Positions 1 to 32,000 of a DNA stretch of 32,000 nt are shown in pieces. The DNA is from Nitrosomonas europaea. GTDB taxonomy: Bacteria; Pseudomonadota; Gammaproteobacteria; Burkholderiales; Nitrosomonadaceae. The notes beneath the pieces were generated by a model. The model searched no databases. It was given only the letters and a program-made list of their open reading frames with translations, and was not told where the DNA came from. The stretch lies in the NCBI RefSeq assembly GCF_900167395.1, contig NZ_FUWK01000011.1, positions 1-32,000 on the forward strand. Reading direction: 5' to 3'. How positions within the stretch are numbered: position 1 is the stretch's first letter; every line of letters begins with the position of its first letter. The translations under genes were made by a program, and so were the position numbers.

Positions 1-330
1 AGGCATGCTTTCTTGCATATCTTCGACCGTGTCTGCCTGGAAAATGGTACGGAACATCGCCTGACCCAGCCAAATCACCCCTGGACCAATGGTCAAGTCG
101 AACGCATGAACCGCACCCTCAAGGAAGCAACCGTCAAACGCTATCATTATGAAAATCATCAACAGTTGCGAGAGCATCTTTACAGCTTCCTGAATGCCTA
201 CAACTTCGCCAGGCGACTCAAAACCTTACGAGGACTCACACCTTACGAATACATCATCAAATGCTGGCAAAACGAACCTGAACGTTTTATCATCAATCCA
301 TACCATCACAAAGTGGGACTAAACACCTAG
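1..330 (+). mobile_element. C-terminal part of a DDE (rve/integrase-core) IS transposase; 5' end lies outside the window
   Basis: The reading frame is open from the window edge. The peptide ...HPWTNGQVERMNRTLKEATVKRYHY...YNFARRLKTLRGLTPYEYI... carries the conserved NGxxER and C-terminal region of rve-type IS transposases. Stop codon at 328-330. Confidence 0.8.
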
Positions 331-354
331 CATTCAGTGCCTTTTACCTTAACC

Positions 355-1119
355 TTAATCGTTAAAAAAAATTTGCTCACTTATTTTTTTGCGCAAGAGC
401 ATCCAGGCATTCTGATCATTCCACCCAATTACCGTAGACCCATCGGCAAAAACAACGATTGGCGTTGCCATTCTTCCCATTCCAAGAAAGAAGCCGATGT
501 CGTTTAACATATCACGAGGATATTGGCATGAAGTTTTCGCTCGACCATTTATTTCAGAACCTTGCATCACTTTGCGCCAGGCTTGTGAAGGATCATCAGC
601 ACAATATACCCTGGCAGCCTGCCTGAATCCATTTTCAGCCACCCCCACCGGTACCACATATACGGAAGCATTTTCCTGCTCCAGTGTTTTTTCAAGTTTG
701 CGGCAATAAGGACAATCTGGCGCCGACCATATCACTGCCACAGGTGGAGTAGATCGTTTTACCAGCACCAACTGTTCCAATGGAATCTGTGCAAGCTGTT
801 GACGCAGCCAGGTATGTTTATAGGCCGGGTTATCTTCAGCTGGTGACTGAATTACCCACCCTGGCGACTTTATATTCCCCAACCATCCCATGTCCTCCCG
901 GAAATAGGCAGAAGGGCCACCTGCCTGCCCCGTGCGCACGGCATAAAATCCTTTGAAAAGAGTGGGCTCGATATAATGACCTGCCCGTAAGGGAACTCTC
1001 GTTTCCTTTTCAAACGCAGACTTTGCCCTGGGTAAATCCGGTTCCCACATTGGATTCGCCACCGTCAGGCAGGCGAAAGATGCTAAAACTAAAGTAAGTA
1101 ATAATTTTGCAAGCTTCAT
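355..1119 (-). CDS. Periplasmic thiol:disulfide interchange protein, DsbC/DsbG family
   Basis: N-terminal signal peptide MKLAKLLLTLVLASFACLTVA. C-terminal thioredoxin fold with a CPYC active site (SAPDCPYCRKLE) and a second Cys pair, as in DsbC/DsbG. Confidence 0.75.
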   Translation of the reverse strand: MKLAKLLLTLVLASFACLTVANPMWEPDLPRAKSAFEKETRVPLRAGHYIEPTLFKGFYAVRTGQAGGPSAYFREDMGWLGNIKSPGWVIQSPAEDNPAYKHTWLRQQLAQIPLEQLVLVKRSTPPVAVIWSAPDCPYCRKLEKTLEQENASVYVVPVGVAENGFRQAARVYCADDPSQAWRKVMQGSEINGRAKTSCQYPRDMLNDIGFFLGMGRMATPIVVFADGSTVIGWNDQNAWMLLRKKISEQIFFND

Positions 1120-1463
1120 TGCTAATATTCCTAACTGATAAAGTCTGATTTTTTTAACTTACTATCTTCACAAATCCTATTATCATGACAATAGACAAAA
1201 CCATGCACCTCTACGGGAATCCAGTATTTCTGTAATTACATCAAAGTAATGCAATCTAACGTAATATTCCCGCTCTTCTTTAGTAGAACAACACATTCTT
1301 TTCCCCAGATTTTCACAACTACAGATGATTTAGATCACTGCCTCTTCCCTGCTCAACTAAAATATGCCTATTCCAGAGGAAGATTCAAGCATAGGATAGG
1401 ATGGTTATTCTTTTATTTCCGTACTATTTCCTCTTGGTCACCCTGTAGTAAATATCCATTTTT

Positions 1464-2900
1464 ATGTCCATCCGAATCAAATTATTCCTGGCCTTTCTGC
1501 TGACTACGTTCGTAGTGGTGATGGGGATGCATTTTTTCACCCGTTGGTCCCTGGAGAAAGGATTCACCGAGTTCATCGAAAAAAGACAGCAGGAACGGCT
1601 GGATAAAATCATCGATGTACTGGAGGAACACTATGCTGAGCACCGTGGCTGGGGAGAGCTGGCCGGAAACAAGCAACACTGGATTTCGTTATTGTGGCAT
1701 GCCGGCCCGCACCGGCATCGTCCGCCGAAGTGGATTATCGAACAGGCACAGCATGAGCCCGATCGACAGTGGCCACCAGCAGTAACACCCGGAACAGCCG
1801 AAAGAAAGTGGTCTCCATTCGAGTTACGGGTAATACTGCTGGATGCAGATCGATCGATTCTGTTCGGGCGGAAGGAACTGATTTCTCAACTGAGCCTGCA
1901 TCCTGTTCAGTATGAACACCGGACGGTCGGGTTTCTTGGCCTGTTGCCAGGAAACCCGGTCAGTCAGGCCAGCGACATTTATTTCATGGAACAACAGGCC
2001 GACTTTTTCTTCTGGATTGCGTTGACCATGGTAGTACTGTCTGCACTGATCGCTTGGTTGATGGCCTATCACCTCGGACGGCCGCTCAAGCAGATCGCAG
2101 CGGTGGTACAAAGGCTGGCGACGGGGGATTACAAAGCCAGACTACCTGTCATATCGAAGGATGAAATGGGCCAACTGGCACTGAATTTCAATGATACGGC
2201 TGCTGCACTGGAGCAAGCAGAACAAAGTCGCAGACGGTGGGTGGCCGATATTTCTCATGAATTGCGTACACCACTGGCCGTTTTGCGTGGTGAGCTGGAA
2301 GCCATCCTGGATGGGGTTCACCCATTGACTCCCGCAGCGATAGAATCCCTGTCCGGTGATGTGCTGCGGCTCAATCGTCTGACAGAAGATCTTTACCAGC
2401 TTGCTTTATCCGATCAGGGTGCATTGAGTTACCGGAAAGTACTGCTCGACCCCGTACCCTTGCTGCGAGAAGATCTGGCAACGTTCACAACTGATTTCAA
2501 TCATAAGCAGATCAGTGTCAGATGGATCAACCGGCTGTTCAAACCTGTACTGGTCAATGCTGATCCTGACCGGTTATCACAATTGTTCCGCAATCTGCTG
2601 ACCAACAGTCTGAACCATACGGATGCGAGAGGACAACTGGAAATCACGGTTCAGCGCCTGGCAGACAAGCTGGTGATCGAACTGGCGGACAGCAGTCCCG
2701 GTGTCTCGGATCAGGATATCGCGCATCTGTTCGATCGTTTCTATCGTGTCGATCATTCACGCAACCGGCATCTGGGAGGAGCCGGCCTGGGGTTGGCCAT
2801 CTGCAGCAATATCGTCAGAGCGCATGAAGGAACGCTGATGGCATCCCATTCGGCTCTGGGCGGTCTGGCGATACATATCGAGCTGCCAATTACGCCATGA
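1464..2900 (+). CDS. baeS: Envelope-stress sensor histidine kinase, BaeS-like
   Basis: Two TM segments flank a periplasmic domain. HAMP region, H-box SHELRTPLAVLRGELEA, and N/G boxes (LLTNSLNHT, GGAGLGLAIC). 4-bp ATGA overlap with the downstream BaeR-like regulator. Confidence 0.75.
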   Translation: MSIRIKLFLAFLLTTFVVVMGMHFFTRWSLEKGFTEFIEKRQQERLDKIIDVLEEHYAEHRGWGELAGNKQHWISLLWHAGPHRHRPPKWIIEQAQHEPDRQWPPAVTPGTAERKWSPFELRVILLDADRSILFGRKELISQLSLHPVQYEHRTVGFLGLLPGNPVSQASDIYFMEQQADFFFWIALTMVVLSALIAWLMAYHLGRPLKQIAAVVQRLATGDYKARLPVISKDEMGQLALNFNDTAAALEQAEQSRRRWVADISHELRTPLAVLRGELEAILDGVHPLTPAAIESLSGDVLRLNRLTEDLYQLALSDQGALSYRKVLLDPVPLLREDLATFTTDFNHKQISVRWINRLFKPVLVNADPDRLSQLFRNLLTNSLNHTDARGQLEITVQRLADKLVIELADSSPGVSDQDIAHLFDRFYRVDHSRNRHLGGAGLGLAICSNIVRAHEGTLMASHSALGGLAIHIELPITP

Positions 2901-3586
2901 GCCGTATTCTGATCGTCGAAGATGAACCCAGGCTAGCCAGACTGGAAGCCGATTATCTGCAGCATGCCGGTTTCCAGACTCATTGCCTGAGTCAGGGGCT
3001 AGAAGTGATCCCCTGGCTGAAGGAAAATACTGTCGAACTGATATTGCTGGATCTGATGGTACCGGGGCGGGATGGTCTCGATATCTGCCGCGATATTCGC
3101 AGTTTCAGCCAGGTGCCGGTCATCATAGTGACCGCACGAATCGAGGAAATCGACCGTTTGCTGGGACTGGAAATGGGAGCGGATGATTATATCTGCAAGC
3201 CTTTCAGTCCCAGAGAAATGGTTGCACGCGTCAAGGCTGTGTTGCGCAGACTGCAGCCGCCCGCCCCGAACTCGGCGCAGCAGGCGCTCACACTCTCCCC
3301 TCAAAGTTTCAAGGTCCAATACGATGGGCGAGAAATCGAGCTGACTGCCGTTGAATTTCAGTTGCTCTATACGTTATATCAGCAACCGGGGCGTATTTTC
3401 TCGCGCGCCAGACTGATGGATCTGATCTATCAGGATCAGCGCATCGTTTCAGACAGAACGATAGACAGCCACATCAAGAAGCTGAGGAAAAAAATTGCTG
3501 AACTGATTCCGGAAAAAGAAGTGATCTGTTCAGTCTATGGCGCGGGTTATCGCTATGATCCACAATCTGTCGAGCCCGAAGAATAA
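2897..3586 (+). CDS. baeR: OmpR-family response regulator, BaeR-like
   Basis: The receiver domain (ILIVEDEP...LILLDLMVPGRDGL...IIVTARIEEIDRLLGLEMGADDYICKPFSPREMVARVKAVLRR) closely matches E. coli BaeR as I remember it. C-terminal winged-helix domain present. Confidence 0.8.
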   Translation: MSRILIVEDEPRLARLEADYLQHAGFQTHCLSQGLEVIPWLKENTVELILLDLMVPGRDGLDICRDIRSFSQVPVIIVTARIEEIDRLLGLEMGADDYICKPFSPREMVARVKAVLRRLQPPAPNSAQQALTLSPQSFKVQYDGREIELTAVEFQLLYTLYQQPGRIFSRARLMDLIYQDQRIVSDRTIDSHIKKLRKKIAELIPEKEVICSVYGAGYRYDPQSVEPEE

Positions 3587-3665
3587 CGATCCGGTACGGG
3601 ACTTCGTCGCTTCAACTTTCCCACTCATCATTTAACAATGCGATCCTCGCCGTAAGGCGAAAGGT

Positions 3666-5228
3666 TTATTTCACTTTCACTTCGGTTTCATCACTGCCAT
3701 CCGCGAGAGATCGGATCGGTTCGATCAGATTCTCACCACCCGAAGGCGTATCGATACCCAGCAAAACGTGGCTTCTCCGGTAGCCGTAAAGAAAATAAAA
3801 AATCAAGCCGATTCCGGTCCAGACTGGAAACACCAGTTTGGCATCCATCGGTAAAAACAGAAAAAGAATCAGACAACCGCCAATGGCAAGCGGCCCCACC
3901 AGCCAGATCATGGGCGTCCTGAAAGGCCTGGGACGATTTTTGTCTCTGACTCGCAGAATCATGACCGTCAATGCCACGACCAGAAAAGCGAACAATGTTC
4001 CGGAGTTGGAAATATTTGCAAGCTTACCCACCGGCAGGAAAGCTGCTGCTGCCATTACGCCGACACCGGTAACCAGCGTAACGATATACGGGGTTTTGAA
4101 GCGCGGATGGATGCGACTCAATACTTCCGGCAGCAAACCATCACGCGACATGACGAAAAAAATACGCGTCTGTCCGAACAGCATCATGAGAATCACCGAG
4201 GGAAGTGCCAGGAAAGCAGCCAGACCAAGCAGGTTACCAATTTTCTCCCAGCCTATTTCACGCAACACATGCGCCAGCGCTTCATGCGAGCAAACCACCG
4301 GTTGCTGCCCTGCTGCCGCAAGTGATTTGCACTGCGCAGCCATTTCCCTGGAACCGGGAGCGAGCCCCTCGCCTGCGGCATCGACCAGTGGCTGTGCACC
4401 CACTGCGCCGATCACCCCGGCAGATACCAGTAAATAAAACAACGTACACAGCAGCAATGAGCTGATCAGAGCGATCGGAAGATTGCGTTGCGGATCTTTT
4501 GTTTCTTCCGCTGCGGTTGATACCGCATCAAAACCGACATATGCGAAAAAAATGGAAGCAGCCGCAGCAACGACACCCGAAGTTCCCAGTGGCAGAAAAG
4601 GGTCGAAATGGTTCATGTCGGTAGCCGGCAGTGCCAGTGCAATGAACGCCGTCAGAGCGATGATTTTGACTGCAACGAGTATGGCATTGAACATGGCGCT
4701 CTCTCGTGTTCCGATGATCAGCAGGCCGACGACCAGCAGACAGATGACAACCGCAGGCAGATTGATGATACCCCCGGCAAACGGCCCGTTCGCCAGCACA
4801 TAGGGAATTTCGAATCCCAGCGAGGCATTATTCAGCAACCCGACGAAATAGCCCGACCAGCCTACGGCCACTGCCCCGGCTGCAACAGAATATTCCAGTA
4901 TCAACGCCCATCCCACCATCCATGCGATCAGTTCACCAAGCACGGCGTAGGAATAGGTATAAGCAGACCCGGATACCGGTACCATTGAAGAAAGCTCGGA
5001 ATAGCAGAGTGCGGCCACTGCACAAACGAAACCGGCAATGACAAAAGCAATCATCATACCGGGGCCGGCTTTTTGTGCTGCCTCGGCAGTCAGCACAAAA
5101 ATACCTGTGCCGATAATCGCTCCCACCCCCAGCAGCGTCAACTGCCACACACCCAGAGAACGGTGAAGACTTTTCTTTTCGGCTGTAGCCAGAATGGCAT
5201 CTAGCGATTTTACGCGCCAGAAGATCAT
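3666..5228 (-). CDS. Amino acid permease (APC superfamily, cationic amino acid transporter-like)
   Basis: 520 aa, multi-TM. The N-terminus MIFWRVKSLDAILATAEKKSLHRSLGVWQLTLLGVGAIIGTGIF is typical of APC/YhdG-type permeases. Confidence 0.85.
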   Translation of the reverse strand: MIFWRVKSLDAILATAEKKSLHRSLGVWQLTLLGVGAIIGTGIFVLTAEAAQKAGPGMMIAFVIAGFVCAVAALCYSELSSMVPVSGSAYTYSYAVLGELIAWMVGWALILEYSVAAGAVAVGWSGYFVGLLNNASLGFEIPYVLANGPFAGGIINLPAVVICLLVVGLLIIGTRESAMFNAILVAVKIIALTAFIALALPATDMNHFDPFLPLGTSGVVAAAASIFFAYVGFDAVSTAAEETKDPQRNLPIALISSLLLCTLFYLLVSAGVIGAVGAQPLVDAAGEGLAPGSREMAAQCKSLAAAGQQPVVCSHEALAHVLREIGWEKIGNLLGLAAFLALPSVILMMLFGQTRIFFVMSRDGLLPEVLSRIHPRFKTPYIVTLVTGVGVMAAAAFLPVGKLANISNSGTLFAFLVVALTVMILRVRDKNRPRPFRTPMIWLVGPLAIGGCLILFLFLPMDAKLVFPVWTGIGLIFYFLYGYRRSHVLLGIDTPSGGENLIEPIRSLADGSDETEVKVK

Positions 5229-5433
5229 GAACCCTCTCCTTCAATAAAAACAGATAGTTACAAAATCCCTGAATTTAGCGGGAGATAGTGTACAAGAAAT
5301 ACCATGACCATAAGACCGAAATCAGGACAAAAATACCTGTGTCTGCGTCTGGTTATCTGCATGTTCAGGCTTGGCAACATGACAACCGATTGAACATCGG
5401 GAACATATTTGAGTCAGATTGTGTTCCTGCATC

Positions 5434-5451
5434 TTTCACATTCTTTTCACA
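5434..5451 (+). promoter_or_regulatory. Direct repeat TTTCACA-N4-TTTCACA (11-bp register), candidate OmpR-family (BaeR-like) binding site upstream of the Spy-like gene
   Basis: TTTCACA occurs at 5434-5440 and 5445-5451, about 100 bp upstream of the ATG at 5548. One helical-turn spacing is typical of winged-helix response regulators. No experimental support. Confidence 0.3.
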
Positions 5452-5547
5452 ATCTCTGCAAAGTATTTGCAAATTGGCAAAGTATAGTTGTCATCAAGGG
5501 CGGAAAACATTCCGTTCTGTTTCTGAAAATCAACCAGGAGGTTCATC

Positions 5548-5907
5548 ATGAACAAAAAACTTATCGGTATCGTTCTCGCGCTGGCATTTCCTTTGGCGGT
5601 TACTGCCAACCCGGGAGAGCACAAACATGATCATGAACAATACCGGGCGAAGAAAATAGAACGGCTGGACAAAGAGTTGTCCCTGACTGACGACCAGAAA
5701 TCCAGGATTGACACACTCTTCAAACAAAATGGAGAAAAATTCAAGGCGATCCGCGAGGAAACCCAGTCCCAACTGAAAACCATTCTGACACCTGAGCAGT
5801 ATTCCAAACTGCAGGAACTGAAACAGCGCCGGCAGGAACAGTGGCACAAAAAACATCAGGAGAAACTGCAAGAAAGAAAACAGGAACAGTCAGGTACAAC
5901 ACAGTAA
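5548..5907 (+). CDS. Periplasmic Spy/CpxP-family (LTXXQ motif) chaperone-like protein
   Basis: AGGAGG Shine-Dalgarno 7 nt upstream. Signal peptide MNKKLIGIVLALAFPLAVTA. Two LTxxQ motifs (LSLTDDQKSRI, LTPEQYSKL). Highly charged helical sequence. Confidence 0.75.
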   Translation: MNKKLIGIVLALAFPLAVTANPGEHKHDHEQYRAKKIERLDKELSLTDDQKSRIDTLFKQNGEKFKAIREETQSQLKTILTPEQYSKLQELKQRRQEQWHKKHQEKLQERKQEQSGTTQ

Positions 5908-5934
5908 CAACAAAAACATTCACTATTCACTCCG

Positions 5935-5973
5935 CCTGCAATGGTCTCCTATCGCTACCGGCCATTGCAGGCC
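5935..5973 (+). terminator. Perfect 11-bp inverted repeat stem-loop (gcctgcaatgg / ccattgcaggc, 17-nt loop); possible terminator of the Spy-like gene
   Basis: Read directly from the sequence. It lies 28 nt after the stop at 5907 and abuts the stop of the rdgC remnant. No T-tract follows. Confidence 0.35.
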
Positions 5974-5975
5974 AT

Positions 5976-6221
5976 TCATTCGCTGGCTGTTCCGCCCAGC
6001 GCCTCCATCAACTCCGGCAACAATTGCCGCAATTCTTCCGTCATCAGAAAAAAACTGCTGTCAAACTGCTCTTCAGCTGTTTCAGCCGGTTCCCGGTCGA
6101 TATCAAGCAAGACCGACCACTTCAACTGCAAGTTACTGTCCAGAATATGGGATTTTATTCCTATGATGTAGTTCAACCGGACTGGGCTATCAAATAACTT
6201 TCCTCCTTTGGCATGAGCCAC
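5976..6221 (-). pseudogene. Duplicated, diverged 3' end remnant of rdgC (about the last 60-75 codons)
   Basis: The peptide ...ILDSNLQLKWSVLLDIDREPAETAEEQFDSSFFLMTEELRQLLPELMEALGGTASE aligns with the C-terminus of the intact RdgC at 9448-10332 (...ILDENLQLKRLTLLDIDREPAETAEEQFDSNFFLMTEELRQLLPDLVEILGGMTAD). The RdgC N-terminal 200+ aa are absent. Confidence 0.85.
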
Positions 6222-6620
6222 TCTCCTTTATAAAGAAAAAAGCAGCATCGTATGTGAAATACACCACATCTTAGAATCAAGTACCGTCATACCATCGCAA
6301 CAGCAGCATGATATCAATACCCTGATGCCATATATCCAATGACAACCTTTGCCTTATGGAAGCAAAAAAGTTATTAAATAAATTTAGTCTGAGTACCGTT
6401 AACACCGACTCCGGTCAGAAAAGTGCATTATTCGTATTCCCAGATATGACACATAGATAATCTGCCAGCTTGCCACCCGCGATTAATGAAACAGATATGA
6501 AGTCAATCACGGGTACATTGAAATCAGGAAGGCATTTCCTGACGAGTATTCTTAAGTAACAGGTTTTTATCATCCGGTTACTTGAGAATTTATTTAAATA
6601 GCATAAAAAGGAACTTATAA

Positions 6621-7982
6621 ATGATTCTAAGAAGCTGGGCCAGAGGAGTCACATTAGCAACAATATGCATGTTTTCACTCTCTTCCGGAGTAATCCTTGC
6701 TAAAAACAATCGTCCGACACCATTACCGACGTATCAGTACCCTGATGTTTACAATAATTACCTGCAGCCTGTAGCAACCGCAATAGATTATCACTCCGGG
6801 ATGGTTTATCTCTTTAACTATGAAAATGACAAGCTGATTATCGTTGATCCGACAAGCCTCAGCGGTTGGCCTGGGAATGTTCCATTACAACATACTCTCG
6901 TGTTCCCTGAAGGAGATAAGATTTTTATCACATCTGATAATACGGAAGAGCATGCTGCTTACATTATCATATTGAAAGTAAACGATATTAACTGGGATGC
7001 AGGAACAGTCTCACTTGCAGTAGAAACCGTAGTAGCGGCAGATAATCCGGGGACACCAACAGAATTTCCGTTTGTTGAACCCGTTAACAATGTCCAAGCC
7101 ATCCCCAACTGGCTAGTAGGGAGAGGAACAACTCAGATACATGGTCCCACAATATTACCCTACTCAGATTTTGTCTATCTGACTGAACTCACTTCAGACA
7201 GGATACGTGTCATCAACCGTAAAACAAACGAGTTTGTAAGTGGCGTAGATCCCATCGCCATACCTGGTTATACAGAACAAACGCATGGTATCAACTTCAA
7301 TAGGTCCGGAACCATTGGTCTTGGAACCGGATATTTCTTTGATAACAGCGTTATCGACGTTTATAAACCTAATAGAGAAACAGGCGAGCTGCAAACGATT
7401 GGCCAGATCAGACTGGGCGATGAAAAACGGCATGCAGCGTTTACCCATTTTGTATATTGGCTGGATGAGCGATATGCTGTAACTGCTTCCATGCAATTTG
7501 ATAAAACTTCACTTACCCCCACTACTACTAAAAAGATCATCCCACCCAGTGTATGGCTGCTTGATACTTTGGAAGGGACTGCAACAAAAATTCTCGACCA
7601 TACCAATCATGCAAATGGCAAGGGTATTTTCCGCTCTCCTTCCGATATCGCAGTGGTCAATGGCAAGCTCTATATTGCGGAAGAGGATTCGCTTGATTAC
7701 ACATTTGCCAACGATGGATACATTTCTGTATTCGATCTGACCGATCGCTACAAGCCACGATTCCTGAAAAGGCTTAAACCTGGTCGGGAACTGCCCACCG
7801 GTTACGCAGTGGCCCACACAATCAGCCCGACACCGGATAACCGTTATCTGATAGTCGCGAGCTGGGTTTCAGGTTATGTACTAAAAATCGATACAGAAAC
7901 AGATACCGTTGTCAAAATCTGGGGACCGAATGACGGTCTGATCAAACCACATGGTATCTATACTGCCGGCGGTCTTCGCTGA
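6621..7982 (+). CDS. Secreted beta-propeller (YVTN/lactonase-like repeat) protein with blade-associated histidines; function unknown
   Basis: Signal peptide (ATICMFSLSSGVILA). Repeated strand-like segments with His-containing motifs (TQIHGPT, EQTHGINF, AFTHFVYW, AVAHTISP, IKPHGIY). Followed directly by a SCO1-like gene. Confidence 0.55.
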   Translation: MILRSWARGVTLATICMFSLSSGVILAKNNRPTPLPTYQYPDVYNNYLQPVATAIDYHSGMVYLFNYENDKLIIVDPTSLSGWPGNVPLQHTLVFPEGDKIFITSDNTEEHAAYIIILKVNDINWDAGTVSLAVETVVAADNPGTPTEFPFVEPVNNVQAIPNWLVGRGTTQIHGPTILPYSDFVYLTELTSDRIRVINRKTNEFVSGVDPIAIPGYTEQTHGINFNRSGTIGLGTGYFFDNSVIDVYKPNRETGELQTIGQIRLGDEKRHAAFTHFVYWLDERYAVTASMQFDKTSLTPTTTKKIIPPSVWLLDTLEGTATKILDHTNHANGKGIFRSPSDIAVVNGKLYIAEEDSLDYTFANDGYISVFDLTDRYKPRFLKRLKPGRELPTGYAVAHTISPTPDNRYLIVASWVSGYVLKIDTETDTVVKIWGPNDGLIKPHGIYTAGGLR

Positions 7983-8113
7983 TTGTAGTGCAGGAAACCG
8001 ATCTATCTTCTTTTTTATCCAGAAATCATCAGATAAAAATCAGGATAGATCGGTTTAAAAGTAAATACAGCATACAAAAACCGTTCAGAATGATTGATGA
8101 AAAGACAGATAAC

Positions 8114-8710
8114 ATGAAATTGAGAATCTCACGAAGCTACTGTTTTCAGGTTATTACTACCCTATTTCTTATTTTTGTACAAGCTGATATCAGAGCAGCA
8201 ACTATCACGTTATCCCGTCCGGTATCGTTACAGGCAGAAACGATTACTCACCTGAAACAAGCGGATACAACCAATACCAATCAGTGGAAGCTGGTCGTTT
8301 TTGGTTTCACTCACTGCAAAGATGTCTGCCCGATGTCGCTTGCTAATTTATCTATGCTGGTTAAAGCAGCAGTCAGTGAACAGATCGAGCTCAATGGGGT
8401 TTTTGTCACAGTTGACCCGGATAGAGATACAGAAGAGATTTTATCCGGTTATACAAAAGGCTTTGGTCCTGGCATTACTTATTTACGCTTTGAAGGAGAA
8501 GAGCTTGAGCATTTCAAAAATGCTTTTCAGGTAGAGGTTGTCTTCTATACAAAGAATGCAGGTAATCAAACCCACTATCAGGTTGATCACAGTACTACAG
8601 CTTTCCTGATTGATCCGACAGGAAAAATCAGGGTAATTTTTGATGCATTGAAAGATGCTGTCGATGTAGCCAGAATCTTTAAAGATAACAAGGGATTATT
8701 CAAATCATGA
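8114..8710 (+). CDS. SCO1/SenC-family copper chaperone (thioredoxin-like)
   Basis: Start chosen at ATG 8114 (MKLRISRSYCFQVITTLFLIFVQADIRA, signal/anchor). CxxxC motif in FGFTHCKDVCP and the conserved downstream His (YQVDHSTTAFLIDPTGKI), as in SCO1/SenC/PrrC. Confidence 0.8.
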   Translation: MKLRISRSYCFQVITTLFLIFVQADIRAATITLSRPVSLQAETITHLKQADTTNTNQWKLVVFGFTHCKDVCPMSLANLSMLVKAAVSEQIELNGVFVTVDPDRDTEEILSGYTKGFGPGITYLRFEGEELEHFKNAFQVEVVFYTKNAGNQTHYQVDHSTTAFLIDPTGKIRVIFDALKDAVDVARIFKDNKGLFKS

Positions 8711-9336
8711 ATAGAGCTTTGATAGCAGTAGTACTGCTCATGGTCATGGGATCTGTTTCCGGCATGAGAATAAATCCGGATCCTCGGGTAGTTGTTTCTT
8801 TTATGGATAAATCCATTGCACCTGAACTGGATATTTTACGTGTAATGGCAGATATTTCGCCCGACAACCACCATCTTGTATTCCAAGTTAAAACACGGGG
8901 AGAACGTATACAGGGAAACGACCATGATTATCTGCTTCTTCACATCACACATGGAAAAACTTATGTTCTTCTTTTACCTATCAATAAGGAAAAAGAAAAT
9001 CAGATGCTGGTATATGAACGCTTACCTCAACCCGATGACGATGATCTCCTCATTCTTGGCAAATTCAAGGGAAATTCGCACTTGACAAACTTTAATATCA
9101 CTTCCATTTTTCGGGGAGGAGAATTCAGTGTGCCGCTAGACTGGATTGATTTCAATACAAATTTCAGTTTTGATGCTTATACAGTTCAAGCCAGGATCAA
9201 AGGGGATACGCTGAAAATCAGTAAAGTATACGATTGGGCAAGAAAGGGAAAAACACACAATAATGAAAAGCCACTCTCTGCTATTACATTGCTTAATAAA
9301 ATCTGTGCTCCCAAAAGTAATAATCAGCGGCTCTGA
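8707..9336 (+). CDS. Hypothetical secreted protein (no family recognised)
   Basis: ATGA overlap with the SCO1-like gene suggests translational coupling. Signal peptide MNRALIAVVLLMVMGSVSG. No motif I can name. Confidence 0.55.
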   Translation: MNRALIAVVLLMVMGSVSGMRINPDPRVVVSFMDKSIAPELDILRVMADISPDNHHLVFQVKTRGERIQGNDHDYLLLHITHGKTYVLLLPINKEKENQMLVYERLPQPDDDDLLILGKFKGNSHLTNFNITSIFRGGEFSVPLDWIDFNTNFSFDAYTVQARIKGDTLKISKVYDWARKGKTHNNEKPLSAITLLNKICAPKSNNQRL

Positions 9337-9356
9337 CTATAGTAATGAAACCATCT

Positions 9357-9397
9357 GAATGTAACCAAACAAAACATTTATTTGGTTACATTCTTTT
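9357..9397 (+). terminator. Rho-independent terminator (13-bp perfect stem gaatgtaaccaaa/tttggttacattc followed by TTTT)
   Basis: Read directly: stem 9357-9369 and 9381-9393, T-run 9394-9397. Located between the convergent 8707-9336 gene and rdgC. Confidence 0.7.
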
Positions 9398-9447
9398 ATA
9401 AGAAATACTGGAAACAACGTTTTATCAGAGAAGCACTACTCTGGGCG

Positions 9448-10332
9448 CTAGTCAGCTGTCATTCCACCTAATATCTCAACCAAGTCCGGCAACAATTGCC
9501 GCAATTCTTCCGTCATCAGAAAAAAATTGCTGTCAAACTGCTCTTCAGCTGTTTCAGCCGGTTCCCGGTCGATATCGAGCAAAGTCAGCCGTTTCAGCTG
9601 CAGATTTTCATCCAGAATGAACGAGATTTTGTCTCGCCAGGTCATCGCCAGCCTGATGACTTCCTTACCCGTCCGGACATGCCGGGTGATTTCCTGTGGA
9701 TCGGGTGACTGCCGGATATAGCTCACTGAAACCTTCTTATCCTCACGACTGCGGAAAATACTGTCACTATCGACCGAAAAAATGGCAGGCGGATCATCGC
9801 CTGAAAGCCATGCCGTCATGGCGGATGTCGGTGCCATAGTTGTCCTGATGCGTTTCAGCCCGATACCAGTCGATTTGATGAATGCTTCAATCAGGGCATC
9901 CGCTTTAGAAGCACTTGCGCCTTCAACAATGAACCAGCCACCCACCGGATCGATCCATGCATGACTCCGCTGCCGGATGGCAAACGCACGCGATAACAGT
10001 TCACGATAAGCTGCTTCCTTGATTTCTTTCATTTGTTTGCGGCCAGGCGCATAACCCTGATGCGATTCCATTTCCTGAGCACGTACTTTGGCCAGCTGAT
10101 TGACGACGGATGCAGGCAGCAGCTTTTTCTCAGTTCCCAGCGCAATCAGCATCTGCTGTCCGTAGCTGTAAACCAGATCGGCCTCTGCGATCCCCGGTGG
10201 AACCCACCCCCGGCTTTGGGGTTCCAGCCCCAGACAACCCTGCAAGGTTTGTTTTGCCAGATACGCTTCAAGTTCGTCCGAGGTAATCACTTCACCGGCA
10301 AGACGGTAAATCAGTAAATTTCTAAACCACAT
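9448..10332 (-). CDS. rdgC: Recombination-associated protein RdgC
   Basis: 294 aa with the characteristic N-terminus MWFRNLLIYRL and overall RdgC-like sequence. Confidence 0.9.
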   Translation of the reverse strand: MWFRNLLIYRLAGEVITSDELEAYLAKQTLQGCLGLEPQSRGWVPPGIAEADLVYSYGQQMLIALGTEKKLLPASVVNQLAKVRAQEMESHQGYAPGRKQMKEIKEAAYRELLSRAFAIRQRSHAWIDPVGGWFIVEGASASKADALIEAFIKSTGIGLKRIRTTMAPTSAMTAWLSGDDPPAIFSVDSDSIFRSREDKKVSVSYIRQSPDPQEITRHVRTGKEVIRLAMTWRDKISFILDENLQLKRLTLLDIDREPAETAEEQFDSNFFLMTEELRQLLPDLVEILGGMTAD

Positions 10333-10479
10333 ATACTCGTATCAATCGAAAATTCCATCAGAACAGAAGGCAAGAAATGCAGTATAAAAAGAAGAATCGC
10401 TCACAGCAGGAGGTTGCATGACTGGCAAAGAGGGTAATCTTTGTTTTTGTACAAAGCAGATTCCGAAAAGCTGTTTTTT

Positions 10480-10555
10480 TGGCGCCCTGGAGACGAATCG
10501 AACGTCCGACCTACCCCTTAGGAGGGGGTCGCTCTATCCCCTGAGCTACCAGGGC
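10480..10555 (-). tRNA. tRNA-Arg (anticodon CCT), CCA encoded
   Basis: Hand-folded reverse complement: GCCCTGG-TA-GCTC AGGGGAT AGAGC-G-ACCCC CTCCTAA GGGGT-AGGTC-GGACG TTCGATT CGTCT-CCAGGGC-G-CCA. This gives a 7-bp acceptor stem, a TTCGA T-loop and anticodon CCT. Confidence 0.9.
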
Positions 10556-10631
10556 GGGGGCTGCATTTTACGCCAAAATGCCGGGTGAACGAAATCCATA
10601 GCTGCTCCCGGAACAGGAAGAAATCAGCCTG

Positions 10632-11435
10632 CTACCAGATTTCCCACCAGGATTTTCCTTTCACTGCGCCGGAATCTGTGAGATAGATACTTTCCGGGAA
10701 ATTTTTTCTGATGACCTTTTCCACGTCTTCACGCAAATCGGTCATACCGAGTTCACCGTAGGCTACCGCCATGATATACAGAGCATCCTCCGTGGCAGGG
10801 GTCTGCGGATATTCCTCCAGTATGAACTGGGCGCGCTTGATGGCAGCCACATAAGCTTTCCGCTTCATGTAATATTGTGCGACGTGAATTTCGCCTCTTG
10901 CCAGTGCATTGACCAGGTACGCCATACGCTGAAGCGCATCGGGCGTATATTTGCTGTCCGGATAACGTGTCACCAGTTGCTTCAGACTTTCGAACGACTC
11001 CCGTGAAGCTTTGGCATCCCGTTCACTCATATCCTGTTTGATGATCTTGTGAGTGATATATCCCATCAGGCCCTGATCATCGTTAAAGCTTGCCAGGCCC
11101 TTGATATAATAGGCGTAATCAATATTCTGGTGATGAGGATAAAGCTGGATGAACCGCTCTGCCGCAGCAATGGCTGAAGCGTGCTCCTGATCCTTATAAT
11201 AGGCGTAGGCTATTTCGAGCTGCGCCTGCTGGGCATAACGTCCATAGGGGTAACGAGCCTCCAGTGCTTCGAACAGTTTGACCGCAGCTGCATAGTTACC
11301 TTCGTTGAGTTCGTTTTTAGCCTCGACATAGAACTTGCTCGCAGACCATTTACTGTGATCAACCGTTTTCTCAGATAAGATGCCGCATGCAGCCAGCATT
11401 ACCACCAACCACCCTGCCAAAAATTGTCGCAACAT
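10632..11435 (-). CDS. bamD: Outer membrane protein assembly factor BamD (TPR lipoprotein)
   Basis: Start chosen at the Met giving MLRQFLAGWLVVMLAACG (lipobox LAAC). TPR-like repeats. Divergent from rluD, as in many proteobacteria. Confidence 0.85.
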   Translation of the reverse strand: MLRQFLAGWLVVMLAACGILSEKTVDHSKWSASKFYVEAKNELNEGNYAAAVKLFEALEARYPYGRYAQQAQLEIAYAYYKDQEHASAIAAAERFIQLYPHHQNIDYAYYIKGLASFNDDQGLMGYITHKIIKQDMSERDAKASRESFESLKQLVTRYPDSKYTPDALQRMAYLVNALARGEIHVAQYYMKRKAYVAAIKRAQFILEEYPQTPATEDALYIMAVAYGELGMTDLREDVEKVIRKNFPESIYLTDSGAVKGKSWWEIW

Positions 11436-12468
11436 GATGAACCGTCTCATTAACGAGCAAGATGGGCGCAATTATAGCGCAAAGCCCGACTCATCCGCAG
11501 CCGGCAGTCAGGAGAATGAAAACACCATCGAACTGACTGTACCCGATAATCTCGCAGGGCTGCGCCTGGATCAGGCCTTGGCGCAACTGCTTCCCCAGTG
11601 GTCACGCAGCCGGTTACAAGGATGGATCGAACAAAAATGTGTCAGCGTGGATAGCGCGGCAGCAACCTGCAAACAGAAGGTATGGGGGGGAGAATCCATT
11701 CGTGTAATTGCCGGCCAGACTGAAAACGATCAAAGCCATCAGGCGGAGGCCATTCCACTCAAAATCCTGTTCGAAGATGACCACCTGATTATCATCGATA
11801 AACCTGCCGGCCTGGTCGTCCATCCGGGAAACGGTAACTGGCATGGAACCCTGCTGAACGCACTGCTCAATCATGCCCCGCAGCTCAGCCAGGTACCACG
11901 CGCCGGTATCGTTCACCGGCTGGACAAGGATACCACCGGCCTGCTGGTCGTCGCTAAAACGATCGAGGCACAGTTCGATCTGGCCAGACAATTGCAGCAA
12001 CGCACTGTCAAACGCCATTATCTCGCACTCGTGCTAGGTAAACTTGAAAAAGATGGCGTAGTAGATGCGCCGATTGGCAGACACCCCATCCACCGCACCC
12101 GCATGGCAGTCGTTCAGAATGGCAAACCGGCACGCACGCATTACCGGGTGCTGGAAAAATTTACTGCCAGCACATTGCTGCACTGCAGCCTGGAAACCGG
12201 GCGCACACACCAGATTCGCGTTCATCTGCTGTCCATCGGCCATCCACTTGCAGGAGATCCGGTATATGGCAGAACATCCCCTGATCCATCGACAGCAGAT
12301 GCAGTTGTACGCCTGCCCAGACAAGCGCTGCATGCCTGGCAGCTCGAACTGACACACCCTCACAGCGGACAAATTCTACTTTGGGAATCCCCACTGCCGG
12401 ACGATATGGCCGCTTTATTGCAGGCAATACGCAACCTGCCTCATTCCTCTGTTTCCAGGCCACTATAA
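11434..12468 (+). CDS. rluD: 23S rRNA pseudouridine synthase RluD (RluA family)
   Basis: S4-like N-terminal domain (GLRLDQALAQLLPQWSRSRLQGWI) and catalytic motif HRLDKDTTGLLVVAK. The start is uncertain (11434/11437, or 11380 in the ORF track). Confidence 0.85.
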   Translation: MMNRLINEQDGRNYSAKPDSSAAGSQENENTIELTVPDNLAGLRLDQALAQLLPQWSRSRLQGWIEQKCVSVDSAAATCKQKVWGGESIRVIAGQTENDQSHQAEAIPLKILFEDDHLIIIDKPAGLVVHPGNGNWHGTLLNALLNHAPQLSQVPRAGIVHRLDKDTTGLLVVAKTIEAQFDLARQLQQRTVKRHYLALVLGKLEKDGVVDAPIGRHPIHRTRMAVVQNGKPARTHYRVLEKFTASTLLHCSLETGRTHQIRVHLLSIGHPLAGDPVYGRTSPDPSTADAVVRLPRQALHAWQLELTHPHSGQILLWESPLPDDMAALLQAIRNLPHSSVSRPL

Positions 12469-12678
12469 ACGGAATTTGTTTACCTGTTCTCCATGAACTT
12501 CGCCCAAAACGCAGATAAACCATGGTTTCTTGCCCGAAATAAAACAGTCGGCCTATTTATTCGATGCCAGCCCGACGGTACAATGTCACCCTTCGTACTT
12601 GCCTGATTTTTCCCAGTCGGGCACATGCATTCATACAAATCGTTTCCCAAGTAAATAAACACCTTTTGGAGAAAAACT

Positions 12679-14085
12679 GTGGCAGCTGATGTTTTAAAAA
12701 TGATTCAGGATCATGAAGTCAAGTTCGTTGATCTGCGCTTCACCGACACCAACGGCAAAGAACATCATGTCACGGTCCCCGCACATACCTTCGATACCGA
12801 TAAATTTGAAGATGGCCACGCATTCGACGGATCCTCTATTGCCGGCTGGAAAAACATTCACGCGTCCGACATGCTGCTCATGCCCGACCCGGAAACCGCC
12901 GCACTGGATCCTTTCATGGAAGAAACCACACTGCTGCTGACCTGCGATGTCGTCGATCCTGCTGACGGGCAGGGATACAACCGTGATCCGCGCTCACTGG
13001 CCAAACGCGGTGAGACTTATCTGAAATCCACCGGTATCGGCGATATCGCCTACTTTGGCCCGGAGCTGGAATTTTTCATTTTTGATTCGGTCCGCTGGCA
13101 TACCGACATGTCCGGATGTTTCGTCAAAATCGAATCGGAAGAAGCTGCCTGGAGCTCCAAAAAACGCTACGAAAAAAGCAATAACGGTTATCGGCCCGCA
13201 GTCAAAGGCGGATACATGCCGGTACCGCCAGTGGATTCCCTGCACGACATCCGCTCGGCTATGTGCATGGTGCTTGATGAACTGGGCATTCCCGTCGAAG
13301 TTCATCACCATGAAGTCGCCAATGCCGGGCAGTGCGAGATTGGTACCCGTTTCAGCAGCCTGGTAAAACGTGCCGACTGGAACCAATTGATGAAATACGT
13401 CATCCACAATATCGCCGTTTCCTATGGCAAAACAGCGACATTCATGCCCAAACCGATCGTCGGTGACAATGGTTCCGGCATGCACGTCCATCAGTCGATC
13501 TGGAAAGAAGGCAAAAATCTGTTTGCCGGTAACGGCTATGCCGGTATGTCGGAAACCGCGCTGTATTACATCGGCGGCATTATCCGGCACGCCAAGGCAC
13601 TGAATGCCTTTGCCAATCCCGGTACCAATTCGTATAAAAGACTGGTGGCCGGTTTCGAAGCGCCGGTCAACATCGCCTACTCCGCCAGCAACCGGTCAGC
13701 CGCTGTTCGCATCCCCTATGCCAGCAGCCCGAAGCAGCGCCGTATCGAAATCCGTTTCCCGGATCCCAGCGCCAACCCTTATCTCACCTTTACTGCTCTG
13801 CTGATGGCGGGACTGGATGGTATTCAAAACAAAATCCATCCTGGCGACCCCATGGATAAAAACCTTTATGACCTGCCCCCGGAAGAAGCTTCGATGGTGC
13901 CCAATACCTGTGCTTCACTGGAAGAAGCGCTGGCAAGCTTGGATAGCGATCGTGAATTCCTGACACGCGGCAACGTATTCTCCAACGACATGATCGATGC
14001 TTTTATCAAGCTCAAGTCGGAAGAAGCGACATTATTGCGTACCACGACACACCCTGTTGAATTTGCCCTGTATTACAGTCTGTAA
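12679..14085 (+). CDS. glnA: Glutamine synthetase type I
   Basis: 468 aa. N-terminus ...[20 protein letters not shown], plus [10 protein letters not shown] and other GSI signatures. GTG start at 12679 is preceded by GGAG; an alternative ATG lies at 12700. Confidence 0.95.
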
Positions 14086-14240
14086 AAAAGCGATATTTAT
14101 CTGCGTTTATTCATAAGTCACCATACCAGCAGCCAGGCTTAGAATCTGACACATCCCGGATCGGATTCCGTGCTCTTCACCACCGTGGAACACGGAATTC
14201 CGGTTTGAAACTATCCATTTTAGAATCGGGGGTGTTCTCC

Positions 14241-14738
14241 ATGAAACGAACCTACTGCACCATCATGCTGACTGGAGCTCTGTCGTTCGGTCTTTCTACT
14301 GCCTGCACAGCTTCCGGTATCCATAAACTGGTGGATGAACGCGGGCGCGTCATTTTCACTAATGATCCTGCTAAAAATACCAGGCAAATTCAGTCATCCA
14401 AATCAGTGTCGGTAGTCCCCTCGCGCCGGAACGGCACCAGCACCGAACCTATCACAGTCGCCATTACCGGCAGCAATTACCCCAGAGTCAGCAAGCTCCA
14501 GCAGGACCAGCGAGACAGCAAACGCAGGCAGATACTTTCCCAGGAGCTTGCCAACGAAACCAGATTGCTGGAAGATGCCCTGAAAACCATTGATCTGACG
14601 CAACAGAAAACGGATAACTACTTACCAGGCCGCCCGTACTTTACGTCAGATCATTTCGATATTCTGCAGCTGCGCAATCAGGCCGCAGCACACGAACGCA
14701 ATATCGAAGCACTCAAAATGGAACTCAACAACCTTTAA
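14241..14738 (+). CDS. DUF4124-like secreted protein
   Basis: Start at MKRTYCTIMLTGALSFGLSTA (signal peptide). HKLVDERGRVIFTNDP resembles the DUF4124 motif (W/Y-x-D-x-x-G-x-x-x-F/Y-S/T-D). C-terminal coiled-coil-like region. Confidence 0.55.
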   Translation: MKRTYCTIMLTGALSFGLSTACTASGIHKLVDERGRVIFTNDPAKNTRQIQSSKSVSVVPSRRNGTSTEPITVAITGSNYPRVSKLQQDQRDSKRRQILSQELANETRLLEDALKTIDLTQQKTDNYLPGRPYFTSDHFDILQLRNQAAAHERNIEALKMELNNL

Positions 14739-14785
14739 TGCATCCCGGATGCAGGCAATTCAGTTCTGCAGCCTGATCCAAACAA

Positions 14786-16753
14786 CTAATTTCCCAGGCC
14801 CGGTACCTGGATTTCGGCTTCCTGCGCAAGATACACCCAGTCCACGATCTCCTGGCTGGGTGTATAACCGGGAACGAGTTGTTCCATCATCAACCGGATT
14901 ACGCTGACATCATTCACATTGAGCGCCACCTCCAGCGCACTCAGCTTGTCTTCCAGATCTGCCCAGGGAACGAACTCCTCACGTGCTTTCATGATTCGTG
15001 GATGTGAGGTCGGTTCCAGGTCATCACCGATCAGCAACTCTTCATAGAGTTTTTCTCCGGGACGTAAACCAGTAATCACGATTTCGATATCTCCTTCCGG
15101 ATTCTGCTCATCCCTGATTTTCAGTCCGGAGAGCTCAACCATGCGGTGTGCTAAATCAATGATCTTGACCGACTGCCCCATGTCCAGCACAAATACACCT
15201 CCCCCTTTCGCCATGGCTCCCGCCTGAATGACCAGTTGAGCGGCTTCCGGAATAGTCATGAAATAGCGGGTAATTTCAGGGTGAGTCAGCGTAATCGGGC
15301 CACCTTCACGGATCTGCCGGCGGAAGCGCGGTACCACCGAACCTGAAGAACCCAGTACATTGCCAAAACGCACTATGGAGAATCGGGTGGCGGAACCCCT
15401 GTCTGCAAGCGCCTGCAGCACCATTTCAGCCAAACGCTTGCTCGCACCCATGATATTGGTAGGCCGCACCGCCTTATCCGTACTGATCAGCACGAAATCC
15501 GCCACACCGTTCTCCTCAGCCGCCTGTGCGAGGCAAAGCGTACCCAGTGCGTTATTCTTGATGCCTTCCGCCGGATTGTGCTCCACCAGCGGTACATGTT
15601 TATAGGCCGCTGCGTGATAAACGGTATCAGGATGCCAGGTAGACATGATCTCGCACATTCGATCTTCATCCTGCACCGAAGCCAGAAGAGGTACCAGCAC
15701 GATCTCACGGCTGGCAAGCTTTTCCTCCAGCTCCTGGTGAATCAGATAAAGTGCAAACTCATTCTGCTCGATCAGCAACAGCCTGGCGGGTCCGACAGCA
15801 AGAATCTGGCGACACAACTCGCTGCCGATCGATCCGCCCGCTCCTGTCACCAGTACCACCTTGTCCAGGATATTCTTCGCCAGCAGGATATGGTTGGGCA
15901 TTACCGGCTCACGGCCAAGCAAATCATCGATATCCAGCTCACGCAGATCTGCAATACTGACTCTGCCCTGAATTAGATCCGCCATGCTGGGCAGGGTGCG
16001 CACCGAGACACGTGCACTGCGGATCTGGCTCAGGATTTCATTACGACGACGGCGCGAGATACCAGGCATCGCCAGCAGTACATCGCTGATGTTCAGCGTC
16101 AGAACCAGCCCGGTCAGATCACCTGGATTATAGATAGGCAAACCGTTGAGCACATGTCCGTGCAAACGATCGTCATCATCCAGAAATCCCACTACCTGTA
16201 TTTCCGGGCTGTTGGTCATGACCGAGGCCAGCTGACGACCCGTCCGGCCAACACCATAAATAAGGGCTTTGGGCTGGGAGGCGCGCTTCAGGATATTCTG
16301 GTATTGATCTCCCAGCCACACACGAGCCATTGCGCGCGATGCACCTACAAACAGCAGAAGCAGAATCGGCTGGATGATACCGACTGTTCGCGGAACACCC
16401 GGCAGCCCGATCACCGTAAACATGGATGCATAAGCCAGTCCGTAAATACCGATTGCACGTGCCACGGCCAGCAACGCCGGCCAGCCGCTGTACCGGAAGA
16501 TGGCGCGGTAAAGACCGGTTACGATAAAAATGGGCAGCGCCAGTACGACCGAAGCGGCCGCAGCCCGAACAGCACCTGTCGCCCAGTAGCCCTGTCCGGA
16601 AAAACTGATGAATTCACCCAAGCGCAGGTAATAAGCCAGCCATACCGTCAGAATACATAAACTGAGGTCAACTGAAAGCACAACCATACGTTTTGCCGTA
16701 CGGGGCAATGCCAGGACCGGAGATGCAAGCTGTGCAAGGTATTTTTCCAGCAT
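14786..16753 (-). CDS. Membrane-bound nucleotide-sugar 4,6-dehydratase/epimerase, CapD/WbpM/PglF family
   Basis: N-terminal TM segments followed by two Rossmann regions (VLVTGAGGSIGSEL; YHAAAYKHVP with the YxxxK motif). ATG at 16753 is preferred; the ORF track uses the GTG at 16762. Confidence 0.85.
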   Translation of the reverse strand: MLEKYLAQLASPVLALPRTAKRMVVLSVDLSLCILTVWLAYYLRLGEFISFSGQGYWATGAVRAAAASVVLALPIFIVTGLYRAIFRYSGWPALLAVARAIGIYGLAYASMFTVIGLPGVPRTVGIIQPILLLLFVGASRAMARVWLGDQYQNILKRASQPKALIYGVGRTGRQLASVMTNSPEIQVVGFLDDDDRLHGHVLNGLPIYNPGDLTGLVLTLNISDVLLAMPGISRRRRNEILSQIRSARVSVRTLPSMADLIQGRVSIADLRELDIDDLLGREPVMPNHILLAKNILDKVVLVTGAGGSIGSELCRQILAVGPARLLLIEQNEFALYLIHQELEEKLASREIVLVPLLASVQDEDRMCEIMSTWHPDTVYHAAAYKHVPLVEHNPAEGIKNNALGTLCLAQAAEENGVADFVLISTDKAVRPTNIMGASKRLAEMVLQALADRGSATRFSIVRFGNVLGSSGSVVPRFRRQIREGGPITLTHPEITRYFMTIPEAAQLVIQAGAMAKGGGVFVLDMGQSVKIIDLAHRMVELSGLKIRDEQNPEGDIEIVITGLRPGEKLYEELLIGDDLEPTSHPRIMKAREEFVPWADLEDKLSALEVALNVNDVSVIRLMMEQLVPGYTPSQEIVDWVYLAQEAEIQVPGLGN

Positions 16754-16761
16754 GATGTTCA

Positions 16762-17379
16762 CTACCCGGATTTTTTTCTTACGCGATCACCTGTACCACG
16801 CCCCAGTGCCGTCAGCAGGATGTATCTGAAACAGGATGTCAGCGATAATGTTTTGATCATCTGTGCATCGATTTCCGCCAGTAAAACGGGGGTAGACATA
16901 TCGATCCCCTGAATCTGCGCCAACCCCGTAATACCAGGGCGTACATCGAACACACCCCGAAGCTGCCGTTCCCTGATCAACTCATGCTGATTTGGCAGGC
17001 ACGGGCGGGGGCCCACCAGACTCATCTCCCCCTTGAGAACATTCCATAGCTGGGGCAATTCATCCAGCTTGGTTTGGCGCAGAAAACCGCCAAAAGGAGT
17101 CACTGCAGAGGCATCGGCCAGATGAGTGGCCACCGAAGCCGTCCCTGGCCGCATGGTACGGAATTTGACCAGAGTAAATGGTTGCTGCCGCCGGCCCACC
17201 CTGATCTGCCGAAACAGCGGGGAGCCGGTATCAAACAACCCGATTACGTAAAGAACCACCATAAGCGGCAAAGTCACCAGAATGCCCGGAATTACCAGCA
17301 CGATATCCAGTAAACGCAACATTACCTCTCGGTTCACGAAAAGCGGGCTTTCTCTTGTTTTGCCGCTCATCTGCCTCAC
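16762..17379 (-). CDS. Undecaprenyl-phosphate sugar phosphotransferase (bacterial sugar transferase family, PglC/WbaP C-terminal-like)
   Basis: 205 aa, one re-entrant/TM helix. Motifs [42 protein letters not shown] and RPGITGLAQ. Confidence 0.85.
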
Positions 17380-17380
17380 A

Positions 17381-18328
17381 CTACGACTTCGTTTCCGGTT
17401 TATGCTGACGATACCACTGCACAGTCAGCGCCAGACCAGCCTGCATGCCGTAAGGCGGCAGCCAGCCCAGTTCTTTCTGTACGGGCATGCTGTCAACCGA
17501 AAGCGAGCCCGTCAAACGGTCGATTGCAGATCGTTTTCCCAATAAATCCCCCACCCGTCTCATCCAGGCTGCCGGTACAGGCAGCAGAAAACTTCCATGC
17601 CCCAGCACAGATCCAATCCGACGAATCAAGCCCGGGGTGGAAACATCCTCACCATCACTCACCATGAATGTTTTGCTGGCAGCATCAGGATGTGTCAGAC
17701 AAAGCCGGATGATATCCACCAGATTCCCGAGGTAAATCAGACTGCGCCGATTGTGAATCGCTCCCAGAGGCAGCGGTATTCGTCGATCTACCATCTGCAA
17801 TAACCGCAGGAAATTACCCCCTACGCCGGGCCCGTATACCAGTGGCGGACGCAGGATGACCACTTCCATCCCCGTTTCAGCAGATATCTGCCTAAGCGAC
17901 TGCTCTGCCTCCCATTTGGAGATGGCATAAGCATCACTCGGCACAGCAGAATCATCAGCCTGAAAGGGCTTATCGCACTCCTCGCCCAGCACTTTCACAG
18001 TGCTGATGAAAACAAATCGCCTGATACCTCTTGCCGCGCATTCCCGAGCCAGACGAACGGTACCCAGCGTGTTCACCCGGTGATATGAATCGGCTGCTTC
18101 TTTTTCCTTCTCTGCCAGCGGTACTTTGGCCGCCAGGTGAACGACACCATCGATACCTTCATCGAACACTCTGCTCCAGCTCGTTTCCCCATCCACTTCA
18201 CCAACTGAAATCTCCTCATACCTGGTGGATATACGCACTGCTCGAACGGCCCGCAAACCAGCTCTCTCCAGAGCCGGACATAACGTCTGCCCGACAAAGC
18301 CATTTGCACCCGTAACCAGAATGTTCAT
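17381..18328 (-). CDS. NAD-dependent sugar epimerase/dehydratase (extended SDR)
   Basis: Start chosen at MNILVTGANGFVG (GGAG Shine-Dalgarno upstream; avoids overlap with the upstream gene). YAISK matches the YxxxK catalytic motif. Confidence 0.8.
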   Translation of the reverse strand: MNILVTGANGFVGQTLCPALERAGLRAVRAVRISTRYEEISVGEVDGETSWSRVFDEGIDGVVHLAAKVPLAEKEKEAADSYHRVNTLGTVRLARECAARGIRRFVFISTVKVLGEECDKPFQADDSAVPSDAYAISKWEAEQSLRQISAETGMEVVILRPPLVYGPGVGGNFLRLLQMVDRRIPLPLGAIHNRRSLIYLGNLVDIIRLCLTHPDAASKTFMVSDGEDVSTPGLIRRIGSVLGHGSFLLPVPAAWMRRVGDLLGKRSAIDRLTGSLSVDSMPVQKELGWLPPYGMQAGLALTVQWYRQHKPETKS

Positions 18329-18342
18329 TTCAACTACTCCAT

Positions 18343-19092
18343 CTACTGCTCGGGCGTCTGAGGCAAACGCCCCCAATGTTTCCAGAAATAACGGATCAGA
18401 CTCAAAGCGTGCCACTTCATGTAGCGCAGATTCCGGCGGCTCGATCGCCGTGCATCATGAATAACGCTGGCCTTCGGGCACGCCAATACTGACCGCCCCG
18501 ATTTCCACAGGCGTGCACAAATATCGACATCCTCGTAATACAGAAAGAAGCCTTCATCAAAGCCCCCGACTGCACGAAAATCCTCAGTACGAAACAACAT
18601 GAACATACCCGCCACCCAGTCTGCTGCAAATGCCTCATCACCGGCAGCAAAGAGATACCGGCCATCTCCATGCCCGAACAGTTTTGCTGCCAGAGATGTC
18701 AATACAGGAAAACAACGCACGCTGTCCTCAATCATACCGCTTGGCGTAACCACCATCGGTGCGATCACACCTGCAGAATCATATGCTCCCTCCTCGATCA
18801 GGATCGGAAAAGGATTATTAATCAAACGAATATCAGGATTCATCACACAGAACCATTCCCCTTCTGCCTGCCGAAAGGCCGCATTGTGGTTCGCGCCAAA
18901 CCCTCTGGCTGCTGTGTTTCTTAATATCCTGACCGGATAAGGATAATCACCGGGCTTAGATGAAATATCTTCAGGGATATTGAGCGTAACCAGAACTTCG
19001 GTAACCATGGACATATCCAATCTAACCAAATCCGCGAGCAATTGCTCAACCAGGGTCGACTGGCCATGACTGACGATAGAAACAGTGATCAT
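18343..19092 (-). CDS. Glycosyltransferase family 2
   Basis: The N-terminus MITVSIVSHGQ..., NTAARGFGANHN and the DxD-like YYEDVD region are typical of GT2 (rhamnosyltransferase-like) enzymes. Confidence 0.8.
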   Translation of the reverse strand: MITVSIVSHGQSTLVEQLLADLVRLDMSMVTEVLVTLNIPEDISSKPGDYPYPVRILRNTAARGFGANHNAAFRQAEGEWFCVMNPDIRLINNPFPILIEEGAYDSAGVIAPMVVTPSGMIEDSVRCFPVLTSLAAKLFGHGDGRYLFAAGDEAFAADWVAGMFMLFRTEDFRAVGGFDEGFFLYYEDVDICARLWKSGRSVLACPKASVIHDARRSSRRNLRYMKWHALSLIRYFWKHWGRLPQTPEQ

Positions 19093-19127
19093 GTAACAAT
19101 ATTCTCAAAGATACTCAATATTGCAAC

Positions 19128-19538
19128 TTACCTCACTAACCAGTTTTCTACCTGCAATTCCCCAACCCGGGAAAATTTATCCAGATTGGCAGTAATCAGC
19201 ACACATTGACTTGCCATAGCCTGGGCCGTAATCAGCATATCGTTAGGCCCGATGACTTGTCCAGATTGCTCAAGCACCCAGCGCAATTGCGCATAAGCGC
19301 GGTCCACTGGCGTATCAAGCGGCAACACCTCGATTGCCGCCAGAATGGCTTCCACCTGCCTGGTCAGCCTTAAGGAATTTCTCCTGGCAGCCCCAAACCT
19401 CAATTCTGCGGCAACGATAATCGACGTACATACCGCTGCTTCACCAACTTCCTCAATTCGTCGGGCTATAACTCCTTGTGGATAGCGAACCAGATCAGAA
19501 AGAATATTCGTATCCAGTAAATAACGCGGTGAAATCAT
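19128..19538 (-). CDS. vapC: VapC PIN-domain toxin
   Basis: 136 aa. YLLDTNILSD gives the first PIN acidic residue. 4-bp overlap with the upstream antitoxin gene. Confidence 0.85.
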   Translation of the reverse strand: MISPRYLLDTNILSDLVRYPQGVIARRIEEVGEAAVCTSIIVAAELRFGAARRNSLRLTRQVEAILAAIEVLPLDTPVDRAYAQLRWVLEQSGQVIGPNDMLITAQAMASQCVLITANLDKFSRVGELQVENWLVR

Positions 19539-19774
19539 AAATCAATGTCATCCAACGGTGCCAATCTGGTATCAATATCAGAAAAATTTTCCTCAAGTGG
19601 TGCCAACTCTGCCAACACTACCAGCAAGCCTTTTGGGGGTACCGGTTCAATAATCAAACGATTACCTTCCCGGCGCATGATTACCTCCTGCGCATTCAGC
19701 TCGAATTCGCGAGGAATACGCACAGCCTGATTCTTGCCGTTACGAAACAATCTGACATAACGTTCAGATAACAT
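19535..19774 (-). CDS. vapB: VapB antitoxin (AbrB/SpoVT-type)
   Basis: Start at MLSERYVRLFRNGKNQAVRIPREFEL (AGGAG Shine-Dalgarno 8 nt upstream). The SpoVT/AbrB-like NxQAVRIP motif is present. Confidence 0.8.
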   Translation of the reverse strand: MLSERYVRLFRNGKNQAVRIPREFELNAQEVIMRREGNRLIIEPVPPKGLLVVLAELAPLEENFSDIDTRLAPLDDIDL

Positions 19775-19940
19775 GGTATTACTCCTATTCCTAAACATAG
19801 GTCAAGCATATGTTTCTTCTAACAGATCGTCAATGTATCGACTCGCTTAGCCTGCAAATTTCACGATAATCCTTGATTCTGGTTTTTCGTGATTTTTGAC
19901 TCACTATGCTGGATTTAACTCTGACGGGTAGCGGAACGTA

Positions 19941-20360
19941 GCGATCCAGTAATAACGTTAGCAGATATGCAGAATCACCATTTCTGTCATCGTTATAACA
20001 GCACTGCTAAAGGCGCTTGAATAGCGCAGCCAGCCACAGAATGACATTTCCCGCAAGCGTTTGTCGATAAAGCCCGGTATGGTACAAATCCGCAAGCCAG
20101 TTCCATAATGAAGCATTTCGGAAGCGGGAAAATTCGTCATAGATGAACCTATTTTCCGCTGTCAGTTTCTCCGCAAGCCTGACAACGCCTCGATATTGCG
20201 TGCATTCCACTGCCGATATCTCCCGGACAGCATCAGACCAAAACGACTGAATTTGGCAATAAATCCACCATCTGCCCCGATCAGGTTGGTAGCATGCTGG
20301 CGATAGCGCAAACCGGGAGCAATAAAGCGCCGGGATTTTGCGGGAAATACCACCTATCAA
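19941..20360 (-). pseudogene. Copy 1 (longest) of a repeated gene 3' end remnant ('gene X'), frameshifted; includes about 65 bp of conserved 3' UTR
   Basis: Ends ...FIYDEFSRFRNASLWNWLADLYHTGLYRQTLAGNVILWLAALFKRL* (stop at 20007-20009). The upstream part reads better in another frame (...LIGADGGFIAKFSRFGLMLSGR), implying a frameshift near 20200. Family not recognised. Confidence 0.7.
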
Positions 20361-20465
20361 ATCATCAATGGCAAAGTGGAAAAATTATTGCAATTGCCCC
20401 TTTTGACTACCTCTGTCTTTGCAGGCAAAGCAATCCAGTCATTCCATTTCCACCCGATTTGATGA

Positions 20466-20672
20466 CAAAATGCACACATATGTAACGGAGGACTGCTGGA
20501 TGACATCATCCATCCAAATACTACGGATTACCCAAATCAACGAATATTTGTGATCCAGATTCATGATTATGTCTATCTGGTGCCTTACGTGGAAAACCAG
20601 GATGAGATTTTTCTTAAGACGATTATCCCCAGCAGAAAATTCACCAGGATATACCTCGGAGGTGAAATATGA
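20466..20672 (+). pseudogene. 5'-truncated toxin gene remnant (BrnT/DUF497-like by context)
   Basis: The frame opens after a TGA and has no in-frame start. Peptide ...DDIIHPNTTDYPNQRIFVIQIHDYVYLVPYVENQDEIFLKTIIPSRKFTRIYLGGEI*. ATGA overlap with the following RHH antitoxin gene. Confidence 0.45.
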
Positions 20673-20969
20673 ACAAAGGAAAACTATCACAGGAAGAGAA
20701 AACGCTGCTTGATGCTGTGGAGTCCGGCGAGTACGAATCGTACGCTAACCAAATCACGCAAGAAAGAACTTGAGGCTGCGGCCAACCTTACCTTCAAGAA
20801 GGATAAAAGAATAAATATTCGCATATCGAACAGGGATCTTGTCGCTATTCAGTCCAGAGCAATTGAAGAAGGCATCCCATATCAAACGCTTGTCTCCAGT
20901 ATTATTCATAAATACATATCTGGCTCACTGCAAGATCTCACAGCGCGCAAATCGGGCAAACCCGGCTGA
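20669..20969 (+). pseudogene. Frameshifted CopG/RHH (BrnA-like) antitoxin gene
   Basis: The N-terminal frame MNKGKLSQEEKTLLDAVESGEYES... stops at about 20770. The C-terminal part is in another frame: ...KKELEAAANLTFKKDKRINIRISNRDLVAIQSRAIEEGIPYQTLVSSIIHKYISG. A frameshift near 20745 is implied. Confidence 0.6.
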
Positions 20970-21149
20970 GGTACAAACCGCATCTCCTGTGGAACTGGAT
21001 TGCCTCAATTTTCACGGTCTTCGTGAATCGCAACGTGACATGGCGATCCAGTCCCTGTACCGCCTGTCTCTCTGGATTGCTGCACTTCGTACTCCAAAGA
21101 CACAGCAGATCCAACCTCCGCAGTCTTTGCGAACCCTGCAAGGGTGAAG

Positions 21150-21340
21150 TAATCCAGAGACAACACTAGCAGATATGCAAAGCTGCCGATTTTTGTCATC
21201 GTTATAATAGCACTGTTAAAGGCGCTTGAATAACGCCGCCAGCCGGTTCCACAGTAAAGCATTGCGGAAGTGGGAAAATTCGTCATAGATGAGCCAACTC
21301 TCCGGGGTTAGTTTTTCACGCAAATCTGACAATACTACCT
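21150..21340 (-). repeat. Copy 2 of the gene-X 3' end remnant (with an internal 21-codon deletion)
   Basis: Reads ...VVLSDLREKLTPESWLIYDEFSHFRNALLWNRLAALFKRL* (stop at 21215-21217). The 3' UTR matches copy 1 (tagcagatatgca...gtcatcgttataa.agcactg.taaagg). Confidence 0.75.
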
Positions 21341-21365
21341 TTTCGGTTGAAAGATCATTTTTGAT

Positions 21366-21394
21366 TTGACATGAAATCTATTGCTATCTAATAT
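21366..21394 (+). promoter_or_regulatory. Sigma70-type promoter TTGACA-17 nt-TAATAT, ending 6 nt before the ATG
   Basis: TTGACA at 21366-21371 and TAATAT at 21389-21394; ATG at 21401. No Shine-Dalgarno in between. Confidence 0.6.
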
Positions 21395-21400
21395 CGACTC

Positions 21401-21721
21401 ATGAAAACCAGCTTTAAGCGCCCATTCGCCCAGTATGTCAAGAAAGCTACCAAACCGCTGCGGCTAGCGATCGAAGATGAGGTGGAAATGATATGTGAAA
21501 CACCAGAAATTGGCGAGCTCAAGGCCGGGGATCTGGCTGATGTTCGGGTTTACAAGTTCCGGTTCAATCAGCAAGAGTATCTAATAGCTTACCGATCGCC
21601 TACCAGAAACACACCTGTTGAATTTATGATCATCGACTTCTATCAAATCGGTACGCACGAAAACTTTTACGACAAACTGAAACAGTACTTGCGACACGAT
21701 AAAAATCCGAGAGAAATATGA
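21401..21721 (+). CDS. RelE/ParE-superfamily toxin
   Basis: 106 aa. ...GELKAGDLADVRVYKFRFNQQEYLIAYRS...IIDFYQIGTHENFY fits the RelE/ParE fold pattern. ATGA overlap with the next gene. Confidence 0.7.
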   Translation: MKTSFKRPFAQYVKKATKPLRLAIEDEVEMICETPEIGELKAGDLADVRVYKFRFNQQEYLIAYRSPTRNTPVEFMIIDFYQIGTHENFYDKLKQYLRHDKNPREI

Positions 21722-22035
21722 TGAGCCATACCTTAACTGCCGAAGAGTTATACGCTGAAATAAAGAGAATGCCGATAGCTGAACGGATTCGATTCTTTTC
21801 CCTGCTGGCGGACAGCGCCTTCCGTGAGGATGATTTCACCCATGAGCAGATATTTGGTGAAACATATCAGGAACCGTTCTCGGCCCCGGAAGCAGCAGAA
21901 TATCTGGAGATATCGTTGCCCACGCTGCGCCGCTATGTGCAGTCAGGCAAATTGGTGCCCAGCTGTATCGTAGGCCGCAACCAGATGTTCTCTGCCCAAA
22001 CCTTGCGTACCTTCAAGAGAAACCGTGGCAACTGA
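21718..22035 (+). CDS. Putative antitoxin with a C-terminal excisionase/MerR-type HTH
   Basis: 105 aa. The HTH segment is APEAAEYLEISLPTLRRYVQSGKL. It lies immediately downstream of the toxin and is translationally coupled to it. Confidence 0.6.
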   Translation: MMSHTLTAEELYAEIKRMPIAERIRFFSLLADSAFREDDFTHEQIFGETYQEPFSAPEAAEYLEISLPTLRRYVQSGKLVPSCIVGRNQMFSAQTLRTFKRNRGN

Positions 22036-22038
22036 GAG

Positions 22039-23106
22039 ATGAATCACGATCACGGTTATAAACTGCTGTTTTCCCACGCTGAAATGGTGGCAGACCTGTT
22101 GCGTGGCTTTGTGAAAGAAGGCTGGGTTAATGAACTTGATTTCTCTACACTGGAAAAGATTAACGGCAGCTATATTAGCGATGATTTGAGAGAGCGCCAG
22201 GACGACATCATCTGGCGTTTGCGCCGCAAGCAAGGCAAGCAAGACGAATGGCTGTACGTTTACCTGCTGCTGGAATTCCAATCTACTGTGGACTGGTTCA
22301 TGGCGGTGCGGATCATGACTTACATCGGCCTGCTGTATCAGGATCTCATCCGTAGTGAATCCATTAAAACGGGGGAACAGCTGCCACCGGTACTGCCGAT
22401 GGTTTTGTACAACGGAGATCATCGCTGGCAAGCGCCAGTGAATATGGGTGAGCTGATCTTGCCTGCACCTGGTGGGTTGGATCGTTATCGACCACAACTC
22501 AACTACCTGCTGCTGGACGAAGGCCGCTACCATGAACACGAACTGGTAGCATTACGTAATCTGACAGCCGCGTTATTCCGACTGGAGAACAGTCGCACCC
22601 CGGAAGATGTCCAACAAGTATTGCAGGCATTAATCACTTGGTTGCATACCCCGGAACAAGACAGCCTGCGACGTGCATTTACTGTCTGGCTAAAACGGGT
22701 ATTCTTACCAGGCAGAATGCCCAAAACCAGCTTCGATGAAATTCATGATTTACAGGAGGTATACAGCATGCTTTCAGAACGTGTCAAAGATTGGACCAAA
22801 GACTGGAAACAACAGGGAATTGAGGAAGGCAAACAAATCGGTATCCAGGAAGGTAAGCGGATAGGTATCCAGGAAGGCAAACAGATAGGTATCCGTGAAG
22901 GACGGCAGGAAGGACGGCAGGAAGGACGGCAGGAAGGACGATTGGAGGGTGAGGTAGAATTTTTTTTGAGGCTGCTGGAACGAAAATTTGGTCCGGCAGA
23001 TGAAATTACCCAGACTCGTATTAAATCTGCAGATTCGCAGACTTTGTTGCGCTGGGGTGAGCGGATTCTGGTAGCACAAACTATCGAAGAAGTATTCGAA
23101 GAGTAA
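22039..23106 (+). CDS. Rpn-family recombination-promoting nuclease / putative transposase (YhgA-like PD-(D/E)XK)
   Basis: N-terminus MNHDHGYKLLFSHAEMVADLLRGF, then ...DDIIWRL...YVYLLLEFQST (D...ExQ/K nuclease core). The C-terminal EG-rich repeats are typical of Rpn/YhgA proteins. Confidence 0.8.
   Translation: MNHDHGYKLLFSHAEMVADLLRGFVKEGWVNELDFSTLEKINGSYISDDLRERQDDIIWRLRRKQGKQDEWLYVYLLLEFQSTVDWFMAVRIMTYIGLLYQDLIRSESIKTGEQLPPVLPMVLYNGDHRWQAPVNMGELILPAPGGLDRYRPQLNYLLLDEGRYHEHELVALRNLTAALFRLENSRTPEDVQQVLQALITWLHTPEQDSLRRAFTVWLKRVFLPGRMPKTSFDEIHDLQEVYSMLSERVKDWTKDWKQQGIEEGKQIGIQEGKRIGIQEGKQIGIREGRQEGRQEGRQEGRLEGEVEFFLRLLERKFGPADEITQTRIKSADSQTLLRWGERILVAQTIEEVFEE
22768..23106 (+). CDS. Candidate intragenic in-frame small protein (RpnS-like, 112 aa) inside the Rpn gene
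   Basis: Perfect AGGAGG (22754-22759) 8 nt upstream of the in-frame ATG at 22768. The product is MLSERVKDWTKDWKQQGIEEGK... to the Rpn stop codon. Confidence 0.4.
   Translation: MLSERVKDWTKDWKQQGIEEGKQIGIQEGKRIGIQEGKQIGIREGRQEGRQEGRQEGRLEGEVEFFLRLLERKFGPADEITQTRIKSADSQTLLRWGERILVAQTIEEVFEE
22816..22944 (+). repeat. In-frame tandem repeats: 24-bp units (x3-4) followed by 12-bp unit gaaggacggcag (x3 perfect plus 1 imperfect)
   Basis: Read directly. They encode GIEEGKQI GIQEGKRI GIQEGKQI GIREGRQ EGRQ EGRQ EGRL. Confidence 0.9.
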
Positions 23107-23154
23107 TGATTTCTGCATTTACGCACCCTTTCATCCCGCCATTGTGGTTGCAGG

Positions 23155-23278
23155 AGTGCAAAGTTGCCGGTTTCAGTCATCGTTACAACACACTGCTAAA
23201 AACATTTGAATAACGCCGCCAGCCACAGGGTGACATTTCCTGCAAAAGGCTGTCGATAAAGCCCTGTACGATACAAGC
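23155..23278 (-). repeat. Copy 3 of the gene-X 3' end remnant
   Basis: Reads ...GSLYRTGLYRQPFAGNVTLWLAALFKCF* (stop at 23196-23198). The 3' UTR segment gcaaagttgccggtttcagtcatcgttacaacacactgctaaaa matches copy 2. Confidence 0.75.
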
Positions 23279-23400
23279 TCCCCACTCTTTTCCTCTTTTC
23301 CTCTTTTACACAAAACACGCTTATTCCAGGCAAGCATAAAAGCGTAGGGTGACGGGATAAATCAGTGTTTCTCCAAGTTGGCGTTAATCTGTAATGTCGT

Positions 23401-23429
23401 TTGACGCTAATATCGCAACGCAATACTAT
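23401..23429 (+). promoter_or_regulatory. Sigma70-type promoter TTGACG-17 nt-TACTAT, ending 6 nt before the higB ATG
   Basis: TTGACG at 23401-23406 and TACTAT at 23424-23429; ATG at 23436. No Shine-Dalgarno in between. Confidence 0.55.
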
Positions 23430-23435
23430 ATACTC

Positions 23436-23717
23436 ATGACGATCAAGACATTTCGATGCGCGGATCCTGAAACCTTATTCAAGTTAGGGCGAGTTGCACG
23501 ATTTGTCAACATTGAGCGTCCAGCGTTACGCAAGCTCAAGCAACTTGATTTAGCACGGTGCATTGAGGATATACGTGTGCCGCCCGCGAATCGGCCGGAG
23601 ATATTGAAAGGCGACCGTGCCGGGCAGCACAGTATCCGCATCAACGACCAGTGGCGTGTGTGCTTCCGCTGGACGGGCACGGATGCAGAAGATGTTGAGA
23701 TTGTGGATTACCACTGA
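23436..23717 (+). CDS. higB: HigB-type toxin (plasmid maintenance system killer, RelE superfamily)
   Basis: MTIKTFRCADPETLFKLGRV...PPANRPEILKGDRAGQHSIRINDQWRVCFRW...VEIVDYH matches the HigB/killer family pattern. Confidence 0.85.
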   Translation: MTIKTFRCADPETLFKLGRVARFVNIERPALRKLKQLDLARCIEDIRVPPANRPEILKGDRAGQHSIRINDQWRVCFRWTGTDAEDVEIVDYH

Positions 23718-23729
23718 TGGAGATTAACC

Positions 23730-24047
23730 ATGAATAATAAATTAACGCCGGTTTCCCCCGGCGAGATGCTGGCAGAGGAATTCTTAATTCCGCTGGGTAT
23801 GAGCAATTACCGTCTGGCAAAGGAAATTGGCGTATCAGCGCAGCGCATCGGTGAAATCGTAACGGGGAAGCGCGCCATTACCGTAGATACAGATTTGCGC
23901 CTATGCCGATTTTTTGGTCTGTCAGACGGATGGTGGTTGCGCCTACAAGTGGACTACGATATCGAGATGGCGCGCGGTGCGCTGGAAGAAACATTGGCGA
24001 AGATCAGACCGTGGGCAAATACCCAAGAGCATGGGACACCGGCCTGA
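23730..24047 (+). CDS. higA: HigA antitoxin (XRE-type HTH)
   Basis: PGEMLAEEFLIPLGMSNYRLAKEIGVSAQRIGEIVTGKRAITVDTDLRLCRFFG is the classic HigA/VapI signature. Confidence 0.9.
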   Translation: MNNKLTPVSPGEMLAEEFLIPLGMSNYRLAKEIGVSAQRIGEIVTGKRAITVDTDLRLCRFFGLSDGWWLRLQVDYDIEMARGALEETLAKIRPWANTQEHGTPA

Positions 24048-24119
24048 TCATTGTTCCCAGTGGATGGTTTCAACCACCATCAAAGTAAGAATACCGGGTC
24101 CCAAGAGCATCTATGTTGG

Positions 24120-24364
24120 CGTGATTCGATACATTACCGATACATTACCAGACCCGCCATGCAGCACAACAAGATGTGCTGCAGTATATTTCCATATTTT
24201 ATAACAGTCATCGACCACATTCATACTTGGGATACAAAAGCCAGAATCAATATGAGGCAGAAATGGAAAAATTAAAAAATGTCACTCAACTGGAGTATCC
24301 GGTTTTACTTGACCAGATCATAGCAAAGTGTCCGGGAGTATTAGGCCAGAACAAGGAGCAATGA
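24120..24364 (+). pseudogene. IS3-family transposase (OrfB) C-terminal remnant
   Basis: ...YQTRHAAQQDVLQYISIFYNSHRPHSYLGYKSQNQYE matches the conserved IS3 OrfB tail (YIExFYNxxRxHSxLGYxSP). The catalytic core is absent. An 11-bp tandem duplication gatacattacc sits at 24128-24149. Confidence 0.75.
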
Positions 24365-24365
24365 T

Positions 24366-26048
24366 ATGAACATCAACGCATCAATCATTGATCAGCGTTT
24401 GGCTGGTGTTCAAGATAAAATCAAGGAACGGGCGACCGAAGAGTTTGGCATCAGCGATGGCGATCGCCTCAGGTCGCTAGCCTTTGTTTACTTGTGCGTC
24501 GAAACCATGCTTGATCTCGATGTTGATGAAGCCTTCGATTGTCTGACCGACGGAGGCGGCGACTTTGGTGTGGATGCACTGCACATTACCGAAGAAATGG
24601 ATGGCGAGTTTGGCGTTACCCTGTTTCAAGGAAAGTACAAAAAAAATCTTGAGGGAAATTCAAATTTCGAACAAAACAGCATCGAAGCGATGGTCAATGC
24701 CATTCGCCATATCTTCGATCCGTCTGCCGATCTTGGCGCTATCAATGATCGACTGCGCGTCAAAGTGGAACAGGCTCGCTCTTTGATTCGAGATGGCCTG
24801 ATTCCGCGTGTTCGTGCCATCGCTTGTAATAATGGCCTCAAGTGGAACACGGATGGCCAACAGTCGATTGACCGTGCTGTTCTTGGTGATCAAGTTACCT
24901 GGGAACATGTTAATCACGACGTATTGATCGGTATCTTGCAGAGCATCAAACCGGTCGATGAAACCTTGCGGTTGACGGGCAAAGCCATGGTTGAAGACAT
25001 GAATTACAGCCGTGTATGCGTAGGGCGGATGCCCGTGGCTGAAGTGGCTGCGCTCATGAAAAATCATGGCGAAAAGCTGCTGGAGCGCAATATTAGACGC
25101 TATCTTGGGTTGCACGGAAATCGTGTAAATGAGGGTATCCGCGCTACATTGAGTTCAAATACGCCAGAGAATTTCTATTTTTTCAACAATGGGATAACCC
25201 TTGTTTGCGACAAATTCACCTACAATGCACTTCAACAAGGTGATTTTCAAATCAAAGTCAAGAACCTGCAGATCGTCAATGGTGGCCAGAGCTGTATGAC
25301 CATCCTCAAAACAGCCGAGGAACTTGAAAAAAATGGCCAGACCTTACCAGCGCAGGCAAGCGTCTTGATCCGGCTGTACGAACTGAGCAGCGATAACGAC
25401 GATGTGGTTCTGCAAATAACTCACGCCACCAACAGTCAAAACCCGGTGGACTTGAAGGATCTGCGCGCCAACGATGCCAGGCAGCAGCAGCTCGAACAAA
25501 GCATTCAAAACCTGGGCTATAGCTACCGACGCAAGCGCATGGATGCAACCACCAAGGCCACCGACATTACCACAGGTGCCGCAGCGGAGGCTGTACTGGC
25601 CATTTGGCGTAAAGCGCCACATCAGGCGAAATTTTTGACCCGCGAGCACTTCGGCAAGCTGTACGACACCATCTTTAGCGAGTCGCTCAATGGCGCTCAG
25701 GTGGTGATTGCAGCCTTGCTTTATCGCATCGCTGAAAATCACCGACGCCGGCCGCATGGTGATGATCCATTGTTCGTCCGCTATGCATCTTGCTTTATCG
25801 CCATGCAGATGGGAAAGCGGCTGCTCAAAGCACTGGATATCAAGCTCAATGGCCTGGACCACCGCAATTTTGCCCAGGCCAGACAATGGATTGAGGAACA
25901 GGGCGAAGCCGTGTTTGTAGTGTCCCGACAAGATATCGATACCGCACTCAAGGCTCTGTATGGGAACCAGGAAATTTCCGTGCAGCAACTCTCTGCCACC
26001 TTCCGCCGTGGTGATCTGATCGGGAAACTTGATCAGGTCGAGGTGTGA
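24366..26048 (+). CDS. AIPR-family (abortive infection phage resistance) protein
   Basis: 560 aa, with an AAGGAG Shine-Dalgarno. N-terminal ...CLTDGGGDFGVDALHI and central ...NFYFFNNGITLVCDKF...LQIVNGGQS match my recollection of Pfam AIPR (PF10592) motifs. Confidence 0.75.
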   Translation: MNINASIIDQRLAGVQDKIKERATEEFGISDGDRLRSLAFVYLCVETMLDLDVDEAFDCLTDGGGDFGVDALHITEEMDGEFGVTLFQGKYKKNLEGNSNFEQNSIEAMVNAIRHIFDPSADLGAINDRLRVKVEQARSLIRDGLIPRVRAIACNNGLKWNTDGQQSIDRAVLGDQVTWEHVNHDVLIGILQSIKPVDETLRLTGKAMVEDMNYSRVCVGRMPVAEVAALMKNHGEKLLERNIRRYLGLHGNRVNEGIRATLSSNTPENFYFFNNGITLVCDKFTYNALQQGDFQIKVKNLQIVNGGQSCMTILKTAEELEKNGQTLPAQASVLIRLYELSSDNDDVVLQITHATNSQNPVDLKDLRANDARQQQLEQSIQNLGYSYRRKRMDATTKATDITTGAAAEAVLAIWRKAPHQAKFLTREHFGKLYDTIFSESLNGAQVVIAALLYRIAENHRRRPHGDDPLFVRYASCFIAMQMGKRLLKALDIKLNGLDHRNFAQARQWIEEQGEAVFVVSRQDIDTALKALYGNQEISVQQLSATFRRGDLIGKLDQVEV

Positions 26049-26211
26049 TCGATGGCCTTCAACCAAACCAGGTCAGTTACGCCGGATTGCTTTGTCAGCT
26101 ACGCTTCCTCGCAAGGAAAGAAGAGGAATTGAGCGCATTACCATGCAAAGACAAAGCGAGCAGGAGCAGCTTTTCTCAATTTTCATCGTCTTCACGAGGC
26201 CGTTAGGCCGT

Positions 26212-26372
26212 GGCGATCCAGAAAATTTGAATAAGGTAGCTTATTTGAACATCGCTGTAACAGACTGCTAAAGGCGTTTGAATAACGCCGCCAGCCACAG
26301 AGTGATATTTCCTGCAAAAGCCTGTCGATAGAGTCTTGTGCGGTACAAACCTATAAGCCAGTTCCAGATTGA
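26212..26372 (-). repeat. Copy 4 of the gene-X 3' end remnant
   Basis: Reads SIWNWLIGLYRTRLYRQAFAGNITLWLAALFKRL* (stop at 26268-26270). It begins 3 codons after the TAG stop of the 26376-27482 gene. Confidence 0.75.
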
Positions 26373-26375
26373 ACA

Positions 26376-27482
26376 CTAAATGATACCAGCGTTATCAAAA
26401 CGGCTTTTCCATGAGTTGAATTCTCTGAATTTACAAATAACTTCTGAACTTGCATGGTACTGAAGCGCCAAGGCTGCCAATTCACCAACATCCTCCACGC
26501 CACGGCTTAAATAGGTTCCATCAGTACTTTTACGTAACGCCATTTCCCCAAAATCTGTAGATAATACTGGCAACCCCAAGGCGCGATACTCATAGTATTT
26601 GATCGGGTCTACCGATTCAGTCAGCAAAATTTTCTTAAAAGGTATTAATCCAACATCGAATTCCTGCATTGCCAGCAATGCCGCCTGGTGATTGCAGGGA
26701 GGTAGAATTTCAATATTTTGTGGCAATACTGCAGGAACCGTTGAAAATACCGGACCAATCAAGCGCACTATATCCTGTGGTCGCACATTGGCTAAAACAA
26801 TCACCCATTCCCAGTCAAACCAAGCGGCAATCGTACCTACGTAACCCAGTACTTTCCGCTCATTATCGTGGCTGCATAACCTCAGAGGCGGCAAAATATC
26901 CAGATCCAATCCATTATGTACAAGTTCCACATCATTCCGGAAGATTGACCAACGGTGCTTCAATGTGGTTGAAGAAGTCAGGATCACGCTCACCTGACGA
27001 ACAAGTGCTTTTTCTCGTTGTTGCATGGCAAAACGCGATAACCCGGAGTAAAACGAGGGAAAATCATCCATCACATCATAGATCGACCGACATCCATTGA
27101 GTCGATCCATGACAGTCAACGCAAAAATAGAGGGTTTGCCTATGACCAGCAATGTTTCACCACTGGCTGCGAAAACTGACAGTTCTTGCAGCAACCGCCG
27201 CCATAAAAAAATATTGACTGTTCCTGAGCTCGGTAACGGCTCTATCGGCAAGGCAACAGGTTTGATTATGTTTAACCAGGCAGGAATGAAAACCTCATCT
27301 CGTGCTGCTTTGGCTTTACCTATAAATTGTTGAAAGTCAGAGAGCAGCGGGAAACGAGTTGGATACGGATCAACCCAAAATACAGACCCCCCCGTCCGGC
27401 CATGAAACCACTCTACAAATTTATGCGGTCGTTGCGCAAAACTTGCCCAAGGTACAGGCGACAAGTAAATCAGTTGCATCAA
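26376..27482 (-). CDS. Glycosyltransferase, GT4/TuaH-like
   Basis: The N-terminus IYLSPVPWASFAQRPHKFVEWF is the TuaH-like W...QRP motif. C-terminal GLIPFKKILLTESVDPIKYYEYRALGLPVLST matches the GT-B EX7E-type region. Confidence 0.75.
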   Translation of the reverse strand: MMQLIYLSPVPWASFAQRPHKFVEWFHGRTGGSVFWVDPYPTRFPLLSDFQQFIGKAKAARDEVFIPAWLNIIKPVALPIEPLPSSGTVNIFLWRRLLQELSVFAASGETLLVIGKPSIFALTVMDRLNGCRSIYDVMDDFPSFYSGLSRFAMQQREKALVRQVSVILTSSTTLKHRWSIFRNDVELVHNGLDLDILPPLRLCSHDNERKVLGYVGTIAAWFDWEWVIVLANVRPQDIVRLIGPVFSTVPAVLPQNIEILPPCNHQAALLAMQEFDVGLIPFKKILLTESVDPIKYYEYRALGLPVLSTDFGEMALRKSTDGTYLSRGVEDVGELAALALQYHASSEVICKFREFNSWKSRFDNAGII

Positions 27483-28573
27483 GTAAAGTACTTACGCAAG
27501 ACTTGGACTATACGCTCTGCCGCCTTGCCATCACCATAAGGTGAAATCCCTCGCGCCATCGCACGATAAGCGAATTCATCATCAAGCAGGCACTGAGTCT
27601 CCTGCACGATTGCATCATAATTGGGGCCGACCAGCTTCACGACACCCTGCTCCACTGCCTCAGGCCGCTCGGTCTCATCGCGCAGCACCAGCACCGGTTT
27701 GCCCAGCGCAGGAGCTTCTTCCTGAATACCACCTGAATCAGTAAGGATGATGTAGGCGCGCTTCATTGCTGCGATGAACGATGCATAATCCAGTGGTTCA
27801 CACAGCGTGAAATTATGCAGCCCTGCCAGGAACTCGTGCGCGACATCCTTGACATTGGGGTTTGGGTGCACCGGATAGAGAAACTGCACATCCGGATTTT
27901 TCTCGGCTAGCGTCTGCAACGCACGGCAAATATTGCGGAACGGCTCGCCGAAATTTTCGCGACGGTGGGAGGTCACGAGCACAAGACGCTTGTTTGAATC
28001 AAGCTCAATTCCCAACTGCAGATCCTTCGATGCGCTCATCAGCAACGCATCAATGACAGTATTGCCCGTCACGATAATCTTAGAATCGGCCACTCCCTCC
28101 TTGAGCAAATTCTGCCGCGAGCCCTCGGTAGGCGCGAAATGCCAACGAGCAAACTTACCAGTGATCACACGATTGGCTTCCTCGGGGAATGGATTTTGCA
28201 TATCCCAAGTACGCAGCCCGGCCTCAACGTGACCAACGGGAATATGATGATAAAAACACGCCAAAGCAACAGTCATGACCGTAGTAGTATCACCTTGAAC
28301 CAATACAGCATCCGGCTTCTCAGCTTGCAAGACATCGTCGAGTTCAGGCAGCAACCGCGCAGTCAATGTTGTCAGCGCTTGATTGGGGCGCATGATGTTC
28401 AGATCGATATCAGGATCGATACCAAAAAACTCGTTTACCTGATCCAACATATTTCTGTGTTGGGCAGTTGCCAAAACCCGGACGTTTGCCCATGGTTCTT
28501 TTTTTAGCGCCAGAATAACTGGGGCCATTTTGATGGCTTCGGGACGGGTACCTACTACAATCAAAATTTTCAT
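27479..28573 (-). CDS. wecB: UDP-N-acetylglucosamine 2-epimerase (non-hydrolysing)
   Basis: MKILIVVGTRPEAIKMAPV..., DSGGIQEEAPALGKPVLVLR and a 364-aa length are all typical of WecB/MnaA. Confidence 0.9.
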   Translation of the reverse strand: MKILIVVGTRPEAIKMAPVILALKKEPWANVRVLATAQHRNMLDQVNEFFGIDPDIDLNIMRPNQALTTLTARLLPELDDVLQAEKPDAVLVQGDTTTVMTVALACFYHHIPVGHVEAGLRTWDMQNPFPEEANRVITGKFARWHFAPTEGSRQNLLKEGVADSKIIVTGNTVIDALLMSASKDLQLGIELDSNKRLVLVTSHRRENFGEPFRNICRALQTLAEKNPDVQFLYPVHPNPNVKDVAHEFLAGLHNFTLCEPLDYASFIAAMKRAYIILTDSGGIQEEAPALGKPVLVLRDETERPEAVEQGVVKLVGPNYDAIVQETQCLLDDEFAYRAMARGISPYGDGKAAERIVQVLRKYFT

Positions 28574-29907
28574 GACCTTACGCCCTCAATAGCCTGGCGT
28601 GTGGCATTTAAATAAGCATATCCATATTTCTTGTCTGGCTCGAGGTAAGCGCCTTCACCCCATTCATTCCAAGCATTGATAAAAATGTAATGGTCTTCAA
28701 GATCTTCTCGGTTCTTGGCCTCAAGCAGAATGTCTGTAAGCCAGCGCTCATATAAGTCGGGCGAAGCTCCCTCAAATATCATGCCTTTATTGTCACGTCT
28801 TGCAGAGTTATCCCACATTGGCATAGCTGCGCGATGAAGCTTTGGATGATTGTATAAAAAATATTTTTTATGCTCGACGATATCGCGGTAGTCCAGCACG
28901 ATACCGCCAAAGTCCTGCATATAGTTAATCTGTGAACTGATATCGACGCAATGTTTGAAGAGTGTTCCCGGATGAAACTCACTCTGCGCATCAAATCCCA
29001 ATTCAATCAAGTTGACATCCCACGTATGTTCTTTTATGCCGATAATATAAATGTCGCCAATGCCTGCTTTAACACAATGCTCACGCCATGCTGTTATTGT
29101 GCTAGCGCATTCTGGAATGAACGATGGGCGGTAAATTGTAAAGATCGGTTTACCATTCATCCTTATATATCTTGAATCACGCATATAAGGTACAACACTA
29201 TTAATAAATGCAATATAACTCTCCACCGTTTCGCTCTGCTTAACCAGGATTTCTCCGCAAGAACCATCAAACCTGCGAGTCCATGACTCATTCGCCCAGC
29301 AAAGTGAGAAGGGGAAATCAATAGTCTTGGCTTCCAAGAACATGTCGAGCGGCTTATCCAGTAAGCGCTTGCCATCGAACCAGTAATAATAAAAACAGAA
29401 TCCATAGATGCCATACATTTGCGCCAACTCAACTTGGCGGCGCATATTATCCAGGATTCGTAAATCATAATATCCAAGCTCACCGGGCAAACGTGGCTGG
29501 TAATGTCCAACATATTGCGGCATAGCGCGAGAAACGTTATTCCATTCAGTCACTCCCTTACCCCACCACATGTCATTTTCTTTAGTTGGATGAAACTGTG
29601 GAAGGTAATAAGCCAGGATTTTTGCATCACCTTCCTTCCGCTGGTACGAACTTGAGCTGATCTCGACATACTCGTTACCCGATTTCCTAGGTATTGCAAG
29701 GATTTGATTAGCATACTCCTGGAGGATTTTCTCCCGACTGACAGATGCTGAACTAGCTGTTGTCACCGGCTCAGCCAATGCTTTTTTCATGCCACGCAAA
29801 AATCTGCGAGCGAATCCAACCAGTAACTCCTTGGTTTCTTCAGGTAACGGAAGCCGCCAATATATTCGACGTAGTAGTTGATATAAATTTTGATTCACTC
29901 TTTTCAC
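28570..29907 (-). CDS. WbsX-like / glycoside hydrolase family 99-like polysaccharide biosynthesis protein
   Basis: ILAYYLPQFHPTKENDMWWGKGVTEWNNV and INAWNEWGEGAYLEP match the WbsX-family signature as I remember it. Confidence 0.7.
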   Translation of the reverse strand: MKRVNQNLYQLLRRIYWRLPLPEETKELLVGFARRFLRGMKKALAEPVTTASSASVSREKILQEYANQILAIPRKSGNEYVEISSSSYQRKEGDAKILAYYLPQFHPTKENDMWWGKGVTEWNNVSRAMPQYVGHYQPRLPGELGYYDLRILDNMRRQVELAQMYGIYGFCFYYYWFDGKRLLDKPLDMFLEAKTIDFPFSLCWANESWTRRFDGSCGEILVKQSETVESYIAFINSVVPYMRDSRYIRMNGKPIFTIYRPSFIPECASTITAWREHCVKAGIGDIYIIGIKEHTWDVNLIELGFDAQSEFHPGTLFKHCVDISSQINYMQDFGGIVLDYRDIVEHKKYFLYNHPKLHRAAMPMWDNSARRDNKGMIFEGASPDLYERWLTDILLEAKNREDLEDHYIFINAWNEWGEGAYLEPDKKYGYAYLNATRQAIEGVRS

Positions 29908-29948
29908 TATCCACCATTTAAAAGAGATAAATTTTGGTCACTCTGCAC

Positions 29949-32000
29949 TCAGCTTTTGGCTGTTCGGATGCCGACAAGCTGGTATACCAAAGCTGCTTTT
30001 TCAGCCCATGAATTCTTTTCCGCATCATCTGCAAGGGCTTTCATGTAGGTGGGATCGTCTCTGGCAACCGCTGCGGCAGCGAGATTGCTCAGGAAGTCAT
30101 CATGCGTACCTGATACTAGACATGACTTATATTTCGCACACTCAGGCAGGTAAGTTGTAACAATTGGTTTTGAGGCTGCCATGTACTCGAACAGTTTTAC
30201 CGGTGAAACCGACTCCGTAAGTTCGTTACGTTTAAACGGCAAAATTCCAATATCATAAAACACCGCATATTCATTCAAGATAAAGTAAGATTTACTACCT
30301 AGAAAATGAACGTTTGGGATATCCAATATGCCACTTTGCTCAAGAGAATCATCATGCGCATATCCGATGAGTACCAGCTCGTACTTGCCATCACTCGCAA
30401 TTCTTTTAAGCAAATCATAATCAATCCATTTTGCCAGCGCTCCATGATAGCCAACTACAATCCGTTCTGATGCCAGCACGGGCTCCATGTCTGCAGGAGG
30501 ATGTGGAGCTGTTTTGCGCCAGTGAGGCAAATCTACGCCATTCGTGGAAAGAATGCATTGGCTCGTCCGATATCTAGTTACCTCCGTAAACAACCTATCC
30601 GATGTCGTGACCACAAAAACTGCTTCATTCCTCAGCAACCATTTGTGCCGTTCTATGACAAAAGCAGGAATGGCGCCCGTAATTTCCTCGCTGATTTCAT
30701 CAATATATTCGTACACTATGATGATGCCGTCACGAATAAAATGCTCAAGATCACTGACTTTTGTTGCAAGATCAATCGACTGCAAGCGCAGCATTTTCGG
30801 TTGTCGAACTTCCAAAAGAGCATCGAACACACATTGCACGACTCGGTCGTCGAGCGCATCAAATACGACTACATTGCCCTCTACCCGATTAAAGACAAAT
30901 AGATCTTTGTCGACTTGTAGATGTCCACCGTAAAGAGCAAGCCCGCCTAACTGCGCTGCCTGCAATGACATATGCTGAAACCGCTGAAATAGCGGTGTGC
31001 TCCACCCCATGGGAACATGGAAAAGATCGATAAAGTCTGTATGCTCGATTATGATCGTCCGTAGTTCTCTTAATCGCCGCTCATAGGTTCTCCGCCTAAG
31101 CTGCTTCTCCATCCAGACAGATCCGAATCTGTGGAATGCGCGCATCGCAAGAGGAAGTGAACTCAACAAGCCGTGTCGCTGGACTCCGTTATTGTAACGA
31201 GTAGTAAGATAGGAAATTCGCTTACGCCAGAGCGGGTAGTCTTTATGCGTAGGAACAGCGCCAGGCTCCATGGAAGCTCTCTGGGCCGTGCGCTGCTTTC
31301 TCAGAGTTTTTCCAATTATCCTCAGTGGACTAGTGATTTTCCATGAGTGACTCCCTTTCAGAGCTTTGATCTGCTGGTTATATTGTTCCAGCCATTTATC
31401 TCGATCAATCACAGCCTGGCTAAGGCTGGCGATCTGACCATCCTTCTCAGTGACAGCTTGGTTGAGGTTATTTAATTTAGAAATAGGGCCGTCTAACCAG
31501 TCCATCGTTTCCTTGGGAGTTACAACTCGGCCAGATACTTCAGTTTGAATAACGGCTTCCAGATTAACATAGCTAATGATCATCCCTTTGTCTGGTAACC
31601 AGCCCAAGCCATTCATTACAGCTTGAATTAGATTGATATATGTTTTACCAAACTCATCAGCGGAATGGCCGAATTTGGTAACGTTGTGAAAAAGGGTAAT
31701 TAACGACCTAAAACAAAGAAAGCCGATCTGCACTGGCTCAGTTGCTTCCCACTCTTTATCGATGATATACGCTCCACCATCAGTAGAAGTAATAATATTT
31801 TGTGGTATGCAATCAAACGTGCTTCCAGGCAATTTAATAGTTGGCTCTGACAATTCTTCAATCTGCCATTTTGTGCACGCAACATTTGCAACAATATCGA
31901 GATATTTTCTCAGTAGGATACAAAGTTCTTCTATACGCCATCCGTCACGAGTGACGATTCGGATAAATTCTTGTGAAAGTGGTATGCCATACACGTAAGA
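29949..32000 (-). CDS. Large multidomain polysaccharide biosynthesis protein (N-terminus outside the window): central coiled coil plus C-terminal GT4/TuaH-like glycosyltransferase domain
   Basis: The frame is open to the window edge. Coiled coil LNNLNQAVTEKDGQIASLSQAVIDRDKWLEQYNQQIKALKGSHSWKITSPLR. C-terminal GILPFKRNELTESVSPVKLFEYMAASKPIVTT is paralogous to the 26376-27482 product. Confidence 0.7.
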   Translation of the reverse strand, partial: SYVYGIPLSQEFIRIVTRDGWRIEELCILLRKYLDIVANVACTKWQIEELSEPTIKLPGSTFDCIPQNIITSTDGGAYIIDKEWEATEPVQIGFLCFRSLITLFHNVTKFGHSADEFGKTYINLIQAVMNGLGWLPDKGMIISYVNLEAVIQTEVSGRVVTPKETMDWLDGPISKLNNLNQAVTEKDGQIASLSQAVIDRDKWLEQYNQQIKALKGSHSWKITSPLRIIGKTLRKQRTAQRASMEPGAVPTHKDYPLWRKRISYLTTRYNNGVQRHGLLSSLPLAMRAFHRFGSVWMEKQLRRRTYERRLRELRTIIIEHTDFIDLFHVPMGWSTPLFQRFQHMSLQAAQLGGLALYGGHLQVDKDLFVFNRVEGNVVVFDALDDRVVQCVFDALLEVRQPKMLRLQSIDLATKVSDLEHFIRDGIIIVYEYIDEISEEITGAIPAFVIERHKWLLRNEAVFVVTTSDRLFTEVTRYRTSQCILSTNGVDLPHWRKTAPHPPADMEPVLASERIVVGYHGALAKWIDYDLLKRIASDGKYELVLIGYAHDDSLEQSGILDIPNVHFLGSKSYFILNEYAVFYDIGILPFKRNELTESVSPVKLFEYMAASKPIVTTYLPECAKYKSCLVSGTHDDFLSNLAAAAVARDDPTYMKALADDAEKNSWAEKAALVYQLVGIRTAKS

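Follow-up and report, generated by a model that had tools for sequence, protein, structure and literature searches.

A 3,472-bp cassette in the 3' end of rdgC in Nitrosomonas europaea and its probable Campbell-type origin

Prophage e14, which occupies the 3' end of icd in Escherichia coli K-12, is a defective phage that has its own integrase and excisionase. Cis-mobilisable elements (CIMEs), such as the Streptococcus thermophilus examples at the fda 3' end, derive from ICEs or IMEs of the same site and are mobilised by accretion. Campbell-type integration of circles is exemplified by the partial 3'-CS duplications flanking the ISCR1-cargo regions of complex class 1 integrons. Here we analysed a 32,000-nt stretch (the window) from Nitrosomonas europaea ATCC 19718, in which a reading of the sequence alone (the sequence-only reading) had proposed that an integrated element lies in the 3' end of rdgC. 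Our preferred reading, to which we give a probability of about 0.6, is that the rdgC 3' end holds an insertion/deletion cassette of 3,472 bp, spanning window 6147-9618 (equivalently 6003-9474), with a Campbell-type origin.

The duplicated rdgC end and its empty sites

The last ~57-62 codons of rdgC are present twice in direct orientation, at 5976-6146/6161 and 9448-9618/9633, with an offset of 3,472 bp. The duplication itself had been recognised in the sequence-only reading, whose estimate of 60-75 codons holds only at its low end. In DNA, 5990-6146 and 9462-9618 are 84% identical at a spacing of 3,472 bp, and in translation the remnant is identical to intact RdgC at 45 of 58 residues (78%; BLASTP E=4e-28). 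The remnant translation also matches positions 240-297 of the 298 in the Pfam RdgC model (PF04381; 34.6 bits, cut-off 25, E=1.6e-8), so the chance that it was unrelated to rdgC, raised in the same reading, can be dismissed on statistical grounds. Homology weakens from 6146 to ~6161, across a 2-nt indel; as delimited by BLASTP, Pfam and the DNA repeat, the remnant (5976-6161, minus strand) corresponds to about codons 233-294 plus the stop. It consists of the 3' tail S3 (5976-6012), a core (6013-6104), S1 (6105-6146), which flanks the core on its 5' side, and the weakly homologous stretch to ~6161. The 81-aa ORF lying over it (5976-6221) is frameshifted in L084 and L088, which are near-identical here (98% DNA identity), and is therefore non-coding. 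The cassette is thus flanked, as integrative elements are by attL and attR, by direct repeats derived from its target gene.

The intact rdgC (CAD84418; 9448-10332, minus strand) encodes a protein of 294 aa that matches the Pfam RdgC model over positions 1-297 of 298 (E=6.4e-97) and reaches 385 bits against NCBIfam NF001463 (cut-off 324). Its last 12 codons and stop, DLVEILGGMTAD (9448-9484, minus strand), mismatch the remnant tail at 19 of 37 positions, and neither this tail nor the DNA beyond it has a counterpart in relatives with an empty site. Every filled strain, even the distant L001 and L109, has the replacement tail, with the consensus DLVE(I)LGGMT(A/V)D, and the empty-site strains lack it. 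It travels with the cassette, and the intact rdgC is a hybrid of a host 5' part and a cassette-borne tail.

At the other end of the interval, the gene of a Spy/CpxP-like periplasmic protein (spy; 5548-5907, plus strand; weak NCBIfam CpxP/Spy matches) is the convergent native neighbour of rdgC and directly follows it in empty-site relatives. The native hairpin terminator of spy and the original rdgC end (5934-5972; -23.5 kcal/mol, z=-6.75) has the form CCTGCAATGG...CCATTGCAGG, and this hairpin also stands 3' of rdgC in L005, L007, L009 and L144. Window 6161/6110-5434 aligns as one piece to the rdgC-3'/terminator/spy region of L004, L005, L007 and L009. Because remnant, hairpin and spy line up with the rdgC-spy junction in empty-site relatives, the remnant beside spy is the original rdgC end, displaced, with its native terminator retained. 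This collinearity, together with a tail on the intact gene that is foreign to those relatives, bears out the proposed insertion scar and its replacement 3' end. The tRNA-Arg(CCT) gene (10480-10555, minus strand) is not involved in the insertion. Situated 148 nt upstream of the rdgC start, it has the whole gene between itself and the insertion, and no second copy of its 3' half was found within the window, in agreement with the earlier remark that it is unduplicated and about 150 bp off.

Over their first 282 residues, RdgC variants P0152, P0162 and P0163 depart from the ATCC 19718 protein by 1-3 substitutions only, after which they continue with the remnant's ELMEALGGTASE. In the P0152 contigs examined (L143-L146), 68 nt separate rdgC from the spy gene that follows it. 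Two stretches of the window, 3634-6146 and 9475-19335, align to P0152 contigs and overlap there by 144 nt, which amounts to the loss of exactly one 3,472-bp unit. In this PRO5-type sister lineage of N. europaea, precisely one repeat unit is therefore missing and rdgC ends in the remnant tail; L143-L146 thus provide the presence/absence polymorphism with a precise empty site that characterises integrative elements. The empty-site allele is intact-type in S1 (42 nt) and remnant-type in S3 and the DNA downstream, with 0/37 and 2/70 mismatches, respectively. Farther empty sites were found in L003-L005, L007 and L009. A comparison of the spy-rdgC interval among relatives, which had been suggested as a check, thus showed the block to be missing from the PRO5-type lineage as well as from these five, and relatives are not uniform in arrangement, as they would be had the interval always been there. 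The region downstream of rdgC is also a synteny breakpoint in the clade, occupied by ribD in L002 and by a permease gene in L003.

Divergence from the window flanks is 1.6% and 3.0% in the empty-site strains, ~7% in the filled L109 and ~10% in the filled L001; the empty lineage is nested among filled ones. From nesting alone, we infer a secondary precise loss in the PRO5-type lineage, which could instead have retained an ancestral empty site. Nesting is weak evidence for direction, because lateral exchange is demonstrable at the rdgC locus.

The cargo operon and its distribution

Between the repeats, three plus-strand genes (6621-7982, 8099-8710 and 8707-9336) follow a leader of 459 nt. This AT-rich leader or promoter region (6162-6620, plus strand; GC 0.377) is specific to the N. 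europaea lineage, and no protein-family fragment was detectable in it. The low GC of the interval, previously judged by eye, was confirmed by computation: 6162-9447 has a GC content of 0.409 versus 0.513 in the flanks and is the lowest-GC 3.3-kb stretch in the window, and GC3 is 0.36-0.41 in the operon genes versus 0.53-0.60 in neighbouring genes.

The first gene, g1 (CAD84421, Q82WZ0; 6621-7982), encodes a secreted 7-bladed beta-propeller with six invariant histidines. The g1-g2 spacer contains a long hairpin (inverted repeat I1; 7995-8056, plus strand; -31.4 kcal/mol, z=-5.7), probably an mRNA processing or attenuation element. The second gene, g2 (8099-8710), encodes a SCO1/SenC-family copper chaperone (Pfam PF02630, E=3.9e-30, 105 bits) with a CKDVC motif (CxxxC) and the DHSTTAFLID histidine in its translation; the longest ORF opens at GTG 7988, and the start at ATG 8099 gives 204 aa, homologues having 204-206 aa. 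The third, g3 (CAD84419; 8707-9336), encodes a secreted beta-sandwich protein of a family limited to ammonia oxidisers. Folding revealed a hairpin followed by UUUUAU at 9357-9393 (plus strand), which is likely the operon terminator; IS elements in L084 and L085 sit just past it, at ~9399-9404.

No Pfam family matched g1 at E<=0.01, and a PDB sequence search returned weak YncE matches only. The match to NCBIfam L-NosZ was faint (15 bits, cut-off 700), and Foldseek gave generic propeller matches at TM 0.5-0.56, thiocyanate dehydrogenase among them (TMq 0.56). An assignment to the NosZ or thiocyanate dehydrogenase type of copper propeller found no family-level support, as L-NosZ is far below threshold and the TM values resemble those of unrelated propellers; nor did methanethiol oxidase/SBP56, an automatic UniRef label for which there is no Pfam family at E<=0.01. 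The resemblance of g1 to the Sco1-dependent propeller enzymes NosZ and thiocyanate dehydrogenase lies in its secretion, its seven blades, its six invariant histidines and its SCO1/SenC neighbour. On the other side, g1 reaches no family threshold, shares 10-16% identity and lacks a cupredoxin/CuA domain, and its structural matches to enzymes of these types are no better than those to generic YVTN or lactonase propellers. The cargo is most likely a periplasmic, ammonia-oxidiser-specific and copper-dependent module, composed of a His-rich propeller, a Sco chaperone and a beta-sandwich partner; the copper-enzyme reading draws on the gene neighbourhood and the conserved histidines. It is unlike typical mobile-element cargo.

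The g1-SCO1-g3 module is conserved in beta- and gamma-proteobacterial ammonia oxidisers, and its locus differs in most species. In N. eutropha C91 the operon lies near pta amid IS elements and toxin-antitoxin genes, and window 6591-9334 is the only part common to that copy. In HPC101 its neighbours are a gene with an MliC domain on one side and a response-regulator gene of the LuxR type (GerE) on the other, lon lying a few kb further on, and in Nitrosospira and Nitrosococcus it occurs in yet other contexts. A search for the same operon elsewhere, also proposed in the sequence-only reading, was thus answered with other loci in all four of these. In L006 the operon follows rdgC in the same orientation, and in L008 it is inverted between rdgC and spy; since both are without a remnant, arrivals at the rdgC locus did not all leave one scar. 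Among ATCC 19718, L084/85 and L087/88, the stretch 6300-8400 is only 67-93% identical, whereas its flanks are 99-100% identical, and the g1 copies of L084 and L001 match at 100% identity. This mosaic pattern shows that strains exchange cargo alleles through homologous recombination in the flanking DNA.

Pfam and NCBIfam scans covered all ORFs and leader fragments of the interval and, in the rest of the 32 kb, the main ORFs of ~90 aa or longer. No integrase or recombinase family was matched by the ORFs of the interval or the 32-kb window, which extends to the whole window the earlier statement that the interval has no integrase. No integrase appeared beside the operon either in the gene tables of filled relatives, the divergent L001 and L109 among them, or at the other related loci examined; the only transposases at the locus in relatives belong to IS elements, which are secondary insertions. 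Among the related loci examined, we found no plasmid or phage copy of the operon, and no circular form, hybrid attP-like junction or donor element. The footprint of an integrated element therefore stands as far as scar and replacement end are concerned, but not as that of a classical integrase-borne element, since the related loci examined have no integrase adjoining the operon. Repeated 3' ends with cargo and without an integrase also occur at 20-26 kb in the window; the parallel drawn with this array is a partial one, as the 3' end repeated there comes from a small ORF that lies downstream of gene X rather than from gene X itself.

Repeat mosaic and origin of the cassette

Mismatches between the two repeat copies are distributed unevenly, with 15/42 in S1, 1/92 in the core and 19/37 in S3 (Fisher p=7e-13). 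The remnant core (6013-6104, minus strand) thus differs at a single position from that of the intact gene (9485-9576, minus strand), a region over which orthologues differ by at least 13%. Remnant S1 differs from every orthologue at 14-17 of 42 positions (orthologue pairs: median 9, maximum 14), whereas remnant S3 differs from orthologues at an ordinary 11-17 of 37 (orthologue median 12). The atypical segments are remnant S1 and, slightly so, the intact tail. With S1 atypical and S3 ordinary, the two ends of the remnant differ in apparent age, as a reciprocal crossover predicts. This contrast of an older S1 and a younger S3 is suggestive, coming as it does from short segments (42 and 37 nt) and a naturally variable rdgC tail, and uniform pseudogene decay with later recombination with an empty-type allele could mimic it. 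The empty allele, with intact-type S1 and remnant-type S3, makes both repeat copies hybrids, as in Campbell-type integration; with segments this short, this is suggestive rather than proof.

In L001 and L085 the remnant is decayed, with a 2-nt deletion, a TAG stop and an unchanged 5' boundary. Regarding a short crossover core in attL/attR pairs, the window has 92 nt with one mismatch, and the L001/L085 allele has 17-24 mismatches in these 92 nt, spread over the core. The core also bears signs of concerted evolution: the two repeat copies of L001 have lineage-specific variants in common, and the intact rdgC of L084 has the remnant's G variant. The mosaic repeat fits reciprocal (Campbell-type) recombination followed by gene conversion.

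Under our preferred reading, a circular DNA bearing g1-SCO1-g3, the leader and a diverged ~185-nt copy of the rdgC 3' end would have undergone one reciprocal crossover with the chromosomal rdgC, yielding two hybrid copies. One would be the working gene, with the host 5' part and the incoming tail; the other would be the remnant, in which an incoming 'dead' 5' segment leads into the host's own tail, followed by the native terminator and spy. The locus encodes no recombinase of its own; RecA may have carried out the exchange on the homology, or an integrase may have done so, acting in trans or lost since then. The 92-nt core may next have been homogenised by gene conversion or by repeated rounds of excision and re-integration, as the sequence patterns suggest. 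Recombination between the copies can excise the cassette precisely and give rdgC its original tail back, which is the structure seen in the sister lineage, the direction of the change being presumed.

An origin as a degenerate, CIME-like island, in which an rdgC-3'-specific integrase inserted an element with a replacement end and the mobility genes were later lost or acted in trans, is unlikely. The architecture is classical for such an island, in that the 3' end of the target is directly repeated, the tail is replaced, GC is low and the empty site is precise, and the integrase-less array at 20-26 kb could point to a recombinase in trans. Against it, neither an integrase nor a fragment of one was found in the interval, the leader, the 32-kb window or any filled relative, rdgC remnants occur in no other lineage among 80 rdgC loci, a literature search yielded no rdgC-targeting island, and a short core of perfect conservation is missing from the decayed remnant allele. 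Homology-facilitated illegitimate recombination would need no recombinase at all: a linear piece of chromosome from another Nitrosomonas, with the rdgC-operon order, would have entered by one crossover in rdgC and an illegitimate join at about codon 233, leaving a remnant that is wholly the recipient's. L006 displays the donor-type arrangement, with rdgC followed by the operon in the same orientation and no remnant, and at this locus Nitrosomonas strains are documented to have exchanged DNA extensively by homologous recombination. We consider this route improbable, given that, measured against orthologues, the remnant has diverged far more in its 5' segment than in its tail, and that the excess of the decayed allele over orthologues is ~27% in S1 versus ~12% in the core, which a uniform age does not predict. 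Moreover, the boundary of remnant homology is in register with the intact gene, a coincidence for an illegitimate join but expected for reciprocal exchange.

It is very improbable that the operon was ancestral at the rdgC-spy junction, with the duplication arising by local rearrangement and the empty sites of N. eutropha, HPC101 and PRO5 all due to deletion. In favour of this view are four distinct lineages with the operon beside rdgC, named as the N. europaea group, L006 and L008, and the breakpoint downstream of rdgC with ribD in L002 and the permease gene in L003. But the three configurations differ in orientation and junctions, with unrelated leaders and downstream spacers; in N. eutropha and HPC101 the operon is found elsewhere, between different flanks; its GC3 falls 15-20 points short of that in neighbouring genes; and local duplication leaves the foreign tail of the intact gene unexplained. 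As a long shot, g1-SCO1-g3 might encode an unrecognised periplasmic copper enzyme confined to ammonia-oxidising bacteria, acting for example on NO, NH2OH or another nitrogen-oxide intermediate. The module would persist as a self-contained, recombinase-free cassette and travel from one Nitrosomonas chromosome to another as a non-replicating circle docking by homology to gene 3' ends, with the rdgC repeat as its docking scar and the 20-26 kb array as a second product.

Comparison with known integrated elements

Like e14, the cassette interrupts a protein-coding gene within its 3' end, its incoming DNA brings a diverged functional replacement tail, the original tail is left beyond the insert as a short direct-repeat pseudogene, and empty-site relatives exist. 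Unlike e14, it is without recombinase, phage, plasmid or conjugation genes, and its cargo is a three-gene metabolic or periplasmic operon. With CIMEs it shares cargo between attL/attR-like direct repeats of a gene 3' end and the lack of integrase and transfer genes, but neither the 80 rdgC loci nor the literature search yielded an ICE or IME that uses rdgC. As in the ISCR1/3'-CS case, a direct duplication brackets the insert, both copies are hybrid and the event is reversible via the repeats; the cassette differs in having neither an ISCR or other rolling-circle transposase nor a known source of circles.

A repeat-bounded cassette at the 3' end of rdgC

The locus in Nitrosomonas europaea ATCC 19718 runs from genes for a histidine kinase and a response regulator (1464-3586, order given on plus-strand coordinates) through an amino-acid permease gene (3666-5228, minus strand) and a Spy/CpxP-like gene (spy; 5548-5907, plus strand) to rdgC (9448-10332, minus strand; CAD84418 by exact-sequence look-up) and tRNA-Arg(CCT) (10480-10555, minus strand), beyond which lie bamD, rluD and glnA. 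The sequence-only reading held that the end of rdgC is duplicated in direct orientation, which was borne out: an 81-aa ORF at 5976-6221 (minus strand) matched RdgC in BLASTP (45/58 identities, E=4e-28) and positions 240-297 of the 298-position Pfam model of RdgC. At the DNA level, a repeat finder paired 5990-6146 with 9462-9618 (84% identical, spacing 3,472 bp), and orthologue alignment placed the beginning of the homology at about codon 233 (~6161), past a 2-nt indel. Strains with 98% identical DNA carry a frameshift in the 81-aa ORF, which is thus not a gene; we refer to the displaced rdgC copy (5976-6161, minus strand) as the remnant and to the 3,472-bp repeat unit as the cassette.

Between the repeats, a leader of 459 nt is followed by three genes on the plus strand, g1 (6621-7982), g2 (8099-8710) and g3 (8707-9336). 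Their AT-richness, previously judged by eye, was confirmed by computation, with a GC content of 0.409 for 6162-9447 (no other 3.3-kb stretch of the window is lower), 0.377 for the leader and 0.513 for the flanks; GC3 was 0.36-0.41 in the interval genes versus 0.53-0.60 in neighbouring genes. The interval had also been said to lack an integrase, and indeed no ORF tested across the 32 kb matched a recombinase family. Nor, as had been noted, is tRNA-Arg(CCT) duplicated: no partial copy was found, and the tRNA lies upstream of rdgC, opposite the side of insertion, which together rule it out as the integration target. No stop-free segment in the six frames of the leader (6150-6625) matched Pfam, either as an integrase or as a gene fragment, the tRNA was the sole Rfam match in 5000-11000, and promoter and terminator scans gave counts no higher than the shuffled expectation.

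Two local details were also observed. Taken as longest ORFs, bamD (10632-11471, minus strand) and rluD (11380-12468, plus strand) overlap head-to-head by ~90 nt, and the gene calls of relatives start later. In several relatives, a second spy-like gene (~60% identical) separates the permease gene from the response-regulator gene (L001, 15958-16275; L008, 17718-18065; L006, 13407-13745), where ATCC 19718 has just 80 nt.

In N. eutropha Nm24 and Nm57, strain HPC101 and an N. eutropha MAG (L004/L005/L007/L009), a hairpin and then the convergent spy come immediately after rdgC. The window from 6161/6110 to 5434, comprising the remnant, a hairpin (5934-5972) and spy, aligned unbroken to this empty-site junction, indicating that the remnant is the displaced native end of rdgC. 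The tail of the intact rdgC reads DLVEILGGMTAD, and the spacer beyond it contains a separate hairpin (9357-9393); the four empty loci have no counterpart of either the tail or the spacer.

An empty state was also found within the N. europaea lineage. Three full-length RdgC variants from the 90% cluster of RdgC (P0152, P0162 and P0163) equal the ATCC 19718 protein to residue 282 except for 1-3 substitutions and end in ELMEALGGTASE, the tail of the remnant. The P0152 contigs examined (L143-L146, including 'Betaproteobacteria bacterium PRO5', GCA_030263335) share synteny with the window on both sides, with spy 68 nt after rdgC. Window segments 3634-6146 and 9475-19335 both align to these contigs with a subject overlap of 144 nt, and the difference from the window is exactly one 3,472-bp repeat unit.

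Repeat anatomy and the origin of the cassette

We divided the repeat into a 5' flank (S1, 42 nt), a core (92 nt) and a 3' tail (S3, 37 nt). The two window copies differ at 15/42 positions in S1 (6105-6146 versus 9577-9618) and 19/37 in S3 (5976-6012 versus 9448-9484), with a single mismatch in the 92-nt core (6013-6104 versus 9485-9576), a heterogeneity with Fisher p=7e-13. Orthologue cores are at least 13% different, so the near-identity of the window copies is not accounted for by selective constraint. A second remnant allele, in L001, L085, L094 and L095, has the 5' boundary and S1 changes of the window remnant and a decayed core (17-24/92 mismatches, a 2-nt deletion and a TAG stop). Moreover, the two repeat copies of L001 have lineage-specific core variants in common, and the intact rdgC of L084 bears the G variant of the remnant. 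These patterns indicate that the core is under concerted evolution, driven either by gene conversion or by rounds of excision and re-integration. In L109 (the metagenome-assembled genome Ga0206106; region 7565-7680), the remnant is cut at the core/S1 boundary and S1 is replaced; ~200 nt of its leader are replaced by a 115-nt fragment whose reverse strand resembles, by eye, the C-terminal motif of an IS1595/ISXO2-type transposase.

In the empty allele of L143-L146, S1 matches the intact type, and S3 (0/37 mismatches) and the DNA downstream of it (2/70) match the remnant type. Such a structure would either precede a reciprocal crossover within the repeat or result from undoing it. Divergence of the empty lineage from the window is 1.6% in the left flank and 3.0% in the right, less than that of the filled lineages L109 (~7%) and L001/L095 (~10%). 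This places the empty lineage within the filled ones, so that a single precise loss is a more parsimonious account than at least three gains. Because lateral exchange occurs often at the locus, this direction of change stays an inference.

Comparison with eight orthologues set the segments further apart. Remnant S1 is abnormally distant (14-17/42 mismatches; orthologue pairs, median 9, maximum 14), whereas remnant S3 (11-17/37, median 12) and intact S1 (5-10/42) are ordinary and the intact tail is slightly high (12-18/37). The two atypical segments, remnant S1 and the intact tail, are those that a Campbell-type model would assign to incoming DNA, and as the segments are short, we take this contrast in apparent age as suggestive. 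The origin of the replacement tail was also sought, and at 12-18/37 mismatches to all sampled lineages, none was clearly nearest. Sliding identity along the rdgC body, in which a breakpoint was looked for, was uniformly ~80% to other species.

The best supported reading, to which we assign a probability of roughly 0.6, is that a circular DNA carrying the operon and a diverged rdgC 3' fragment recombined reciprocally with rdgC in a Campbell-type event, after which the repeat core would have been homogenised, the cassette could be lost precisely and reversibly, and cargo alleles would have been exchanged between strains. A classical island whose integrase has since been lost or acts in trans would be a possible but doubtful origin, for which there is no positive evidence. 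A one-sided, homology-facilitated illegitimate joining appears unlikely, as it predicts a remnant of uniform age whereas the two ends of the remnant differ in apparent age. That the operon was ancestral at rdgC and the gene end was duplicated locally is very improbable, being the poorest fit of all. Beyond these readings, the idea that rdgC is a general attachment site was rejected, because among 80 rdgC and five operon loci remnants were limited to the N. europaea lineage.

The operon, its alleles and its genomic contexts

The g1 product (CAD84421, Q82WZ0) has a signal peptide and weak similarity to YVTN/YncE-type repeats; it matched no Pfam family, and its match to the L-NosZ model was faint (15 bits; cut-off 700). 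AlphaFold modelling with 34 homologues gave a confident seven-bladed propeller (pLDDT 87), and six histidines are invariant (H91, H174, H222, H276, H399 and H444). The g2 product is an SCO1/SenC protein with a CKDVC motif and a conserved histidine, and g3 (CAD84419) encodes a secreted beta-sandwich (pLDDT 80). Foldseek matched g1 to generic propellers alone (TM ~0.5), thiocyanate dehydrogenase among them, and found no significant relative of g3, so that structure did not assign a function to either. From gene neighbourhood and residue conservation, we infer that the operon encodes a periplasmic copper-dependent enzyme, its chaperone and a partner protein, which is not a family assignment. No literature on a g1-SCO1-g3 module was found; the SenC of the ammonia-oxidiser literature belongs to a separate sNOR cluster. 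In the g1-g2 spacer, which varies more from strain to strain than any other part of the operon, an inverted repeat with 25-nt arms (7995-8056) forms a very stable predicted hairpin (-31 kcal/mol, z=-5.7), and past g3 an AT-rich hairpin followed by a U-run (9357-9404) looks like the operon terminator.

In ATCC 19718, L084 (CP157069), L085 (CP054389) and L087/L088 (GCA_021463265), the flanks are 99-100% identical, whereas 6300-8400, which takes in the end of the leader, g1 and the 5' portion of g2, shows 67-93% identity with breakpoints that differ by pair. Across the window, L084, L085, L087/L088, L001 and L109, g1 and the 5' part of g2 fall into at least three alleles. The window g1 protein is 92% identical to that of L084 and 83% to that of L088, and the L084 protein is 100% identical to that of L001, of the ~10% divergent PE_soil1 lineage; window 8500-9200 is 97-100% identical to L001. 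Synonymous differences predominate, so these are recombination mosaics rather than products of local hypermutation, and the g1 allele common to CP157069 and the PE_soil1 lineage, together with the variety of alleles, shows that lateral allele replacement in the operon is frequent. Later IS insertions follow the operon terminator in L084 and L085, truncate g3 in L087 and replace remnant S1 in L109. In L084/L085, the insertion (10788-13027), immediately after the terminator hairpin, comprises a frameshifted IS5-like gene and a 393-aa DDE transposase gene.

Elsewhere, ~200 detectable g1 relatives (60-90% identical) occur in Nitrosomonas, Nitrosospira, Nitrosovibrio, the gammaproteobacterial Nitrosococcus and a few MAGs, and organism-named carriers of the 122 g3 relatives are nearly all ammonia oxidisers. 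A search for the operon and its flanks in other genomes, as had been proposed, found the g1-SCO1-g3 order conserved and the genomic context not. In N. eutropha C91 the operon lies near pta, with IS elements, a TnpB fragment, an H-NS gene and a RES/Xre toxin-antitoxin pair around it; in HPC101 it is flanked by an MliC-domain gene and the gene for a LuxR-type (GerE) response regulator, lon being a few kb further on; in N. multiformis it follows dnaJ and has a second propeller paralogue; and in N. wardiae it follows a proton-pumping pyrophosphatase gene. Metagenomes add more contexts. Leaders and downstream spacers are unrelated from context to context, and at the DNA level the window shares only 6591-9334 with the N. 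eutropha copy. In C91 (L081, CP000450 2,093,540-2,110,901), the variable region around the operon has inverted IS copies ~11 kb apart and a Cas12f-like TnpB fragment abutting g3; a second N. eutropha strain (L082) lacks the right-hand IS copies. In Nitrosospira multiformis (L089, CP000103, 7001-11316), SCO1 and g3 come after a pair of propeller paralogues in tandem (501 and 424 aa).

The operon also adjoins rdgC, with no remnant, in two other Nitrosomonas genomes, in the window orientation and followed by a speD/speE fusion gene in L006, and inverted between rdgC and spy in L008. Synteny in the clade breaks just past the end of rdgC, where L003 has the permease gene and L002 has ribD. Operon GC was below that of the surroundings in every ammonia-oxidiser genome examined (L081, L091, L089, L090, L006, L008, L107 and L119), for example 0.39 versus 0.50 in N. 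eutropha and 0.43 versus 0.51 in Nitrosococcus wardiae, which suggests that the operon has its own compositional bias or is transferred recurrently. Plasmid and phage collections held no match to the operon. A recent transfer from HPC101 was rejected because the DNA is only ~80% identical, even though the two g1 proteins share a 90% cluster. A search for the exact g3 allele in other contexts returned the window arrangement at 10/10 places among the matches listed.

A second array and comparison with known systems

A second array of 3'-end repeats with cargo occupies 19980-26373, ~14 kb from the cassette, within a polysaccharide-biosynthesis cluster. Its repeat, the C-terminal ~35 codons of a small ORF (20007-20360, minus strand; motif WNWL..LY..GLYRQ..AGN..LWLAALFKRL*), recurs at 21189-21317, 23192-23301 and 26241-26373. 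The proposed likeness to a gene-X array held for the repeated 3' ends with cargo, but not for gene X itself (26376-27482, 368 aa), since the last copy lies just downstream of it. The cargo comprises a ParE-like toxin and HTH antitoxin, a YhgA/Rpn-type (Transposase_31) gene, a HigB/HigA pair and an AIPR abortive-infection gene, and no integrase was found in 19980-26373.

The cassette represents a clean natural case of insertion into the 3' end of a housekeeping gene and apparently precise removal with no recombinase of its own. Because public genomes hold all relevant states (filled, empty, decayed, re-homogenised, IS-interrupted and allele-swapped), RecA- versus integrase-driven turnover of the cassette is directly testable in a model nitrifier. 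CAD84419-CAD84421 constitute a conserved, uncharacterised and probably copper-dependent periplasmic module that is almost entirely confined to ammonia oxidisers yet exchanged laterally, and the N. europaea sublineage without it at rdgC, or a deletion mutant modelled on that sublineage, offers a ready comparison for phenotyping. The full series of states, the lack of a recombinase, the second array 14 kb off and the uncharacterised ammonia-oxidiser-specific cargo make the locus a good experimental handle.

Among known systems, membership in the integrase-island family fails because the defining recombinase is missing. The cassette is a repeat-bounded islet in a gene 3' end, without a recombinase, and the insertion scar itself is textbook. 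In architecture it works as do e14 in icd and the CIMEs at fda.

What the first reader, a model, noticed from the sequence alone, without database searches (positions are those of the whole stretch)
6621..9336. Secreted His-rich beta-propeller, SCO1/SenC and an unknown secreted protein: candidate novel periplasmic copper enzyme module
The 453-aa protein has a signal peptide and propeller-like repeats. Histidines recur at what look like blade-initial strands (QIHGPT, QTHGINF, FTHFVYW, VAHTISP, KPHGIYT). Its downstream partner is a CxxxC SCO1/SenC copper chaperone, which is translationally coupled to a 209-aa secreted protein of unknown family. Propeller-hub His clusters bind copper in N2O reductase (CuZ) and in thiocyanate dehydrogenase. 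SBP56-type methanethiol oxidase genes are also reported next to SCO1/SenC genes. This protein does not obviously match any of these by eye, so it may be a distinct Cu-propeller enzyme delivered as a mobile unit.
Basis: inference. Interest (0 to 1): 0.7.

Follow-up and report, generated by a model that had tools for sequence, protein, structure and literature searches.

The report
Uncharacterised copper-propeller operon of ammonia oxidisers
This is a three-gene operon found in almost all ammonia-oxidising bacteria: an exported seven-bladed propeller protein with six never-changing histidines, a Sco1 copper chaperone and an unknown secreted partner; it is probably a new periplasmic copper enzyme, and its relatives in other bacteria sit inside hydroxylamine-producing gene clusters.

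Summary
Window 6621-9336 encodes a Sec-exported 453-aa protein, a SCO1/SenC protein (true start 8090 or 8114, not 7988) and a 209-aa secreted protein whose start overlaps the SCO1 stop (ATGA).

The 453-aa protein models confidently as a seven-bladed beta-propeller (pLDDT 86). Six histidines (H91, H174, H222, H276, H399, H444) sit at the same position of the innermost strand in six blades. The seventh blade has invariant S341 there. All six histidines are invariant down to 23% identity, including cyanobacterial and archaeal homologues.

It belongs to no described family. NosZ, thiocyanate dehydrogenase, SBP56 and YncE all fail as memberships. The family is small: 167 hits among 1.84 billion representative proteins.

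The three-gene unit is syntenic in about 55 loci of Nitrosomonas, Nitrosospira, Nitrosovibrio, Nitrosococcus and marine Myxococcota. It corresponds to NE0508-NE0510 in N. europaea, where the propeller is 0.1-0.2% of the proteome.

In Motilimonas, Shewanella, Aestuariibacter and a cyanobacterium the propeller lacks Sco1. There it lies inside a DnfABC-like cluster of the kind that produces hydroxylamine.

Best reading: a Sco-matured multicopper periplasmic oxidoreductase acting on hydroxylamine or a derived N-oxide. Copper and substrate are inferred, not shown.

The parts
5990..6146 (-). Left copy of a 157-nt direct repeat. It is a degenerate duplicate of the 3' end of rdgC (within the 81-aa remnant ORF 5976-6221) and marks the left edge of the low-GC insert.
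   Evidence: the repeat finder D1: 84% identity to 9462-9618, spacing 3472. The remnant translates to the RdgC C-terminus (tblastn).
6147..6620 (+). 474-nt non-coding leader or promoter region upstream of the propeller gene. No recognisable regulatory element was found.
   Evidence: No ORF with support. Promoter-like sites are not above the shuffle expectation. No Rfam match. Only the last ~50 nt are conserved among Nitrosomonas relatives.
6621..7982 (+). 453-aa Sec-exported seven-bladed beta-propeller (orthologue of N. europaea NE0510, assigned by synteny). Invariant histidine codons: 6891-6893 (H91), 7140-7142 (H174), 7284-7286 (H222), 7446-7448 (H276), 7815-7817 (H399), 7950-7952 (H444). 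S341 at 7641-7643 takes the equivalent place in blade 6. AEED motif at residues 353-356. The only Cys lies in the signal peptide.
7995..8056 (+). Strong intercistronic stem-loop (25-nt arms) directly after the propeller stop codon. Probably an mRNA-stabilising or attenuating hairpin that sets structural gene above accessory genes in expression (inferred).
   Evidence: the repeat finder I1. RNA fold dG -31 kcal/mol, z=-8.1, 0 of 200 shuffles as stable.
8090..8710 (+). SCO1/SenC copper chaperone, 206 aa (or 198 aa from ATG 8114), with an N-terminal membrane anchor or signal, CKDVC at 8315-8329 and a DHS histidine 90 residues downstream.
   Evidence: Pfam PF02630 E=3.9e-30, 105 bits against cutoff 22.8. 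Motifs. Adjacent to the propeller in about 55 loci.
8707..9336 (+). 209-aa secreted beta-sandwich protein of unknown family ('p209', orthologue of NE0508 by synteny). Start overlaps the SCO1 stop (ATGA). The mature N-terminal Met20 and Cys200 are invariant.
   Evidence: No Pfam or NCBIfam family above cutoff. 122 homologues, essentially all from nitrifier and Myxococcota clusters. Alignments. Model pLDDT 78, all-beta. No PDB fold match at E<=0.001.
9357..9393 (.). Terminator-like hairpin followed by TTTT, between the convergent p209 and rdgC genes.
   Evidence: Inverted repeat I5, 17-nt arms, 94% complementary. dG -15.5 kcal/mol, z=-4.2.
9462..9618 (-). Right copy of the 157-nt repeat, lying inside the intact rdgC gene (9448-10332, minus strand). 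Marks the right edge of the insert.
   Evidence: RdgC Pfam E=6.4e-97.

Best explanation
Window 6621-9336 is one operon. It encodes (i) a periplasmic seven-bladed beta-propeller of a previously undescribed family, (ii) a membrane-anchored Sco1 copper chaperone and (iii) a secreted beta-sandwich partner, p209.

The propeller's central channel is lined by a ring of six invariant histidines, with an invariant Ser/Asp in the seventh blade. It is exported unfolded through Sec. Sco1, perhaps with p209, then loads it with copper in the periplasm to build a multinuclear copper centre in the hub. This is the design seen in the CuZ site of N2O reductase and the tri-copper site of thiocyanate dehydrogenase.

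The enzyme most likely oxidises, or otherwise converts, hydroxylamine or a hydroxylamine-derived nitrogen oxide (NO or HNO). It would do so as an auxiliary, moderate-flux route beside HAO.

Shown by computation: gene structure, predicted fold, invariance and strand register of the histidines, Sco1 identity, operon conservation across nitrifiers, expression in two species, and the DnfABC context of non-nitrifier relatives.

Inferred: copper as the metal, the nuclearity of the site, the role of p209, and the substrate.
For: Fold and site:
- AlphaFold2 pLDDT 86.2, pTM 0.84, seven four-stranded blades.
- The best PDB fold matches are YVTN, lactonase, NirN and NirF propellers. TcDH gives the highest query-normalised TM-score, 0.55-0.56 over the whole length.
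- H444, H91, H174, H222, H276 and H399 each lie at, or one or two residues before, the start of the first predicted strand of a blade (strand boundaries). I take that first strand to be the innermost one on the usual propeller topology. S341 takes this place in blade 6.
- All are invariant at 23% identity and across three phyla plus an archaeon.

Copper:
- A canonical Sco1 (PF02630 E=3.9e-30, CxxxC plus His) follows the propeller in about 55 loci, usually with p209 overlapping its stop codon.
- The mature propeller has no cysteine. Sco1 therefore cannot be acting as a disulfide reductase on it, which leaves metal delivery.
- Sec export rather than Tat implies metallation in the periplasm (sequence).

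Real and expressed:
- NE0510 and Nmul_A2237 were detected at 0.105% and 0.200% of the proteomes (supplement of PMC5960693).
- NE0508-0510 are transcribed at 61-155 TPM (supplement of PMC6967387).

Substrate lead:
- In Motilimonas (two species), Shewanella salipaludis, Aestuariibacter and a Microcoleaceae cyanobacterium, the propeller sits between or beside three genes. These are an AurF-family diiron N-oxygenase (PF11583), an FAD/NAD/2Fe-2S reductase and a class-I glutamine amidotransferase.
- That is the domain composition of DnfA, DnfB and DnfC, which make free hydroxylamine (PMC9136411, PMC11160463, PMC11440038).
- MOSC/YiiM and peroxiredoxin genes lie nearby.
- In an Oceanospirillaceae MAG the neighbour is a NirBD-type nitrite reductase.
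- Ammonia oxidisers make hydroxylamine in the periplasm.
Against: - No metal or activity data exist.
- Expression in N. europaea is about 20-fold below nitrosocyanin and 15-65-fold below nirK and did not respond to O2 limitation. This argues against a main-flux catabolic role.
- The family was not found in comammox Nitrospira or methanotrophs, and only sporadically in ammonia-oxidising archaea. All of these also make hydroxylamine. N. ureae had no orthologue listed.
- Several relatives sit in uninformative neighbourhoods.
- The Myxococcota carriers have no visible nitrogen-cycle context.
- 'DnfABC-like' rests on domain architecture, not on a direct comparison with Alcaligenes Dnf sequences.
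- Guilt by association cannot separate hydroxylamine from NO, HNO, N2O, or peroxide made by the same pathway.
Confidence: 0.45

Rival explanations
1. A copper propeller oxidase for a sulfur compound, working like methanethiol oxidase (SBP56) or thiocyanate dehydrogenase. The hub copper centre would oxidise a thiol or thiocyanate, and Sco1 would mature it.
For: Propeller next to SCO1/SenC is the arrangement reported for mtoX (background knowledge, Eyice et al. 2018). TcDH gives the best full-length TM-score (0.55-0.56). UniRef auto-names several members 'methanethiol oxidase'. Peroxiredoxin genes neighbour the non-nitrifier relatives, as would suit an H2O2-producing oxidase.
Against: Pfam SBP56 matches 1 of 32 members at E=0.005, below cutoff. 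No PDB sequence relative, TcDH included, even with a profile at E<=10. No sulfur-metabolism gene lies in any neighbourhood examined. The carriers are obligate ammonia oxidisers with no known thiol or thiocyanate metabolism (background knowledge).
Confidence: 0.12
2. A stripped-down nitrous-oxide reductase: a CuZ-type propeller without the CuA domain that receives electrons from a separate cytochrome or cupredoxin.
For: A His-lined seven-bladed hub. PHG and PLxHT-like motifs resemble NosZ motif strings quoted for L-NosZ screening. There are weak recurrent hits to the NCBIfam L-NosZ model (13 of 32 members, best E=3e-4).
Against: Profile-profile comparison with clade I NosZ gives probability 1.6%. 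The L-NosZ score is 15 bits against a cutoff of 700. There is no cysteine, hence no CuA. There is no DXHH/GXHH, and there are six rather than seven histidines. No nosD, nosF, nosY, nosL or nosR neighbours. Ammonia oxidisers are net N2O producers and are not known to consume N2O (background knowledge).
Confidence: 0.07
3. Not an enzyme: a periplasmic copper-binding, buffering or delivery protein that supplies or sequesters copper for AMO, NirK and nitrosocyanin. Sco1 and p209 would be its loading partners.
For: Nitrifiers have a very high periplasmic copper demand. A histidine ring plus a chaperone is compatible with storage. Expression is constitutive and moderate. The left flank is an envelope-stress module: BaeSR-like two-component system, CpxP/Spy-like protein and DsbC-like protein.
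Against: The flanking stress genes are not conserved with the cluster in other genera. Relatives inside DnfABC-like clusters have no Sco1 and no evident copper-trafficking context. A further ten or so polar residues are invariant (N227, Y238, D315, S341, E354, C-terminal R453), which is more typical of an active site than of a buffer.
Confidence: 0.15
4. A non-copper propeller: a lactonase- or YncE-type hydrolase or binding protein using Zn, Ca, Fe or no metal. The adjacent Sco1 would serve another client.
For: Top fold hits are YVTN, lactonase and YncE proteins. The YVTN repeat model matches 28 of 32 members. The non-nitrifier relatives have no Sco1 beside them.
Against: None of those families carries a conserved one-His-per-blade ring. 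Sco1 and p209 are linked to this gene in about 55 loci across two phyla, with a shared transcript architecture. This linkage persists while all other neighbours change.
Confidence: 0.1

Closest known systems
Thiocyanate dehydrogenase (TcDH, PDB 5F75 and 6SJI)
   Same: A single-domain, roughly 450-480-aa periplasmic seven-bladed propeller. Its catalytic metal centre (three Cu) sits in the central tunnel and it has no CuA domain (PMC9456337). It gives the best full-length TM-score to the model, 0.55-0.56.
   Different: About 11% identity. No sequence or profile similarity is detectable. Different organisms and gene context. Ligand equivalence could not be tested.
Nitrous-oxide reductase NosZ (CuZ propeller), including lactonase-type clade III L-NosZ
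   Same: A seven-bladed propeller whose hub is lined by histidines from the inner strands. It is matured in the periplasm by dedicated copper chaperones. It acts on a small nitrogen oxide.
   Different: No CuA domain and no cysteine. Six rather than seven histidines. No DXHH motif. Sec rather than Tat export. No nos accessory genes. hhalign probability 1.6%. L-NosZ model 15 bits against cutoff 700.
SBP56 / methanethiol oxidase (MtoX) with adjacent SCO1/SenC
   Same: A copper-dependent propeller-type periplasmic oxidase encoded next to a Sco1/SenC gene (background knowledge). Databases auto-name some members of the present family after it.
   Different: The Pfam SBP56 model is not matched (1 of 32 members at E=0.005). 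There is no MauG partner. A p209 partner is present instead.
YncE / YVTN / lactonase-type seven-bladed propellers
   Same: The same fold class and repeat signature (TIGR02276 in 28 of 32 members; 1L0Q and 3U4Y are the top Foldseek hits; 8PTF at E=0.003).
   Different: Those proteins lack the invariant one-His-per-blade ring, the Sco1/p209 partners and the nitrifier or Dnf context.
DnfABC hydroxylamine-forming system of Alcaligenes (Dirammox)
   Same: The non-nitrifier relatives of the propeller are embedded in clusters with the same three domain types: AurF diiron oxygenase, 2Fe-2S electron-transfer protein and class-I glutamine amidotransferase (PMC9136411).
   Different: The described Alcaligenes cluster dnfT1RT2ABCD has no propeller gene. 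The window itself has no dnf genes. The link is by association only.

Membership tests
SCO1/SenC (second gene, 8090-8710) | Match to Pfam PF02630 above the gathering score | tested here: met
   E=3.9e-30, 105 bits against cutoff 22.8.
SCO1/SenC (second gene, 8090-8710) | CxxxC copper-binding motif plus a conserved downstream histidine on a thioredoxin-like fold | tested here: met
   CKDVC at residues 76-80 and DHS at residue 166 of the 206-aa form.
SCO1/SenC (second gene, 8090-8710) | Binds copper and transfers it to a client protein | not testable with these tools
   Needs biochemistry.
Nitrous-oxide reductase NosZ (clades I-III) | C-terminal CuA cupredoxin domain with CX2FCX3HXEM | tested here: not met
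   The only Cys is residue 16, in the signal peptide. The protein ends at the last blade.
Nitrous-oxide reductase NosZ (clades I-III) | Seven CuZ histidines including a DXHH/GXHH pair | tested here: not met
   Six invariant histidines and no HH dipeptide. Motif list.
Nitrous-oxide reductase NosZ (clades I-III) | Sequence or profile homology to NosZ | tested here: not met
   hhalign against five NosZ sequences: probability 1.6%. NCBIfam L-NosZ 15 bits against cutoff 700. Not among the top 50 Foldseek hits.
Thiocyanate dehydrogenase | Seven-bladed propeller with a metal site in the central tunnel | tested here: inconclusive
   Seven blades are predicted and the histidines lie on the first, presumed innermost, strands. 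TM 0.55-0.56 to 5F75 and 6SJI, but comparable to unrelated propellers. Coordinates were not readable.
Thiocyanate dehydrogenase | Detectable sequence relationship | tested here: not met
   TcDH chains are in the PDB set but are not hit at E<=10 by sequence or profile.
SBP56 / methanethiol oxidase | Match to Pfam PF05694 | tested here: not met
   No hit for the window protein at E<=1. 1 of 32 family members at E=0.005.
YVTN / lactonase-type beta-propeller superfamily (fold level) | Seven-bladed propeller with YVTN-type repeats | tested here: met
   TIGR02276 at 27.0 bits (cutoff 27.85) in the window protein, and in 28 of 32 members. Foldseek 1L0Q E=4e-10.
YncE (DNA-binding propeller) | Full-length homology to YncE | tested here: not met
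   Only one blade pair (residues 336-430) aligns, E=0.003.

The most novel reading that the evidence does not exclude
This family is a missing copper enzyme of aerobic nitrogen oxidation: a periplasmic tri- or tetra-copper propeller that converts hydroxylamine or NO. It could be, for example, the unidentified NO-to-nitrite oxidoreductase postulated for ammonia-oxidising bacteria, or a copper hydroxylamine oxidase. It would be shared by autotrophic nitrifiers, DnfABC-type heterotrophic hydroxylamine producers, some cyanobacteria and a few Nitrososphaeraceae archaea.
Probability: 0.15. Interest if true: 0.9.

Novelty: new variant of a known kind. Interest (0 to 1): 0.64.

Why it matters
How ammonia oxidisers handle hydroxylamine and NO beyond HAO is unresolved. 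A third enzyme has been postulated (discussed in PMC5960693), and that chemistry controls NO and N2O emissions. The fate of hydroxylamine made by DnfABC-type heterotrophs is equally unclear (PMC11160463, PMC11440038).

Here is an expressed, periplasmic, apparently copper-dependent protein family that is almost universal in ammonia-oxidising bacteria. In other bacteria it is physically linked to hydroxylamine-forming genes, and nobody appears to have studied it. It gives a concrete, genetically tractable candidate: NE0510 in N. europaea, with homologues in culturable Shewanella and Motilimonas.

Even if the substrate guess is wrong, it would add a third independent family to the short list of His-lined copper propeller enzymes. 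It would also add a new Sco1 client that has no cysteines.

Tried and rejected
- Rfam scan of 5800-9500: only a chance-level hit (E=0.96).
- Promoter and terminator consensus scan: not above shuffles.
- Alignment of upstream regions from seven Nitrosomonas loci, looking for a shared operator such as an NsrR or Fnr site. Only closely related strains align, and no conserved palindrome appears.
- Viral contigs, plasmids and phage genomes: no copy, so there is no evidence for carriage on a mobile replicon.
- Literature searches for Nitrosomonas + SCO1 + beta-propeller, thiocyanate dehydrogenase + Nitrosomonas, Nitrosomonas + propeller + copper + hydroxylamine and the locus tags NE0508-0510 and Nmul_A2237: no paper in the held library discusses the protein. 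The senC mentioned in nitrifier papers is the different sNOR-linked gene.
- I first guessed that the abundant LTXXQ protein Q82TW7 was the upstream 119-aa gene. It is NE1752, which is unrelated.
- The 424-aa gene between propeller and SCO1 in Nitrosospira multiformis is not a paralogue of the propeller. It is weakly porin-like (ExtI model, E=1.6e-9, below cutoff).
- The broad alignment A3 was too divergent to seed a genome scan, so A1 was used instead.
- p209: no PDB sequence hit with a profile. Fold search gave only generic Ig-like matches (E>=0.007, TM<=0.38). The Pfam DUF1292 hit (E=0.009) is below cutoff and was rejected.
- Minus-strand ORFs inside 6621-9336 are at most 102 aa, have no family support and were disregarded.
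Full report
**1. What is in the sequence**

The window carries three co-directional ORFs at 6621-7982, 7988-8710 and 8707-9336.

The first ORF encodes 453 aa with a Sec-type signal peptide and no twin-arginine motif.

The second matches Pfam SCO1-SenC (E=3.9e-30). It has CKDVC and a DHS histidine 90 residues further on.
- Its listed GTG start at 7988 lies inside a 25-bp-stem hairpin at 7995-8056 (dG -31 kcal/mol, z=-8.1).
- Orthologues are called at 196-227 aa.
- The real start is therefore ATG 8090 or 8114.

The third gene starts with an ATG that overlaps the SCO1 stop (TCATGAAT). A terminator-like hairpin at 9357-9393 closes the unit.

Minus-strand ORFs inside the unit are short and unsupported.

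**2. The propeller**

No Pfam or NCBIfam family is reached. The only matches are sub-threshold: YVTN repeat, NHL, cytochrome d1, and the L-NosZ model at 15 bits against a cutoff of 700. No solved structure is related by sequence, even with a family profile at E<=10.

With a 32-sequence alignment, AlphaFold2 gives pLDDT 86.2 and pTM 0.84, with 28 strands forming seven four-stranded blades. The C-terminal strand (443-448) closes the first blade.

Foldseek against the PDB returns YVTN, lactonase, NirN, NirF and hydrazine-synthase propellers at E about 1e-9 to 1e-8. Thiocyanate dehydrogenase gives the best full-length TM-score, 0.55-0.56. None of these stands out from the others.

Six histidines each lie at, or one or two residues before, the start of the first predicted strand of a blade. 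On the usual propeller topology I take that strand to be the innermost one. Read against the YVTN-type 'P-x-G' turn, the register is:
- KP-H444-G
- LQ-H91-T
- QI-H174-G
- QT-H222-G
- FT-H276-F
- VA-H399-T
- In blade 6, SP-S341-D.

By the pseudo-sevenfold symmetry of the fold these residues form one ring around the central channel. This is inferred, because I could not read the model coordinates.

The six histidines are invariant in:
- 32 homologues;
- 17 homologues down to 23% identity;
- cyanobacterial and archaeal members.

N227, Y238, D315, S341, E354 (AEED motif) and the C-terminal residue R453 are invariant with them.

The mature protein has no cysteine and no HH pair.

**3. The family and its two contexts**

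An exhaustive profile search of 1.84 billion representative proteins finds only 167 proteins at E<=0.001, many of them fragments.

A scan of one genome per GTDB species finds 68 loci.
- About 55 come from Nitrosomonas, Nitrosospira, Nitrosovibrio, related Burkholderiales MAGs and marine Myxococcota MAGs.
- A Nitrosococcus locus was found separately.
- Wherever the contig allows, these loci show propeller-SCO1-p209 in that order, usually with the 4-nt SCO1/p209 overlap.
- Nitrosospira sp. NpAV is an exception: SCO1 and p209 are not adjacent there.
- Several Nitrosomonas carry two full copies.

The remaining relatives are 35-51% identical and lack SCO1 and p209.

| Organism (locus) | Genes around the propeller |
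|---|---|
| Motilimonas cestriensis and M. eburnea | MarR; AurF-family diiron N-oxygenase (PF11583); FAD/NAD/2Fe-2S reductase; propeller; class-I glutamine amidotransferase fused to thiol peroxidase |
| Shewanella salipaludis (L080) | Same order as Motilimonas |
| Aestuariibacter sp. (L081) | Same order, with an unfused amidotransferase |
| Microcoleaceae cyanobacterium (L074) | Propeller; AurF; amidotransferase; a secreted 273-aa protein; a peroxiredoxin |
| Oceanospirillaceae MAG (L070) | A NirBD-type NAD(P)H nitrite reductase is the divergent neighbour |

MOSC/YiiM and DUF2024 genes lie within a few kb in Shewanella and Aestuariibacter.

AurF-type oxygenase, 2Fe-2S electron-transfer protein and class-I amidotransferase are exactly the annotated composition of DnfA, DnfB and DnfC. 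That Alcaligenes system makes free hydroxylamine from glutamine-derived nitrogen (PMC9136411; PMC11440038; PMC11160463). The described Alcaligenes cluster has no propeller gene.

A secreted protein of about 250 aa co-occurs with the propeller in four of these loci. It shares a C-terminal segment with p209 (hhalign probability 82%, E=1e-5). This is a tentative hint that the propeller keeps a related partner in both contexts.

A Nitrososphaeraceae homologue lies on a genuinely archaeal contig (Spt4, Rpb7, NadA, NadC neighbours) with no informative partner. Archaeal members are few.

**4. Expression**

By synteny, N. europaea ATCC 19718 has the same arrangement: glnA1 NE0504, rluD NE0505, NE0506, rdgC NE0507, NE0508, SCO1 NE0509, NE0510. 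The propeller is therefore NE0510 and p209 is NE0508 (inference from gene order).

| Gene | TPM, ammonia-limited | TPM, oxygen-limited |
|---|---|---|
| NE0510 (propeller) | 111 | 130 |
| NE0509 (SCO1) | 61 | 86 |
| NE0508 (p209) | 154 | 122 |
| Nitrosocyanin | 2094 | 2467 |
| nirK | 7424 | 1778 |

None of the three cluster genes changed significantly between the two chemostat conditions.

In proteomes, NE0510 is 0.105% and its N. multiformis orthologue Nmul_A2237 is 0.200% of protein. No N. ureae orthologue is listed.

The protein is therefore real and moderately abundant, but not at the level expected of a main-flux catabolic enzyme.

**5. How it most likely works**

Sec export delivers an unfolded apoprotein, so the cofactor must be inserted in the periplasm. 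The one partner that never leaves the gene in nitrifiers is a copper chaperone.

The client has no cysteines. The thiol-reductase role that Sco proteins play for CuA sites cannot apply here, which leaves copper delivery.

Six histidines arranged one per blade around the hub is the arrangement used by the two known copper propeller enzymes. TcDH holds three Cu in the tunnel (PMC9456337). NosZ CuZ holds four Cu on seven His (background knowledge).

I therefore read the protein as a multinuclear copper oxidoreductase.

p209 is an all-beta sandwich (pLDDT 78) with no fold relative. It has an invariant first mature residue, Met20, and an invariant Cys200. It could be a second Cu(I) chaperone, by analogy with PCuAC working alongside Sco, or a subunit. 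This is speculation.

The hairpin after the propeller gene would give more structural protein than accessory protein (inferred).

For the substrate, the only independent evidence is context. Every informative neighbourhood either makes or handles N-hydroxy or N-oxide compounds: the periplasm of ammonia oxidisers, DnfABC-like clusters, MOSC/YiiM and NirBD. Peroxiredoxins are often added. Hydroxylamine or its immediate oxidation products are therefore my best guess, at roughly 40% confidence.

**6. Comparison with known families**

- NosZ is excluded: no CuA, no DXHH, six histidines, hhalign probability 1.6% against five NosZ sequences fetched from plasmids, and no nos accessory genes.
- TcDH is the nearest functional analogue but shows no sequence relationship.
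- SBP56 is not matched, although UniRef auto-names some members 'methanethiol oxidase'.
- YncE, lactonase and YVTN describe the fold class only.

The family is thus a new variant of the 'His-lined copper propeller plus dedicated chaperone' design, not a member of any described family.

**7. Mobility**

The 3.3-kb insert (6147-9461) is 40.9% GC, against 49.6% and 51.9% in its flanks. Third-codon-position GC is 36-41%, against 60% for glnA.

The insert is bracketed by a 157-nt, 84%-identical direct repeat of the rdgC 3' end. The same structure is seen in N. europaea-like genomes, there with an added IS.

In another Nitrosomonas (L014) the triad occupies the same slot between the CpxP-like gene and rdgC, but inverted. 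In N. eutropha it lies elsewhere, among IS, TnpB-remnant and toxin-antitoxin genes.

A neighbour-joining tree places Nitrosococcus inside the Nitrosomonas radiation and Myxococcota as sister to all ammonia-oxidiser copies (no support values, indicative only).

There is no integrase or transposase in the insert, and no plasmid, phage or viral copy.

The unit has clearly been exchanged and rearranged among nitrifiers. It is not a recognisable mobile element.

**8. Verdict**

- The interpretation 'novel periplasmic copper-propeller module' is the best-supported reading, but it rests on inference for the metal and the chemistry.
- The 'mobile unit' part is only weakly supported.
- The new element is the link to hydroxylamine-forming clusters, which turns an anonymous conserved nitrifier gene (NE0510) into a testable candidate.
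- Limits: the literature library covers open-access papers only, model coordinates were unreadable, and the Dnf assignment rests on domain architecture.

Noticed in passing
window 355-5907: The left flank is an envelope-stress module. It holds a DsbC-like thioredoxin-fold protein (355-1119, minus strand), a BaeS-like histidine kinase and BaeR-like regulator (1464-3586), an amino-acid permease (3666-5228, minus strand) and a 119-aa CpxP/Spy-like LTXXQ protein (5548-5907). This module is not conserved with the propeller cluster in other genera. Nitrosospira loci do have an OmpR-type kinase-regulator pair 1-3 kb downstream of p209.
   Followed up: partly
window 5976-6221 and 9448-10332; tRNA-Arg(CCT) at 10480-10555: An rdgC 3'-end remnant (81-aa ORF) duplicates the end of the intact rdgC gene. 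A tRNA-Arg gene lies just beyond rdgC. Together with the low GC of the insert, this looks like the scar of an old integration or recombination event.
   Followed up: partly
L069 (Glaciecola MAG) 171-11211: The propeller homologue here is flanked by phage-like genes: a dUTPase-like ORF, a large ORF with a weak PhiKZ gp119 hit, and small unknown ORFs. It has no Sco1 or Dnf genes, so it may lie in a prophage. Scans of viral contigs and phage genomes found no other phage-borne copy.
   Followed up: partly
L002 7635-8909 and L003, L028, L029, L031, L039, L058, L064: Nitrosospira genomes carry a 424-aa secreted protein next to the cluster, or inserted between the propeller and SCO1. It is weakly similar to the ExtI porin model (E=1.6e-9, below cutoff). 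It may be an outer-membrane channel associated with the system.
   Followed up: partly
L041/L068, L033/L056, L055/L060, L047/L059: Nitrosomonas halophila Nm1, Nitrosomonas sp. ANs5, a Burkholderiales MAG and MAG UBA8640 each carry two divergent copies of the propeller. Both copies have SCO1 and p209 alongside in all of these except UBA8640, where the second copy lies at the end of a short contig. The second-copy lineage groups with N. mobilis and Nitrosococcus in the tree.
   Followed up: partly
L080 2861-3860; L081 11508-12938; L078 9690-9723: DUF2024 and MOSC/YiiM genes recur near the propeller in Shewanella and Aestuariibacter. MOSC/YiiM is implicated in reducing N-hydroxylated compounds (background knowledge). 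A DUF2024 gene also lies on the archaeal contig.
   Followed up: no
L070 8464-9228; L071 8566-9306; L072 9191-10021; L074 8526-9347; probably L081 9569-10381: A secreted protein family of about 250 aa with no Pfam, NCBIfam or PDB match co-occurs with the Sco-less propellers. It has invariant HPDFDDTP and WHSHWVVL motifs. Its C-terminus is weakly related to p209.
   Followed up: partly
L074 4290-6158; L075; L076 3630-6131: Cyanobacterial homologues carry N-terminal extensions of 170-380 aa. Crocosphaera also has a large insert within the first blade. These regions match no known domain.
   Followed up: no

Follow-up and report, generated by a model that had tools for sequence, protein, structure and literature searches.

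Why should the end of one gene recur between successive toxin-antitoxin cassettes in a polysaccharide operon, and how could such cassettes have accumulated beside it? The question is raised by a stretch of 32,000 nucleotides from Nitrosomonas europaea (the window), whose sequence agrees completely with that of N. europaea ATCC 19718 in all parts open to comparison. We consider it probable that the block represents a cassette array without an integrase, situated where a glycosyltransferase gene, X, meets the next family-2 glycosyltransferase (GT2) gene of a Nitrosomonas surface-polysaccharide operon. In keeping with an earlier sequence-only reading, the block is flanked on the minus strand by the second GT2 gene at 18343-19092 and by a gene at 26376-27482; both flanks and their coordinates hold, but the latter, labelled GT4 before, encodes a TuaH-like transferase. 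The GT2 gene follows X in Nm57 and, with a short VapC remnant in between, also in locus L021. The TuaH-like transferase gene is joined to X remnants at differing X positions across genomes.

The copies had been described as 3' ends of one protein-coding gene, X, which is correct, and X as unknown, which it is not. The product of X is a 321-aa family-2 glycosyltransferase (TuaG-like, Pfam Glycos_transf_2) that is intact downstream of cysQ in N. eutropha Nm57, and an intact, 81%-identical ORF is likewise found downstream of cysQ in Nitrosomonas sp. HPC101. With an intact X as reference (L013:9332-10297), all four copies in the window matched its 3' part in blastn (E 3e-19 to 2e-84; window positions 19997-20321, 21236-21331, 23186-23293 and 26256-26373) and likewise in tblastn. 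A profile search returned 344 matches at E<=0.001, with the motif at the C-terminus of many proteins of ~300-330 aa.

The four minus-strand segments are 3' parts of X, 5'-truncated or internally deleted, together with a common flank. Direct repeats were found where they had been proposed, forming the families D1 (20003-20112, 23192-23301 and 26264-26373; 71-80% identity), D2 (19980-20035, 21189-21244 and 26241-26296) and D4 (20090-20171 and 21236-21317; 82%). Copy 1 (19941-20400; flank 19941-20006, stop codon 20007-20009) is an X pseudogene that spans X nt ~300-966 and has undergone a single frameshift as well as nested deletions; it matches intact X at 19997-20321 with 81% identity and additionally at 20313-20338 in blastn, and aa 218-321 in tblastn. 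Its site had been recognized, but it reaches ~20400 instead of ending at 20360. Copy 2 (21152-21340; stop codon 21216-21218, then flank) retains X aa 262-298 and the last 6 codons. The 21-codon deletion reported in it is real, as 63 nt are absent in frame between these parts, but the direct repeat at the deletion ends is GGCTGGCGG, longer than the AGCC suggested before. Copy 3 (23150-23293; stop codon 23196-23198) consists of the final ~27 X codons and flank, and copy 4 (26212-26373; stop codon 26268-26270) of the last ~34 codons followed by flank; both are matched by blastn and tblastn, and copy 4 adjoins the stop codon of the TuaH-like transferase gene directly and in frame. What had been called a conserved 3' UTR is indeed conserved, but it is the common flank running into small hairpin elements. 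Copy 3 is a deletion derivative of a longer copy of the Nm57_b type that lost the sequence between GCAGGTTTGT repeats, the junction on the HigB side being the same in both. Since nested deletions also occur in copy 1, L014_a and L019, the unequal 5' lengths of the copies are largely due to later deletions.

Three cassettes on the plus strand lie between the copies, and Pfam agrees with the cargo assigned to them earlier. Cassette 1 (20550-20969) comprises a BrnT remnant (20550-20672), short by ~105 nt compared with L001, L014 and L019, and a BrnA/CopG antitoxin (20709-20969). Cassette 2 (21401-23106) encodes a ParE-like toxin (21401-21721; RelE in the earlier call), an HTH_17 antitoxin (21718-22035) and an Rpn/YhgA-like nuclease (22039-23106; Pfam Transposase_31), three genes that are syntenic in at least seven loci. 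Cassette 3 (23394-26048) contains HigB (23394-23717), HigA (23730-24047), an IS3-type scar (24051-24364) and an AIPR/AbiU-like protein (24366-26048; PADLOC AbiU match 3e-47). The scar is a weak rve_3 tail (E 0.0099, under the Pfam cut-off), and HigBA occurs without further cargo in Nm57, L020 and L022. A VapB (MazE-type) and VapC (PIN) pair identified by Pfam (19128-19798, minus strand) separates copy 1 from the next glycosyltransferase gene, and the VapBC pair of L014 sits between two X remnants. Neither an integrase nor an intact transposase was found among the window ORFs scanned, Pfam being among the scans, as the first reading had stated.

Among ~35 related loci, several of which are metagenome contigs where repeats can misassemble, cassette number, content and order vary, and X remnants mark the breakpoints. 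The same architecture is present in the isolate genomes ATCC 19718, Nm57, Nm24 and HPC101. The arrangement between the glycosyltransferase genes is thus not fixed, and the idea of repeated accretion at a recombination hotspot, the 3' end of X, is supported. At least 10 cargo types occur across these loci, all of them toxin-antitoxin pairs or defence candidates. The order is X, VapC remnant, GT2 in L021, X, ParE in HPC101, BrnTA-X'-VapBC-X'-GT2 in L014 (X' being an X remnant), X'-AAA_14-X' in L007 and X-HigBA-X'-IS/HEPN-MNT-Rpn/ParE-X'-GT2 in Nm57, and L050 holds at least five cassettes. BrnTA is upstream of Rpn in Nm24 but downstream of Rpn in the window. In a distant freshwater contig, which is an independent parallel, a Wzm'::X' chimera comes after an intact X, with only 40% identity between X and X'.

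Two pairs of near-identical genomes, each differing by one cassette, show how cassettes are gained or lost. L022 is ~99% identical to Nm57 and has one extra cassette, a YhcG nuclease, between two ~570-nt repeats of HigB', promoter and X'. At the 67 sites that separate these repeats, the single copy of Nm57 agrees with repeat 1 at 29 sites among the first 30 and then with repeat 2 throughout the remaining 37, and therefore one crossover, at X nt ~745-770, accounts for the switch. L043 shares 99% identity with the window, from which it differs by the absence of 20186-21235, that is, cassette 1 with the 5' part of copy 1 and the 3' part of copy 2. Its single, hybrid copy follows copy 1 up to a 21-bp block, GGGAAAATTCGTCATAGATGA, which is identical in copies 1 and 2, and copy 2 thereafter, placing the crossover at X nt ~830. 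In each pair, one homologous crossover within X remnants accounts for the difference. A mechanism for gain and loss, which the sequence-only reading could not name, can therefore be given, whereas the origin of the first junctions between cargo and X' has to be deduced. Both events may be losses, and the integration of circles is our proposal.

We regard the X remnants as likely scars of imported alleles that act as homology arms for excision and integration in an array devoid of an integrase. Fragments of different X alleles, diverged while functional in other lineages, would have arrived with foreign DNA, an incoming allele and its downstream cargo displacing the resident X 3' end. Each cassette, a toxin-antitoxin pair often accompanied by a defence gene, would then lie between 5'-truncated 3' parts of X that, as long direct repeats, could serve as homology arms. 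If two remnants recombined in a single homologous crossover, a circle containing one cassette plus a hybrid remnant would be released; reversal of this reaction would insert such a circle at any X copy, and unequal crossovers between arrays would stack or reshuffle cassettes. Redundant X copies would decay by microhomology deletions and so come to differ in length. Homologous recombination does not explain the first cargo-X' junctions, for which illegitimate or homology-facilitated illegitimate recombination is the probable origin, and we infer circular intermediates and a role of RecA in array exchange. Identity among the copies inside the window is only 63-91%, and a RecA-type exchange joining them would have low efficiency and rely on short stretches of perfect identity. 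The extra VapBC of L001/L032 does not fit well with homologous crossover, as the GT2 3' end repeated on either side of it measures 45 nt at 73% identity, too short and too diverged for RecA-type Campbell integration.

An unlikely alternative, though the one that fares best, is a site-specific cassette system, integron-like or REPIN/RAYT-like, in which hairpin modules (CTGGATYGC...GCRATCCAG) are the sites of a recombinase encoded elsewhere and the X remnants are passengers. Three such modules lie on the minus strand: E1 (21069-21160; 92 nt with 17-nt terminal inverted repeats, TCTCTGGATTxC...), E2 (20991-21055; 65 nt with 14-nt terminal inverted repeats) and E1' (20405-20438), an incomplete module of the E1 type situated between copy 1 and the BrnT remnant. 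Folding of E1 and E2 into hairpins gave z-scores of -3.5 and -3.8, respectively. By eye, the module types differ by compensatory stem changes (TTGC/GCAA versus TCGC/GCGA, ACCC/GGGT versus GGCC/GGCC). The CTGGATYGC motif has 7 matches against 0.8 expected, 6 of the 7 inside the block, most E motifs in the other loci examined adjoin arrays, and the 45-nt E1 core marks the boundary between X' flank and cargo in every array examined, whatever the cargo. The core position and the concentration of the motif make a trans-acting, site-specific step conceivable, and the hairpin folds and stem changes also speak for such a system. An integron integrase is moreover reported from N. europaea, judging by the title of Leon and Roy 2003, as cited in PMC3001079. 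However, attC core pairs (RYYYAAC...GTTRRRY) were absent from 19800-26500, no dif-like site was found, and the window has no recombinase gene. The only Y1 transposase seen (L052) belongs to an IS200-type insertion with unrelated hairpins, copy 3 is a cassette boundary without an E module, and in both resolved events the crossover fell inside the X coding sequence, outside E.

Slightly less probable is that the X 3' region was duplicated in tandem in situ, that the copies then decayed neutrally, and that unrelated insertions entered the redundant copies. Bacterial tandem duplications are frequent, redundant copies tolerate insertions and many later deletions are observed, but neutral decay predicts another pattern of divergence. 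The earlier hand alignment of copies 1 and 4 was reproduced exactly (17 of 35 codons differ, 7 of the 17 synonymously), and no premature stop interrupts the shared part of any copy, none of the 12 copies compared having a stop within the final 32 codons. Differences by codon position 1/2/3 number 449/148/704, and dN/dS among remnants is 0.1-0.36; within single genomes it is 0.13-0.36 (copies 1/3 0.23, 1/4 0.20, 3/4 0.36, Nm57 a/b 0.13-0.20). The third-position bias and these ratios therefore identify the copies, as first suspected, as coding alleles that diverged while functional and were brought together later, not as a non-coding repeat. Copies of one genome are also nearer to those of other genomes than to one another, copy 4 differing from L018 at 6 sites and from copy 1 at 20. 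Finally, between genomes identity steps sharply from 94-96% in the cargo to only 70-85% in the neighbouring X', which places the breakpoints within X'.

Islands flanked by direct repeats of a gene 3' end are the classic signature of integrative elements, and all cargo has one orientation. Tandem accretion of such elements, with a tyrosine or serine integrase acting at an att site in the X 3' end, replacement 3' ends brought along and integrase genes since lost, is nevertheless very improbable: an integrase is present in none of the ~35 arrays with genes listed, the repeats of 100-570 nt have variable 5' limits instead of a short shared core, the two crossover points differ, and the cassettes measure only 0.5-3 kb. 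That the remnants are IS or transposon ends, or a non-coding repeat with a chance open frame, is refuted by the intact GT2 with the same 3' end and by the C-terminal position of the motif in full-length proteins, even though a word-based protein-database search had returned many ORFs of 46-100 aa and no long one; the copy ends have no terminal inverted repeats, and Rfam gave no match in the block.

Set beside known systems, the array resembles chromosomal integron arrays and CALINs in its short, same-orientation, strain-variable and TA- and defence-rich cassettes with a repeat of ~100-200 nt between them, and in the circles that excision would yield. Here, however, attC core sites and a nearby IntI are absent, the repeat is the end of a protein-coding gene, and crossovers are homology-based at variable positions. 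IS26 translocatable-unit arrays (pseudo-compound transposons) likewise have direct copies of one element between cargo segments, excisable circles of one repeat and one cargo, and reinsertion beside another repeat copy, but the X repeat encodes no transposase and can therefore use only host homologous recombination. Minimal mobile elements of Neisseria are cassettes, also devoid of mobility genes, that strains exchange through homologous recombination in the conserved genes on either side. There, one cassette lies between two different genes, whereas here one gene fragment is repeated, and thus arrays can form.

Rhs/T6SS sequential displacement arrays come closest, together with core defence hotspots. 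In the former, a group comprising T6SS effector-immunity arrays of Vibrio cholerae (Kirchberger et al. 2017, PMC5361080), Rhs C-terminal displacement and CDI orphan modules, a full-length anchor gene is likewise followed by directly oriented, 5'-truncated 3' remnants of diverged alleles, each with its own downstream cargo and without a dedicated recombinase; such arrays are proposed to originate from a homologous anchor combined with an illegitimate join, and homologous recombination later moves and edits them. Those arrays combine polymorphic toxins with cognate immunity genes, whereas X, as the anchor, encodes a polysaccharide glycosyltransferase of housekeeping type, and the opposite strand carries the cargo of TA pairs and phage-defence candidates. 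In many genomes, as in the window, even the head copy is truncated, and the X remnants have no obvious reason for retention except as recombination substrates. The core defence hotspots cDHS1/2 of P. aeruginosa, which lack mobile-element genes (Johnson et al. 2023, PMC10250203), are also fixed sites between conserved genes with defence systems that differ by strain, many without a detectable mobility gene, and transfer is proposed to occur by homologous recombination in conserved flanks. In the Nitrosomonas array, in contrast, the sequence of the flanking gene is repeated inside the island. These repeats are a readable record of successive events, and they make single cassettes, not only the whole island, exchangeable.

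The four repeats in the defence block at about 19941-26372 are 5′-truncated 3′ ends (X′) of a single glycosyltransferase gene, X. From the sequence alone it had been claimed that four 3′ ends of one gene separate defence cassettes led by toxin-antitoxin pairs at a recombination hotspot. Our repeat, gene-identity, divergence and strain comparisons bear out this observation as a whole and support and extend its interpretation. Copies 1 to 4 (19941-20400, 21152-21340, 23150-23293 and 26212-26373) are homologous direct repeats on the minus strand that form 110-nt, 56-nt and 82-nt families with 63–91% identity, and all four match the 3′ part of X in blastn (E 3e-19 to 2e-84), with tblastn in agreement. 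X is intact in N. eutropha Nm57 (L013:9332-10297; L numbers denote comparison loci), where it encodes 321 amino acids and lies immediately 3′ of cysQ. Nitrosomonas sp. HPC101 also carries X after cysQ, 81% identical to the Nm57 gene. All 321 residues are matched in Nm57 and L022, while the match starts at residue 3 in HPC101 and at residue 17 in L023 and L025. The protein has a family-2 glycosyltransferase (GT2) domain whose nearest likeness is TuaG, far under the cut-off of that equivalog, and a profile search with the remnant matched the C-terminus of many proteins of ~300–330 residues among 344 library hits at E ≤ 0.001. Because there is an intact gene with a GT2 domain and with profile matches at the C-terminus, X is, judged by its sequence, an ordinary polysaccharide glycosyltransferase gene and not the end of an IS. 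The possibility, raised beforehand, that the repeats are simply terminal fragments of an IS or transposon is rejected: they are a glycosyltransferase 3′ end, and neither terminal inverted repeats nor homology to transposase elements was found. A word-based protein search with the remnant returned only short ORFs (46–100 aa), whose sources were in every case Nitrosomonas or wastewater metagenomes. Scanning species-representative genomes gave seven loci, which belong without exception to Nitrosomonas or to a related betaproteobacterial MAG, and blastn of copy 1 against E. coli genomes gave no match. Pfam did not match the remnant peptides, which are short and lie outside the GT2 domain model.

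The block is flanked by a GT2 gene on one side and a gene for a TuaH-like transferase on the other. According to Pfam, cassette 1 encodes CopG/BrnA and BrnT. The toxin had been described as decayed, which is explained by the loss of ~105 nt of brnT at 20483/20484 that are present in L001, L014 and L019; the BrnA antitoxin gene is intact. Cassette 2 encodes a ParE-like toxin, an HTH_17 antitoxin and an Rpn (Transposase_31) nuclease. These three genes (21401-23106) form a conserved unit at no fewer than seven loci; Nm57 (L013:15069-16551) has no HTH_17 gene, and Rpn there directly adjoins the ParE-like gene. Among relatives Rpn is 331–363 aa long, and the Rpn gene of the window contains three 24-nt tandem units (22816-22911) encoding a repeated G(I/R)QEGKQI motif. 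Cassette 3 carries HigB, HigA and AIPR, the last scored by PADLOC as AbiU-like, together with a weak rve_3 tail under the Pfam cut-off. Among the window ORFs scanned with Pfam, none encodes an integrase or an intact transposase, in line with the sequence-only reading, and the other scanned ORFs are housekeeping or polysaccharide genes. The sole Rfam match over the whole window is a tRNA gene on the minus strand (10483-10555, 61.9 bits) with no adjoining island or integrase. The genome of ATCC 19718 (AL954747.1) and the window agree with zero mismatches over two pieces, L044 (17394-29717) and L051 (15401-27721), and place the block at ~529643-536074 on the reverse strand of the record (record coordinate = 556015 minus window coordinate).

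Of 35 codons compared between copies 1 and 4, 17 differ, seven of them synonymously, exactly as counted by hand before. A codon alignment comprised 17 copies, drawn from 11 loci. Over the final 32 codons, pairwise differences at codon positions 1, 2 and 3 amounted to 449, 148 and 704, and dN/dS among X′ copies was 0.06–0.64, mostly 0.1–0.3. Within single genomes, dN/dS was 0.23, 0.20 and 0.36 for window copies 1/3, 1/4 and 3/4, 0.13–0.20 for copies a and b of Nm57 and 0.34 for the two copies of L014. This third-position bias and the low dN/dS substantiate the claim that the copies are diverged coding alleles. Moreover, copies are often nearer to those of other genomes: copy 4 differs from a copy in L018 at 6 sites and from copy 1 at 20. 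Duplication in situ with neutral decay would not give the synonymous bias and cross-genome closeness seen and is very unlikely. The copies diverged inside working X genes of different lineages and were united later. A diversity-generating retroelement is dismissed as well, since the window has no reverse transcriptase and the differences are biased by codon position, not to adenines.

The unequal lengths of the copies result largely from later deletions. In the alignment, copy 2 lacks 63 nt in frame between GGCTGGCGG repeats, which is the deletion pointed out earlier. On the HigB side, copy 3 has the same junction (GAGGAAAAGAGTGG) as copy b of Nm57, which is 477 nt long; relative to copy b it is short of ~300 nt between two GCAGGTTTGT repeats. 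Copy 1, an X pseudogene reaching back to ~X nt 300, shows one frameshift as well as nested deletions; further deletion variants of this unit are found in L014 and Nm24. The junction between the TuaH-like gene and X lies at X nt ~861 in three cases (the window, L018 and L035) and at nt ~535 in L027. In the window (26373-26378) the X remnant of copy 4 continues in frame right after the stop codon of the TuaH-like gene, and a single nonsense-to-sense change there would add 36 residues, 34 of them from X.

Across ~35 mapped loci, written here in X orientation, related strains vary in the number, order and content of cassettes, with X remnants at the breakpoints throughout, as the sequence-only reading had anticipated. 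The arrangements include cysQ-X-(VapC 3′ remnant)-GT2 in L021, cysQ-X-ParE pair in HPC101, cysQ-X-AIPR in L023 and L025, cysQ-X-HigBA-X′-IS/HEPN-MNT-Rpn/ParE-X′-GT2 in Nm57 and the same with an added YhcG nuclease cassette in L022, BrnTA-X′-VapBC-X′-GT2 in L014, X′-AAA_14/DUF4143-X′-rmlA in L007 and TuaH-like-X′-AAA_21 ATPase in L035; the complete genome L050 has at least five cassettes. BrnTA lies upstream of Rpn in Nm24 and downstream of it in the window. At least ten types of cargo occur at the X/GT2 junction, all of them toxin-antitoxin pairs or defence candidates, with the PADLOC classes AbiU-like, PDC-S01, PDC-S02 and HEC-01A among them. Exact copies of the HigB and ParE proteins of the window were seen at the X locus only, among the contigs read. 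Cargo is 94–96% identical between genomes compared to 70–85% for the adjoining X′, and these gradients agree with crossovers inside X′. In L021 (3061-3224) the gap between X and GT2 measures only 163 nt, yet the last ~15 nt of vapC are kept before the GT2 start, indicating that the site was formerly occupied and later cleared.

Two natural strain pairs capture single cassettes being removed or added via one homologous crossover between remnants. L022 is ~99% identical to Nm57 and has one extra cassette, YhcG (L022:7355-8386), between two ~570-nt direct repeats that comprise the first 17 higB codons, the promoter region and X′. At the 67 sites that separate these repeats, the single Nm57 copy equals repeat 1 at 29 sites out of the first 30 and repeat 2 at each of the last 37. 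This switch is the mark of a single reciprocal crossover between homologous sequences; it lies inside X′, at ~X nt 745–770. The left end of the YhcG cassette bears a europaea-type X′ end, its flank and an element of the hairpin type E1, and in L028 the same YhcG partners recur with YhcG following a copy 1-like remnant; the cassette has thus moved between species and array positions. In the second pair, the environmental contig L043 is 99% identical to the window and lacks 20186-21235, i.e. cassette 1 with the adjoining parts of copies 1 and 2. Its hybrid copy equals copy 1 up to a 21-bp block common to both copies (GGGAAAATTCGTCATAGATGA) and copy 2 thereafter, showing that the window's own copies recombine in nature. 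The crossover positions in X differ between the events, and the 5′ limits of the copies vary.

For the first cargo-X′ junctions, we infer a homologous anchor combined with an illegitimate join. Cargo meets X′ near nt 300, 570 and 785 of X, and this spread speaks for illegitimate joins. The displacement model of T6SS effector-immunity arrays (PMC5361080) and Rhs loci offers the most economical explanation. An incoming segment consisting of an X allele and downstream cargo would pair by homology on one side and be joined illegitimately on the other, whereby the resident X 3′ end would be pushed downstream; homologous recombination between the resulting repeats would then edit, stack and spread the array. 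As in Rhs, CDI and T6SS displacement arrays, full-length X heads the array in some genomes and the downstream X′ copies are 5′-truncated, directly oriented and from diverged functional alleles. However, those systems are anchored by a polymorphic toxin whose 3′ end varies, and their cargo is cognate immunity, whereas the X array has a GT2 anchor with a conserved 3′ end and toxin-antitoxin or defence cargo on the opposite strand. Overall, it works like a sequential displacement array and an IS26-type translocatable-unit array. The freshwater contig L037 (2230-3959) is an independent parallel: an intact X-family gene (42% identity with Nm57 X) precedes a Wzm′::X′ chimera ORF in which an ABC-2 (Wzm-like) N-terminus is fused to a second X 3′ half, X and X′ being 40% identical. 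The profile search lists many further C-terminal X fragments of 75–150 aa beyond Nitrosomonas, but eight of the ten looked up sit on contigs <3 kb and hence carry little weight; L037 is the good case. At another gene junction, L001 (3797-4633) and L032 contain an extra VapBC between the GT2 and epimerase genes, for which window 18360-18398 is the unoccupied form. Direct repeats of 45 nt (73% identical), derived from the 3′ end of GT2, lie on either side of this VapBC; the architecture is the same, with repeats too short for RecA-type integration.

In a more far-reaching alternative, the X remnants, perhaps together with the hairpin elements next to them, would be an integron-like but integrase-free platform. 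Circles of cassette and remnant would be excised and reinserted at any X copy within or between Nitrosomonas species, with host RecA or the recombination-promoting nuclease Rpn of the cargo as agent, and the remnants would be kept for the portability of defence genes and not merely be decaying scars. We regard this as improbable. The X array does look like an integron array, and it shares with integrons and CALIN short co-oriented cassettes that differ in number and order from strain to strain.

The main rival to displacement, which we also consider improbable, is that the hairpins, termed E elements, are sites for a recombinase encoded elsewhere. They occur at 20991-21160 (E1 21069-21160, E2 20991-21055), 20405-20438, 19941-19949 and 26213-26221 and also in L014, L018, L019 and L023, measure 65–92 nt, are bounded by the terminal inverted repeats CTGGATYGC...GCRATCCAG and are made of ~35-nt modules; as judged by eye, the stems of the two module types differ by compensatory changes. 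The motif CTGGATYGC occurs seven times in the window against 0.8 expected, six of these inside the block, and most motifs in the sequences compared adjoin arrays, with E elements concentrated at cassette borders. A 45-nt core of E1 marks the boundary of flank and cargo irrespective of the cargo, and the folding z-scores of full elements are -3.5 and -3.8. On the other hand, both resolved crossovers fall in X coding sequence, copy 3 lacks an E element and no recombinase gene lies nearby. Nor were known sites detected: a regex search on both strands of 19800-26500 found no attC core pairs (RYYYAAC/GTTRRRY, 40–140 nt apart), and no 28-nt dif-like XerC/XerD site matched CGCATAATGTATATTATGTTAAAT with ≤3 mismatches, a consensus that may not be that of the Nitrosomonas dif. 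The E elements could be passengers of the REPIN or MITE kind, could serve as terminators where genes converge or could be recombinase sites; like REPs and REPINs, they are short palindromic modules in inverted pairs that form a hairpin. As for other candidates, the stop of copy 1 is followed by an imperfect palindrome of 31 nt that, on direct reading, is not conserved in copies 2-4 and is dismissed as a site, and the Y1 transposase of L052 (8070-8700) does not qualify as a RAYT for E elements, as it belongs to an IS200-type insertion in higB with unrelated GC-rich hairpin ends (CCACCGGCAAAGCCGGTGG).

IntI with attI, or two or more attC sites as in CALIN, were not found, integrase domains are absent from the window ORFs scanned, and the gene lists of the ~35 related arrays contain no integrase gene. 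Tandem islands formed by integrases at 3′ ends should have one short core per junction, which the X array lacks. Since these defining features were sought and are absent, the X locus is not an integron, integrase island, pdif array or IS. It does fit the definition of a core defence hotspot, being one site with conserved flanks and strain-variable defence content.

Many defence islands occupy fixed hotspots without integrase or transposase, and how they are assembled has been openly stated as a question (PMC10250203). With sequential displacement as the preferred reading, the X locus is a written record of its own assembly, in which each import left the donor's glycosyltransferase 3′ end. The outcome is a concrete and testable mechanism for cassette-level turnover without mobile-element genes. 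Our literature searches found no description of this locus. The genome of N. europaea ATCC 19718 has been public since 2003, so the sequence was already known, and the phenomenon appears not to have been described before. N. europaea ATCC 19718 is a cultured model organism with an unusually large complement of toxin-antitoxin systems. In conclusion, the locus ties surface-polysaccharide gene variation to defence-gene turnover, both of which bear on phage resistance, and offers a legible case, accessible to experiment, of how a hotspot for defence genes is built and edited without mobility genes.

Follow-up and report, generated by a model that had tools for sequence, protein, structure and literature searches.

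The three-gene block described here, which has its home on the chromosome of Nitrosomonas europaea ATCC 19718, is not a new three-part system. Two already known kinds of toxin-antitoxin (TA)/defence module lie side by side in it. We consider it quite probable that the block consists of two autonomous, known TA modules, which only in the N. europaea lineage have come to lie next to each other and, probably, to be transcribed together. The first module (21362-22035) would be a toxin-first type II TA bicistron formed by a ParE-like toxin and an excisionase/MerR-type HTH partner. The second (22039-23106) would be an RpnL/RpnS-type gene, in which the full-length nuclease acts as the toxin and a 112-aa C-terminal protein as the antitoxin. 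This removes an apparent new three-gene system as a false lead; clustered TA loci are unusually abundant in this genome. All coordinates refer to the window, the stretch of 32,000 nucleotides of N. europaea DNA that was analysed, and are collected in the table.

Layout of the block and the ParE-like/HTH pair

A sequence-only reading of this DNA had described three tightly packed genes behind a single consensus promoter, and both observations stand. The stop codon of the toxin gene overlaps the start of the HTH gene in an ATGA (21718-21721), and the stop codon of the HTH gene (TGA, 22033-22035) is followed by GAG and then by the ATG of rpn at 22039, leaving a 3-nt gap. A consensus scan of the plus strand from 21395 to 23400 found no second promoter-like site, and no convincing terminator was seen within the block. 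An Rfam scan of 19000-26500 gave no match. The lack of a promoter-like site or terminator between the genes is compatible with one transcription unit. Given this lack and the 3-nt spacing, the three genes probably form a single predicted transcription unit in the N. europaea strain. Some functional coupling among them is conceivable.

The promoter ahead of the block consists of TTGACA (21366-21371) and TAATAT (21389-21394) separated by 17 nt, and 10 of its 12 positions match the consensus. Such a match is statistically unremarkable when taken alone (3 sites compared to 2.8 expected from shuffles). We regard the promoter call as validated because it is conserved across ~50-60 diverged homologous loci, where the arrangement tGATTTGACATgnAATCA...CTAATAT-6 nt-ATG is found again. 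A -35 element with at least 5 of 6 matches and a 16-18 nt spacer was present in 52 of 60 distinct upstream regions, and a strict TANNNT ending 5-7 nt ahead of the start in 39 of the 60. As the -10 element ends 6 nt before the toxin ATG, the mRNA of the pair is predicted to be probably leaderless or near-leaderless. An inverted repeat, GATTT (21363-21367) and AAATC (21374-21378), spans the -35 element, and this palindrome is conserved among ParE-like/HTH loci.

HMM searches confirmed the three family assignments of the sequence-only reading (PF15781, HTH_17 and PF04754). The toxin matched PF15781, ParE-like_toxin, with E = 6.6e-23 and 80.9 bits (cut-off 28), and public records annotate it as a type II TA RelE/ParE family toxin. 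The HTH protein has a conserved N-terminal region of ~50 residues, predicted to be helical, followed by a C-terminal excisionase/MerR-type HTH_17 domain (PF12728, E = 1.1e-7, residues 55-103). Weaker matches to MerR and an excisionase-type match to TIGR01764 (3e-5) were also obtained, and the protein has more than 339 close homologues. Its AF2 model has a pLDDT of 58, too low for a fold search. Among solved structures, the sequence of the ParE-like toxin found no match, and the sole sequence matches of the HTH protein, to bS18, were rejected as spurious. No PADLOC v2 model matched the ParE-like toxin or Rpn, and the HTH domain gave a generic match to mad1 alone.

The association between toxin and HTH protein is conserved. 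In 71 of 80 HTH-anchored loci from GTDB species genomes, the HTH gene is preceded by a ParE-like toxin gene, in most cases overlapping it by 4 nt, and on a Pseudomonas plasmid the pair occurs alone. The family matches and this conserved pairing bear out the proposal of a toxin-first TA pair with an excisionase/MerR-type HTH partner. Judged by sequence, the pair is an autonomous, widespread bicistron. The ParE-like protein is presumably toxic and neutralised by its HTH partner, which may be both antitoxin and autorepressor, acting on the -35 palindrome. The pair belongs to a toxin-first subfamily of PF15781 that is widespread and uncharacterised; its members have a partner of the HTH_17 type, and their conserved promoter appears to be leaderless.

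Features of the three-gene block and its flanks (window coordinates)
Feature	Coordinates	Strand	Remarks
Upstream copy of the island's direct repeat	21152-21332	+	Left boundary of the three-gene segment
Promoter/operator of the ParE-like/HTH module	21362-21394	+	Consensus scan; operator role putative
ParE-like toxin gene	21401-21721	+	106 aa; PF15781; RelE/ParE superfamily, BECR fold
HTH protein gene, putative antitoxin/repressor	21718-22035	+	105 aa; HTH_17; putative role from conserved pairing
rpn, full-length RpnL-type PD-(D/E)XK nuclease (predicted toxin)	22039-23106	+	355 aa; PF04754
Predicted internal RBS and in-frame start	22754-22770	+	AGGAGG 22754-22759; ATG 22768-22770 (M244)
Predicted RpnS-type intragenic antitoxin	22768-23106	+	112 aa; putative function after Zhong et al. 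2023
In-frame repeat tract	22816-22953	+	24-nt (EGKxIGIQ) and 12-nt (EGRQ) units
Downstream copy of the island's direct repeat	23151-23301	+	Right boundary of the three-gene segment

The Rpn nuclease and its predicted intragenic antitoxin

Rpn matched PF04754 (Transposase_31/YhgA-like) over residues 2-205 with E = 6.2e-30, and slightly missed the cut-off of the NCBIfam Rpn subfamily TIGR01784 (4e-12; 46.4 bits, cut-off 52.1). Residues D4, D55/D56, E79, Q81 and R91 are either invariant in the homologue alignment or conserved there to at least 90%. In profile coordinates they map to D11, D63, E82, Q84 and R94 of RpnA, which are required for activity (Kingston et al. 2017, PMC5350276). The AF2 model of Rpn has a pLDDT of 78. 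A Foldseek search with this model returned nothing from the PDB at E <= 0.001, the PD-(D/E)XK nucleases MspJI, Cap4, LmuA and Shedu appearing at E > 0.2 only, and the Rpn profile had no match among solved structures by sequence.

The Pfam and NCBIfam names read 'putative transposase' and the distribution of the Rpn gene is patchy, as might be expected if the gene were a transposase-like mobile element that had moved in behind the TA pair by itself. We give this explanation almost no weight. Zhong et al. detected neither terminal inverted repeats nor target duplications nor defined ends in rpn genes and argue against their being transposases (Zhong et al. 2023, PMC10327210), and no inverted repeats flank rpn at the N. 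europaea locus.

Rpn genes have been described as toxin-antitoxin/defence genes complete in themselves, with the antitoxin, RpnS, encoded inside the toxin gene (Zhong et al. 2023, PMC10327210). In E. coli the Rpn proteins defend against phage and have a hypervariable C-terminal helix of 4-aa repeats, and in RpnA an RBS at K240/E241 precedes an internal start at M244 (PMC10327210). The N. europaea gene has the corresponding signals. An internal AGGAGG sits 8 nt ahead of the ATG of M244, a residue that is invariant among 24 homologues. The Glu codon at -4, which forms the SD, reads GAG in all 76 of the distinct homologous genes, compared to 47% GAG gene-wide. The SD core is present at the internal site in 75 of these 76 genes; 75 have ATG as the internal start codon, and one has TTG. 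The predicted RpnS would comprise a long helix with EGxQ repeats and a DUF4351-like helical bundle, and in the AF2 model a helix at 249-317 is followed by three short helices. The C-terminus of Rpn scored 23.0 bits against DUF4351 (PF14261; gathering score 25), and PF14261 is on record for most close Rpn homologues.

The EGRQ tract falls within the predicted helix, and the number of its units (22897-22932) differs between strains: copies that are otherwise 100% identical have 2, 3 or 5 units, or 3 units and an extra EGRL. Among homologues, the length of the repeat tract extends from one unit to over 20. By analogy with the E. coli proteins, we infer that N. europaea Rpn may carry its own antitoxin, translated from the internal SD and M244. 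The toxicity of RpnL, and any role in defence, would follow the same analogy. Since Rpn has the sequence hallmarks of RpnL/RpnS, neutralisation by the HTH protein need not be invoked. The uniform GAG codon and the repeat-number polymorphism suggest that the RpnL/RpnS design reaches a distant Rpn subfamily in nitrifiers and methanotrophs.

Co-occurrence of the three genes and the junction upstream of rpn

The sequence-only reading had taken the three genes for a candidate three-component module and called for a neighbourhood census of such triplets. Censuses anchored on the HTH protein and on Rpn, covering at most 80 loci per direction and thus a subset of Rpn genes, showed no co-occurrence beyond N. 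europaea-type sequences and thus lend no support to such a module. Rpn was found in none of the 80 HTH-anchored loci by phmmer and profile HMM. The genes downstream of the HTH gene in other genomes were mutually unrelated (named by eye: YajQ-like, P-type ATPase, SRAP-like, zeta-like, MNT). A third conserved gene behind ParE/HTH was also considered and rejected, the downstream genes being heterogeneous, often on the opposite strand and including housekeeping genes. Among 80 Rpn-anchored metagenome loci with 48-99% identity, ParE/HTH was present in two only, L087 and L088, which are near-identical N. europaea-type contigs, 98-99% identical to the window. The 41 other Rpn-anchored loci for which 700 bp or more of upstream sequence was available lacked ParE/HTH. 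The expectation that Rpn genes usually stand alone proved correct, both the 83% identical paralogue in the same N. europaea genome and the N. eutropha homologue being solitary. The three-gene arrangement was retained in all N. europaea-type contigs seen, which come from near-identical strains and say little on selection. A literature search found no described ParE-like/HTH_17 or Rpn-linked tripartite system.

These data bear on whether the HTH protein, or the ParE/HTH complex, might regulate or neutralise Rpn in an integrated three-component system with the triplet selected as a unit. The tight packing, the single promoter-like site and the lack of an internal terminator would suit such a system, as would the lack of a -10-like element proper to rpn and the direct repeats of the island, which bound the block as one segment. 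We nevertheless find it very unlikely, given the outcome of the census in either direction, the solitary paralogue and the conserved antitoxin signature inside Rpn itself. Moreover, homologues that share 56-83% identity with the HTH protein occur in genomes without an adjacent Rpn, and the protein thus gives no indication of having adapted to a second partner. N. europaea has ~48 TA loci that are significantly clustered (PMC2701414), so that a TA locus adjoining another is expected there.

The island repeats that flank the block are direct repeats of 100-230 bp with only a small hairpin, and the ORFs within the flanking copies match no Pfam family. An integron gene cassette was rejected as an explanation, with no integrase family within 10 kb on either side and repeats that are not attC-like. 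The island also holds an IS3 fragment and a CopG-like orphan.

The junction upstream of rpn suggests how the two modules may have been joined. A TANNNT ending 4-9 nt ahead of the start was found in 21 of 48 Rpn homologues, compared to a background of 3.9%. The rpn gene in the window has no -10-like element before its start and no SD before the ATG, and the homology of the HTH gene stops in its last codons. Under the reading of two autonomous modules, a rearrangement in N. europaea would have fused rpn to the terminal codons of the HTH gene; no more than ~15 nt of native rpn upstream DNA would remain, and the -10-like element would be gone. Because of this loss, synthesis of full-length RpnL would now most likely be weak and depend on read-through from the TA promoter and on termination-reinitiation at TGA-GAG-ATG, and RpnS would retain its strong SD. 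Co-transcription of rpn with the ParE-like/HTH pair appears likely, since the gene lies behind the pair without a -10-like element, and would be lineage-specific. It is plausible that the TA promoter drives the nuclease in this lineage. As a probable natural operon fusion of two TA modules, the locus could be used to ask how composite defence operons form.

The same absence of a -10-like element and SD would also be seen if rpn were a silenced or decaying passenger that had lost its promoter, had no meaningful expression and was adjacent to the pair without consequence, and the presence of other remnants in the island fits this explanation. We consider it improbable. The 355-aa ORF is intact with its catalytic residues conserved, and is identical in several strains save for in-frame changes in repeat number. 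The stop-GAG-ATG arrangement allows translational coupling, and, in the absence of a terminator, transcription is expected to read through into the gene.

A further possibility, which we hold to be unlikely, is that a deletion put the RpnL/RpnS gene under the autoregulated leaderless ParE-like/HTH promoter, creating a nested operon with one sensor and two effectors in the order toxin-antitoxin-(toxin with internal antitoxin). Once the labile HTH antitoxin was lost, on stress or phage attack, the ParE-like toxin would be released and, at the same time, transcription of the DNA-cutting RpnL would be relieved of repression. If true, this would be a lineage-specific example of how a composite defence operon originates.

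Comparison with known systems

The Rpn protein shares the N-terminal PF04754 PD-(D/E)XK domain and the D/D/E/Q/R residues with E. coli RpnA-E and plasmid RpnP2 (PMC10327210, PMC5350276). In common with RpnL/RpnS systems it has an internal SD and start, which lie there at essentially the same position as N. europaea M244, a C-terminal helix of 4-aa repeats that differ in number from strain to strain within a species, a putative DUF4351-like tail and a location in a TA/defence island. Against the NCBIfam equivalog models of RpnA and RpnC it scored ~45 bits over the first ~125 residues only, and therefore belongs to a distant subfamily, from Betaproteobacteria and methanotrophs. In contrast to the E. 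coli proteins, its repeat unit is EGxQ, partly in an 8-aa form, and its gene is without a promoter of its own and lies 3 nt behind a TA pair.

The ParE-like/HTH pair shares with type II TA systems of the RelE/ParE superfamily (PF15781; Gerdes 2025, PMC11980606) a small BECR-fold toxin, an overlapping bicistron, a DNA-binding partner, a palindromic operator-like sequence at the promoter and a presence on chromosomes and on a plasmid. PF15781 is tabulated there as antitoxin-first (A/T), whereas the subfamily of this pair is toxin-first, the order of HigBA, and has an HTH_17/MerR-type partner and an apparently leaderless promoter. In layout, the HTH protein resembles the antitoxins of PIN-MerR TA systems, which have a truncated MerR-like HTH and a small N-terminal toxin-binding domain (Makarova et al. 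2009, PMC2701414). It likewise has a short MerR/excisionase-type HTH, an N-terminal region of ~50 residues and an adjacent toxin, but this toxin is ParE-like rather than PIN.

Three-component TA systems include PaaR2-PaaA2-ParE2, omega-epsilon-zeta and HigBA-SecB (TAC). Like the predicted operon of the N. europaea block, theirs has three genes, with a ParE-type or other toxin among them. Their third gene encodes a regulator or chaperone and the triplet is conserved. In the N. europaea block, by contrast, the triplet is not conserved and the third gene is a second, putatively self-contained toxin/antitoxin gene.

Distribution of the three genes

The window is chromosomal sequence of Nitrosomonas europaea ATCC 19718; on AL954747.1 the Rpn protein is encoded at ~533 kb with identical neighbours, and the same arrangement is found in near-identical strains and metagenome contigs. 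The three ORFs are present, with an ATGA overlap at 21718-21721 and a 3-nt gap in which GAG precedes the ATG at 22039. Profile searches confirmed the RelE/ParE-like, HTH and Rpn assignments; in the third protein they additionally matched Yae1_N/FliH-like repeats and, below threshold, a DUF4351 tail. Public records name the first protein "type II TA system RelE/ParE family toxin" and the second "helix-turn-helix domain-containing protein". Sequence searches found no PDB relatives, a fold search gave no significant match, PADLOC has no model for Rpn and no Rfam family was found; the structure model of the HTH protein was of low confidence.

Close relatives of the HTH protein number more than 339 (56-97% identity) and are mostly in Betaproteobacteria, with some in Desulfobulbia/Desulfuromonadia. 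An alignment of HTH homologues was scanned against one genome per GTDB species, yielding 80 loci, on which ORFs were called and then searched by phmmer and profile HMMs. In 71 of the 80 the ParE-like toxin gene lies ahead of the HTH gene, in most cases overlapping it by the same 4 nt as in the window; none has an Rpn relative within 5 kb. The gene downstream of the pair varies by locus and is often on the opposite strand; by eye, their products include YajQ-like, YjgA-like and SRAP-like proteins, a P-type ATPase, a zeta-like kinase and an MNT. The closest other Nitrosomonas genome, HPC101, has no Rpn at its ParE-like/HTH locus, and on a Pseudomonas plasmid the pair stands by itself.

The reciprocal metagenome scan with an alignment of Rpn homologues gave 80 loci (48-99% identity). 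Only L087 and L088, both 98-99% identical to the window, contained ParE-like and HTH genes; these were absent from the 41 other loci in which the upstream sequence spans 700 bp or more. The N. europaea Rpn paralogue (83% identity) is solitary, behind an opposite-strand gene in another TA island, and the N. eutropha homologue is likewise solitary. Triplet co-occurrence is thus not conserved in either census direction, a result that the sequence-only reading itself had named as refuting its three-component unit: the families and gene packing stand, the new system does not. The paralogue (AL954747.1, ~1.418-1.431 Mb) is annotated at 365 aa with a different EGxQ repeat pattern, and its island also holds HipBA, MazEF and HigBA, with no ParE/HTH.

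Features of the block and the surrounding island
Feature	Coordinates	Strand	Details
VapBC	19128-19798	-	island member 1
Direct repeat, copy 1	19944-20360		copies 80-87% identical
40-aa ORF	20550-20672
CopG-like orphan	20709-20969		island member 2
Direct repeat, copy 2	21152-21332
Promoter, TTGACA	21366-21371
Promoter, TAATAT	21389-21394
ParE-like toxin			island member 3 (block between CopG-like orphan and HigBA); PF15781, E = 6.6e-23
HTH protein			island member 3; HTH_17, residues 55-103, E = 1.1e-7; weaker MerR and excisionase-type matches
Rpn protein			island member 3; PF04754 (Transposase_31/YhgA-like), residues 2-205, E = 6.2e-30
AGGAGG within rpn	22754-22759
M244 codon of rpn	22768-22770		predicted RpnS start
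Direct repeat, copy 3	23151-23301
HigBA	23394-24047		island member 4
IS3-type transposase C-terminal remnant	24176-24364		island member 5; short
AIPR/AbiU-like protein	24366-26048		island member 6
Direct repeat, copy 4	26241-26376

Promoter of the ParE-like/HTH pair

The promoter noted in the sequence-only reading is present; the consensus match on its own is not significant, and the assignment is supported by conservation in diverged loci. The layout upstream of the toxin gene, tGATTTGACATgnAATCA, ~10 nt, CTAATAT, 6 nt and ATG, recurs in dozens of diverged loci whose flanking DNA is otherwise unalignable. Among 60 distinct upstream regions, a correctly spaced -35 with at least 5 of 6 matches occurs in 52, and a strict TANNNT whose end lies 5-7 nt ahead of the start occurs in 39; in some others CATAAT can be seen by eye, shifted one or two bases upstream. 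The pair forms a module in its own right, under a promoter of its own that is strongly conserved across the family. An inverted repeat, GATTT/AAATC, straddles the -35 and is likely the operator for the HTH protein. Since the -10 ends 6 nt before the ATG and there is no SD, the toxin mRNA is predicted to be leaderless across Betaproteobacteria (upstream regions of the HTH-anchored loci L007-L086 and window 21362-21403).

A predicted internal antitoxin start within rpn

The rpn genes are reported to be genes-within-genes TA systems, in which the full-length RpnL is a toxic nuclease neutralised by RpnS, a small C-terminal protein made from an internal start (Zhong et al., PMC10327210). RpnS is annotated as DUF4351 in some species, and its dimerisation helix bears 4-aa repeats whose number is strain-dependent (PMC10327210). 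M244 of the window protein does not vary across 24 homologues (58-100% identity), and the AGGAGG lies 8 nt upstream of its codon. E. coli RpnA similarly starts internally at M244, with the RBS at K240/E241 (PMC10327210). The Glu codon four codons before the internal start is GAG in all 76 distinct homologous genes, in which GAG makes up only 47% of all Glu codons; 75 of the genes have an SD core, and at the start position 75 carry ATG and one TTG. Such fixation of GAG amounts to constraint at a synonymous site, the pattern that a ribosome-binding site would be expected to leave.

M244 is followed by a tract of EGxQ repeats whose length among homologues runs from one unit to more than 20. EGRQ units number two in allele P0121 (351 aa), three in the window (355 aa) and five in L087 (363 aa), and the L088 allele has an extra EGRL; the four alleles are 100% identical outside these differences. 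An AF2 model (pLDDT 78) puts the repeats in a single long helix (249-317) that leads into a small bundle of helices. The RpnA residues shown to matter for nuclease activity, D11, D63, E82, Q84 and R94 (PMC5350276), have conserved counterparts in D4, D56, E79, Q81 and R91. Because the gene shares these sequence hallmarks of RpnL/RpnS genes (a putative internal start with RBS, variable 4-aa repeats) and conserves the nuclease residues, it is best read as a complete RpnL/RpnS module that would not need the HTH protein as antitoxin. This internal-antitoxin signature, like the census, contradicts a true three-component system, which we consider very unlikely.

Proposed joining of the modules, and the surrounding island

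The HTH homologues can be aligned until the last few codons, beyond which every locus diverges. In the 16 nt ahead of Rpn starts (L089-L169), 21 of 48 homologues have a TANNNT hexamer that ends 4-9 nt short of the start codon, against a background of 3.9%, and examples inspected by eye had no SD; together these make leaderless transcripts probable for this Rpn subfamily too. The window rpn lacks the TANNNT element and has GGCAACTGAGAG-ATG in its place, and no promoter-like site was found on the + strand of 21395-23400. In the simplest history, a deletion or illegitimate recombination would have joined rpn to the end of the HTH gene, with at most ~15 nt of its own leader kept at the junction. 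RpnL would now likely depend on read-through from the TA promoter for its transcription and be weakly translated via termination-reinitiation, and RpnS, retaining its strong SD, would likely preserve antitoxin excess. That this coupling is exploited, for instance by de-repression of RpnL on HTH antitoxin degradation, is possible but doubtful. Promoter loss could instead mean that this rpn copy is silenced or decaying, which is unlikely given that the ORF is intact, the catalytic residues are conserved and repeat variation among strains is in-frame. Self-insertion of rpn by transposase activity is extremely improbable, as it conflicts with published analysis (PMC10327210) and no terminal repeats are present.

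The block belongs to a small TA/defence island, which splits a polysaccharide-synthesis cluster. A direct-repeat copy of 100-230 bp lies at the boundary of each island module. These repeats have no Pfam or Rfam match, are not attC-like, and do not recur in any of 161 other loci compared, among them that of the N. europaea paralogue. The metagenome variant L006 lacks exactly the stretch between the first two copies (window 20186-21235), which indicates that modules are lost or gained by recombination at the repeats. The CopG-type antitoxin-like ORF (PF12441, 3e-5, under cut-off) and the preceding 40-aa ORF, for which no family match was found, may be a decayed TA pair; this segment (20550-20969) is missing from L006. 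The AIPR-family gene (PF10592, 2e-55; PADLOC AbiU, 3e-47) directly follows the HigBA pair and IS3-type remnant (window 24051-26048), a further defence gene in the same repeat-bounded island. At the strain level, one N. europaea genome (GCA_054182965.1) has an IS (DDE_Tnp_1, locus 15478-16356) inserted between the island's flanking genes, the 367-aa gene and that for UDP-GlcNAc 2-epimerase.

N. europaea has ~48 TA loci, which are significantly clustered (PMC2701414). Genes for Rpn are gained and lost singly and enriched in defence islands, and one plasmid-encoded Rpn confers phage protection (PMC10327210). A review of the RelE/ParE superfamily tabulates PF15781 as antitoxin-first, with activity unknown but probably mRNase (PMC11980606). 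In contrast, the window subfamily is toxin-first with an HTH_17 partner, an arrangement that appears not to have been described before. For PIN toxins, truncated MerR-type HTH antitoxins that carry an additional N-terminal domain have been described (PMC2701414). Both modules belong to known kinds, and their fusion is, among the loci compared, specific to the N. europaea lineage.

Follow-up and report, generated by a model that had tools for sequence, protein, structure and literature searches.

The AbiU1/AIPR family of defence proteins has been described before (PMC3506569, PMC13064643), and some AIPR genes are linked to RM systems, those of type III among them (PMC3506569). Only the lactococcal AbiU has been assayed, where it reduced the plaquing efficiency 10- to 100-fold, and AbiU is predicted to be a nuclease resembling the FokI cleavage domain (PMC13064643). 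The view of the initial annotation of this locus that AIPR proteins are poorly characterised is hence only partly true.

We analysed a stretch of 32,000 nucleotides (the window), whose sequence is that of the Nitrosomonas europaea ATCC 19718 chromosome. In it a higB gene, a higA gene, a right-end relic of an IS3-family element and an AIPR gene are consecutive, and all lie on the + strand as first annotated (Table 1). The four had been proposed to form a single cassette. This holds in the physical sense, as a relic of one GT2 glycosyltransferase gene's 3' end bounds them on either side, but not in the sense of a functional or co-inherited unit. Our analysis suggests that three independent elements probably stand side by side here, the AIPR gene having come to lie beside a pre-existing higBA pair through an event associated with an IS, followed by a deletion.

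Table 1. Positions in the window of the features in and around the higBA-AIPR stretch.
Feature	Position	Strand	Basis or remark
GT2 glycosyltransferase 3'-end relic, left module boundary	23186..23293	-	GT2 nt 869-977
higBA promoter-like site, TTGACG, 17-nt spacer, TACTAT	23401..23429	+	consensus match only
higB, RelE-fold toxin, 93 aa from ATG 23437	23437..23717	+	PF05015 HigB-like_toxin
higA, HTH antitoxin	23730..24047	+	TIGR02607, Pfam HTH_3
3' flank of the higBA module, 86 nt	24048..24133	+	common to AIPR-less alleles
IS3-family right-end relic, 187 bp	24134..24320	+	last ~38 orfB codons and terminal inverted repeat ending ...TTGACCAGATCA
9-bp hairpin and U-rich stretch, candidate partial terminator	24160..24183	+	terminator-like scan, inside the IS relic
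AIPR leader, 45 nt, sole upstream DNA arriving with AIPR	24321..24365	+	beyond the IS terminal repeat; AAGGAG at 24354-24359
AIPR/AbiU-family gene, 560 aa	24366..26048	+	Pfam PF10592, PADLOC AbiU
3' flank travelling with AIPR	26049..26167	+	conserved in AIPR-plus genomes CP157069 and CP054389
GT2 3'-end relic, same gene, right module boundary	26256..26373	-	GT2 nt 861-979
Next glycosyltransferase gene, abutting the right GT2 relic	26376-27482	-	

The toxin-antitoxin (TA) pair is complete, as had been claimed, and both of its proteins pass the models of their families. HigB matches Pfam PF05015 with E 2.5e-14 and 53.9 bits (cutoff 27), and HigA matches TIGR02607 (antidote_HigA) with E 9.7e-31 and 105.5 bits (cutoff 47.7) and Pfam HTH_3 with E 6.2e-9. 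The toxin gene comes first, and its stop codon is separated from higA by 12 nt. The longest ORF of higB covers 23394-23717, and we take the ATG at 23437 as its probable start because a promoter-like site ends 8 nt 5' of it. No other + strand site in 23100-26500 matches the consensus at 9 or more of 12 positions. By its sequence, higBA is a type II toxin-antitoxin pair of the ordinary sort, equipped with a promoter-like site of its own.

The 560-aa protein was assigned correctly to the AIPR family. It matches Pfam PF10592 at 189 bits (cutoff 25; E 2.2e-55) over aa 239-516, and the PADLOC profile PDLC02357 for AbiU (3e-47) nearly end to end, with aa 39-517 aligned to profile positions 27-504 of 537. 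The annotated Shine-Dalgarno sequence AAGGAG is confirmed as well. The MzaE profile of PADLOC also matches (5.7e-18, aa 222-381); we rejected an assignment to MzaE of the MZA system, as NCBIfam NF041935 scores 71.9 bits versus a cutoff of 1050 and no MzaA-D genes are found nearby. A Pfam search with the N-terminal 239 aa alone returned nothing credible, and sequence and profile searches of the PDB with the protein gave nothing relevant. An earlier AlphaFold2 model based on a 36-sequence alignment was poor (pLDDT 67, pTM 0.41), and its Foldseek matches were meaningless. The AlphaFold2 model used here has a pLDDT of 87.3, and FokI provides the only high-probability Foldseek matches to it in the PDB, with probabilities of 0.92-0.97 but non-significant E values of 0.19-0.30 and TM scores of 0.17-0.19. 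Five residues, D66, G68, D70, Q88 and K90, are invariant in an alignment of 80 sequences. The N-terminal part may thus be a nuclease-like domain resembling the FokI cleavage domain, as the model suggests, and the gene is best read as an AbiU-type defence gene that stands alone and whose product has a predicted nuclease domain.

The AIPR gene is under purifying selection, with dN/dS of 0.11-0.31 within Nitrosomonas. In one Nitrosomonas genome an IS200/IS605 element has split higB, and even there the AIPR gene is intact, with a dN/dS of 0.11. Since it is selected, the gene must be expressed from somewhere.

AIPR relatives elsewhere are solitary. Our first homologue search found only proteins at least 97% identical. 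The protein belongs to a highly conserved AIPR subfamily of ~555 aa present in cyanobacteria, on Aeromonas plasmids and in Nitrosomonas, with 61-76% identity. We surveyed 11 contexts of AIPR relatives outside Nitrosomonas, covering plasmid orthologues (61-76%), cyanobacterial-type proteins (~64-66%) and three more distant relatives (~47-49%), the initial annotation having proposed a survey of the neighbourhoods of AIPR homologues for TA pairs. The neighbourhoods are unrelated. None of the 11 has higBA upstream, the upstream gene is divergent in seven, and no upstream DNA is shared. A search of PLSDB gave no plasmid carrying both higBA and AIPR.

Some alleles of the locus lack AIPR. Nitrosomonas eutropha Nm57 (L016) and two metagenome contigs (L042 and L043) retain higBA and its 86-nt 3' flank, and have neither AIPR nor any IS relic. 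The HigA proteins encoded by the two contigs are identical to that of the window, and N. eutropha Nm57 is the third such allele. All three match the window up to 24133 and no further, and beyond this point they have in common ~155 nt of another sequence. Because the three alleles share this different sequence, we take the AIPR-less state to be the ancestral one. The opposite possibility, that these alleles arose by deletion from an AIPR-plus ancestor, was rejected given the common ~155 nt and the lack of an IS relic in the three lineages.

The order higBA, relic, AIPR is the same in every AIPR-plus Nitrosomonas genome seen. The shared order goes back to one event passed on by descent, although selection for the arrangement would produce the same picture. 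Of the signs expected of a three-gene TA-Abi operon, co-occurrence beyond one lineage or inseparability within it, we found neither. The claim of a functional cassette is not supported, given the identical HigA with and without the IS-AIPR part, the retention of AIPR where higB is split, the solitary relatives and the result from PLSDB. Since close relatives keep the identical TA pair without the defence gene, higBA, relic and AIPR are neighbours by chance, at a hot spot where genes accumulate, and no purpose-built unit.

The IS relic lies exactly at the seam between the two parts, so the earlier idea of a secondary joining of AIPR to the TA pair is sound. The remnant is indeed an IS3 orfB tail, matching positions 333-369 of 369 of NCBIfam NF033516 (transpos_IS3) with E 7.8e-8, and is 70% identical over 46 aa to the orfB of a near-full-length IS3 element in L030, which has orfA and split orfB ORFs. 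When reverse-complemented, the end of the relic can be aligned, from TGAT on, to that element's left inverted repeat, with a score of 36 versus 18.6 +/- 3.6 for shuffled sequences. A second IS relic, in L029, has the same terminus, ending ...TTGACCAGAGCA against an unrelated flank. A complete IS3-family element would have orfA/orfB and a terminal inverted repeat at each end; here the orfB tail and the right inverted repeat are all that is left. At the seam between the higBA flank and the relic we observed a CGATA microhomology. We read this seam as a deletion end-point inside the transposase gene and not as a transposition junction.

Two details of the remnant require revision. Its length had been given as more than 245 bp; the true extent is 187 bp. 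The relic contains two tandem duplications, one of 11 nt (copies at 24127-24137 and 24138-24148) and one of 8 nt (24267-24274). The relic ORF (24176-24364) does end at a TGA (24362-24364) 1 nt before the AIPR ATG, as was noted, but this is a strain-specific accident of the frame, since the ORF reaches 24364 through the 8-nt duplication. Both duplications are missing from the three Nitrosomonas sequences aligned (CP157069, CP054389 and the SRR22572393 contig), where the same frame stops at a TGA matching 24310-24312 of the window. The relic is therefore drifting and the abutment of stop and ATG is accidental.

How AIPR is transcribed is a separate matter. As the IS relic ends at 24320, the gene has a leader of its own of only 45 nt, which shows no homology with the DNA upstream of the 61-76%-identical plasmid orthologues. 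The earlier statement that AIPR has no obvious promoter agrees with our scan of the leader and the relic, where nothing between higA and AIPR reached our threshold for a sigma-70-like site, 9 of 12 consensus matches; such scans neither establish nor exclude a promoter. The relic does contain matches at 8 of 12 positions, e.g. AGCACA-16-TATATT at 24163 and TTTATA-18-CATACT at 24198. An outward -35-like TTGACC lies inside the terminal repeat at 24309-24314, and in reading the sequence we saw no suitably spaced -10 hexamer to go with it. The hairpin within the relic is predicted to fold at -14.7 kcal/mol (z -3.8), with none of 200 shuffled sequences being equally stable. We searched near AIPR for a repeat of the higBA promoter/operator and obtained only short chance matches.

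Several explanations could account for these observations. Because no site upstream of AIPR reaches the promoter threshold, AIPR may depend on the higBA promoter, and we consider it roughly an even call whether read-through from that promoter is the main source of AIPR transcription. One could go further and regard higB, higA and AIPR, with the relic between them, as one operon and a unit, in which HigA represses the shared promoter and the loss of the antitoxin on infection de-represses AIPR. The common strand, the missing promoter-like site, the short leader, the arrangement kept in all AIPR-plus Nitrosomonas genomes seen and the purifying selection on a gene that must be expressed from somewhere would all suit such an operon. 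Yet the same higBA occurs without AIPR in three lineages, and AIPR is intact in the genome in which ~620 bp of IS200/IS605 sequence interrupt higB and move the higBA promoter away. Its relatives are solitary with mostly divergent upstream genes, a stable hairpin with a U-rich tail stands between higA and AIPR, duplications accumulate in the seam region, and the higBA promoter region is not repeated near AIPR, all of which makes the operon unlikely. We regard as rather improbable, too, the related scenario that AIPR lost its promoter in the rearrangement and that an AbiU-type nuclease thereby came under the control of the higBA promoter, which HigA represses, creating a TA-gated Abi module that is turned on upon antitoxin loss, e.g. 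in a phage-induced shut-off. Any coupling of higBA and AIPR by read-through is a by-product of the rearrangement and no conserved circuit. A competing explanation is that AIPR is transcribed independently and with zero coupling, from a weak or non-consensus promoter in the AT-rich relic or at the IS end with its TTGACC. The several 8/12 matches and the -35-like hexamer are in line with it, the hairpin could stop read-through, and AIPR is selected where the higBA promoter is displaced; but with no site at the scan threshold and no properly spaced -10 hexamer for TTGACC, we see this as possible and somewhat doubtful.

The ~110-nt repeats flanking the stretch could also be viewed as attC-like sites of an integrase-less cassette array on which the integron integrase of N. 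europaea would act. Four direct repeats are interspersed with three co-oriented TA/defence modules, with copies of the repeat family aligned at 20003, 23192 and 26264, and an active integron integrase in N. europaea is credited to Leon and Roy (2003) in a citation in PMC2426708. Against this, what is repeated at the boundaries is coding sequence from the 3' end of a GT2 gene; N. eutropha Nm57 has this gene intact, with 47 of 56 aa identical. The left relic, which sits within a wider repeat (23151-23301), is 83% identical over 109 nt to that intact gene by blastn, and in contig L038 the right-hand copy is nearly the entire GT2 gene (nt 96-972). The repeats do not fold into imperfect palindromes on either strand (z +1.3 to -1.9), the left relic forming no attC-like hairpin (z +1.3 and +0.1); inspection by eye found no canonical R''/R' core sites, and a Pfam scan found an integrase in none of 29 window ORFs. 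We therefore rejected an integron gene cassette, and consider an attC array extremely unlikely. A dispersed mobile element was a further candidate for the boundary repeat. The pattern TTGAATARCGCMGCCAGCC, which is independent of TTGACC and has 17 fixed and two two-fold positions, gave 22 matches on both strands of a 596-Gb genome collection versus ~17 expected by chance. Nitrosomonas accounts for two of the matches, one in N. eutropha Nm57 and one in an uncultured member of the genus, and the others are in unrelated taxa. As the non-Nitrosomonas matches are about as many as chance would give, this candidate was rejected as well. Rfam and tRNA scans gave nothing in the region, their sole match being a tRNA-Arg at 10480-10555.

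The site is a TA/defence hot spot within an O-antigen/polysaccharide cluster, the neighbours of the higBA-AIPR stretch being TA genes and glycosyltransferases according to Pfam. On the right side, the homology of an AIPR-less uncultured Nitrosomonas contig (L017) to the window starts only at ~26168.

Under the preferred reading of three independent elements, the locus was probably built as follows. The higBA pair would already have been resident in the cluster, convergent with the 3' end of the GT2 gene. The AbiU-type AIPR gene would have come later, beside an IS3-family element whose right end lay 45 nt upstream of the ATG. A later deletion, from inside the transposase gene to the CGATA microhomology 86 nt downstream of higA, would then have removed the original spacer together with the greater part of the IS and left the 187-bp relic. 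We infer this order of events, IS insertion and then deletion, from the end-points alone. The AIPR protein would most likely act as a self-sufficient single-protein abortive-infection/defence factor, with the N-terminal D...QxK, PD-(D/E)xK-like module, similar to the FokI cleavage domain, as the putative nuclease effector and the C-terminal AIPR domain as the putative regulatory or sensing part. Its own promoter was probably lost, and low-level transcription most likely comes from higBA read-through damped by the hairpin, from weak promoters in the AT-rich relic, or from both.

This case illustrates that genes adjacent on one strand, with an IS scar and no promoter between them, can look misleadingly like an operon, and that sister alleles can reveal a recent and separable juxtaposition. 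It also documents the landing in a genome of a widely travelling single-gene AbiU/AIPR subfamily, and the O-antigen locus of N. europaea as an accretion site for TA and defence genes. If the read-through coupling is true, the allele series (with AIPR, without AIPR and with higB disrupted) would be a convenient test bed for whether a defence gene can be gated by TA autoregulation; without it, the current understanding is unchanged.

Compared with known systems, the relic resembles IS3-family elements, and genes lying behind IS ends, in its orfB C-terminus, its terminal inverted repeat ending in CA and its outward -35-like TTGACC. It differs from them in that 187 bp survive, and in that its left seam is a microhomology deletion with no usable hybrid promoter evident. 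The TA pair follows the toxin-first RelE-fold/HTH order of canonical HigBA type II modules, its only oddity being the downstream gene that is missing from the sister alleles. With MzaE of the MZA anti-phage system the AIPR protein shares part of the AIPR domain. The RM-linked AIPR genes are of the same protein family, and on Azospirillum lipoferum AZO_p1 a homologue with 34% identity overlaps the ORF before it, which encodes an Eco57I/MmeI-like methylase, whereas the gene here has no adjacent methylase or restriction gene. The Lactococcus lactis AbiU (AbiUi/AbiU1) is carried on a lactococcal plasmid and the AIPR gene here is chromosomal in a chemolithoautotroph, with no AbiUii/HEPN partner gene. 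The two are alike in the near end-to-end profile match, the AIPR domain, the single-gene unit and the predicted nuclease, and the AIPR/AbiU gene of N. europaea is a further member of this known family.

The genes of the segment carry the family names given in the initial annotation, with the HigB-like_toxin, TIGR02607 and Pfam AIPR models all matching. The PADLOC AbiU profile also matches the 560-aa AIPR protein, at aa 39-517 (3e-47); it does not qualify as MzaE, scoring 71.9 bits where the cutoff is 1050. An exactly identical protein is encoded on the N. europaea ATCC 19718 chromosome (AL954747.1, ~519967-541649, reversed), and it is also found on many near-identical metagenome contigs.

Features of the higBA-AIPR segment and its neighbouring modules
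Feature	Position	Strand	Remarks
VapC/MazE-like pair	19128-19798		first of the TA-type modules
GT2 3'-end relic 1	19997-20321	-	starts at GT2 nt 651
Decayed BrnT/CopG-like TA pair	20480-21147		40-aa toxin fragment and CopG/BrnA-like antitoxin
GT2 3'-end relic 2	21206-21331	-	starts at GT2 nt 788
ParE-like toxin, HTH_17 protein and 355-aa Rpn/YhgA-like (Transposase_31) nuclease	21401-23106		three-gene unit
GT2 3'-end relic 3	23186-23293	-	starts at GT2 nt 869
higB	23394-23717	+	longest ORF; Pfam HigB-like_toxin 2.5e-14
higA	23730-24047	+	TIGR02607 (HigA), 105.5 bits against cutoff 47.7
AIPR	24366-26048	+	Pfam AIPR, 189 bits against 25, aa 239-516
GT2 3'-end relic 4	26256-26373	-	starts at GT2 nt 861

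AIPR could have been joined to higBA through an IS-linked event, as was proposed at first; our data support this by the IS3-family relic at the seam and by alleles without AIPR. Three sequences, N. eutropha Nm57 (L016) and two metagenome contigs (L042 and L043, whose HigA protein is identical to that of the window), encode higBA but no AIPR. They match the window through higA and 86 nt more, and the homology ends exactly at 24133. Beyond the equivalent point the three have ~155 nt in common, none of it IS-like, which points to the AIPR-less state as the older one. At the left seam, inside orfB, CGATA is common to the higBA flank and the IS, suggesting an illegitimate-recombination deletion rather than a transposition junction. 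We propose that the arrival of AIPR would be linked to the IS, and that this later deletion would have joined the relic to the higBA flank. The AIPR 3' flank extends to ~26167, from where the window matches an AIPR-less Nitrosomonas contig.

The relic was initially taken as an IS3 OrfB tail of 245 bp or more. The tail is indeed present, as the translated 24140-24364 matches the NCBIfam IS3 transposase model over its final 37 positions (E 7.8e-8), but the IS-derived DNA spans just 24134-24320 and the upstream sequence that came with AIPR is just 45 nt, because the left homology stops at 24133 and the IS terminus lies at 24320. In CP157069.1 a second relic of this IS type ends ...TTGACCAGAGCA, directly abutting unrelated DNA. 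CP054389 has a related, near-full-length IS3 element (orfA and split orfB ORFs), whose left inverted repeat aligns with the reverse complement of the window relic end, from TGAT, with a score of 36 against 18.6 +/- 3.6 for shuffles (maximum 32). TG...CA termini are the norm in the IS3 family. The second relic, at 13380-13590 of L029 (from CP157069.1), sits inside a GT2-tail relic, which suggests that the same IS type struck this locus repeatedly. Further IS activity at this locus is seen in N. europaea CM135170.1, where a DDE_Tnp_1 (IS4/IS5-type) element that is not in the window lies in the O-antigen cluster between the 367-aa glycosyltransferase and UDP-GlcNAc 2-epimerase genes.

The Shine-Dalgarno AAGGAG (24354-24359) and the TGA of the relic frame (24362-24364) one nucleotide ahead of the AIPR ATG can be read from the sequence, as annotated. 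The same higBA-relic-AIPR order is found in CP157069.1, CP054389 and one further contig, and all three lack two tandem duplications of the window, one of 11 nt (copies 24127-24137 and 24138-24148) and one of 8 nt (24267-24274). Without the latter the transposase frame ends at a TGA equivalent to window 24310-24312, so that the abutment is a frame accident of ATCC 19718 and not a conserved translational coupling, with the relic evolving freely.

It was noted that AIPR has no obvious promoter of its own, and we found no sigma-70-like site with at least 9/12 matches between higA and AIPR in a consensus scan. The only plus-strand promoter-like site by consensus match in 23100-26500 is TTGACG-17-TACTAT at 23401-23429, which lies within the longest higB ORF and makes the ATG at 23437 the likelier higB start. 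Read-through from this higBA promoter has a roughly even chance of being the main source of AIPR transcription. A 9-bp hairpin with a U-rich tail (24160-24183, -14.7 kcal/mol, z -3.8) could damp such read-through. A weak promoter in the relic is a possible main source, which we hold at clearly below even; several 8/12 sigma-70-like matches fall within the AT-rich relic, by consensus match only. Under either source the comparative evidence says that the coupling would be incidental. In one Nitrosomonas genome (GCA_019186865.1, contig JABARC010000021.1; L041) an IS200/IS605-type element (5133-5752 of L041, Y1 transposase on the opposite strand) interrupts higB after about codon 16 (window ~23483), and higA and AIPR are intact downstream. 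AIPR has dN/dS of 0.11-0.31 against four Nitrosomonas alleles, which argues that it is maintained and presumably expressed.

AIPR relatives elsewhere do not accompany higBA. The plasmid orthologues of Aeromonas salmonicida (75.5% identical) have recombinase fragments and IS3 and IS5 elements as neighbours, whereas those of Picosynechococcus (61-63%) lie next to a divergent PIN toxin; neither has DNA homology to the window upstream of the ATG. In eight chromosomal contexts, covering five cyanobacterial-type proteins (~64-66% identical) and three distant relatives (~47-49%), the gene stands alone amid housekeeping or defence genes, and in seven of the eight its upstream neighbour has the opposite orientation. 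Of all 11 contexts, 4 have TA genes no more than a few kb away, as would be expected of defence islands, and none has a co-oriented higBA upstream. Among the PLSDB plasmids, none has a match to both halves of the segment. With the AIPR-less alleles, these observations speak against a single cassette as a designed or conserved system; the relatives and the intact AIPR of L041 likewise speak against TA-coupled expression as such a system.

We infer that AIPR is a single-protein defence factor with a predicted PD-(D/E)xK-like nuclease effector. An 80-sequence alignment (34-66% identity) shows no variation at D66, G68, D70, Q88 and K90 of the N-terminal part or in a set of N/Q/R/G motifs of the AIPR domain. 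The AlphaFold2 model from this alignment (pLDDT 87.3) gave no significant E-value in Foldseek against PDB, and FokI was the only high-probability match (2fok_B, probability 0.97, rmsd 5.7 A over 165 columns, E 0.3). FokI has the motif D450...D467-x-K469, and the spacing of D70...Q88-x-K90 appears similar. Lactococcal AbiU delays phage transcription and, on its own, gives modest protection (PMC13064643).

The modules interrupt, over ~7 kb, a polysaccharide/O-antigen cluster of minus-strand genes (14786-19092 and 26376-31994) encoding a sugar transferase, epimerases, GT2, WbsX and UDP-GlcNAc 2-epimerase; Wzt is encoded farther along. The module order ends with higBA, the IS3 relic and AIPR. The CopG/BrnA-like antitoxin is frameshift-split in ATCC 19718 and is an intact 99-aa ORF (PF12441) in relatives. 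The Rpn/YhgA-like nuclease gene has 24-nt tandem repeats (22816-22911) giving GIQEGK-type repeats, and its unit is kept together with the higBA module in every Nitrosomonas locus seen. Elsewhere in the window, a 157-nt direct repeat (5990-6146 and 9462-9618, 84% identity, 3.5 kb apart) lies in a housekeeping region near SCO1-like and RdgC genes and tRNA-Arg (10480-10555).

Four direct repeats punctuate the modules and frame three TA/defence modules, relics 3 and 4 bounding the higBA-relic-AIPR segment. Read on the minus strand they encode a protein C-terminus, and in N. eutropha Nm57 this sequence forms the 3' end of a complete gene for a 321-aa GT2 glycosyltransferase (47/56 residues identical). 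All end ~10-13 nt beyond the GT2 stop codon and differ in their internal start point. The array recurs in other Nitrosomonas genomes, and its last copy in the contig L038 is nearly a whole gene. An integron was rejected since the relics do not fold into hairpins (z +1.3 to -1.9) or contain attC cores visible by eye, and no integrase was found among the 29 window ORFs scanned. Homology-anchored illegitimate recombination and Campbell-type re-integration of looped-out circles are possible routes of module accretion.

As for known systems, a 34%-identical AIPR homologue on Azospirillum lipoferum 4B plasmid AZO_p1 (L054, 14-7055; unannotated in the record) lies between ORFs for a 996-aa Eco57I/MmeI-like methylase and a 771-aa protein without Pfam match, with a 4-nt overlap on each side. 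The locus has the appearance of an RM- or BREX-like operon that includes AIPR; the overlapping methylase fits the published AIPR-RM association (PMC3506569). The AIPR family is large: a threshold of E <= 1e-3 gives 6,230 representative clusters, and one of E <= 1e-30 gives 256. Every component of the segment belongs to a known family, and public databases already label the protein AIPR; the sole modestly unusual feature is the GT2 3'-end relic array framing each TA/defence module.
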